Assembly: GCA_019058365.1 (NCBI GenBank)
Contig: JAHPZE010000035.1
Location: forward strand, 1-38,714
Source: Promethearchaeota archaeon
Lineage (GTDB): Archaea; Asgardarchaeota; Lokiarchaeia; Sigyniarchaeales; SOKP01
Length of the DNA stretch: 38,714 bases
Direction of reading: 5' to 3'
Shown here: positions 1 through 38,714 of the stretch, piece after piece
Position numbering within the stretch: position 1 is the stretch's first letter
How the letters are laid out: each line of letters opens with the position of its first letter
The notes under the pieces: generated by a model
Database searches by the model: none
What the model was told of the DNA's origin: nothing
What the model saw: the letters and a program-made list of their open reading frames with translations, nothing else
Translations under genes and position numbers: made by a program

Positions 1-83
1 GGATAAAAAGAAAGAAAAAATAAAAGAAAAAAAAATAAATCATTAAATACTGAAATAGAAAAGAAAAAAAACTTGACTTTGGT

Positions 84-1136
84 CTATTTAATGTAGCTAT
101 GAGCATTTTTTAAGCGTTTTTCCGCTTCTTGGACAATATCTTCTATAATTTTACTTACAGATTCTAAACTTTTAATAATACCTATGCTCTGCCCTAATAA
201 AACCGCTCCTGAAGTAATATCTCCCGTGTACGCTGCTTCATAGGCTCTTCCTTCTTCTATTATATCTTCCTGAGACATAGCTGCTTCTTCAGCTATCTTT
301 GCGTCTTTATCTGATACAAGCCCATGATGCAAAGAATATTCATTTTTCCAGAGCCTTATTGGTCCTAGTGCGCCAGTTACTAATACTGTATCTTGAGCTT
401 TTGCAGAAGGAATTACCCCTTTATAGGTTTCACTAAATTCACTTTCTTTAGATGCAATAAATCTAGAACCCATTGCGATAGCTCCTGCACCTATAGCTAA
501 AGCAGCTGCAAGTCCTTCACCCGTAGCAAAACCTCCACATGCTATTACGGGAAAATCTGGATATTTTTCCATAACTTGTTGAAGTAGAACTAAAGTACTA
601 ATTTTCTCATAAGATTGATGTCCTCCACCTTCTCCACCAGTTACTACCAATCCATCCACGTTAGATGCAACACATTTATCTGCAAGCCATAATGCGGGGG
701 CTACATGAAAGTGTTTAATATTTGATCCACTTTCCTTTAATTTTTGAAAAGATTTTGATTGTTGTAATGTTCTTGAAGATCCAGCACTCGTGATTGCATA
801 AAGACACTGCTCTTTCAATCTTTGATTTTCCATTATAAACTTTGGAATATCTTTGACAAACTGTGGTGCATGAGTTTCCCTTCGAGATGTTCTTATATTA
901 AAGCCAAAAGGTTTATCAGTATGCTCTACAACTTTAAGCATATTTTCCTTCATTATATCTACTGGATTCCTTCCTTTCATATAATCGCTTAAAAGAGCAC
1001 TATGACTTAACACACCTAAACCACCTGCTTCAGATACAGCACTTGTTAATTCGGTTGTGTAAAAAGGACCCATTGGAGCTGCAACAATAGGATGTTTAAT
1101 TCCAAACATTTTGGTTATCTTTGTCTCTAAAACCAT
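84..1136 (-). CDS. Nitronate monooxygenase / FabK-like FMN-dependent enoyl reductase family protein (paralog 1)
   Basis: Motifs PIVAAPMG, VSEAGGLG, GGEGGGHQ (catalytic His), IACGGFATG, GAIAMGSRF and GQSIG. ATG at 1136 follows an SD-like GTGA; the ORF track extends to GTG at 1145. Confidence 0.85.
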   Translation of the reverse strand: MVLETKITKMFGIKHPIVAAPMGPFYTTELTSAVSEAGGLGVLSHSALLSDYMKGRNPVDIMKENMLKVVEHTDKPFGFNIRTSRRETHAPQFVKDIPKFIMENQRLKEQCLYAITSAGSSRTLQQSKSFQKLKESGSNIKHFHVAPALWLADKCVASNVDGLVVTGGEGGGHQSYEKISTLVLLQQVMEKYPDFPVIACGGFATGEGLAAALAIGAGAIAMGSRFIASKESEFSETYKGVIPSAKAQDTVLVTGALGPIRLWKNEYSLHHGLVSDKDAKIAEEAAMSQEDIIEEGRAYEAAYTGDITSGAVLLGQSIGIIKSLESVSKIIEDIVQEAEKRLKNAHSYIK

Positions 1137-1204
1137 GTTTATCACTTTCTTAATATAAGAAATTTATTTACTTAATACTAAATTATTAAATTAATATAAA
1201 TTAT

Positions 1205-1225
1205 TAAATGTACATATTTCATTTA
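1205..1225. promoter_or_regulatory. Candidate operator palindrome TAAATGTAC-ATA-TTTCATTTA
   Basis: 2 mismatches to the TAAATDTAC-N3-GTAHATTTA consensus. Lies in the divergent nmo1/panE promoter, just downstream of a minus-strand TTATAAAG box (1247-1240). Confidence 0.5.
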
Positions 1226-1280
1226 TGAATTAATACTATCTTTATAATCTATTAAAGAAGTAGATGAAAATGTGATTTAA

Positions 1281-2318
1281 ATGCAGAGAGAAAAGCTAAA
1301 TATAATAATTTATGGTACAGGTGCTATTGGTGCTACACTTGGAGGTTGGTTGACTAAAACTTACGAAAATATTTATTTCTTATCTAGAGGAGAAAATCTA
1401 AAGGCTTTAAAATCAAATGGATTGATTCTATATGAAAATGATAAAAAAAATTCTGAAGTAATTCCTGTAAATGTAATTGAAGATTTAAATGAAATAGATT
1501 CGGTTAATATTATTGTTATAACAGTAAAAAACTATGATCTTGAAGAAGTGGCTAAAGATATTTATGAAAAGATAGGAGATGATGCTATTATTGTAGGTTT
1601 GCAAAATGGTGTTGAAAATCAAAAAATTCTCCCAAAATATTTTTCAAAAGTAATATATGGAGTAATTGTAATATCTGCATGGATGGATAAGCCTGGTGTA
1701 TTTGGTACAAGAGGAAAAAACCAAATTATTCTTGGTACTTTAAATGAAAATAACCAGCAGATATCGGAAAAAATTACTGGTATTTTTAATAAAAGTTTTC
1801 CAACAATATTAACAAAAAATTTTCAAGATGCGGCTCATTCTAAATTAATTACAAATCTAGGAAATTCAATATTTACACTTATAGACCAAGAAAATCAATT
1901 TGATGAAGCTGTCTTTAAACTATGGAAAATATTTGTAAATGTTTTCTTAGAAGGTGTGAAGATAGTAGAAGCTGCTGGATATAAAGAATATAAGCTTAAA
2001 GGTTTACCCACTTGGGATATTATGAAATTTGCATTGAATTTAAATAAGAAAGTAGCAGTAAATAATTTTAAAGAGGGAATACAATTTTATTGGCTCAATA
2101 GCATGACACAAGATATGTTACTACGTCAAAAAAGTATGTCAGAATTAGAAACTTTAAATGGATATTTAATAAGTTTAGCTGACCAACTTGGTTTATCTGT
2201 GCCATATAATAGAACAATTTATAAATTATGTAAAGAAAATTTTTCGAAAACCCCTTATAAACCCTTAAATGTAGAAACAGTCTGTACAGAGATCAAAAAT
2301 AATATGAAATTAGGTTAG
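1281..2318 (+). CDS. panE: 2-dehydropantoate 2-reductase (ketopantoate reductase) family
   Basis: GTGAIG Rossmann motif, TVKNY, LQNG, KLITN (catalytic Lys), SMTQD and ELETLNG. Confidence 0.8.
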   Translation: MQREKLNIIIYGTGAIGATLGGWLTKTYENIYFLSRGENLKALKSNGLILYENDKKNSEVIPVNVIEDLNEIDSVNIIVITVKNYDLEEVAKDIYEKIGDDAIIVGLQNGVENQKILPKYFSKVIYGVIVISAWMDKPGVFGTRGKNQIILGTLNENNQQISEKITGIFNKSFPTILTKNFQDAAHSKLITNLGNSIFTLIDQENQFDEAVFKLWKIFVNVFLEGVKIVEAAGYKEYKLKGLPTWDIMKFALNLNKKVAVNNFKEGIQFYWLNSMTQDMLLRQKSMSELETLNGYLISLADQLGLSVPYNRTIYKLCKENFSKTPYKPLNVETVCTEIKNNMKLG

Positions 2319-2380
2319 ATTTAATTATCTTAAATTAATTTTTTACTATATTTAATTGAAAATTAAAAATCAATTAAAAC

Positions 2381-3499
2381 ATGAAAGAACTAAGCTATAA
2401 TGAAAATTATGATAAGGTTTTAGGATCATGGATAGGACGTATTTCAGGAGATTTTATCGGTGCTCCAGTAGAATTAAAAAGTCAGAAATATATAAAATCA
2501 AAATATGGAAAGATTAATTATTTCATTGAACCCGTTGATTTAAATTATGTTAATGATGATGAAATGTATGAAATTGTAGCACTTATAGCTTTAGAAAAAT
2601 ATGGAATTAGCTTAACAGCAAAGGATATTGCTCAAGAATGGATTAACCTATTAAAAAATGAAAACTATATTTTTACTGCTGAAAAAATAGCTTTTAATAA
2701 CCTAAAATCAGGTATATTTCCACCAAAATCTGGAATTCTGAATAATTTTTATTTTGATTTCATTGGTGCTCAGATGAGAGCTGATATTTGGGGTCAAATT
2801 ACTCCAGGATGTCCTGAAATTGCTAAAAGATATGCAGAAATGGATGGATCAATATCCCACGCAGGTATTGGAATTGAAGGCGAGATATTTGTTGCCATTT
2901 TAATCTCGCAAGCTTTCTTTGAGCTAAATATTGGAAGAAATATCAAATTAGCTCTTAAGTATCTCCCTCCAGAAGAAGAAAGTTTATATTCTCAGATGGT
3001 ACGTAAAGCACTTGAAATTTATAAACAATGTCCTAATCAATTTAAAAAAGCTAGAAATCTTCTGGTAAGAAACTATTGGAGAAAACAAATTGTGGATAAA
3101 TTGATTGAGAGTAGTAAAAACTTTCTATTAGAAAGAAGAATAATTTTGAATAGCTTAGTTGGAGGAGTACATGTACTACCAAATATAGGTATCATAATAT
3201 TATCTCTTTTATATGGTGCTGAAGATAAAGAAGATCCCTTAGGTCGGTCTATTTGTATTGCTGCAATGATGGGTCTTGATACAGATTGTAATTGTGGTAA
3301 TATTGGAGCTATAATAGGAGCTCAAATTGGTGCAGATAAAATACCTTCAAAATGGAAGGATCCATTAAAAGATACGTTCTCTACTTATGTAAAAAGTTAT
3401 GAAAAGTGGAAGATCTCAGAATTAGCACGCCGAATTACAGATATTGGACAAATGATAATCGAAGAGAAAGCTCAAAACTTAGTTAAAATAAAAAAATAG
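2381..3499 (+). CDS. ADP-ribosylglycohydrolase (ARH/DraG) family protein
   Basis: GDFIGAPVE, NDDE (TDD-like metal site), GAQMR, SISH and DTDCNCGNIG motifs. Confidence 0.8.
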   Translation: MKELSYNENYDKVLGSWIGRISGDFIGAPVELKSQKYIKSKYGKINYFIEPVDLNYVNDDEMYEIVALIALEKYGISLTAKDIAQEWINLLKNENYIFTAEKIAFNNLKSGIFPPKSGILNNFYFDFIGAQMRADIWGQITPGCPEIAKRYAEMDGSISHAGIGIEGEIFVAILISQAFFELNIGRNIKLALKYLPPEEESLYSQMVRKALEIYKQCPNQFKKARNLLVRNYWRKQIVDKLIESSKNFLLERRIILNSLVGGVHVLPNIGIIILSLLYGAEDKEDPLGRSICIAAMMGLDTDCNCGNIGAIIGAQIGADKIPSKWKDPLKDTFSTYVKSYEKWKISELARRITDIGQMIIEEKAQNLVKIKK

Positions 3500-3687
3500 T
3501 ATGAATAATTATAGAACGATCAGTTTTAAAAAGTTAAAGATAAAATAGTTGCTGAAAGATTTAATTGAGTTAATTTTTTTTCTTATTTTTTTCTGTTGTT
3601 AATGCTGAACAATATTTTAGAAATTTTAAGCAAATGTGATTAATTTCTTATTAAATTAATTAGAAATATATTAAAATTAAACGCACA

Positions 3688-3708
3688 TAAATATACATAT
3701 AAAATTAA
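3688..3708. promoter_or_regulatory. Candidate operator palindrome TAAATATAC-ATA-TAAAATTAA
   Basis: Perfect left half-site with 3 mismatches in the right half. Ends 34 bp before the abfD start and lies downstream of TATTAAAA (3668-3675). Confidence 0.4.
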
Positions 3709-3741
3709 ACTAAAAATTTCAATTTAAAAAACTGATGAGAA

Positions 3742-5295
3742 ATGGTTAGAACAAAAGAACAGTATATGAAAGATTTAGGTAGAATGAAACCAAATCTGTA
3801 TTACGATGGAAAAGAAATTGATAGATTGGATCAACTTCAGATGGATTGTCTAAATACGATTGGAACTACTTTCGAAGCTTTTGATGATCCTGAATATAAA
3901 GATTTAATACAAGTAAAATCCCATCTCACTGGTGAAATTATTAATAGATTTACGCATATTCATCATAGTACTGAAGACCTTCATAAAAAGCAAGATATGA
4001 CACGTAAACTATGTCAAAAGGTTGGCGGATGTATTCAGCGATGCATGGGTTGCGATGCAGCGAATGCGGTATATAATGTTTCATATGAAGCTGATAAACT
4101 AAATCATGGAGAATCACATTATCACGAAAATTTTAAAAAATGGTTATTACGATTTCAACAAAAAGATCTAGTAGCCGCTGGTGCTCAAACTGACGTAAAA
4201 GGTGACCGAATTAAACGTCCTGCTGATCAAGCAGATCCAGATATGTATGTCCATGTTGTAGAAAAAAAGAAAGATGGAATTATAGTTAGTGGCTGTAAAT
4301 TACACATTTCAGAAGCCTCCGTGTCTGATGAACTATTAGTTATCCCTACAAGAGCATTAAGACTAGAAGATAAAGATTATGCTGTTGCGTTCGCTGTACC
4401 AGGAGATTATGAGGGTGTTACTCAAGTGGTTACCATTCACAATCTTAGAAAAAGGGAACACTTTCCGCGTGGTTTTCAACCAGGAGCCACAGATTCGTAT
4501 ATAATTTTCGATGATGTATTCGTTCCTTGGGAAAGAGTTTTTTTATGTGGTGAATATCAGCATGGGGGTGCCCTTGCCTTACTATTTGGTCTCTTTCACA
4601 GGCATAGTTACTCGGGATGTAAACCTGCAATTGGAGATATAATGACGGGAACAGCAGCTTTAGCAGCAGAATATAACAATATAGCTAAAGCAACGCATAT
4701 CAGGCATAAGCTAGCAGAGCTAATCTTAGTCACAGAACTTGGATATGCTGCTGGGTATACTGCTTCTGATTTGGGAAAATCAGAAATTTATATGCCGGGA
4801 GTAGGCCTTATCCCTTATGGACCAGGAAGTTATATTCCAAACTCAATTTATTGCAATGTTGGAAGGTGTTTAACAGGAGAAAATGTATTTCGTGAAGCTG
4901 AGATAATAACGGATATTTGTGGTGGGATTCCAGCGACGTTCCCACATGAACGAGATTTTATTAATCCCAAATTGAAGGATAAACTGTATAAATATATTAC
5001 AAGAAACCCAAAGATATCGCCCGAAAATGCTGCACAATTCTGGCGGTATGTTGGTGATATGATTTGTTCCGCAACAGGAGGAATCCATCTCTTTGGAAGC
5101 TACCACGGAGGAGGAAGCCCAGTTATGGAAGAAATAGCTATTACAACACAATATGATATTGAAGCTCGAAAAAAAATGGTTAAAAAAATAGCTGGAATTG
5201 ACGATAAGTTAAATATGAGCAGATTGAAATTCAATGAGAAAAATAGTACAAAATTGATTGTACATGATTTAGACAAAACGGTTTCTGAAAAATAA
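3742..5295 (+). CDS. abfD: 4-hydroxybutyryl-CoA dehydratase (AbfD) / HpaB-superfamily FAD-[4Fe-4S] protein
   Basis: CIQRC and HRHSYSGCK supply the Cys3His cluster ligands; also AQTDVKGDR, FDDVFVPWERVF and HGGGSP. Some catalytic acidic residues appear divergent (see findings). Confidence 0.75.
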   Translation: MVRTKEQYMKDLGRMKPNLYYDGKEIDRLDQLQMDCLNTIGTTFEAFDDPEYKDLIQVKSHLTGEIINRFTHIHHSTEDLHKKQDMTRKLCQKVGGCIQRCMGCDAANAVYNVSYEADKLNHGESHYHENFKKWLLRFQQKDLVAAGAQTDVKGDRIKRPADQADPDMYVHVVEKKKDGIIVSGCKLHISEASVSDELLVIPTRALRLEDKDYAVAFAVPGDYEGVTQVVTIHNLRKREHFPRGFQPGATDSYIIFDDVFVPWERVFLCGEYQHGGALALLFGLFHRHSYSGCKPAIGDIMTGTAALAAEYNNIAKATHIRHKLAELILVTELGYAAGYTASDLGKSEIYMPGVGLIPYGPGSYIPNSIYCNVGRCLTGENVFREAEIITDICGGIPATFPHERDFINPKLKDKLYKYITRNPKISPENAAQFWRYVGDMICSATGGIHLFGSYHGGGSPVMEEIAITTQYDIEARKKMVKKIAGIDDKLNMSRLKFNEKNSTKLIVHDLDKTVSEK

Positions 5296-5476
5296 TATAA
5301 AATTAATAGAGAATTACTTATTTTCTTTTTTATCATTTTCTAAATTTCATTTTTTATTTCTGATTATATACACTAAAACATAATGAGTTAAAAGGCATAC
5401 ATGAATTAAATAGGAAACTTTGATAAAAGTTAACTAAAATAAAAAAAAGGGCTTAGATGTTTAAAAAATGGAAATT

Positions 5477-6034
5477 CTATTTACTTTTTGACTTAAATAT
5501 AATAGTCGGTTTAGTTCTTTGAGAAAAAGTGAAGTTGTCGGCATTTTTAATGTTTCCATATTTTGATATTAAATCCTCTAATTTACCCGCATCTAATGCC
5601 CTTGTACGACACGCCTCAATACACGCTGGTAACTTACCCTCTAAATGCCTATCTAAACAAAAATTACATTTTCGCATTTTTGCTCCTTTATCAGGCCCAA
5701 ATTGAGGGGCATCATAAGGACATGCTTTTAAACATTTTGAATCACATTGTTCATTACCTAAACATTTATCACTATCAACAATAACAATTCCATCTTCTTT
5801 TCTTTTAGTGATTGCATTCACAGGACATACTGGTATACAAACAGGATCTTCACAATGAAAACAGGGACTAATAAGATAGCTGACAAATACATTAGGAAAT
5901 TTTCCTTTTTCATTATAAATAATTCTCATCCATTTTTCTGGTCCGGCGGGAATATCATTCCAATCTTTACAAGCTACAACACAAGCAGAACATCCAATGC
6001 ATCGAGTTTGATCAAAATAAAAGCCGACCTGCAT
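5477..6034 (-). CDS. DmsB-like four-[4Fe-4S] electron transfer subunit (paralog 1)
   Basis: GFYFDQTRCIGCSACVVACK, CFHCEDPVCIPVCP and KCNFC..PACIEAC. ATG at 6034 is 1 nt after the stop of the catalytic subunit. Confidence 0.9.
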   Translation of the reverse strand: MQVGFYFDQTRCIGCSACVVACKDWNDIPAGPEKWMRIIYNEKGKFPNVFVSYLISPCFHCEDPVCIPVCPVNAITKRKEDGIVIVDSDKCLGNEQCDSKCLKACPYDAPQFGPDKGAKMRKCNFCLDRHLEGKLPACIEACRTRALDAGKLEDLISKYGNIKNADNFTFSQRTKPTIIFKSKSK

Positions 6035-6035
6035 A

Positions 6036-8276
6036 CTAAATCCCTCTTTCAAATTGTTTTAATTCAACTAAACACGAGTTTAAAGCAGAGGCACCACCAG
6101 GAGAATATGCATCTTTTGTTAAAGTATTAACACATCCACCTCGATCAATACCATCTTCATCCGGATCGTACCATGCACCTTCAAAAATAGAAATTACTCC
6201 AGGAATTATTCTTTCTGTCAACCATGCTTTGATTGTGAGTTTTCCTCTGTCATTGAATACTAAAATTTCATCTCCATCTTTTATTCCTCTCTCTTCAGCA
6301 TCAACAGGATTAATCCATGCTACATGTGGTTCAACTTCTTTTAGCCATTCAACCAAAAATAATTCTGAATGGACCCTATTTTTAGGATGTGGTGATATTA
6401 ATTGTAATGGGTACTTTTGGTTTAAAGGATCATAACGTCCTTCCCATCTCTCCATGTATTTAGGAATTGGAGGATTTTCAGGATCATTCAAATCCATAAT
6501 CCTTTGAGAAAAGATCTCAATCTTACCTGAAGGAGTATTAAATGGTTTGTTTTCAATATCGTTAATTTGTTCTTTAAATGCAACATATGGTTCTTCGAGT
6601 TTAAGACGATGTATTCCTTCTTGCCTAAATCTATTGATATCTCTTATATTTTTTCTTGTATCTTCTCGTAATTTTATTAAAAATCTTAAAGCTTTTTTCT
6701 CATCCGGGTATTTTTCAAATTCTTCCAACCCAAGTTTGTCTGCTAATTCTTCAGCAATCCTTAAATCAGATTTACACTCTCCAATAGGGTCAATTACCTG
6801 GTTTGCGCAGACAAAATATGGTCCAGAGGGCCAAGGTCTTACTAAATCGTTTTTTTCGGCTATACTTGTTACAGGTAGAATTATATCAGCATATCTAGCT
6901 GTCGGTGTAAGCCATAAATCTGCTATAACCATATATTCGAGTTTTTTTAAGGCTTCAGCAGACTTATTAGCATTTCCCAATTGGTTTAAAAAATTATTGT
7001 TTACAAACCATGCAAATTTCACATCAAAAGGATATCCACCCTCTTTACCCTTTAATATAGCATCAAAAATTTTATTTGTATGACATCTTGCCTGAAATCT
7101 AAGTTGTAAATCTAAAGATCCTCGAACTGATTTCAATCCTGTTTCAACTGGATTTCTATAAGGCGGAGATATCCTAGAAGCAAAAAACATATGACCATAA
7201 GGAATCCCCATTAATCCTCCAGCAGCACTTCCTCCATGTTTGCCCACATTTCCGGTCATTACTGTTAATGTCATAGCACATCTATTATATAGTTCTCCTA
7301 CAGCACTTCGAGCAGGACCTTGACAATCCATTAAAGCAGCAGGTTTTATTGCTGCATACTCTCGAGCAAGATTAGAAATTATTTCTGCAGGTACAGAAGT
7401 AATTTTCTCTGCCCATTCAGGTGTTTTAAGTATTCCATCCTCTTTGCCCATAACATAATCTTTGAATTTCTCAAATCCTATAGTATATTTATCTAAAAAT
7501 TCCCGATCATAAAGACCATCATCGATCATAACATAAGCCATAGCAATCATCATTGCAGTATCAGTTCCAGGTATAATTGGGATCCATTGATCTGCTAATA
7601 CTACTGCAGAATCTGTATATCTAGGGTCAATGCAAATTATTTTTATCCCCCTTTCTTTAGCTTTAATTAAATTAAATATTGTGTCTGAACCAGAGATCAT
7701 TCTAGCAGGATCCCAACCCCACATAATGATCAATTTAGAATTTAATAAATCAGTACGACTATGTCCAACAAAAGGGGAAGTGTATTGAGTCTGGGTTGCA
7801 TATACTGCTCCTTCAGAAGAGACGTTACCATAATGAGTGGAATATCCCCCAAATTGAGTCAATAGTCTCATCATCGCAAACATCCCATCATGGTAAGCTC
7901 CTTGATAAGCTCCACCAGTGACCAAAAAAATACTTGAATTTCCATACTTTTCTTTAACTTCTTTAAGTTTTTCGGCAAGTTCAGTTAATGCTTCATCCCA
8001 TGAGATACGTTTAAATTTACCAGATCCTTTTGGACCGTCTCTCTTTAATGGATATTTTAAACGCTTTGGATGATATACATATTGTCTAAGAGCTCTGCAT
8101 CTTAAACATGTTCGAAGTTGTTCGTCCTTTTGTTCATAATCGTCTCCCTCTACTCTAATAATCCTCCCATCTTTAATATGAAGCTTAAGAGGGCATCTTC
8201 CTCCGCAATCGAAAGTAGATGTTGTGCGAATAATTTTAATATCTTGATCATTTGTATTCTTTTCTTGATTTTGCAT
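6036..8276 (-). CDS. DmsA-like molybdopterin (Mo/W-bisPGD) oxidoreductase catalytic subunit, no Tat signal (paralog 1)
   Basis: DCGGRC, RLKYPLKR, RISWDEA, IDPRYTDS, PGTDTA, PKT-like KTPEWAE, TPTARYADIILP, TPSGKIEI and the C-terminal GAWY..D.GGCVN domain. Confidence 0.88.
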   Translation of the reverse strand: MQNQEKNTNDQDIKIIRTTSTFDCGGRCPLKLHIKDGRIIRVEGDDYEQKDEQLRTCLRCRALRQYVYHPKRLKYPLKRDGPKGSGKFKRISWDEALTELAEKLKEVKEKYGNSSIFLVTGGAYQGAYHDGMFAMMRLLTQFGGYSTHYGNVSSEGAVYATQTQYTSPFVGHSRTDLLNSKLIIMWGWDPARMISGSDTIFNLIKAKERGIKIICIDPRYTDSAVVLADQWIPIIPGTDTAMMIAMAYVMIDDGLYDREFLDKYTIGFEKFKDYVMGKEDGILKTPEWAEKITSVPAEIISNLAREYAAIKPAALMDCQGPARSAVGELYNRCAMTLTVMTGNVGKHGGSAAGGLMGIPYGHMFFASRISPPYRNPVETGLKSVRGSLDLQLRFQARCHTNKIFDAILKGKEGGYPFDVKFAWFVNNNFLNQLGNANKSAEALKKLEYMVIADLWLTPTARYADIILPVTSIAEKNDLVRPWPSGPYFVCANQVIDPIGECKSDLRIAEELADKLGLEEFEKYPDEKKALRFLIKLREDTRKNIRDINRFRQEGIHRLKLEEPYVAFKEQINDIENKPFNTPSGKIEIFSQRIMDLNDPENPPIPKYMERWEGRYDPLNQKYPLQLISPHPKNRVHSELFLVEWLKEVEPHVAWINPVDAEERGIKDGDEILVFNDRGKLTIKAWLTERIIPGVISIFEGAWYDPDEDGIDRGGCVNTLTKDAYSPGGASALNSCLVELKQFERGI

Positions 8277-8560
8277 CAAATCTTCTCACTAAAAATTTAT
8301 CAAATTTAATTATTAAGAGCTAAAATAATAATAATTATTCTTCCCCTTCTACCCTTATAATATTTATTGGTTAAAAATTTCCCCTTTTGAAATGGCAGCT
8401 TCTCTTTTGTTTAGTAGATCTCTCATCAATTCCGATTCAAATCGTTAAATTAACTGTTAAAGATTTTATGGTTTCCAATTATTAGAAATTTTCTTTAAAA
8501 TCCTCGAACCGTAATTCTTATAGAAGATCTCATTACTTATAATAGAGTATTCTTTAAAAA

Positions 8561-9250
8561 TTATGAATTTAATAATTTTTCTATATTTTCTAATAAAAAA
8601 TTACGAAATTCTTCCCTATTAAAATCAGCTTTTCCAAATTGTAAGAGTTCGCTAGCATAATCTTCTTTATATTTTGGATCTTGTTCAACTTTTCTCATAT
8701 GTCGTTCTACCATTGCAGATCCTAAAACTAAACTGTATGTAAAGAAAGTTAGCAATCCAGCATTCGAATAATTAATCTCTCCTTTTTCAATTGCATCTTG
8801 GATCACTTTAGCTGTACCTATGAGATAATTAAATTCACGATATTCTTTTTCAAATGGTCCTATCTTGTTAGAAGGAGGAGATTCTCTTAGATGCATCATA
8901 GCAAAAGCCGCAAAATCGTTTTCAGCAAATACTAAAAAGTTATTAAAAATTTTCATTAAAAGATCTTTAGTAGAACCCTTATGTTCTTTAATTATTTTTT
9001 TAGTTTGTTCTCGATATTGCGCATAAAACTTGTTTCGGATAGCAATCCATAATTCTCTTTTACTTTCTACATAGTTATACAGATTATTTTGATTCATACC
9101 AAGAATTTTAGCTAAACCCCGTAGACTGAATCCATCTTTACCTTTTTCTAAAAATAATTCTTTTCCTGCTTCTAAAATTTTCTCAAATTGAGCTGCTTTC
9201 TTTTCAGGGGACCTACTTCGAGTTTGCTTTTTAGTTGAATTATTACTCAT
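8561..9250 (-). CDS. TetR/AcrR family transcriptional regulator (paralog 1)
   Basis: ILEAGKELFLEKG..FSLRGLAKILGM..NLYNYVESKRELW HTH. ATG at 9250; the ORF track extends to 9277. Confidence 0.9.
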   Translation of the reverse strand: MSNNSTKKQTRSRSPEKKAAQFEKILEAGKELFLEKGKDGFSLRGLAKILGMNQNNLYNYVESKRELWIAIRNKFYAQYREQTKKIIKEHKGSTKDLLMKIFNNFLVFAENDFAAFAMMHLRESPPSNKIGPFEKEYREFNYLIGTAKVIQDAIEKGEINYSNAGLLTFFTYSLVLGSAMVERHMRKVEQDPKYKEDYASELLQFGKADFNREEFRNFLLENIEKLLNS

Positions 9251-9347
9251 TTTTTTTTCCGTTGATTTCTTTATCAAAACTTTATTTCAATATTTCCTTA
9301 TAGATTTAACTCAAAACTTCTCTATTCCTAATTAAGTAAAGCTACTT

Positions 9348-9368
9348 TAAATATAATATGTATATTGA
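9348..9368. promoter_or_regulatory. Candidate operator palindrome TAAATATAA-TAT-GTATATTGA (possible TetR autoregulation)
   Basis: 2 mismatches to consensus; lies upstream of tetR1. Confidence 0.5.
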
Positions 9369-9390
9369 GGGAAAAAAAGGGGATCAAATT

Positions 9391-9417
9391 AAAAAAAAAA
9401 ATAACACAAAATGTGTT
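9391..9417 (-). terminator. Putative terminator of the hbd-nmo2 transcript
   Basis: Hairpin AACACA-3nt-TGTGTT (9403-9417) followed on the minus strand by about 11 T. Confidence 0.45.
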
Positions 9418-9454
9418 TTGAATAATTCAAAGATAATTTAAATATACAAATTTG

Positions 9455-10495
9455 TTATTTTAACATATTATAATTGTTTTTAATCGCAGATTCTGCTTCC
9501 TTCATTATTCTTTGAATAATATCATTAACATCATCAATGCTATCAATTATTCCAATTGATTGCCCTAGTAATACAGCACCTGTTTTAATATCTCCATTAT
9601 AGACCCTATCATAAGCACCTAAATCCTTCACTCTTTGCTCAGGAGATATAGATTGCTCGTATTCTATCATTTCTTCTTTAGAACTGGGTGCTGGATGTGA
9701 TAGCGCGTATTCATTTTTATATAAGCGAATTGGTCCAAATGATCCAGTGTAAAGCCCAGTATCTTGTGGTTTCCCTGGTGGAACTAAAGCCTTATACTTT
9801 TCATGAAATTCACTCTGTTGTGAAGCGATAAATCTTGAACCCATAGCTATAGCTCCTGCTCCGAGTGAGAGTGCCGCTGCCAACGCTTCACCTGTGGCAA
9901 ATCCTCCACATGCGATTTTAGGTAAGTCAGGAAATGCTTTATTTATTTGCTGTAATAATACAAGAGTTGAAACTCTTTCATAAGATTGATGGCCACCTCC
10001 TTCAGTTCCAGTAACTACTATACCATCTACACCCGAATCTACACATTTTTGAGCAAGCCATACTGCAGGTGCTACATGAAAGTGTTTAACTTCCGAATTT
10101 TCTCTTAATTCTTGAAAGTATTTAGATTTTGGTAGAAATCTTGAAGAACCTGCAGAAGTAAGCCAATATTTACACTGATCCCTCATTTTCGGATTTTTCA
10201 TAACTATTTGTGGTACTTTTCTTGCCATCTCTCGAACTCCTGGATTATTACGAGATGTAAGGATGTTAAGTCCAAAGGGTTTATCTGTGTGTTCAATCAT
10301 ATATTCCAAGCTTGCAAGATGTTCCTTGACGGGGTCCGTTCCCACTATATTAACATTTGATAAAACACCTAAACCACCCGCTTCACATACTGCAAGAGCT
10401 AAATCTCTTGTAAAAAAAGGACCCATTGGTGCACTGAATATAGGATATTTAATCCCAAACATTTTCGTTATATTAGTTTCTATCATTTTATTCAT
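9455..10495 (-). CDS. Nitronate monooxygenase / FabK-like family protein (paralog 2)
   Basis: APMGP, EAGGLG, GTEGGGHQSYE, IACGGFATG, MGSRF and GAVLLGQSIG; long blocks are shared with 84..1136. Confidence 0.85.
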   Translation of the reverse strand: MNKMIETNITKMFGIKYPIFSAPMGPFFTRDLALAVCEAGGLGVLSNVNIVGTDPVKEHLASLEYMIEHTDKPFGLNILTSRNNPGVREMARKVPQIVMKNPKMRDQCKYWLTSAGSSRFLPKSKYFQELRENSEVKHFHVAPAVWLAQKCVDSGVDGIVVTGTEGGGHQSYERVSTLVLLQQINKAFPDLPKIACGGFATGEALAAALSLGAGAIAMGSRFIASQQSEFHEKYKALVPPGKPQDTGLYTGSFGPIRLYKNEYALSHPAPSSKEEMIEYEQSISPEQRVKDLGAYDRVYNGDIKTGAVLLGQSIGIIDSIDDVNDIIQRIMKEAESAIKNNYNMLK

Positions 10496-10554
10496 TCTCT
10501 TGAATTTTTAAAAATATTGATAATTAAAAAATTAAAAAAAAATAGAGATGTAAA

Positions 10555-11730
10555 TTATATCATATCTACAAATTTACCTGACTTAAATAAATCACATGGT
10601 TTTAGGTAGGGTTTACCTAAATTTTCAGCTGTTTCTTCCAAAAGCTTAGCTAAACGTTCATAGTTCTTAGTAGCATATTCCATAGGACCTTTAAAATTCA
10701 TACCTGCTAATATTGCATCATCGATCACCTTCCAGCTTGATACAACGCCCTCTTCTAGAATTCTGCATCCCTCATTAGCATTGATGGCATTAAAAAGATC
10801 TTGATTCACAAGTCCTGCTTTTTTTGAGAGATCAGGTTGTGGTCTCCCCTTTGACCAATCATAAAACCCTTGTCCAGTTTTTTTACCCAGAGTCCCCTTT
10901 TCTATTTGCATTCTTAAAACTTTTCCAGGTTTAAAATCAGGAGAAAGTTTTTCGCTATAATAAAATCCTCCATTATATGATATATCCCGCCCTGTAAAAT
11001 CTGCTAATGTTAATGAAGACATTGGAGTATTTGGTCCAGTTAGATCAGCATCTACTTGTTCCCAAGGAATACCCTTTTCGTATGCTTGATCAATAATATG
11101 ATTAAAATAAATGCCCCTTGGAGCAAGTACCCGATTAACTATAAATCCGGGTCGATCCTTCTGTACACGAGCAATGTATCTTTCTCCTCTCAAGCATGGC
11201 AATGATTTCGCAACTTCAACACCTATATCCATAGATTCTTCTGAGCTCTTATCACCTTTAATAACTTCAATAAGACGCATTAATGGAGCTGGATTAAAAA
11301 AATGCATTCCTATTACATTTTCAGGTTTACTACATTTCTCCGCGATCTCAGTAATGCTCATAGTAGAAGTGTTCGAAGCAAATATACATTTTTCTGGAGA
11401 GTTTTCAATAACATCCTTACATACTTTTTGTTTTATATCTAATTTTTCTACAACTGCTTCAATAACTAAATCTGCATCCTTAACTGCATCAATGATATCA
11501 CTCGACGTTTTTAGTCTTGCTAAATAATCTGCAGCACTTGATCCTTCAGGTAAACTACCTTTTGATTCTAACTTCTCAAATCCTGTTTTTATGTAATCCA
11601 AACCTTTTTCAATAATTTGATCACTTATGTCAACTGCTGTAACATTATAACCTGCCATTAAATTTACTTGAGCAATTCCTTTACCCATATCGCCAAAACC
11701 AAGCATAACAATATGTTTCACATTCACCAT
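10555..11730 (-). CDS. 3-hydroxyacyl-CoA dehydrogenase (NAD-binding domain plus duplicated C-terminal domain)
   Basis: GFGDMG Rossmann motif, IEAVVE, ASNTSTM, GMHFFNP..LIE (His-Glu dyad), PGFIVNR and LGKKTGQGFYDW. Confidence 0.9.
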   Translation of the reverse strand: MVNVKHIVMLGFGDMGKGIAQVNLMAGYNVTAVDISDQIIEKGLDYIKTGFEKLESKGSLPEGSSAADYLARLKTSSDIIDAVKDADLVIEAVVEKLDIKQKVCKDVIENSPEKCIFASNTSTMSITEIAEKCSKPENVIGMHFFNPAPLMRLIEVIKGDKSSEESMDIGVEVAKSLPCLRGERYIARVQKDRPGFIVNRVLAPRGIYFNHIIDQAYEKGIPWEQVDADLTGPNTPMSSLTLADFTGRDISYNGGFYYSEKLSPDFKPGKVLRMQIEKGTLGKKTGQGFYDWSKGRPQPDLSKKAGLVNQDLFNAINANEGCRILEEGVVSSWKVIDDAILAGMNFKGPMEYATKNYERLAKLLEETAENLGKPYLKPCDLFKSGKFVDMI

Positions 11731-11763
11731 TTATTTCAACCTATTTTTTTTTAATATAAATAA

Positions 11764-11784
11764 TAAATATACATTATACATTAA
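11764..11784. promoter_or_regulatory. Candidate operator palindrome TAAATATAC-ATT-ATACATTAA
   Basis: 2 mismatches to consensus. Lies 34 bp upstream of the hbd start and about 20 bp downstream of a minus-strand TTTATAAA box (11811-11804). Confidence 0.55.
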
Positions 11785-12017
11785 ATAATCTTTTTAATAA
11801 CCTTTTATAAAGTCTATAGGAAAAAAGTTATATTTTAAATTGAGAGAAGTGAGAAGTAAATACTAATCAGAATGAATAGAATATACACAAAATTTACATT
11901 CTCAATTTTCTCTCTATAGAATAGATAAATAGTGATCAAACTATCAATAAATCTTTTCATAAAAAGTATTTAAACATCATATATTTTTTTAGTTAAGTTT
12001 TAGTTCAAAATAAAAAG

Positions 12018-14309
12018 ATGGTTGGATTAAAAATAGCGCAAGAAAAAGATGGACTGAAAATAATTAATACTGGATGTTGTCACGATTGTGGAGGTCGTTG
12101 TGTACTAAGAGCTCACGTAAAAAATGGAAAAATTATAAGACTTGAAACTGATAATGAAGAAGATCCTCAGTTAAGAGCTTGCTTACGAGGAAGAGCATAT
12201 AGACAACGAGTTTATTCAGATGAAAGACTCAGATATCCTCTACGTCGCGTTGGTGAACGTGGAGAGGGAATATTCGAGAGAATATCTTGGGATGAAGCGT
12301 TGGATGAAGTAGCCTTTAAGATTAAAGAGATTAAAAAAAATTATGGTAATTCTGCAATTTTACTTGTCCCTGGTGGTGGTAATCAAGGAATGCTCCATGG
12401 TATCGTATCTCATGCATTAATGCTTCATCAAATTGGGGGATATACTCGAATGTGGGGGGCTCCATCATACGAAGGTGCGTTATTTGCTTCTATGGCTACT
12501 TATGGTACAATGATGACTGGTAATGCTCGTGAAGATTTACTTAACTCTAAGTTTATAATAATGTGGGGTTGGAATCCAGCAAATACAGTTTGGGATCCTG
12601 GTACAAGTTTATGGTTGGCTAAAGCTCGAGAACAAGGAATAAAAATTGTGGCAATTGATCCAATCTTTACTGATTCAGCTGCAGTTTTAGCAGAAGAATG
12701 GATTCCTATTCGCCCTGGTACTGATACTGCTATGCTCATCGCGATGGCATATGTAATCATAACTGAAAATTTGCATGATCAAGTCTTCATTGAAAAATAT
12801 ACAGTTGGTTTTGATAAGTTTAACGATTATGTTATGGGCAAAGAAGATGGAATACCTAAAACTCCAAAATGGGCAGAAAAGATTACTTCTGTTCCAGCAT
12901 CAACAATTGAAAACCTAGCACGAGAATATGCTAAAAAAAAACCAGCAACTCTTATCGCTGGATGGGGTCCTGCGAGAACTATGTTTGGAGAGCAATATTC
13001 AAGAGCCGCAAATGTATTATGTGCTATAACAGGTAATATTGGTATAAATGGAGGATACTCTTCAGGCTTTATGAGAGCATATTATAGTCGTGAGAGAATT
13101 GTCACAGGAGGGAAAAAAAAGTCTGGCCCTATCAAGCTAGAAGAGGAGAAACTTAAAAAACCGAGAATTCAAGATAATCCAATTGATTTTGGGGCGCCTC
13201 CACGAGAGGATAGTTTATATAAGTTAAAAGGTGGGACTAATCCGGCAAATACTCGTATTCATTATAATGACTATTATAACGCAATTTTAAAAGGTAAGAA
13301 AGGCGGCTATCCAGCAGATATAAAAATGGCTTATATAGTTGGCACCAATCATTTAAATCAGTTTGGAAATGTAAATAAAGGTATTAAAGCACTAAAATCT
13401 CTTGATTATATTGTCATATTTGAGCAATTTATGACACCTACAGCTCAATTAGCAGATATTGTATTACCTGTAAACACATTCATGGAACGTAACGATGTTG
13501 CTGTTCCATGGCTAGGAGCACCTTACTATATTTATTTAAATAAAGCCATTGATTCGATGTATGAATCAAAGTCGGATCTAGAAATATGTAAAGAACTCTC
13601 TAGAAAATTGGGTGTTGAACAGAGCATATTGGATTTACCAGAAGACCAAATTTTAAGACTACTTACTGCTCCTCGTAAAGATATTAAAAGCTATAATAAA
13701 ATGAAGAGAGATGGATTTTATAAAGTAAAAGTGGAAGAACCATTTGTTGCATTTAAAGAACAAATAGAAGATCCAGAAACTCATCCCTTTCCTACTTTAT
13801 CAGGAAAAATTGAAATCTATTGTGAGCATATAGCAGAGAAGAATAACCCTTTAATGCCTCCAATTCCTAAGTATTTAAGCCATGAGGAACATTACGATTC
13901 TCCTAAAGCTAAAAGATTTCCATTACAACTTCTTACTCCTCACAATAAGAGGAGAACCCATTCTACTTTGCAAAACATTCCGTGGTTAGAAGAGGTTGAA
14001 CCCCATAATGCTTGGATAAATCCCAAGGATGCTTTAAAACGTAATATAAAAGATGGGGATTTGATAGATATTTATAATGATCGAGGTAGAATAAGAATCC
14101 CTGCTAAAGTTACTGAACGAATTATCCCTGGAGTAGTTTGTGTTTATCAAGGAGCATGGTATAATCCCGACAGAGAGGGAATAGATCTCGGTGGATGTGC
14201 GAATGTGTTAACTCAAGATAGTTATTCTCCAGGTGGTGCATTTCCCTTAAATAGTTCTCTTGTGGAAATAGAATTGGCTCCCATTAATAAAAAGGAGGGG
14301 AATTTATGA
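12018..14309 (+). CDS. DmsA-like molybdopterin oxidoreductase catalytic subunit, no Tat signal (paralog 2)
   Basis: CCHDCGGRC...RACLRG FS0 motif, ISWDEA, PGTDTA, PKTPKWAE, TPTAQLADIVLP, SGKIEIY and QGAWY. Confidence 0.9.
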   Translation: MVGLKIAQEKDGLKIINTGCCHDCGGRCVLRAHVKNGKIIRLETDNEEDPQLRACLRGRAYRQRVYSDERLRYPLRRVGERGEGIFERISWDEALDEVAFKIKEIKKNYGNSAILLVPGGGNQGMLHGIVSHALMLHQIGGYTRMWGAPSYEGALFASMATYGTMMTGNAREDLLNSKFIIMWGWNPANTVWDPGTSLWLAKAREQGIKIVAIDPIFTDSAAVLAEEWIPIRPGTDTAMLIAMAYVIITENLHDQVFIEKYTVGFDKFNDYVMGKEDGIPKTPKWAEKITSVPASTIENLAREYAKKKPATLIAGWGPARTMFGEQYSRAANVLCAITGNIGINGGYSSGFMRAYYSRERIVTGGKKKSGPIKLEEEKLKKPRIQDNPIDFGAPPREDSLYKLKGGTNPANTRIHYNDYYNAILKGKKGGYPADIKMAYIVGTNHLNQFGNVNKGIKALKSLDYIVIFEQFMTPTAQLADIVLPVNTFMERNDVAVPWLGAPYYIYLNKAIDSMYESKSDLEICKELSRKLGVEQSILDLPEDQILRLLTAPRKDIKSYNKMKRDGFYKVKVEEPFVAFKEQIEDPETHPFPTLSGKIEIYCEHIAEKNNPLMPPIPKYLSHEEHYDSPKAKRFPLQLLTPHNKRRTHSTLQNIPWLEEVEPHNAWINPKDALKRNIKDGDLIDIYNDRGRIRIPAKVTERIIPGVVCVYQGAWYNPDREGIDLGGCANVLTQDSYSPGGAFPLNSSLVEIELAPINKKEGNL

Positions 14310-14866
14310 ACCAAATGGGTTTCTATTTTGATCAAACAAGGTGTACTGGTTGTTACACATGTGCAGTAGCTTGCAAAGATTGGAATGATAATCCAGTGGG
14401 TGTAAATTGGAGATTCATAAAGACTGTGGAGGATGGGACATTTCCTAACTTATTTTTAGCTTATGTATCTACTTCATGTCATCATTGTGCGGATCCTCCC
14501 TGTGTAAAAGCTTGTCCGACAGGAGCAATTATTAAAAGACAATCAGATGGAATTGTAGTTGTGAATTCTGAAAAGTGTTTAGGTAAGAAAGATTGTGGTT
14601 CAAAATGCTTGAAAGTATGTCCTTGGGACATACCTCAATTTCGCAATGAAGAGAATTCGAAAATGGAAAAATGTAATTTTTGCTTAGAGCGCCTAGAGAA
14701 GGGGCAGCAAACTATTTGTGTTGAAGCATGTCCCATGTTTGCTCTTGATGTCGCTCCACTTAAAGAATTACAAGAAAGATATGGTAATATACAAGAAGCA
14801 GAAGGGTTTAATTACTTTGAGAAATTCAAGCCATCTGTAATATTCAGACCTAAGCTAAAAAAATAG
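14306..14866 (+). CDS. DmsB-like four-[4Fe-4S] subunit (paralog 2)
   Basis: CTGCYTCAVACK, CHHCADPPCVKACP and KCNFC..CVEACP. ATGA overlap with the upstream gene. Confidence 0.9.
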   Translation: MNQMGFYFDQTRCTGCYTCAVACKDWNDNPVGVNWRFIKTVEDGTFPNLFLAYVSTSCHHCADPPCVKACPTGAIIKRQSDGIVVVNSEKCLGKKDCGSKCLKVCPWDIPQFRNEENSKMEKCNFCLERLEKGQQTICVEACPMFALDVAPLKELQERYGNIQEAEGFNYFEKFKPSVIFRPKLKK

Positions 14867-14954
14867 GATAATATCTTTTTTTAAATATTTTTACTAAATT
14901 TAATTATTTTCAAATATTATAGTGCTAAACAATCGAAAAATTTTAAGTGATTCT

Positions 14955-15698
14955 ATGAAAGAAGTTGATAGGGTGAAGTATTATAATGTTTCTGAAATAT
15001 TTGGTATGCTTCATAATAGATTAAGTCAAGATGAGATAAAGGATCATTTTCGAACTGGCAAAATTCATGGTATAAAGATTGAAGATCAATGGTATGCTAA
15101 AAAAGAAGCAATTGATGAATTTGAAGAAGAAGTAATTAATACGGATATATATTTTTCTGAACTCCATCAGATTGATTTAACAAAAATCCAGTTAAAAGGA
15201 CGAATTCTAGACATTGGTGGTGGTGGAGAAGGAATTATTGGTCAATTCGCAGGACCTCACGTCATATCGATAGATCCCTCTGAAAGGGAGCTTAAAGAAG
15301 CACCAAGCGATTGCGTAAAAATTATTATGAATGGAAAGGATTTGAAATTTCTAGATGACACTTTTGATTCTATTACTTTATTTTTTACAATGATGTATAT
15401 ACCGATATCAGATCATAATAAAGTCTTTAAAGAAATTTATCGTGTTTTAAAATCAAAAGGAAATCTTTTTCTTTGGGAACTCACAATTCCAAAAAGACCT
15501 GAAACAGATAAAGACATCTTTGCAATTAAATTAGAAGTAGATATTGGGGACAAAAAAATATCAACGGGGTATGGAACTAGGTGGGGTAAAAAATTCGACA
15601 TGGGACATTATTTAGATTTGGGAAAAAGAATTGGTTTTAAGATTATAGAAAAGGAAGTAAATGGAGAAACCTTCTTTATTAAATATTTAAAAGATTAA
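14955..15698 (+). CDS. Class I SAM-dependent methyltransferase with N-terminal excisionase-like (HTH_17) domain
   Basis: ILDIGGGGEG motif I, FLDDTFD and EIYRVLKSKG. The N-terminal YYNVSEI...FRTGKIHGIKIEDQWY..KEAIDEF resembles HTH_17. ATG at 14955 follows GTGA; the ORF track uses GTG at 14922. Confidence 0.7.
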   Translation: MKEVDRVKYYNVSEIFGMLHNRLSQDEIKDHFRTGKIHGIKIEDQWYAKKEAIDEFEEEVINTDIYFSELHQIDLTKIQLKGRILDIGGGGEGIIGQFAGPHVISIDPSERELKEAPSDCVKIIMNGKDLKFLDDTFDSITLFFTMMYIPISDHNKVFKEIYRVLKSKGNLFLWELTIPKRPETDKDIFAIKLEVDIGDKKISTGYGTRWGKKFDMGHYLDLGKRIGFKIIEKEVNGETFFIKYLKD

Positions 15699-15709
15699 AG
15701 CACCATTTT

Positions 15710-16942
15710 TTATAATGAGAGGGATTTAAGGAATTCCTTGTCTTTATTTATGTAATATACCCAAGCGTTTTTTGACATTAAACAATTATCTCGAGTATCT
15801 AAATCCATAAGAAGTTCAATACGTAATTTTCGAGCATCAATATTATTTGGTTCTGTTTGAATTAGTACATCAAGTACCTGAAGTGCAAGTTGAGTTTGAT
15901 TTTGTTTAAATAATACTTTTGCTTGGTTCAATATTTTATTTGGATCCCCAATTAGATCAAAAATCTCATTCAACACTTCTTTTTCAGGTCTTGGTAAAAG
16001 ATGTGCAGGATTATCGTCAAAGTATCCATGATACCATCTATACACATTAAATACAAAAAATTCAACTCGAGAATACACTTGTATGAGATATGGATTGTTT
16101 TCAAGATGTTTTGGTATTTTCACTTTGTGAATCATTTCTGTAATATGCATTCCTTGGTTAGTAAATTCTACAACCTGATCATGTAGGCTACGAATTACTT
16201 CAATATTTGCATCCAAAGCCTTAATTACTTCTTCATCTTTAAGCATTACTCCTCCCCCGTTACAAAAAATATATTTTGGTTCTTTTTCACGTATTATTTC
16301 AAGAGTTTTTTCCCAATCTAATGCAAAACGGGTTGGTTTCCAAGGATTTCCTATGTTTGGAAAACGTCTACCAATCATTAAATCCCCGATAAATGCGGCA
16401 TTAATTTCAGGAATATATAACCATACAGCATCATCAGTTTCAGCACGAGTAGTATGTAATTCAAAAGTTTTATCTCCAACCTTCATGGTTAAATCTCCTA
16501 AAAATGTTTTAGTTGGATAAACGTACTTTATTGAATCTAACGTTTCAGGTACGTTAAATTGTAGTGCATTGATATGAGCCCGATGCTGAGCTAACATTTT
16601 GTATTTATCGAATCTATCAGGGAGATATTTACTTGCAATAATCTCTGGGTTATCATCAAGAAAAACTGATGCTCCTCCTACATGATCCATGTGACCATGT
16701 GTATAAATAATATACTTAATCTTATTTCCAATTCTTTCTTTTACTTGTTTAGCAGTATGTCTTCTATTTAATGTATCAATGAGTACCACTCCATCTGTAG
16801 TATCAATCCATCCACAACTAGAAATAATTACTCTAGCTGTATGAACATCTGGTAAAGGATTATTAAATTTCACATTTACACTATTAAGAACACGAGTGGC
16901 TTTTATCTCGTCATTTTTTATTTTCTCATTATTTTTTACCAT
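15710..16942 (-). CDS. Alkyl/aryl-sulfatase (SdsA1/BDS1-type MBL fold with dimerization domain)
   Basis: YTHGHMDHVGG, AETDD, FPNIGNP and YHGYFDDNPAHL. No C-terminal SCP2 domain. ATG at 16942 is the likely start. Confidence 0.75.
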   Translation of the reverse strand: MVKNNEKIKNDEIKATRVLNSVNVKFNNPLPDVHTARVIISSCGWIDTTDGVVLIDTLNRRHTAKQVKERIGNKIKYIIYTHGHMDHVGGASVFLDDNPEIIASKYLPDRFDKYKMLAQHRAHINALQFNVPETLDSIKYVYPTKTFLGDLTMKVGDKTFELHTTRAETDDAVWLYIPEINAAFIGDLMIGRRFPNIGNPWKPTRFALDWEKTLEIIREKEPKYIFCNGGGVMLKDEEVIKALDANIEVIRSLHDQVVEFTNQGMHITEMIHKVKIPKHLENNPYLIQVYSRVEFFVFNVYRWYHGYFDDNPAHLLPRPEKEVLNEIFDLIGDPNKILNQAKVLFKQNQTQLALQVLDVLIQTEPNNIDARKLRIELLMDLDTRDNCLMSKNAWVYYINKDKEFLKSLSL

Positions 16943-17135
16943 CGTAAATTCTCTATTATTTGAATTCGAGTCTGTATCAATTACTGCTCTTTTGAATATG
17001 AAATATATCAAGTGTAATAAAGTTGAGTTTAATAATAAAACAAAACAACAAATAGATTCAAATATTAATTAATCCAATTTTAATCAATAGAATTTTGATT
17101 GCGATAGAAAAATAATATGAAAAAAGGTTTGTAAA

Positions 17136-17963
17136 ATGTCAAATGAAAAAAAGTTTGAACATGTTAAAATCGAAAAAAAAGAAGAAGGAAATTATGCTGT
17201 AATAACAATAAATCGCCCTGATAAATTGAATGCTCTTCAAAACCAAACGTTAAGAGAAATTGCTGAAGCGTTAGAAACAGTAGAAGTTGATCAAAGTGTT
17301 CGATGCGTAGTACTACGTGGAACAAAGGAGTATCTAAAGAAACCTGCGTTCTCGGCGGGTGCTGACCTCTCAGATAGAGGAAGTGCTGATCTTGATCCAG
17401 ATAATTTAAGGCATCAAAGTCATGCGATGTATAGAAGACATAAATATTATAATTTAATTGAAGCATTTCCAAAACCTATAATAGCTGCTATAGATGGATA
17501 TGCTTTGGGTGGAGGGTTTGAGTTAGTCTTAGTGTGTGATATATCTATTGCTTCTAAACGCTCAACATTTGGGTTCCCTGAAATTCAACGTGGTATTTTC
17601 CCTGCTAATGGTGGAACTCAACGGTTAATTAGAAATCTTGGTAAAATGAGAGTAAAGAGAATGATGTTTTTTGGTGAACATTACACTGCTGAACAAATGT
17701 TTGAGTGGGGAGTTATTTCTTTCCTAGTAGATAATGATAAATTTGAAGATTTTGTTCATGAAAGGGCATCATGGTTAGGAAATGCTCCTACCAACAGTTT
17801 ATTTTTAATTAAGAAAAGTATTGACTATGGAACTCAGACACCCCTAAATATCGGCTTACAGTTTGAGCAGATGGGTTTTGCAATTAACTCTCGTAGTAAA
17901 GATGTTGCTGAAGGAGTTAATGCTTTCTTAGAAAAGAGAATACCTAAATTTCAAGGAAAATAA
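17136..17963 (+). CDS. Enoyl-CoA hydratase (crotonase family)
   Basis: INRPDKLNAL, FSAGADL, ALGGGFE and FPEIQRGIFP; both catalytic Glu are present. Confidence 0.9.
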   Translation: MSNEKKFEHVKIEKKEEGNYAVITINRPDKLNALQNQTLREIAEALETVEVDQSVRCVVLRGTKEYLKKPAFSAGADLSDRGSADLDPDNLRHQSHAMYRRHKYYNLIEAFPKPIIAAIDGYALGGGFELVLVCDISIASKRSTFGFPEIQRGIFPANGGTQRLIRNLGKMRVKRMMFFGEHYTAEQMFEWGVISFLVDNDKFEDFVHERASWLGNAPTNSLFLIKKSIDYGTQTPLNIGLQFEQMGFAINSRSKDVAEGVNAFLEKRIPKFQGK

Positions 17964-18116
17964 AATAATTAACTTTTCTAATTTTTTTTAATTTTTTAGT
18001 AGATCTTATAGTTAATAGAATCGGTTAAATTCTAACTAGATTTTAATATTTGAAATAAAAAAAAGAATTAATTTTTAAAGATTTCAGTAACAATTATTAA
18101 GTTTTCTTACAAATCA

Positions 18117-18425
18117 TTACTTTCCTATATATCGCATAGCTTCATTTAACGTATTATATACTTTAATTTGATACCTAAAACCTTCAATATCAAAAAATTC
18201 TACTAAAAATTTGCCGGCATAATCTAAAGCTTCTCCTACATCCTCTTGTTTTACTTCATCAACAAGAAAAACTTCAAGTCCTTCTTTAGTTGACGACACA
18301 GCAGCTGGAACAACTCGTTTAATACTAGAAATTAGTGGGTATTTTTGAAGTGTCTCTAAATATCTCTGAGCAACAGTATTTGCTAAAGAAGGGGGATACC
18401 ACGAAAATGATATTACATAAGGCAT
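18117..18425 (-). CDS. Small hypothetical protein (102 aa), possible ferredoxin-like/DUF3303-type fold
   Basis: SD GAGGTG before ATG at 18425. Alternating beta/alpha pattern ending EAMRYIG. The family assignment is by resemblance only. Confidence 0.65.
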   Translation of the reverse strand: MPYVISFSWYPPSLANTVAQRYLETLQKYPLISSIKRVVPAAVSSTKEGLEVFLVDEVKQEDVGEALDYAGKFLVEFFDIEGFRYQIKVYNTLNEAMRYIGK

Positions 18426-18591
18426 TTTTATACACCTCTTTTTATTTTTTAGATTGGATTTCTCGAGTGAAACCATAAATATATATTTTAAAATCCTTTT
18501 AAGTATTACTACAATTTCGTCTACTCAATAAATTTTAAAATAATGAAATTTTTTACAACAAAAGGTATCATTAAGAAGGAGTGAAATTAAT

Positions 18592-19872
18592 TTGGACTTA
18601 AAAGAAGTTTGGCTTATTGATTATGCTCGAACCGCTTTTTCACGTTCCAGACCAGAACAACCTGAAAGAGATGTTTTTGGTGAGATTCGTGGAGATGAAT
18701 TACTTGCGGATTTATTAATAAAATTTTTTGATGGAAAATTAGCTGATAAAGGTATAATTAAAAAAGATATTGAGGAAGCATCGATAGGGATTGCTTCTGG
18801 AGTATTAGAAAATTGGACTTATGGTGGAAAAATTCCTCTCTTTTTATCAGGATTTCCAAATGAAGTATCTTCATTTATGATTGATAAACAATGTGGTTCA
18901 GCAGGCGCTGGGATGCATGCATTGATAATGCATATTATGACAGGTAATAGTAAAAGGGTATTAGCAACTGGTTTTGAACATATGACAAGAGTTCGCAGAG
19001 TCGGAATTGTACCTGAATGGGAGCGATTTACTGACAAGAACAGCAAATTTTATAATCCTGATATTGATATAATGAATTCGATAAATATGTTACAAACTGC
19101 TCAAAGATTATACGAAGAAGAAGTGCCACGATTTACAAAAGAAGATTTAGACAAGTTTGGTGTAAGGAGTCATAATTTAACAGTTAAAAGCCAAGAAGCT
19201 GGATGGTTTAAAGGTGAAATAATTCCGATTGAAGGACATGTTGAGGGAAATGTTGATGAGCCATTGATAGTTGATAGAGATATGGCAGCAAGAAAATCTA
19301 CTTTAGAAGGTGTTGCAGGATTGCGTAGAATATCTACACCATTTTATTTAGAAAAAAACGGTGGCAAGCAGGGGTATATTGAGAGAGAAGGAACTGAAGA
19401 GGGTGTAATAACTGCGGGAAATTCATCACCTTTAAATGCAGGAGCTACAGCGGCAGTTCTTATGGAAGCAGAAGAAGCAGAAAAAAGAGGATTAGAACCA
19501 ATGGCGCGAATTATCTCAATTGGGTGGGCGGCAGTAGATCCAAGAGTTATGGGGCGAGGGCCTGTTCCAGCTACTCGTAAAGCATTAGAATATGCAGGAT
19601 TACAGGCGGATGATATTGATTACTGGGAAATAAATGAAGCTTTTTGTATTGTTGCTTTGAATTGTATGGATAAATTCAATATTCCAGAAGAAAAGGTTAA
19701 TATTATGGGGGGTTCTACCGCGATTGGACATCCTTTAGGATCAACAGTGATTCGTCTTACTGGGACATTAGCACGCATATTAAAAGATAAAAAAGCTAAG
19801 TATGGTGTAGCAAATGCGTGCGTAGGTGGTGGTCAGGGTGTAGCAACTGTAATTGAAAATATGGATGCTTAA
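18592..19872 (+). CDS. Acetyl-CoA C-acyltransferase (thiolase)
   Basis: KQCGSA nucleophile Cys, TAGNSSPLN, EINEAF, GHPLG and CVGGGQG. TTG start after GGAGTGA. Confidence 0.93.
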   Translation: MDLKEVWLIDYARTAFSRSRPEQPERDVFGEIRGDELLADLLIKFFDGKLADKGIIKKDIEEASIGIASGVLENWTYGGKIPLFLSGFPNEVSSFMIDKQCGSAGAGMHALIMHIMTGNSKRVLATGFEHMTRVRRVGIVPEWERFTDKNSKFYNPDIDIMNSINMLQTAQRLYEEEVPRFTKEDLDKFGVRSHNLTVKSQEAGWFKGEIIPIEGHVEGNVDEPLIVDRDMAARKSTLEGVAGLRRISTPFYLEKNGGKQGYIEREGTEEGVITAGNSSPLNAGATAAVLMEAEEAEKRGLEPMARIISIGWAAVDPRVMGRGPVPATRKALEYAGLQADDIDYWEINEAFCIVALNCMDKFNIPEEKVNIMGGSTAIGHPLGSTVIRLTGTLARILKDKKAKYGVANACVGGGQGVATVIENMDA

Positions 19873-19952
19873 AATCAGCTTTTTATTAAAATTTTTTTTA
19901 TCTATTTCATTTTACAAATATATTTAGGAAAAAATCTCAAAAGGTAATACTA

Positions 19953-20837
19953 ATGGTCTTTATAAATAAAGAAGGAAAATTTAACGAGAATACTTGGTTA
20001 ATTGATGGTTATTTATTTGGAGGTATGGGAAGTCTATCAGCGTATATTATCGAAAATAATGGCATTCGAATGATGATTGATGCTTCTGAAAAAGCAGCAG
20101 TACCCAAAATTATTGAAACGTTGAAAGAGTTTAATATTTATCCTATACATAAGATTCTCCTGACGCATTCTCATTTTGATCATACAGATGGTGTCCATGA
20201 ATTTCAGAAATTGATAATGGATACAGATATTGAAGTTTTAGCATCGGAAAATGCTATAGAAAATTTAAAAAATCCTAATAAGATTAATGGAGTATTTGGA
20301 GCCGAAACGGAACCAATAGAAGGAGTCACGCCCTTAAAAGATAATCAAATTATAAATTTAAATGGTTTAGAATTAAAAGTACTTAATTTTTTCGGTCATA
20401 CTATGGATTCTATTGCGTTATTTGACAAAAAAAATAAAAATATATTTACTGGTGATGCAATTATTGATAAATCCAGTATTTATTACTTCCAACCAACTTT
20501 TATGCCACCAGATTTTCATGAAGCAGAATTATTAAAGTCATTTCAAAGACTTAGGAATATGAAGGATGAATTGAATTCAATATCATTAGCCCATTATGGC
20601 GTATGGAAAGATGAAGATTTCGATCAAATAATAAATAGTATGGAAGAATTACATTTTGCAACAAAAAATTCAATTATTAAGTGGTATAAAGAAAATCCTT
20701 CATATAATTACTTAGCTCTCAAGTTTCATGAAAAATTCATACCCAAATCGAAAATTATCAAGTTAGGATATATTGAAGTTTTAGAAAGAACTATGGAGTG
20801 GCTTGTTGAAGGCTTAAAAAGAAGTGGATTTATATAA
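19953..20837 (+). CDS. Metallo-beta-lactamase-fold hydrolase
   Basis: LTHSHFDHTDG, GHT, FTGDA and AHYG metal ligands. Confidence 0.85.
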   Translation: MVFINKEGKFNENTWLIDGYLFGGMGSLSAYIIENNGIRMMIDASEKAAVPKIIETLKEFNIYPIHKILLTHSHFDHTDGVHEFQKLIMDTDIEVLASENAIENLKNPNKINGVFGAETEPIEGVTPLKDNQIINLNGLELKVLNFFGHTMDSIALFDKKNKNIFTGDAIIDKSSIYYFQPTFMPPDFHEAELLKSFQRLRNMKDELNSISLAHYGVWKDEDFDQIINSMEELHFATKNSIIKWYKENPSYNYLALKFHEKFIPKSKIIKLGYIEVLERTMEWLVEGLKRSGFI

Positions 20838-20909
20838 TTTAATTAAATTTTTTCGCGAATAGTAATTTGTAAAACAAAAAATAATCGAATATACTAATGA
20901 TACTGTCCT

Positions 20910-21644
20910 TTATTTATATTCAAATTCATCTATTACCAGATTAGGATCAGTAAACCCTTTTTGAATTTTTCGTAATGTATATTTCCGAAATTCTTTACTT
21001 GTAAAACTTTGAGTTCCAAATTGTGAACGTTCCTCTACTTCCTTCCTTTCTTTATTATTTGTCTCTTCAATAATCCGCATAGCTTTTTCCACCATCGTTG
21101 CCCCGAGTAATAAGCTAAACATAAAGAATGAGAGTAATGCAGCGTTATTTTCTTTGATCTCTCCGTTATCAATTGCTGATTGAATTAAACGAGTGGTTCC
21201 ATTTAAAAAGCTAAATTGTTTATATTCTTTTTCAAATGAACCAATTTTATCCGATGAAGGAGGGCGTATAAGGTGCATTAATCGAAAAGCCGCATAATCC
21301 TTTTCTGCAAACTCAAAAAAATGCTTAAAAATTCTTAATAAAGTATCAATATTAGTATCACTAGATTCTTTTATAATTTCACGGTTCTCGTTCCGATATT
21401 GTTCATAGCATTTCTTTCTTATCGCAATCCATAATTCTCTTTTACTTTCTACGTAGTTATAAAGATTATTTTTATTCATATCTAACATTTTTGCTAGTCC
21501 CCCTAATGTAAAACCGTCTCGTCCATGTTCTTCAAATAACTGCTTACCTACCTCTAAAATTTTTTCAAATTGCTGAGCTTTTTTTTCAGGTGATCGGCTT
21601 CTTGTCTTTTTAGTTTTTTTGTTAACTTGGTTTTGCTCTACCAT
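20910..21644 (-). CDS. TetR/AcrR family transcriptional regulator (paralog 2)
   Basis: RSRSPEKKA..FEKILE and NNLYNYVESKRELWIAIR are identical to paralog 1. ATG at 21644. Confidence 0.9.
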   Translation of the reverse strand: MVEQNQVNKKTKKTRSRSPEKKAQQFEKILEVGKQLFEEHGRDGFTLGGLAKMLDMNKNNLYNYVESKRELWIAIRKKCYEQYRNENREIIKESSDTNIDTLLRIFKHFFEFAEKDYAAFRLMHLIRPPSSDKIGSFEKEYKQFSFLNGTTRLIQSAIDNGEIKENNAALLSFFMFSLLLGATMVEKAMRIIEETNNKERKEVEERSQFGTQSFTSKEFRKYTLRKIQKGFTDPNLVIDEFEYK

Positions 21645-21879
21645 TCTTTTCACATATCCAAAAATTAAAATTAAAGAAATTCGTTATTATTGTATTGTAA
21701 ATTACTTTTTCTCGTTATATAATGAAACTTTTTTATTTTATTTAAAAATTATTAATTAAACTAATAAGTTTTTTAAAAGTTGGAAAAATTCATAATAGTG
21801 CATTATTTTTGACCAAATATCTCATAGTTTTATGATCAAACGCCAATTTATTCGTTTCTAAAGTATTCGGACAATGCAT

Positions 21880-21915
21880 AATAAATAGACGATCGCTATT
21901 AAAGATCTTTTTAAA
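21880..21915 (+). promoter_or_regulatory. 36-bp promoter element shared with 25242-25277, ending in a TATA-like TTTTTAAA
   Basis: AATAAATAGACGATCGCTATTAAAGATCTTTTTAAA, 32/36 identical to the copy upstream of the GRE activase. Confidence 0.6.
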
Positions 21916-22015
21916 TAAGTTAAGATAGTAATTACATATAAACATGTATTATTCATTTTTAGTTCTAAAATTTATTTTATTAGGAATAATGCATTAAACT
22001 TAATGGTGAGTTTTT

Positions 22016-23311
22016 ATGGAAAATAAATCTGAGCAAAATTCTGACCAAGTAAATGAGCAATTAATAGCTCTTATGAATTTACTAAAAAGTAGAGCACCTG
22101 GAGGAATATTAACGTCCTTTCGTTCACCACAGGTTATATTTGGTTTTACTGCATTAAACAGGATAAAGAATTACTTAGATGGTAATCTTGAAGAAGAAGA
22201 AAGAAGAGTCTTAATAATAACAGATGATTTCACTGAAAAGTTTGCTGCCCCTATAAGTAATGTATTTAGTAAAATAAACATCGTTTCAAAAGTGTGGTCT
22301 GGTGTGAAACCAGAGGCGCCAATCGACATTATCGATGAAGCCGTAAAAATGTGTGAAGATTTTAAACCTAGAGTATTTGTAGCAATTGGTGGAGGGAGTG
22401 TACTTGATACTACCAAAGTTTTAATGATCAAATACGAAAAACCTGAAACAAATCTATTTACGGTTTCAGCTTTAGAGCCTCTTGGTTTACGGAAAAAAAT
22501 TAAATATTTTATAGCTATTCCAACAACATCAGGAACTGGATCTGAAGCTACTCTCGCTTCTATGTTAACGGATATAAATACTGATCCTCCGAAAAAATTT
22601 ACAGTCTCTCATCCAGAATTGATTCCTGATTATGCAGTTTTAATTACTGAATTTGTACAAGATATGCCACCTTTTTTAACCATGGCTACTGGACTAGATG
22701 CGTTAACTCACGCAGCAGGATCTTATATATCAAATATAGGAACTCCATTTGCCGATGCCATGAACATATATGCTATTAAAGAAATAATAAAGTATTTGCC
22801 TCGTGCATATAAATATGGTGCTAAAGATATAGAAGCAAGATCACATATGCAAATAGCAGCGACGATGGCAGGACTAGGATTTATTCATTCTCGGGTTGGA
22901 ATTGACCATGCTTTAGGTCATAGTTTAGGTAAAGTACTAAATGTTCATCATGGACTTTGTGTTGGGATGTTTCTACCGTATACAATTGCTTTCCAAATGA
23001 AAATTACAGAAAGGTGGAAGGATTTATGTCCACTTTTTGGAATTGATACTAAAAATAAAGATAATAATGAGTTATCTATGGAATTTCTTAGAAGCGTAAA
23101 AGAGTTCATACATTCAATAGATGGTCCTGTATGTGTAAAAGAAATAAAGAAACCTATCATTACTGAGGAGGAGTACTATAAAAATTTAGATCTTTTAGTA
23201 AATTATGCTGAAACAGATCCTGTAGCTTATATGGTTACTCGTTATATCGACAGCGAAGTTATAAAAAGAATATTTGAATATGCTTGGGATGGTAAAACTA
23301 TTGATTTTTAA
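22016..23311 (+). CDS. Iron-containing (type III) alcohol dehydrogenase
   Basis: IGGGSVLD, IPTTSGTGSE, DALTH, HALGH and HHG metal ligands. Confidence 0.92.
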   Translation: MENKSEQNSDQVNEQLIALMNLLKSRAPGGILTSFRSPQVIFGFTALNRIKNYLDGNLEEEERRVLIITDDFTEKFAAPISNVFSKINIVSKVWSGVKPEAPIDIIDEAVKMCEDFKPRVFVAIGGGSVLDTTKVLMIKYEKPETNLFTVSALEPLGLRKKIKYFIAIPTTSGTGSEATLASMLTDINTDPPKKFTVSHPELIPDYAVLITEFVQDMPPFLTMATGLDALTHAAGSYISNIGTPFADAMNIYAIKEIIKYLPRAYKYGAKDIEARSHMQIAATMAGLGFIHSRVGIDHALGHSLGKVLNVHHGLCVGMFLPYTIAFQMKITERWKDLCPLFGIDTKNKDNNELSMEFLRSVKEFIHSIDGPVCVKEIKKPIITEEEYYKNLDLLVNYAETDPVAYMVTRYIDSEVIKRIFEYAWDGKTIDF

Positions 23312-23334
23312 ATTATTTGGAGTAATTTAATAAA

Positions 23335-25218
23335 ATGAACGAAAAATTATATGGTTATAATGGAAAAATCCTCTATATGGATTTAAGCAGAGAAAGTTAT
23401 GAAATAAAGGATTTAAATACTGAGATTGCTAAAAAGTATTTAGGAGGAACGGGATTAAGTGCTAAAATAACGTACGATCTACTCTCAGAAGAAGATTACA
23501 ATAAATTAAAAGAAAACCCATATTCAGAAATTAATCCTTTAATTTTTGCTACAGGTCCTATAACAGGTACCATTCGCCCAAATTCAGGTCGATATACTGT
23601 AAGTGGAATATCGCCTTTAACCGGTATATGGGGTGAGGGCACTTCCGGAGGTTTTTTCTGTATCGCCTTAAGAAATAGTGGATTTGATGCGGTAGTTTTC
23701 TTGGGAAAAACAAGTAGACTAAGTTATGTGCATATTCATGATGGAAAAATAGAATTTAAAGATGCTACAAAATTACATGGTAAAGATTGCTATGAAACTC
23801 AAAAACTAATTAAAGATGAATTAAATGTTCCAAACATTCGGATAGCTTGTATTGGTCCAGGGGGAGAAAACCTTGTTAAATATAGTGCTATAATGAATGA
23901 TGAAGGGAGAGTAGTTGGTAGATGTGGATTAGGAGCTCTTATGGGTTCAAAGAATTTGAAAGCATTAGTCGTTTATGGGAAAGAAAAGATTGAAATAGCA
24001 GATCATGAAATAGGGAAAAAATTAAGAAAGCAAGCACAACTTGAAAGGGAAGCAAACCCGATGGGAGATGTAGGAACTTTACTTTTTAATTTATATGGCA
24101 CTAATATGTATCTTGATCTAGGGATGGTTCTTGGTGACACACCAGGATATTACTTTACAGAGAGCGAATTTTTTGCCGAGAATTTAACAGGGAAAACTCT
24201 AAGAGAAGAATATCCAGTGTTCAGTTATGGGTGTGCAGGTTGTAACATAAAGTGTGGGAAATCAACAATTATTACCACAGAGGAGGGCGAAATTGAAAGT
24301 GATGGACCAGAATATGAATCTGTTGCAGCCTTAGGTACTTTATGTGGTGTATTTAATTCAAAATCAGTACTTCTTGCAAATCATCTATGTAATGAATTTG
24401 GTATCGATACTATTTCTTGTGGTGTCTCGATAGCTTTTCTAATTTATTTAGTTGAAAATAATTTAGGAATTGAGAAAATAAATCAGTTTTTGAATGATAC
24501 TCCAATAGAAGATATTAAGTGGGGAAATGGAGATGTTGTTTGCAAACTTATTGAAAAAATTGTCAAAAGGGAAGGTATCGGGGATATACTGGCAGAAGGT
24601 GTGAGAATTATGGCAGAGAAGCTGGAAGTGGATCCAGAATTAGCAGCACATGTAAAGAGTTTGGAAGTCCCTATGCATGATCCACGGGCAACTGCCGGAC
24701 AGGCATTAAGTTATATGACTGGATGTGTTGGTGCAAATCATAACAAATGTGATTGGTATTCAGCGGAAGGGGGAACTATTAACAATAGAATGCTCCATAT
24801 TAAAAGGAGTAAAAATAGATATGATATAACAGGAGGAGAAAAAGGAGTTGTAAATCTTCAAGATCTTAGAGCAATTGATGATTCGGCAGTGAATTGTAAT
24901 TTTGCAACCCCCAGACTTGAGCATATTATTGGTTATATAAATGCTGCTACAGGATTTAATTACGATCGAAAATCGCTAATGAAGGTTGGAGAACGAATAA
25001 ACAATTTGAAACGGTTAATTAGTTGCAATCTAGGAATTTCAAGGAAAGACGATAGATTACCCAATCACAATATGAAAGTATTATCATCAGGAAGATTAAA
25101 AAATGTAAAACTCGATTTAGAAGATAACTTGAAGAAATATTATAATATTCGAGGATGGGATTGGGAAACTGGAAAACCAACTGAGGAAAAATTGAAAGAA
25201 TTGGAAATAATATCTTAG
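23335..25218 (+). CDS. aor: Tungsten-type aldehyde:ferredoxin oxidoreductase (AOR family)
   Basis: YLGGTGL, SPLTG, IGPGGENLV, GRCGLGALMGSKNLKA, CAGCNIKC, GPEYES, GIDTIS and PMHDPR. Starts 23 bp after the ADH gene. Confidence 0.9.
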   Translation: MNEKLYGYNGKILYMDLSRESYEIKDLNTEIAKKYLGGTGLSAKITYDLLSEEDYNKLKENPYSEINPLIFATGPITGTIRPNSGRYTVSGISPLTGIWGEGTSGGFFCIALRNSGFDAVVFLGKTSRLSYVHIHDGKIEFKDATKLHGKDCYETQKLIKDELNVPNIRIACIGPGGENLVKYSAIMNDEGRVVGRCGLGALMGSKNLKALVVYGKEKIEIADHEIGKKLRKQAQLEREANPMGDVGTLLFNLYGTNMYLDLGMVLGDTPGYYFTESEFFAENLTGKTLREEYPVFSYGCAGCNIKCGKSTIITTEEGEIESDGPEYESVAALGTLCGVFNSKSVLLANHLCNEFGIDTISCGVSIAFLIYLVENNLGIEKINQFLNDTPIEDIKWGNGDVVCKLIEKIVKREGIGDILAEGVRIMAEKLEVDPELAAHVKSLEVPMHDPRATAGQALSYMTGCVGANHNKCDWYSAEGGTINNRMLHIKRSKNRYDITGGEKGVVNLQDLRAIDDSAVNCNFATPRLEHIIGYINAATGFNYDRKSLMKVGERINNLKRLISCNLGISRKDDRLPNHNMKVLSSGRLKNVKLDLEDNLKKYYNIRGWDWETGKPTEEKLKELEIIS

Positions 25219-25241
25219 ATTAAATTAAAGTTCGATATAAA

Positions 25242-25277
25242 AATAAATTTACGATAGCTATTAAAAATCTTTTTAAA
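25242..25277 (+). promoter_or_regulatory. Second copy of the 36-bp promoter element; includes a TAAATTTAC operator half-site
   Basis: AATAAATTTACGATAGCTATTAAAAATCTTTTTAAA. Confidence 0.6.
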
Positions 25278-25348
25278 AATTTCTTAATTTTAATAGTTAA
25301 GTTATTTTTCGTTTTAAAATAAATTCAAGATGGATAAAGTGGTTTAAG

Positions 25349-26293
25349 ATAGAAGCAACAACCCAAGGATTAATCTTCAAAATAGAGAGAATGGCTACTG
25401 ACGATGGCCCTGGTGTTCGGACAACAATTTTTTTTAATAATTGTCTTTTAAATTGCGTTTGGTGTCACAATCCAGAATCAATTCCAAAAAAACCTCAGCT
25501 TTATTGGACAGAACGTAAATGTATTGAATGCAATAGCTGTGTTGATGCTTGTCGAGAGGATATTTTAACTTTTGAAGATGATGGATTGCACATTAATAGA
25601 GAGCGATGTACTAGTTGTGGAGAATGTGTGGAAGCATGTCCTAGCACGGCATTAAGCATGTATGGAAAATGGTGGGATGTAGAAGAGCTTTTTCACGAGA
25701 TAGAAAAAGAAAAATTATTCTTTGATAAAGCAAAAGGAGGTATAACCGTTTCCGGTGGCGAACCTACTTTACAACCGGATTTTCTCTTGAAAATCTTGAA
25801 ATTATGCAAGGAAAATAGTATTTCTACTGCTTTAGATACTTGCGGAATTTCAAGTAAAAAAGTCTATCAAGATTTATTACCCTACCTTGATATAGTGTTG
25901 TTAGACATCAAAGAGATTGATCCTGAAAAGCATAAAGAATTCACAGGCGTTTCAAATAAAATAATTTTAGAAAATGCTAAATGCATGTCTAGATACGTAA
26001 AGCAAAATAAGAAAATTATGTGGATAAGGACACCTTTAATTCCAAACTATACTGCCACGAAAGAGAATGTTCAAGGAATTGGAGAATTCATTGTAAATGA
26101 ATTAGATAACATCCCGGATAAATGGGATTTATTGAGCTTCAATAAACTCTGTGATATTAAATATACACAATTAGGTAAATCATGGTCTTTAAAAGATGAG
26201 CCATTAATGACAAAGGAGGAGATGGAAAATTTTGTTGAAATTGCTAAAGGAACAGGGGTTAAGAACGTTAAGTGGTCAGGTTTAACTCGATAA
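25349..26293 (+). CDS. Glycyl-radical enzyme activating protein (radical SAM with 2x[4Fe-4S] ferredoxin insert)
   Basis: DGPGVRT, CLLNCVWCHNPE, CIECNSCVDAC/CTSCGECVEACP, SGGEP and LDTCG. The conserved GLIFKIER lies upstream of the first ATG (25391), implying a start near ATA at 25349. Confidence 0.9.
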   Translation: MEATTQGLIFKIERMATDDGPGVRTTIFFNNCLLNCVWCHNPESIPKKPQLYWTERKCIECNSCVDACREDILTFEDDGLHINRERCTSCGECVEACPSTALSMYGKWWDVEELFHEIEKEKLFFDKAKGGITVSGGEPTLQPDFLLKILKLCKENSISTALDTCGISSKKVYQDLLPYLDIVLLDIKEIDPEKHKEFTGVSNKIILENAKCMSRYVKQNKKIMWIRTPLIPNYTATKENVQGIGEFIVNELDNIPDKWDLLSFNKLCDIKYTQLGKSWSLKDEPLMTKEEMENFVEIAKGTGVKNVKWSGLTR

Positions 26294-26352
26294 GTTCAAA
26301 TAACGATAAAAAGATGCTATTTTTCTTAAATTTTATACAAAAAAATTGTAAC

Positions 26353-26375
26353 TAAAGCTAGCATTAGTAGCTTTA
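26353..26375. terminator. Inverted repeat between the convergent activase and GRE genes
   Basis: TAAAGCTA-7nt-TAGCTTTA flanked by A/T tracts. Confidence 0.4.
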
Positions 26376-26436
26376 AAAATTAAAACTAAGAAGGAAAAAT
26401 CAAATTTAAAAAATAAAAAGAATAATAAATTAAAAT

Positions 26437-28884
26437 TTATAATTCATTAAAAACTATTCTTGCTATAATATCGTCCTGAAGCTCTTTTGTTAAATCTATA
26501 AAACGCGCAGAGTAACCTGTCACTTTAACAGATAAGTCGGGATAATTTTCTGGATGGGCTTGTGCGTCTCTAAGGGTTTCTGAGCTAATTGGATTAATTT
26601 GAAGCTCTCGACCTCCTAAATCTAAATACGTTTCTACTATAGAAGTAAATTGATCGAGTCCTTCGTCAGTTTGTAGTATACTCGGATTAAGTCTAATATT
26701 AAATGATGCGCCATTTGTTAAATGAGGATCAGCTGTCGCATAAGCTACTGATTTGAGTGTCATGGTAAGACCATTCTTTTCAGTACCATTTGAAGGAGAG
26801 ATACCGTTCGCCACGGGTTCACCTTTTAATCTTCCATCTGCAGTTGCACCTAGTGATTTACCCTCTATAACCTGAGTTCCAGAAGACACAAGGCAATTAT
26901 GATATATACCATCACCGTCTCTCGCTTTATAGTTTCTTGTGATATCGCATAAGGTAGTTGCTACCCATCTTCCAAGTTCGTCCGTTCTTTCATCACCATT
27001 ACCATATTTGGGTGCTTTATTTCGTAATTTTTCCCTAAGTTCTTCAGCTCCCTTGAAATTATTATTCATATGGTTAACTAATTCTTCCATGGTTAGTAAT
27101 TTCTCTTCAAATACTGCCCAACGTATTGCTGCTAAGGAATCTACCACAGTACCAAGCCCTTGTGAGCCCATTGGGTTATTATTATATTTCGCTCCATTTC
27201 GAGTTGCATCCATTCCGCTTTCGAGACATCCTTCTATTGAAGAAGAAAGCAACGGAGAAGGTAAATACTTAGCAAATGTTTTATCTTTTATCTCAGCTTT
27301 TCTCACACAGAGATCTATTGCAAATTTAAGTTGGTCTACAAAAGCTTTTTTCACATCTTCAAAAGTTTTAAAAGTACTTACTGAGGGTGTTTTTGCTCCA
27401 ACGGATTCTTTTCCTGAAAGAATCGTACGCCCTTCATTTAACGCCATATTAAGAAGAATTGAAATCTGGACGGCATTACCTGCAGTATAAGAGAAGTCGT
27501 TCCCTGTACCATGTGGTTCTACACAACCGACGATTGAATAATCTCGGGCATCTTCTAACGAATATCCCGTATCGTGAAGTTGTGGCACTAAAATTTCATC
27601 ATTATGTATGCCCATTCCGGCTGTATATTTAAAAGCTTCAAGAGTTCTTTTCAAAAAATCACGTGGACTCTTGGAAGAAATTCTTATTGATAATGTATTC
27701 AATAAGCTTTTTACATTTGCAATAGCTTCGAGGAACATATAAGAAACATCATTCGTGGCATCATTTCCATCTTTATCTAGTCCCCCAATAGTTATGTTGT
27801 TCTGTCCAGCTATAACGACAGAAGAAAGTTTGACTAAATATTCCTCAATTGCTTCTACAGCTTCCTCATAACTAATTCGACCCTCTGCTAAATCGGCTTC
27901 GTAAAATGGGTAAAGGTATTGGTCTACTCGTCCTTGAGAAAATATGTTTCCTTCACCATAACTCATTTCCATAACGACATTGGTCATCCAGACTGATTGA
28001 AGTGCTTCCATAAAACTCCTGGGAGGATAAGCTGGCACTCTTCGAGTTCTTTCTGCTATATCTAAAAACTCTGCCTTTCTTGTTTCTGAAGCAGTTTCTG
28101 CCATTTCCATTGCGAGATCAGCGTATCGATTGGAATAATCACAGACGGCGTTTGCAGCTACTATGACTGATTCATAAAAGTCCTTGCGTTGGTCAAATTT
28201 TTCATCTGTTTCCTTAAGATTTGCAAGCCCCTCTTTCGCTATCTCTTCGATACCTCTAAATCCCATTTTGAGTACTCGTCTATAGCCTGGAACGACATGT
28301 CCTTGACCCATAGCACCTGCAAACATATCAGTACCGCTCCCAAAACTAACGAGGAGCATTGAGGGCAAAGCTCCCTTCGGTTCCTCATATAAGCCTGCCT
28401 CTTTATAGGCTTCTTCCTTTCGATCTGCTACTGTTCTTCCCTTCCAGAAGGGCAGAATCTCATTCCTCAACTCATCTTGTTCTTCTTCTGTTAAAGGAAC
28501 ATACCGGTTAATAAAAGATACTTTTGAAATAATCATATCTTTTACTTGTTTATTTATCGATTCGCTAACGACTAAACCTAAAAGTTTAGACCGCATTCCA
28601 CGTTCTATTTCAATTGGATCAGCTCTGATTTTACTAGATTTTACGCCTACAAGAAGCTCGTCTTCATCAATTCTGATTGGAAGACACCGTAAAAATTCCT
28701 CCAATGCTTTCACATTTTTCATGCAGGGCGGAGCATCTTCCATTTGTTTGTATATTCTTGTATAACACCGAGCTCGCTCAAGATCAAGTTCTCTTGGCAT
28801 AGAAAGCATTCTATCTCTAATCTTTCTAACTCGCTCTGAAGGTATTCCTTGAAGAGGAGTCATTCTCAAATCTTGAACTACCAT
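26437..28884 (-). CDS. Glycyl radical enzyme (PFL superfamily, eliminase-like, substrate unknown)
   Basis: ERARCYT, GRVDQYL, Cys loop SIVGCVEP, PKYGN, ATADGR and Gly loop VKVTGYSA near the C-terminus. Confidence 0.92.
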   Translation of the reverse strand: MVVQDLRMTPLQGIPSERVRKIRDRMLSMPRELDLERARCYTRIYKQMEDAPPCMKNVKALEEFLRCLPIRIDEDELLVGVKSSKIRADPIEIERGMRSKLLGLVVSESINKQVKDMIISKVSFINRYVPLTEEEQDELRNEILPFWKGRTVADRKEEAYKEAGLYEEPKGALPSMLLVSFGSGTDMFAGAMGQGHVVPGYRRVLKMGFRGIEEIAKEGLANLKETDEKFDQRKDFYESVIVAANAVCDYSNRYADLAMEMAETASETRKAEFLDIAERTRRVPAYPPRSFMEALQSVWMTNVVMEMSYGEGNIFSQGRVDQYLYPFYEADLAEGRISYEEAVEAIEEYLVKLSSVVIAGQNNITIGGLDKDGNDATNDVSYMFLEAIANVKSLLNTLSIRISSKSPRDFLKRTLEAFKYTAGMGIHNDEILVPQLHDTGYSLEDARDYSIVGCVEPHGTGNDFSYTAGNAVQISILLNMALNEGRTILSGKESVGAKTPSVSTFKTFEDVKKAFVDQLKFAIDLCVRKAEIKDKTFAKYLPSPLLSSSIEGCLESGMDATRNGAKYNNNPMGSQGLGTVVDSLAAIRWAVFEEKLLTMEELVNHMNNNFKGAEELREKLRNKAPKYGNGDERTDELGRWVATTLCDITRNYKARDGDGIYHNCLVSSGTQVIEGKSLGATADGRLKGEPVANGISPSNGTEKNGLTMTLKSVAYATADPHLTNGASFNIRLNPSILQTDEGLDQFTSIVETYLDLGGRELQINPISSETLRDAQAHPENYPDLSVKVTGYSARFIDLTKELQDDIIARIVFNEL

Positions 28885-28911
28885 AATTCAACAATTGTTT
28901 TAGTTATTAAT

Positions 28912-28932
28912 TAAATTTACGCAGTAAATTTA
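28912..28932. promoter_or_regulatory. Perfect operator-like palindrome TAAATTTAC-GCA-GTAAATTTA
   Basis: Perfect 9-3-9 inverted repeat 28 bp upstream of the GRE start, downstream of a minus-strand TTTAAATA box (about 28963-28956). Confidence 0.65.
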
Positions 28933-29045
28933 TTTATACCTATCGATAATAAAATATTTAAACTTTATCATAGATTGTTATTTTCAATTAAAAACTCTCT
29001 TATTATAATTAATACCAATCCTCTTTTAACAATTGATTTTTTTAA

Positions 29046-30356
29046 CTACTTAGAGGTTGGTGGATTATTACACCATATAAAGTGACCTTCGTCGATTTTA
29101 ATCATATGAGGAATTTTTAATTCACAATCTTTTGTACGAGCATCAGAAGTACAGCGTGGATTATAAGTACATCCAGGTGGTGGTGCTATAGGGCTTGGGA
29201 CTTCACCTTTGATAACAAATTTGATCTCTTGATTGTAAGGATCTATTTCAGAACGTGAGGCGAGGAGTGCCTTAGTATAGGGATGAGTTGGATTTGAAAA
29301 AATTTGTTCCTTACTTCCAACCTCTACAAATTTACCAAGATACATAACAGCTACGCGATCAGCAACATGGGAGACAACAGCTAAATTGTGGGTAATAAAC
29401 AAAAATCCATAGCCATATGTTTCTTGCAAATCTTTAAGCAGATTAAGAATTTGTGCTTGAACTGATACATCAAGGGCAGAGGTAGGTTCATCTAATATTA
29501 TCAACTCTGGATTGCAAGCTAATGCTCTAGCTATAATAATTCTTTGCTTTTGTCCACCTGAAAATTCGTGAGGATAACGATCCATATGTTCCCGCTTTAA
29601 TGACACTTGATTTAACAATTCTAAAACCCTTTTTCTTAACTCTAATTCATTAGTTATGCCAAGTAAATTTTTGAGAGGATCCGCTATAATATCAACAATT
29701 TTTTTACGAGGGTTCAAGGAAGCATCTGGATCTTGGAAAATCATTTGAATCTTTTGTCTTAAATAGCATGAATATTTGGGAGGAATTGTCATATCTTGGA
29801 AAAGTATTTCACCTTCTGTTTTATCTACTAAACCTAGTATTACTTTTGCAATAGTAGTTTTTCCACACCCACTTTCTCCCACTAATCCAAGGGTTTCTCC
29901 AAACTTTACATCAAATGAAACTCCATCAACTGCTTTAACAGCCCCTATTTTTCTTTTTAAAATTCCTCCTATAAGTGGATAATATACTTTAAGATTTTTA
30001 ACTTCAAGTAGATTCTTAATTCTTTCAAGATCGCTAATTTGACAAAATTTTTTGAGCCTAACTACTTTATATGTAATATACTTAATAGCAAGACTAGTAA
30101 TCACTGCTATTAAACAGTATGTAATAAAAAATAGCCAAAAGTTTCCCACTATAACTTCTGGTAGAGGAATAAAGCTAAAAAGAATACAAATAAGTGATGA
30201 AATTATATATAGAGGGAATTTTACTCTAATTAATTGGGATCGAGGATCCCAATTTATGATAAAAAATGAAATAACAAAAGTTAGACAAAACATAGATAAA
30301 AGGGATAAGACTAACGCTAATCCTAAAATGGTTGAAAAATCAATAAATTGAAACAT
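29046..30356 (-). CDS. oppF: Oligopeptide/dipeptide ABC ATPase (OppF/DppF) with N-terminal ~3-TM domain
   Basis: KAVDGVSF, GESGCGKT, FQDP, FSGGQKQ, IILDEP and C-terminal HPYT...CTYNPRC. The first ~95 aa are hydrophobic. SD GAGGAG precedes ATG 30356. Confidence 0.88.
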   Translation of the reverse strand: MFQFIDFSTILGLALVLSLLSMFCLTFVISFFIINWDPRSQLIRVKFPLYIISSLICILFSFIPLPEVIVGNFWLFFITYCLIAVITSLAIKYITYKVVRLKKFCQISDLERIKNLLEVKNLKVYYPLIGGILKRKIGAVKAVDGVSFDVKFGETLGLVGESGCGKTTIAKVILGLVDKTEGEILFQDMTIPPKYSCYLRQKIQMIFQDPDASLNPRKKIVDIIADPLKNLLGITNELELRKRVLELLNQVSLKREHMDRYPHEFSGGQKQRIIIARALACNPELIILDEPTSALDVSVQAQILNLLKDLQETYGYGFLFITHNLAVVSHVADRVAVMYLGKFVEVGSKEQIFSNPTHPYTKALLASRSEIDPYNQEIKFVIKGEVPSPIAPPPGCTYNPRCTSDARTKDCELKIPHMIKIDEGHFIWCNNPPTSK

Positions 30357-30455
30357 TATAACATCTCCTCTATTTTATATTTATATTCACTAATTTTTAT
30401 TAAGAATGCCAAGATAATGACATATCCTCAATTTTCGTTTACTTAAATAATTTAA

Positions 30456-32333
30456 TTAAATTTCTCCTTCTACTTTCTTTATAATAATTTCTGCTAAATG
30501 TTTATATTCTGGATTGTATAGATGACATGCTACAAAATAATCCTTATCAACCTCATTTTGTGTTGGAACTATTGAATTACAAGGCTCGAAACAATATTCG
30601 CATCTAGGATGAAATCTACATCCTGAAGGAGGATAAATTAGATTTGGAACCATTCCTGATATAACTTCAAGCCGTTTTTGACTTTTTCCAATAACAGGAA
30701 CAGAAGCTATAAGTCCTCTGGTATATGGATGATATGGGCTAATTAATAATTTCTTTATATCTCCATATTCAACAATAGATCCACTGTACATTACAGCAAC
30801 ACGATCACACATTTTGGAGATGAGACCTAAATCGTGAGTGATATATAATATACTAGTATTGTATTTCTTACGAAGTTCTTTCATAAGTTTAAGAATTTGA
30901 TTTTGTATCGTAACATCTAACGCAGTAGTTGGTTCATCAGCAATTAGTAATTTTGGTCTACATGCCAAAGCCATCGCAATTTGAACTCTTTGTCGCATAC
31001 CACCACTTAGTTCATGAGGATATCTATCAAAAATTACTTCAGGAAAGGGTATATTTAAATCTTTCAAAAGGCCTATACTCCATTCTTGAGCAATGCTATA
31101 TATACCTTTATCAGGAAATTTAGAAGTCTCGACAAGTAGTTCATTTTCCATATGCAGTAAAAATACTTCAGATATTTGCTTACCTACTTTAAAAACTGGG
31201 TTAAGCGAACTAAGTGGATCTTGAAATATCATAGTGATATCTTTTCCACGATATTTTAGTATTTCAAATTCAGATTTTAAAGCTAGATCTTCTCCACTGA
31301 AAACAATTTTTCCTTTTTCTCTTTTTCCTGGAGGACGAATTAGTTGAACAATAGATAATGCGGTAACAGATTTACCACAACCGGTTTCGCCTACAAGACC
31401 AAGAACTTCACCTTCGTAAACTTTAAAAGAAATATCTTCTACTGCACGAACAATACCCTCTTCCGTATAAAAATATGTAGTGAGATCTTTCACATCAAGG
31501 ATAATGTGATTGCTGCTTAATTTAGAGTCTTTAAAAGATTGATCTTTCACTATTTCTAATGCTTTTTGAACTTTTAACTTACTTCTTGCTTTTTCAACTG
31601 GCATAAATTTCTTTTTCAACGATATATAATATATTAAACCATAAAGACCACTAACTACACCAAATAATATACGAATGTCTTGAGTATATATTTTTACTCC
31701 AAATAATCTATTCAAATATAATTCAAAGATTATTAATTGTATTGACCAAATTCCAAATGAGATAAGTCCACCAGTAAAGATGGAATACTTTAAAGGTATT
31801 TTAGGAATTCGTTTCTCAATTGGACGAATTTTATTAATTAAAATTGTAATAAGAATATCAATCCCCACTGTAAAACCTGCCCATATAAATCCAAGGTAAA
31901 AAATGTCAATTAATACTGGTTCTTCTCCTTGAAGTCTTTCAAGTCCTAAGAGAGGAATCGAAATAAATATTATCGCAATTATCCAAGTTATTGCAATAAA
32001 AATTTTAAATATTTTAATAAATTGCCCATCCTTTTCTACTAATTTCCTATATAGAAAATAAAAGATTGTAGTTATAATTGCGAATGATACAGCATTATTA
32101 TTGAAAGCTAAAAATATAGAATTGAAAAACCATAAAGTTTCAAAAAGAGATTTAACGCCAAAGATAATTCCTAATAAAATAATACATATTATTCCTGACT
32201 TTCTCCTAAATAATTTCTTTGAGACCTGCTGATCCTCAGGAATTTGATTATTGATAATATTTGAAATTAAATATAAGACAAACACAATAATAATTGAGTC
32301 AACTAATGCTTTTCCGTAATTTAATCCAAACAC
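30456..32333 (-). CDS. oppD: Oligopeptide/dipeptide ABC ATPase (OppD/DppD) with N-terminal ~7-TM domain
   Basis: GETGCGKS, FQDP, LSGGMRQ, LIADEPT and HPYT...CRFHPRC. The first ~240 aa are multi-pass hydrophobic. GTG start. Confidence 0.88.
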   Translation of the reverse strand: MFGLNYGKALVDSIIIVFVLYLISNIINNQIPEDQQVSKKLFRRKSGIICIILLGIIFGVKSLFETLWFFNSIFLAFNNNAVSFAIITTIFYFLYRKLVEKDGQFIKIFKIFIAITWIIAIIFISIPLLGLERLQGEEPVLIDIFYLGFIWAGFTVGIDILITILINKIRPIEKRIPKIPLKYSIFTGGLISFGIWSIQLIIFELYLNRLFGVKIYTQDIRILFGVVSGLYGLIYYISLKKKFMPVEKARSKLKVQKALEIVKDQSFKDSKLSSNHIILDVKDLTTYFYTEEGIVRAVEDISFKVYEGEVLGLVGETGCGKSVTALSIVQLIRPPGKREKGKIVFSGEDLALKSEFEILKYRGKDITMIFQDPLSSLNPVFKVGKQISEVFLLHMENELLVETSKFPDKGIYSIAQEWSIGLLKDLNIPFPEVIFDRYPHELSGGMRQRVQIAMALACRPKLLIADEPTTALDVTIQNQILKLMKELRKKYNTSILYITHDLGLISKMCDRVAVMYSGSIVEYGDIKKLLISPYHPYTRGLIASVPVIGKSQKRLEVISGMVPNLIYPPSGCRFHPRCEYCFEPCNSIVPTQNEVDKDYFVACHLYNPEYKHLAEIIIKKVEGEI

Positions 32334-32373
32334 GGTTTGATATATTGTATTTAAAACTTTTTATCCCTCATAT

Positions 32374-33390
32374 TTATAATTTTAATCGTGGATCTAATGC
32401 ATCTCGAAATCCATCTCCAAGGAGTATATATCCTATGGCAGCAATTCCAATAAATATTCCTGGCCAAACAGCAGCACTGATATTACTATATCTACCTCGG
32501 GCCCATAAAATATCGAGCCCCCAACTGGCTACAGTATTGTCTGAAAATCCTACAAATGCAAGACCTGCTAAACCTATTATTGCTATAGCAGCTCCTCCAA
32601 AAAAAGATACTAACATAGGGGATATTGCATTTGGTAATATATGTTTAAACATAACAATAAACTTCCGCGCACCACCTACTTTCGCTGCTTGAATGTATTC
32701 AAGTTGTTTTACTTGGAATACAAGTGATCGCATGAACCTAATATTATATGGTATAAAAAGAACTCCGTAAATAATAAGAGTGGTTAATAAATCTGTACCA
32801 AGCATAGGAGTAACTATAACAATAAGTATCAATGTTGGAAAAGCATAGAATAAGTCTACAATGCGCATCATGATATAGTCAATAACTCCACCAAAATAAG
32901 CAGAAAAAATGCCTAAAACAAGACCCCCACCAATGGATATTGTTACGGGGATTAATGACGATAAAATTGTAGTTCTAGCCCCCCAAATAATTCTAGCTAA
33001 AACATCATATCCATTATATGTTGTCCCAAACGGATGGCTAGCTGATGGAGGAGCAAAAACCTTTGGATTAGGCGGAACATGTGGTATCACTAAGTCTTGT
33101 AATGGATAGATAGTAAACCAAGGTGCAAATATAGCTAATATAGAAATAAATAAAATCATTAGTAGACCTGTTATTGTTAGAGGTTTAACAAGGTGTCGAA
33201 ACAATCTCCTTTTAGATTTGATTTTTTCAATCTCAAATTCTTGCGCTGAAAATTCAGGGTCTCGCCAACCAGGAATTAAATAAAACTTTAAGAAGCGAAG
33301 AAATTTCATTTTTCTTAATGATTTCGATGAACTCTGCTCTTCTACATTTTCTTTTTTTAAAACTTTTTCTATAATTTCCATCAACCTCAT
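32374..33390 (-). CDS. oppC: Oligopeptide/dipeptide ABC permease (OppC/DppC)
   Basis: PPSASHPFGT..GYDVLARIIWGAR and the EAA loop EYIQAAKVGGA..KHILPN; ends GDGFRDALDPR. Confidence 0.92.
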   Translation of the reverse strand: MRLMEIIEKVLKKENVEEQSSSKSLRKMKFLRFLKFYLIPGWRDPEFSAQEFEIEKIKSKRRLFRHLVKPLTITGLLMILFISILAIFAPWFTIYPLQDLVIPHVPPNPKVFAPPSASHPFGTTYNGYDVLARIIWGARTTILSSLIPVTISIGGGLVLGIFSAYFGGVIDYIMMRIVDLFYAFPTLILIVIVTPMLGTDLLTTLIIYGVLFIPYNIRFMRSLVFQVKQLEYIQAAKVGGARKFIVMFKHILPNAISPMLVSFFGGAAIAIIGLAGLAFVGFSDNTVASWGLDILWARGRYSNISAAVWPGIFIGIAAIGYILLGDGFRDALDPRLKL

Positions 33391-33393
33391 CTC

Positions 33394-34458
33394 TCAAAAA
33401 ATAATTCGTGGGTCTATAATCGTATAAAGTATATCTGCTACTAAAGTTCCTGAGAGGATTATTATGGTAGCAAATACTAGGAGCCCAAGAGTAACTAGGT
33501 AATCTCCTGTTAATATAGAAATAACCATGTAATAACCAAAACCTTTATAATTAAACACTATTTCAACAAAAAAAGAGCCTAATAATGCTGTTGCGGTACC
33601 CCCAACGATTAGATTACTGACAGGCAATAATGCGTTGCGAATAGCGTGTTTATTTATAACATCTTTTTCTAATACGCCTTTAGCTCGAGCAGTTCTAATA
33701 TAATCTTGATTTAAAACGTCCAACATGCTGGATCGCGTTTGTCTTGTCATACTTGCTAATGAAACAAAAGTAAGACAAATAGCAGGTATAATTAGGTGTA
33801 CAATTGTGTCCCACAAATAAATTTGATTATTAGCTATTATGCTATCGATTATTCGAAATCCTGTTATAGATCTGGGTGCTGTTAATCCAGGTGAATTTGC
33901 GAAAAAAGCGGGTATATCGAAGCCTTGATATGTAAAATTACTCAAATAATAACCAAAAAAGCGTTGGAGCATGTCAGCAATCCAAAAGACAGGGAATCCT
34001 GCCCCTAAGATTGCAACAATTCTAACTCCTACATCTTTTATTTTATCCCTATGTTTTGCAGAAGCTATTCCAAGTTTTACTGCGATAATAGGACTTAATA
34101 TTATTGGGATTATCATTAATTCTATTGTTCTTGGAAATATTTCCGAAATTAAATCAATTACAGGTTTATCCCGTATGATTATATAAGAACTACCCCAATT
34201 TCCGGTAAAAAAATTCTTAAAATATATGGCAAGTTGAATATACCAAGGATCATGGTATCCAATTCTCCGTAATTCTGCTTCAATAATATCAGGATCGAGT
34301 GTATTACCCAATCTACCGGCAACAGGGTTAACTAAATTTTGTCGGACCATTAAATACGATAAGAGCCAAGAAATAGTTAGAACAAGCAACAACATCGGAA
34401 TCATCATTAATATCCGCTTGATGATATATTTTATCATATTTTTTGGTTGTTCAGCCAT
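33394..34458 (-). CDS. oppB: Oligopeptide/dipeptide ABC permease (OppB/DppB)
   Basis: YIIKRIL, GNWGSS, RSSMLDVLNQDYIRTARAKG, HAIRNAL and DILYTIIDPR. Confidence 0.92.
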   Translation of the reverse strand: MAEQPKNMIKYIIKRILMMIPMLLLVLTISWLLSYLMVRQNLVNPVAGRLGNTLDPDIIEAELRRIGYHDPWYIQLAIYFKNFFTGNWGSSYIIIRDKPVIDLISEIFPRTIELMIIPIILSPIIAVKLGIASAKHRDKIKDVGVRIVAILGAGFPVFWIADMLQRFFGYYLSNFTYQGFDIPAFFANSPGLTAPRSITGFRIIDSIIANNQIYLWDTIVHLIIPAICLTFVSLASMTRQTRSSMLDVLNQDYIRTARAKGVLEKDVINKHAIRNALLPVSNLIVGGTATALLGSFFVEIVFNYKGFGYYMVISILTGDYLVTLGLLVFATIIILSGTLVADILYTIIDPRIIF

Positions 34459-34499
34459 TTTCTTCCCTTTTTTCAAAGAATAGTGTCTTTATAATTCTC

Positions 34500-35036
34500 T
34501 TATTCTATATTTCTTTTTGATTTAATTAATTGTTTGACTTTCATACCACTTATAGCACCAGATAGTGTGGTTGCAATTAAGATAGAAATATGTAAATAAC
34601 CCTTCCAATTTCCAAATTGTAATATAATTGGCTCTATGCTAAAACCATACATGATTGCATATAAAATAAAAGCTTCAATAATTATAAAAGGAACAAGCCA
34701 GATTGACGCTTTTATTCCATAGTGAAAAATTGATTCCTTATACGTTAATAAAAAACAAGTAACAAATACTAATATTAAAGGCAAGAAGAATGTATCTACA
34801 TATACTTCAAATGTCCAAAATAACACCGTTCTTTCCATTTCAGTAAAACTTATCCAAGTTTGTTCAGTAAAAGAGATCCACTCATCAATCATAACGATAT
34901 TAGCAACAAGGCCATAATATCCTAGTAATACAATCGTGTATGCAATAAAAACACTACCTTGGCGCCCAAGATCGATCTTTATATTGCCTTTCTTGTTATT
35001 GTCACTTCTGTTTTGATTTTCCTCGTCTTGCAACAT
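34500..35036 (-). CDS. Hypothetical integral membrane protein (~4 TM), first gene of the opp operon
   Basis: Four hydrophobic segments; co-oriented with oppB and 41 bp upstream of its ATG. Confidence 0.75.
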   Translation of the reverse strand: MLQDEENQNRSDNNKKGNIKIDLGRQGSVFIAYTIVLLGYYGLVANIVMIDEWISFTEQTWISFTEMERTVLFWTFEVYVDTFFLPLILVFVTCFLLTYKESIFHYGIKASIWLVPFIIIEAFILYAIMYGFSIEPIILQFGNWKGYLHISILIATTLSGAISGMKVKQLIKSKRNIE

Positions 35037-35135
35037 TATCTTAAATCGGAGTTTATAACCTTAAATTTAACTCTAAAGTCGATATTTGTTATAAGTTTCA
35101 TAAATGTTTAAATTTATAATTACACAAGCTTTAAA

Positions 35136-35156
35136 TAAATTTACATCGTAAATTAA
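35136..35156. promoter_or_regulatory. Candidate operator palindrome TAAATTTAC-ATC-GTAAATTAA
   Basis: 1 mismatch to the perfect GRE site; lies in the divergent opp operon/oppA promoter. Confidence 0.6.
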
Positions 35157-35223
35157 TTTGATACGAAAATTTTACCAAAAAAATCAAAAATTAATTTAAA
35201 GAAAAATAAGGCGAATAGTTAGA

Positions 35224-37521
35224 ATGAGAAAATGGTCAAAAAGTTTAATTCTTTCTTTATTTATTATTTCTATGTTATTTCCACTTATACCTTTCAGTGT
35301 CAAAGCTCAAAGTACGATACCCACGTTTACTGTAGGAGCTTGCGGACCCGCTCCCATAGGTAGTTGGGATGGTATTAGTTTTGCAGCTACTACTGGCGAT
35401 TATTTTAGGTATAATGCTCTTGAAGGATTATTTGAATTACCATATGGTGCGGAATCCGGAGATTATGATAATTTAGTACCAGTACTTGCAACCAGTTGGA
35501 CAATACATGCCCGACCAGATGAAATGAACGCTAAAGGTTTTATGAATTACGGTGGAGTTGATTATATGGATGTCGTTCTCAGAGAAAACGTTAAGTTTCA
35601 CGATGGCTCGGATTTTAACGCCACAGTTTGCAAATGGAATCTTGATAGGCTCATGTACACCTTGGGAAATATCAATTTTTGTATAGGTGGTAGTACTGAA
35701 GTTGATTCTGCTGTGACCACTAATAGACCGATTTATTGGTTGAGCGTAAGTGATTGGCTTCCTTATGCAACTGCCTCTTGGAATGTAGCAAATTTTCGAG
35801 GACCATATTATGGAGGAGGTTATTATCTTAATGAATATCCTGGATTCGGATATTCCAGTGCAGCTGATTCCCCGTATGGTTTAAATCGTTTCCCTCGATT
35901 TACAAATATAACCATACTTGATAACAAGCAATCAGGAGGAACAGTTAGAGTCTATTTTAATGATTGGGGCACCGGTCCACAATATTTATCGAATGCGTGG
36001 GTAAAATTTATCTCCATGGATTCTTATAAGGACTATTTTGATGTTCCAATCATGGGATATGGAGATGTTCCAAAGTTTCCCCAAAATAACGCGACATCAC
36101 CTTTCCCTGGACATTTAATTGGTACAGGGCCCTATATGTTTGATAATTTCACATTAGATCAAGGTACTATGACAAGATTTGATGATTGGTGGAACGCTTC
36201 AGCTCAACAGGCTAAAGGGTGGCATATGCTTCCAAAGGTGGCAGTAGTTACGTTTAGTCATGACACAACAGGATATGCTGCAAGGACAACAGCATTGGTG
36301 ACAGGTGATATTGACTTTGCTTATGATCATTCCTGGGAACCGCTTGGTTATAGTGATATAGCTACCGCTTCTAACTTGGACTATATAGATATGGGCCAGG
36401 AAAATTACGGGGAAGTTATCGTTTTAAATTGCGTTGATGAGACATATTTGCGTTATTGGTATGATATAGGCTTTAACTTGTCTCAACCCGTAGGGTCACC
36501 ATATACATACCCAATATTATCCTCCACTAATATTAAAGAAGTAAATGGAACTTTAAAACCAACTAATGGAGTTGATCGCGCCTTTAGGAAAGCGCTTTCT
36601 TACGCATTTGATTATGATACATATCTGGCACTATATAATGGTCGGGTAGAGCGTTCTGGGGGTTTAGTGGCATCTACTCACGAATACTATGACCCATCTG
36701 TACCTTTACCTACTAGAGATCTCACGATAGCACGACAAACCTTACTAGATGATCCAGTCTGGGGAGCAGTTTGTCTAGCTCATGGTTTAACTAGCACAAC
36801 AGACGACTGGAACACTGTAGCAACTACTAATCCTATTTACACATTTGAAGATCATTATGATGATGCCCATCTTGAATCTTATCAATTGTTGATATCTGCT
36901 CTTGAGGATATTGGGTGTGCTATAGCTGCTACTAAAGATACAAGTGGTACTTATCCAGCAATATTAGCCGGTACACTTCCTTTATTATCCTGTGATGGAT
37001 TTGCAATTAAACCTTATCACAGCCGTATTGATGATCTTGGATTCATTCAGGCATATTATCAAAGCACTGGCATTATTGAACGAACTCCAACGGATGCTAC
37101 CTTCCCATTTCAAAATTATACTAGATACATAGCAGATTACAATTCCTATCCTTATGCATTCCCATATAAAGCGGGATCGAATATGGGTTTTACTTACAAT
37201 GCTACATGTGATAATCTGATTGCAAAACTATGGTTCCAAAACTCTACTGGAAAGCAACAATACTATAGCGAATTGGCAGATTGGGCTCAGAATTATCAAT
37301 ATCCCATGCTCTATTTAGGAAATGATTTAACAGGCCGCGCAGTAGATAAAGATTGGGACACCGCTTGGCATTGGATTTTAGTACAGCATTTTGACTTAGT
37401 GAAATATAGTCCTACTGCCCCAGGAATTCCAGGATTTTCAGTTGGATTAGTTTTATTTGCTTCAGTAATAGCATCTATCGGAATTGCGTATATTCTCATG
37501 AAAAAAAAGAAAATACTATAG
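35224..37521 (+). CDS. oppA: ABC substrate-binding protein family 5 (OppA/DppA-like) with signal peptide and IPGF-TM-basic (Loki-CTERM-like) anchor
   Basis: Signal peptide ending VKA, LVPVLATSW, LRENVKFHDGSDFNA, IGTGPY and FRKALSYAFD. C-terminus PGIPGF-TM-MKKKK. Confidence 0.85.
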   Translation: MRKWSKSLILSLFIISMLFPLIPFSVKAQSTIPTFTVGACGPAPIGSWDGISFAATTGDYFRYNALEGLFELPYGAESGDYDNLVPVLATSWTIHARPDEMNAKGFMNYGGVDYMDVVLRENVKFHDGSDFNATVCKWNLDRLMYTLGNINFCIGGSTEVDSAVTTNRPIYWLSVSDWLPYATASWNVANFRGPYYGGGYYLNEYPGFGYSSAADSPYGLNRFPRFTNITILDNKQSGGTVRVYFNDWGTGPQYLSNAWVKFISMDSYKDYFDVPIMGYGDVPKFPQNNATSPFPGHLIGTGPYMFDNFTLDQGTMTRFDDWWNASAQQAKGWHMLPKVAVVTFSHDTTGYAARTTALVTGDIDFAYDHSWEPLGYSDIATASNLDYIDMGQENYGEVIVLNCVDETYLRYWYDIGFNLSQPVGSPYTYPILSSTNIKEVNGTLKPTNGVDRAFRKALSYAFDYDTYLALYNGRVERSGGLVASTHEYYDPSVPLPTRDLTIARQTLLDDPVWGAVCLAHGLTSTTDDWNTVATTNPIYTFEDHYDDAHLESYQLLISALEDIGCAIAATKDTSGTYPAILAGTLPLLSCDGFAIKPYHSRIDDLGFIQAYYQSTGIIERTPTDATFPFQNYTRYIADYNSYPYAFPYKAGSNMGFTYNATCDNLIAKLWFQNSTGKQQYYSELADWAQNYQYPMLYLGNDLTGRAVDKDWDTAWHWILVQHFDLVKYSPTAPGIPGFSVGLVLFASVIASIGIAYILMKKKKIL

Positions 37522-37596
37522 AAATACTAAAAAATTAATTAATCATATTTTTTTTATTTTATATTTAATTTTCTCTTATTCAGAAGTAAATTTATA

Positions 37597-37683
37597 TTGA
37601 TAATTACTAGATTGAGATATATTGATATTTTAAAAAGAAAAATTGAATGACTTGTTGAGGGTTCTAGAAGAAGTAGATTTATT
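37597..37683 (+). pseudogene. Decayed fragment homologous to the 3' end of the MBL hydrolase gene (20763-20834)
   Basis: LRYIDILKRKIE*LVEGSRRSRFI versus LGYIEVLERTMEWLVEGLKRSGFI; 55/72 nt identical over 37612-37683 without gaps (hand count). TGG>TGA at 37648-37650. Confidence 0.7.
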
Positions 37684-37777
37684 CAAGATATCTGATAAAA
37701 ATAACATAAAAATATTATTTTACATTAAATATTCAATATAAAAGGAAATAGATTATTTAATTAAAGGTGATAAAATA

Positions 37778-38617
37778 TTGTCAGGGTTAAATCTTGATGT
37801 TATAGGAAAAAAATTCCCTGAAGTAACTTTTAAATATAATTGGAAAGATGTAGTATTATATGCTTTGGGGGTTGGAGCTCAAGTTGATGAGCTACAGTTC
37901 TTATATGAAGGAGTTTCTGGAGGATTAAAAGTTTTTCCTAGTTATGCTTGTATTGTTGCTGCTGCAGGTCTTCAGCTTCAAAGGTTAGGTAAAATTGATT
38001 TTTCACACTTCGTTCATGGGGAACAGTCAATTAAACTGTACAAATCCTTTTCTTCTTCAGATGAAATAATTTGTAAAGCGGGAGTTGAGAATATTTTTGA
38101 TAAAGGAAAAGCAGCTGTTATTCATATGAAAGTTTCTGGATACAAAAATGGAAATGAACATGTGTTTGATACTAAATGGGTATTTTTTTACCTTAAGGGC
38201 GGAGGTTTTGGAGGAGATCCAGGCCCTAAAACTGAACCACTAAATCCTCCTGAAGGGGTAGAACCAGATTTTAGTATCTCCTATATAACTAATGAAAATC
38301 AAGCTGCTTTATATAGACTTAATGGTGATTTTAATCCTTTACACATAGATCCTGAATTTGCCAGTAGGAGTGGAAGGTTTAAAGGCCCAATTCTACATGG
38401 ACTATGTACATATGGTTTTGCAACACGATCTATTATTTATGGTGCATGTAATGGGGATGTGGAACGATTTAAAGAATTCAGTGCACGATTTACAAGTGAA
38501 GTATATCCCGGAGAGACTTTAACCACAGAAGGATGGAAAGATAATGGAGGTTATATAATTCAAGTTAAAACAGAAAGAGCAATAGTTCTTGGAAATGCTT
38601 ATGCTATAATAGATTAA
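37778..38617 (+). CDS. (R)-specific enoyl-CoA hydratase 2 (MaoC double hot-dog, MFE-2/ECH2-like)
   Basis: YALGVG, VHGEQ, DKGK, YRLNGDFNPLHIDP (hydratase-2 motif), ILHGLCT and VYPGE. TTG start after AGGTGA. Confidence 0.88.
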   Translation: MSGLNLDVIGKKFPEVTFKYNWKDVVLYALGVGAQVDELQFLYEGVSGGLKVFPSYACIVAAAGLQLQRLGKIDFSHFVHGEQSIKLYKSFSSSDEIICKAGVENIFDKGKAAVIHMKVSGYKNGNEHVFDTKWVFFYLKGGGFGGDPGPKTEPLNPPEGVEPDFSISYITNENQAALYRLNGDFNPLHIDPEFASRSGRFKGPILHGLCTYGFATRSIIYGACNGDVERFKEFSARFTSEVYPGETLTTEGWKDNGGYIIQVKTERAIVLGNAYAIID

Positions 38618-38714
38618 TATTTTACCGATATTTTTTAACTAATCTTTTAATAAAAAGAAAAAAGTAATTGAGTAAATTTTACTCTTAATCTTTTTTATTT
38701 TTTTCTAATTATTT

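Follow-up and report, generated by a model that had tools for sequence, protein, structure and literature searches.

Gene content of the locus

In the window (i.e. the whole analysed stretch of 38,714 nucleotides from a Promethearchaeota archaeon), a reverse-strand operon is found next to a divergent gene for a substrate-binding protein. The latter (765 aa, positions 35224-37521, forward strand) is a family 5 SBP (Pfam SBP_bac_5, E 2e-24) that carries a signal/TM segment at its N terminus and a Loki-CTERM anchor (NCBIfam, residues 735-763) at its C terminus, the TM segments lying at residues 8-26 and 740-758 by hydropathy. The first cistron of the operon encodes a small 4-TM membrane protein (S4, 178 aa, 34500-35036), followed by the permeases OppB (360 aa, 6 TM, 33394-34476) and OppC (338 aa, 32374-33390) and by the open reading frames of the ATPases OppD (625 aa, 30456-32333) and OppF (436 aa, 29046-30356). 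The BPD_transp_1 matches of both permeases are full-length (residues 135-358 of OppB, together with BPD_transp_1_N, and 156-337 of OppC, together with OppC_N), and the translations contain the EAA-type loops DYIRTARAKGV and EYIQAAKVGGA, respectively. The membrane domains of the ATPases are thus additional to the permeases, as the initial annotation had it.

Judged by its domains, i.e. a family 5 SBP, two BPD_transp_1 permeases and two ATPases matching ABC_tran and oligo_HPY, the locus belongs to the PepT (Opp/Dpp) importers of TC 3.A.1.5. Soluble ATPases of ~330 aa, which are the usual state in this family rather than a strict criterion, are not what is found here: the ATPases are 625 and 436 aa long and carry seven and three N-terminal TM helices. 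That both ATPases of an otherwise complete Opp/Dpp importer are fused to membrane domains of their own is hereby confirmed.

Beyond OppF, at 26437-28884 on the same strand, lies the gene of a glycyl-radical enzyme (Pfam PFL-like and Gly_radical), a conserved neighbour but no transporter subunit, which NCBIfam places in the PFL2/glycerol-dehydratase family, under every equivalog cut-off. Its orthologues (68-96% identity) adjoin OppF in 10 of the 20 related loci that were fetched. The acyl-CoA neighbourhood, from which a lipidic substrate had been proposed, is kept in none of these loci, save for a hydratase-like ORF that neighbours the SBP gene in L030, the closest relative. That proposal is therefore unsupported, the conserved neighbour being the glycyl-radical enzyme.

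The membrane domains of OppD and OppF

OppD consists of a 7-TM domain (residues 1-245, 31599-32333), a cytoplasmic linker (residues 246-276, 31506-31598) and an NBD with its oligo_HPY/Cys-rich C-terminal region (residues 277-625, 30456-31505). Pfam matches are confined to residues 299-585 (ABC_tran 299-470, oligo_HPY 521-585), the N-terminal part being without a match. Seven helices are given by hydropathy and AlphaFold2 alike, and in the model of the N-domain (pLDDT 84) these span residues 6-30, 39-70, 80-99, 104-128, 143-169, 178-210 and 220-266. Solved OppD/DppD chains (327-336 aa) align from their own residue 3-18 to OppD residue 277-278 (278 for M. tuberculosis OppD, 8j5q, and E. coli DppD, 8z1v), which means that about 276 residues of OppD are extra.

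In OppF, a 3-TM domain (residues 1-100, 30057-30356; helices at about 9-34, 47-65 and 68-92 by hydropathy) precedes the NBD and oligo_HPY/Cys tail (29046-30056). Pfam matches are again confined to the C-terminal part (residues 144-404, comprising ABC_tran, 144-293, and oligo_HPY, 344-404), the alignment to NCBIfam DppF/OppF-type models begins at residue 112, and about 110 N-terminal residues are extra relative to the solved ATPases. The strong Shine-Dalgarno sequence reported at the start of the TM region is present, as GAGGAG 8 nt upstream of the ATG. Both NBDs are intact and in frame with their membrane domains. Their catalytic motifs (Walker A/B, Q-loop, signature and H-switch) can be read in the translations of OppD (GETGCGKS, FQDP, LSGGMRQR, LLIADEPTTALD, ITHDL) and OppF (GESGCGKT, FQDP, FSGGQKQR, LIILDEPTSALD, ITHNL), in each case with HPYT and a Cys tail, and the NBDs align over their full length to solved PepT ATPases with E 1e-80 to 1e-105.

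The K+R-rich loops of the OppD 7-TM domain alternate as expected for an N-out/C-in topology, and the cytoplasmic loops between the modelled helices comprise only ~4-8 residues, so that the model contains no coupling-helix-like intracellular domain. TM1-2 resembles TM5-6 (probability 94.6%), an internal repeat that marks the domain as the product of a helix-hairpin duplication. In the full-length AlphaFold2 model the linker is an extension of TM7, forming a helix (residues 220-271) that ends just before NBD strand 1, but the geometry of this stalk is tentative because the NBD part of that model is mediocre (pLDDT 70 overall, below 50 in the C-terminal third). The linker sequence is charged and variable, with 43-57% identity in comparisons in which the TM domain reaches 67-77%, and its length is nearly constant among orthologues. 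W117, D143, G148, W151, N167, W196, Q199, E204, Q218 and D219 are invariant in an alignment of 31 N-domains, and R221 is conserved too. With a dN/dS of 0.25-0.30 (about 0.27), versus 0.10-0.18 for the NBD, the OppD membrane domain is under purifying selection.

The membrane domain of OppF, for which 12 fused relatives were found (61-100% identity), evolves fast (dN/dS 0.33-0.73) and is much less well conserved than that of OppD. It is homologous to the final three helices of the 6-8-TM domain on other OppF orthologues (hhalign of short versus long form, 98.2%) and is a remnant of such a larger 6-8-TM module. The TM domains of OppD and OppF show no relatedness to one another in hhalign (probability 0.1-1.3%), nor does the OppD N-domain show similarity to the 4-TM protein.

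The OppD domain has neither a Pfam family nor a convincing match among solved structures. At E <= 1, Pfam gave only scattered chance matches on 31 OppD N-domains (the commonest, DUF5056, in 4 of the 31) and no signal of PF00664/ABC_membrane, ABC2 or BPD_transp_1, while NCBIfam matched neither the OppD and OppF N-domains nor the 4-TM protein. The structure search that the initial annotation had proposed, i.e. Foldseek against the PDB with the OppD N-domain, yielded no match at E <= 0.001 (best E 0.28); rows for GPCRs and rhodopsins had E 0.3-1 and TM-scores of 0.2-0.28. In a comparison to ~48,000 chains by VIA-align, Z reached at most 8.1, over parts of helices, a value that helical models attain by noise, and exporter chains were absent from the best 50 matches of each fold search.

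Distribution and variation of the fusions

The OppD N-domain is matched by 92 database proteins, all of which, except truncated records, also bear an OppD-type NBD, and the fusion is kept across > 90 proteins from many assemblies at 34-93% identity. Both ATPases are fused in all 19 fetched loci that retain an OppF gene, the remaining one (L038) ending at a contig edge without it. Neither separate TM and NBD genes nor a frameshift at the junctions, which the initial annotation had named as counter-evidence, came to light: the short matches among which free-standing 7-TM genes were sought are truncated or frameshifted fragments, and contigs of four other metagenome runs span both TM-NBD junctions with 0 gaps, indels being intergenic only. 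The internal Met244 of OppD is unconserved among orthologues, which have no conserved internal start, and at 30% GC (stop frequency ~0.08 per codon) the chance of an open frame of ~250 codons is ~1e-9. In this lineage, the fusion of both ATPases is genuine, conserved and maintained by selection. In a survey of 400 genomes, the OppD N-domain proved almost confined to a single Asgard family (43 genomes), a second family containing remote relatives; the profile search reached no further than the single-sequence search and overlooked remote homologues recognised by hhalign.

Among the orthologues, the added domains have between 3 and about 10 helices, and in many loci both have 6-8. Some forms of OppD reach ~1000 aa by way of a second chimeric module, as in L033 and L047-L049 (~14 TM); OppF is ~585 aa with 6-8 TM in L047-L049 and short in L033. 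OppB, too, has insertions and extensions in orthologous loci, of which the N-terminal extension in L046 shows no similarity to the 4-TM protein (hhalign). In a paralogous locus of the same genome (L005), a TM hairpin lies inside the NBD of OppF, between Walker A and the Q-loop; these helices are inserted within the NBD, whereas the window ATPases have separate N-terminal domains, both being PepT ATPases that gained membrane helices. Together with the internal hairpin repeat of the OppD domain, these forms show that Opp components have gained membrane modules repeatedly.

The 4-TM protein belongs to no known family in Pfam or NCBIfam and shares 30% identity (E 1e-10) with the protein heading the second Opp locus of the genome. 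Fourteen of the 20 fetched loci contain a recognisable homologue, and homologues occur as well at Opp loci whose ATPases are without N-terminal TM domains.

Comparison with known systems

In textbook type I ABC importers, soluble ATPases dock onto the permeases. The solved OppBCDF (8Z21) and DppBCDF (8Z1V) of E. coli and OppABCD (8J5Q) and DppABCD (8WD9) of M. tuberculosis share with the window system a family 5 SBP, two EAA-loop BPD_transp_1 permeases and two oligo_HPY/Cys-rich NBDs. Their ATPases start at the NBD, without a membrane segment, and are either 327-336 aa long or double-NBD fusions of 548-612 aa; the added domains are found in none. As the initial annotation stated, OppD and OppF are normally soluble proteins of roughly 330 aa. 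The window system differs by N-terminal extensions of ~276 residues with 7 TM helices (OppD) and ~110 residues with 3 (OppF), and by a fifth, small membrane protein at the head of the operon.

To call this architecture undescribed, as was done initially, is too strong. TC 3.A.1.5.45, a PepT system of Lokiarchaeum sp. GC14_75 (KKK40959-KKK40963), is tabulated in the supplement of PMC7997004 with five components of 2, 6, 6, 14 and 8 TMS, while the text of that paper neither mentions nor interprets membrane-fused ATPases. The entry fits the long variant (L033, L047-L049), a same-family reading that rests on TMS pattern and organism, whereas the window contains a shorter form (7 + 3 versus 14 + 8). 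Beyond this TCDB-linked table, literature searches brought up no account of membrane-fused Opp ATPases. The design is therefore not wholly undescribed, but listed in a transporter database and undiscussed.

Half-transporter ABC exporters (type IV) and OppC-OppD fusions likewise have a membrane domain followed by an NBD on the same chain. The window ATPases differ from both in having no ABC_membrane or BPD_transp_1 signal, short cytoplasmic loops, membrane domains that are not homologous to each other and complete permeases alongside. An identity as type IV half-transporter was rejected in view of the absence of PF00664, the short modelled cytoplasmic loops and the lack of exporters among the best 50 fold matches, and that of an OppC-OppD type permease-ATPase fusion because the N-domain is without BPD_transp_1 and OppB and OppC are separate and complete.

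Possible roles of the added domains

We give an even chance to the reading that the system is a lineage-specific variant of a PepT-family type I importer, in which the N-terminal domains anchor the NBDs as an accessory anchor or scaffold beside OppBC and do not form a second substrate path. The canonical core (the SBP, both permeases and two NBDs with intact catalytic motifs) is complete, while an N-terminal helical domain of its own ties each NBD permanently to the membrane. The last helix of the OppD 7-TM bundle would continue as a ~25-residue cytoplasmic stalk into the first NBD strand, and the added domains, together with the small 4-TM protein, would lie beside the OppB/OppC core and keep the ATPases at the complex. 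Substrate would pass from the SBP to OppBC, powered through the usual EAA-loop/NBD coupling. The added domains bear little resemblance to a translocation pair, being unrelated and of unequal size (7 versus 3 helices), with a fast-evolving OppF domain and no permease or exporter signal in Pfam. We infer that they are placed beside OppBC in an accessory, non-translocating role, which is possibly regulatory.

Canonical Opp systems function without a membrane anchor on their ATPases, which leaves the selective benefit of an anchor unexplained. A mere anchor would also have no need of the invariant polar and aromatic set of OppD (E65, D143, N167, Q199, E204, Q218-D219-R221 and W117/W151/W196). The location of this set, mostly in the outer half of TM4-7, hints at a specific site for a ligand or partner.

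It is possible, if doubtful, that the OppD domain is a receptor-like 7-TM sensor or gate, with an outward polar cluster as binding site for an ion, the lipid-anchored SBP or a ligand from outside, and with a rigid TM7 stalk through which its state switches the ATPase. Such a module would correspond, within the membrane, to the regulatory domains at the C termini of MetN or ModC. In the N-out topology, E65, D143, G148, W151, W196, Q199, E204, Q218, D219 and R221 lie where TM2 and TM4-7 end on the outer side, which is consistent with such a site, although their spatial clustering is deduced from topology and not from coordinates. The unbroken helix that TM7 forms in the model, reaching the NBD on the cytoplasmic side, and the near-constant linker length agree with a stalk, but the linker sequence is poorly conserved; and while the far better conservation of the OppD domain relative to the OppF domain is in line with sensing, no receptor fold was matched significantly (see the GPCR and rhodopsin scores above). 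In its fullest version, the OppD N-domain would be an outward 7-TM sensor of new fold, stalk-wired to the ATPase, and the OppF module and the 4-TM protein would complete a receptor-gated importer of ~26 TM helices, a reading that we regard as unlikely. To our knowledge, receptor gating of such kind is not among the regulatory principles of type I ABC importers.

It is quite improbable that the two NBD-fused domains pair as TMDs in the manner of half-transporter exporters or flippases, with one ATPase dimer driving both import through OppBC and export or lipid handling. Exporter half-transporters have the same order of TMD and NBD, the 6-8 helices of both domains in many orthologues would suit a pair, and TM7 extends into a cytoplasmic helix like TM6 of type IV exporters. 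However, OppF has only 3 helices in the window, the two domains are non-homologous, the modelled cytoplasmic loops (<= ~8 residues) hold no coupling helices, ABC_membrane and ABC-2 signals are absent, as are exporters from the best 50 structural matches per search, and the NBD grooves are presumably taken by the EAA loops of the intact OppB and OppC. Finally, an artefact or decay (i.e. mis-assembly, a lost stop or a wrong start mimicking a fusion, or untranslated extensions) might be suspected, the metagenome-assembled genome having an estimated contamination of 6.6%, but is effectively refuted by the fusion in every fetched locus and in many assemblies, the indel-free junctions on independent contigs, purifying selection on the domains, the lack of a conserved internal start and the fragmentary nature of the short matches.

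Implications

An Asgard clade thus keeps both ATPases of an importer as integral membrane proteins, under purifying selection and with full permeases alongside. This poses the testable question of what benefit a membrane domain brings to an importer NBD, for which anchoring and stoichiometry control, partner binding and gating are candidates. With a confident model and defined invariant residues, the orphan 7-TM domain is open to mutation, and the conserved linkage to a glycyl-radical enzyme offers a handle on the substrate of the importer. The repeated accretion of helices on Opp components, be it as N-terminal domains, NBD inserts or permease extensions, suggests that the evolution of Asgard membrane proteins follows a trend across the lineage.

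Organisation of the operon

The minus-strand operon comprises five genes, led by a 178-aa membrane protein with four transmembrane helices (the 4-TM protein, 34500-35036) and followed by OppB (33394-34476), OppC (32374-33390), OppD (625 aa, 30456-32333) and OppF (436 aa, 29046-30356), while a 765-aa substrate-binding protein (SBP, 35224-37521, plus strand, SBP_bac_5) is encoded divergently from it. A Pfam scan places a full BPD_transp_1 domain in both OppB and OppC, and confines ABC_tran and oligo_HPY to the C-terminal parts of OppD (residues 299-585) and OppF (residues 144-404); it finds no domain in the N-terminal parts of the two ATPases or in the 4-TM protein. Both translations retain every catalytic motif and an intact HPYT/Cys tail, and the PepT core is, as read from the sequence, complete. 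The SBP carries a Loki-CTERM sorting signal (residues 735-763, i.e. GIPGF, a TM segment and KKKK), which implies a predicted archaeosortase-type processing and lipid anchoring. An antisense ORF of 132 aa (32294-32692, plus strand) that overlaps oppC, and that has equal length in the comparison loci L031 and L032, most likely arises passively from conservation of the sense frame in DNA that is AT-rich.

Solved OppD/DppD chains are either 327-336 aa long (8z21_C, 8z1v_C) or double-NBD fusions (8j5q_D), compared to the 625 aa of the window OppD. They start aligning at their residue 3-18, which corresponds to residue 277-278 of the window OppD, and NCBIfam models begin at residue 112 of OppF, so that ~276 residues of OppD and ~110 of OppF are additional. 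Hydropathy indicates ~7 membrane helices in OppD and ~3 in OppF. The initial annotation, which described both ATPases as fused to membrane domains of their own, was thus correct, with ORFs, Pfam, solved-chain alignment, hydropathy and motifs in agreement.

Conservation of the fusion

A word-indexed search with OppD residues 1-265 matched 92 proteins (34-100% identity over the domain), all of which, except truncated records, contain ABC_tran and oligo_HPY; truncated records aside, they are 604-660 aa long, with three of 745-1008 aa, and they bear the names of Asgard MAGs, for the most part Promethearchaeota. OppD is TM-bearing in 20 of the 20 fetched related loci, and so is OppF wherever the downstream gene is still part of the locus (19 loci). 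Both junctions are covered with 0 gaps by contigs of four further metagenome runs, each from a different study (X2-X5): that of OppD is crossed in X3 (30980-32400), X4 (30826-31705) and X2 (31189-31778), that of OppF by single contigs in X2 (29885-30143) and X5 (29806-30105) and by overlapping contigs in X3 and X4. Indels in these contigs are intergenic only (at 30390 and 30450).

Compared with five orthologues (Nei-Gojobori), the membrane domain of OppD has a dN/dS ratio of 0.25-0.30 and the OppD NBD one of 0.10-0.18, and the 0.33-0.73 of the OppF membrane domain reflects weaker constraint. Met244 of OppD, a possible NBD-only start, is not kept across the alignments, and where database matches to the domain are short, the cause is truncation or a frameshift, none being a free-standing gene. 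Taken together, these relatives, loci, contigs, ratios and fragments exclude for practical purposes that the ATPases merely look fused through an artefact, a pseudogene or a mis-start.

Distribution and variants

The N-terminal domain occurs in 43 of 400 genomes of the phylum (a profile search of the same 400 gives the same distribution). The window's own family accounts for 40 of these (out of 134, its own genome not counted), besides one sister-family genome and one distant genome, the latter on a 4.8-kb contig. There are up to five matches per genome, where one long OppD frame can count twice. A second family of the same taxonomic order has a comparable set in two genomes (OppD of 658-660 aa with ~6-7 TM, OppF with 3 TM, and the 4-TM protein); the N-terminal domains there are remote homologues (97.7% by hhalign, 23% identity) that HMMER missed, so that the design is older, and its range somewhat broader, than these counts imply. 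The fusion is a recurring Asgard architecture.

Most genomes of the window's genus have a second Opp locus, located in the window's genome on contig 35 (L005, 300000-314000), and canonical ~330-aa Opp ATPase frames are rare in these genomes. The L005 operon is led by a homologue of the 4-TM protein (ORF 5288-5779, 30% identity). Its OppD (7929-9191, 420 aa) has no TM helices and a ~90-aa insert rich in charged residues, and its OppF (9223-10641, 472 aa) has a ~115-aa insert between Walker A and Q-loop, with a TM hairpin at residues ~150-205.

Among the comparison loci, OppD reaches 975-1062 aa with ~14 TM in L033 (6080-9022), L047 (6079-9267), L048 (5654-8680) and L049 (5801-8728). Such ~1000-aa forms consist of the full first domain and a second, chimeric module, which holds a copy of TM4-6 (98.1%, hhalign) and a segment resembling the first half of the long domain of OppF (98.6%, hhalign), and which in these four loci also bears a DIR motif. 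A 950-961-aa protein follows OppF in L047-L049; a Pfam scan of the L047 copy gave no match. In L040, an OppF-type gene (4843-6852) has a ~500-aa N-terminal extension with ~10 TM helices, and a separate 104-aa ORF (4532-4846) encodes its HPY tail, so that the gene may be split or frameshifted. OppB of L046 (5335-6843, 502 aa) has a 4-TM N-terminal extension without detectable kinship to the 4-TM protein, and OppB of L043 (10513-11808, 431 aa) and L045 (4910-6148, 412 aa) has a 2-TM insertion. Further variants are an OppF of 754 aa with ~320 extra C-terminal residues (L055, 8540-10804) and an OppD of 821 aa without TM helices, with Walker A at residue 54 (L052, 6503-8968).

Structure and origin of the added domains

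AlphaFold2 (31-sequence alignment) models OppD 1-267 as a confident bundle of seven helices (pLDDT 84, pTM 0.72; 6-30, 39-70, 80-99, 104-128, 143-169, 178-210 and 220-266). The full-length model (pLDDT 70, with a poor C-terminal third of the NBD) extends TM7 as a single helix as far as residue 271, five residues short of the first NBD strand. K+R counts per loop alternate between the inner side (2.8, 3.7, 4.1, 7.3) and the outer side (0.2, 0.2, 1.0, 2.5), fitting an N-out/C-in topology that puts the NBD on the cytoplasmic side; each NBD is covalently joined to such a membrane domain. TM1-loop-TM2 (9-66) matches TM5-loop-TM6 (147-204) with 94.6% probability (hhalign), i.e. the OppD domain grew through duplication of a helix hairpin. 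The short OppF domain matches (98.2%, hhalign) the three C-terminal helices of the domain of 6-8 helices that most OppF orthologues carry.

The OppD domain resembles nothing known. Foldseek against the PDB, for this domain alone, gave a best E value of 0.28 and TM-scores of 0.2-0.28, all non-significant (the top rows being mostly GPCR-type 7-TM proteins), exhaustive VIA-align gave at best Z 8.1 on partial helical segments, inside the noise range stated for helical models, Pfam at E <= 1 on 31 N-terminal domains gave scattered chance matches only, and phmmer against 1.84 billion cluster representatives found the domain in only 38 proteins.

Possible role of the added domains

With the core intact, it seems, at about even confidence, that the added domains are accessory anchor or scaffold modules, which would pack beside OppBC and the 4-TM protein and leave the substrate route from SBP to OppBC unchanged. 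Besides the covalent N-out/C-in attachment, this reading rests on the dissimilarity of the pair, since the two domains are unequal in size, of variable helix number and (by hhalign) without detectable kinship, whether between themselves or with the 4-TM protein, and on the short cytoplasmic loops of the OppD domain, which leave the intracellular coupling domain of exporters without a counterpart. In the alignments of the well-conserved OppD domain, W117, F123, L129, D143, G148, W151, N167, W196, Q199, L200, E204, Q218, D219, R221 and Y231 are invariant or nearly so, and the domain has a set of polar and aromatic residues of which most lie in the outer half of TM4-7. The invariant outer-face residues fit a sensor or gate, signalling via the TM7 stalk, better than a passive anchor, and such a function of the OppD domain is the main, if rather unlikely, alternative to an anchor or scaffold. 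A second translocation pathway formed by the added domains is improbable, given the three helices of the OppF domain, its lack of homology to that of OppD and the short cytoplasmic loops.

The gene next to OppF encodes a glycyl-radical enzyme (26437-28884, minus strand, PFL-like and Gly_radical domains), with its activase (25391-26293, plus strand) also beside the transporter. The enzyme scores below every NCBIfam equivalog cut-off. Ten of the 20 other loci have its orthologue beside OppF (68-96% identity), with a partial copy in an eleventh, a linkage that points to the importer as a supplier of this enzyme; L041 has two copies. The initial annotation had proposed an apparently undescribed importer in an acyl-CoA context. 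Its fused domains are real, conserved and beside a complete OppBC, but the acyl-CoA context is unsupported, as the hydratase-like ORF beside the SBP gene is kept only in L030 (the closest relative) and the neighbourhood is not conserved.

"Undescribed" was too strong. Literature searches found no account of membrane domains fused to Opp/Dpp ATPases, but a Lokiarchaeum system (TC 3.A.1.5.45, KKK40959-63) is tabulated with 2, 6, 6, 14 and 8 TMS (PMC7997004, supplementary table), and these TMS counts fit the long variant of L047-L049. The main text says no more than that PepT homologues are present (PMC7997004). A Heimdall PepT entry in the same table (TC 3.A.1.5.46, OLS22413-OLS22415...) has components of 13 and 15 TMS and is possibly a further non-canonical Opp system of Asgard archaea. 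Membrane-fused Opp ATPases are thus an Asgard architecture that is catalogued yet uncharacterised; it is real, conserved in the lineage and represented by one apparent long-form example in TCDB.
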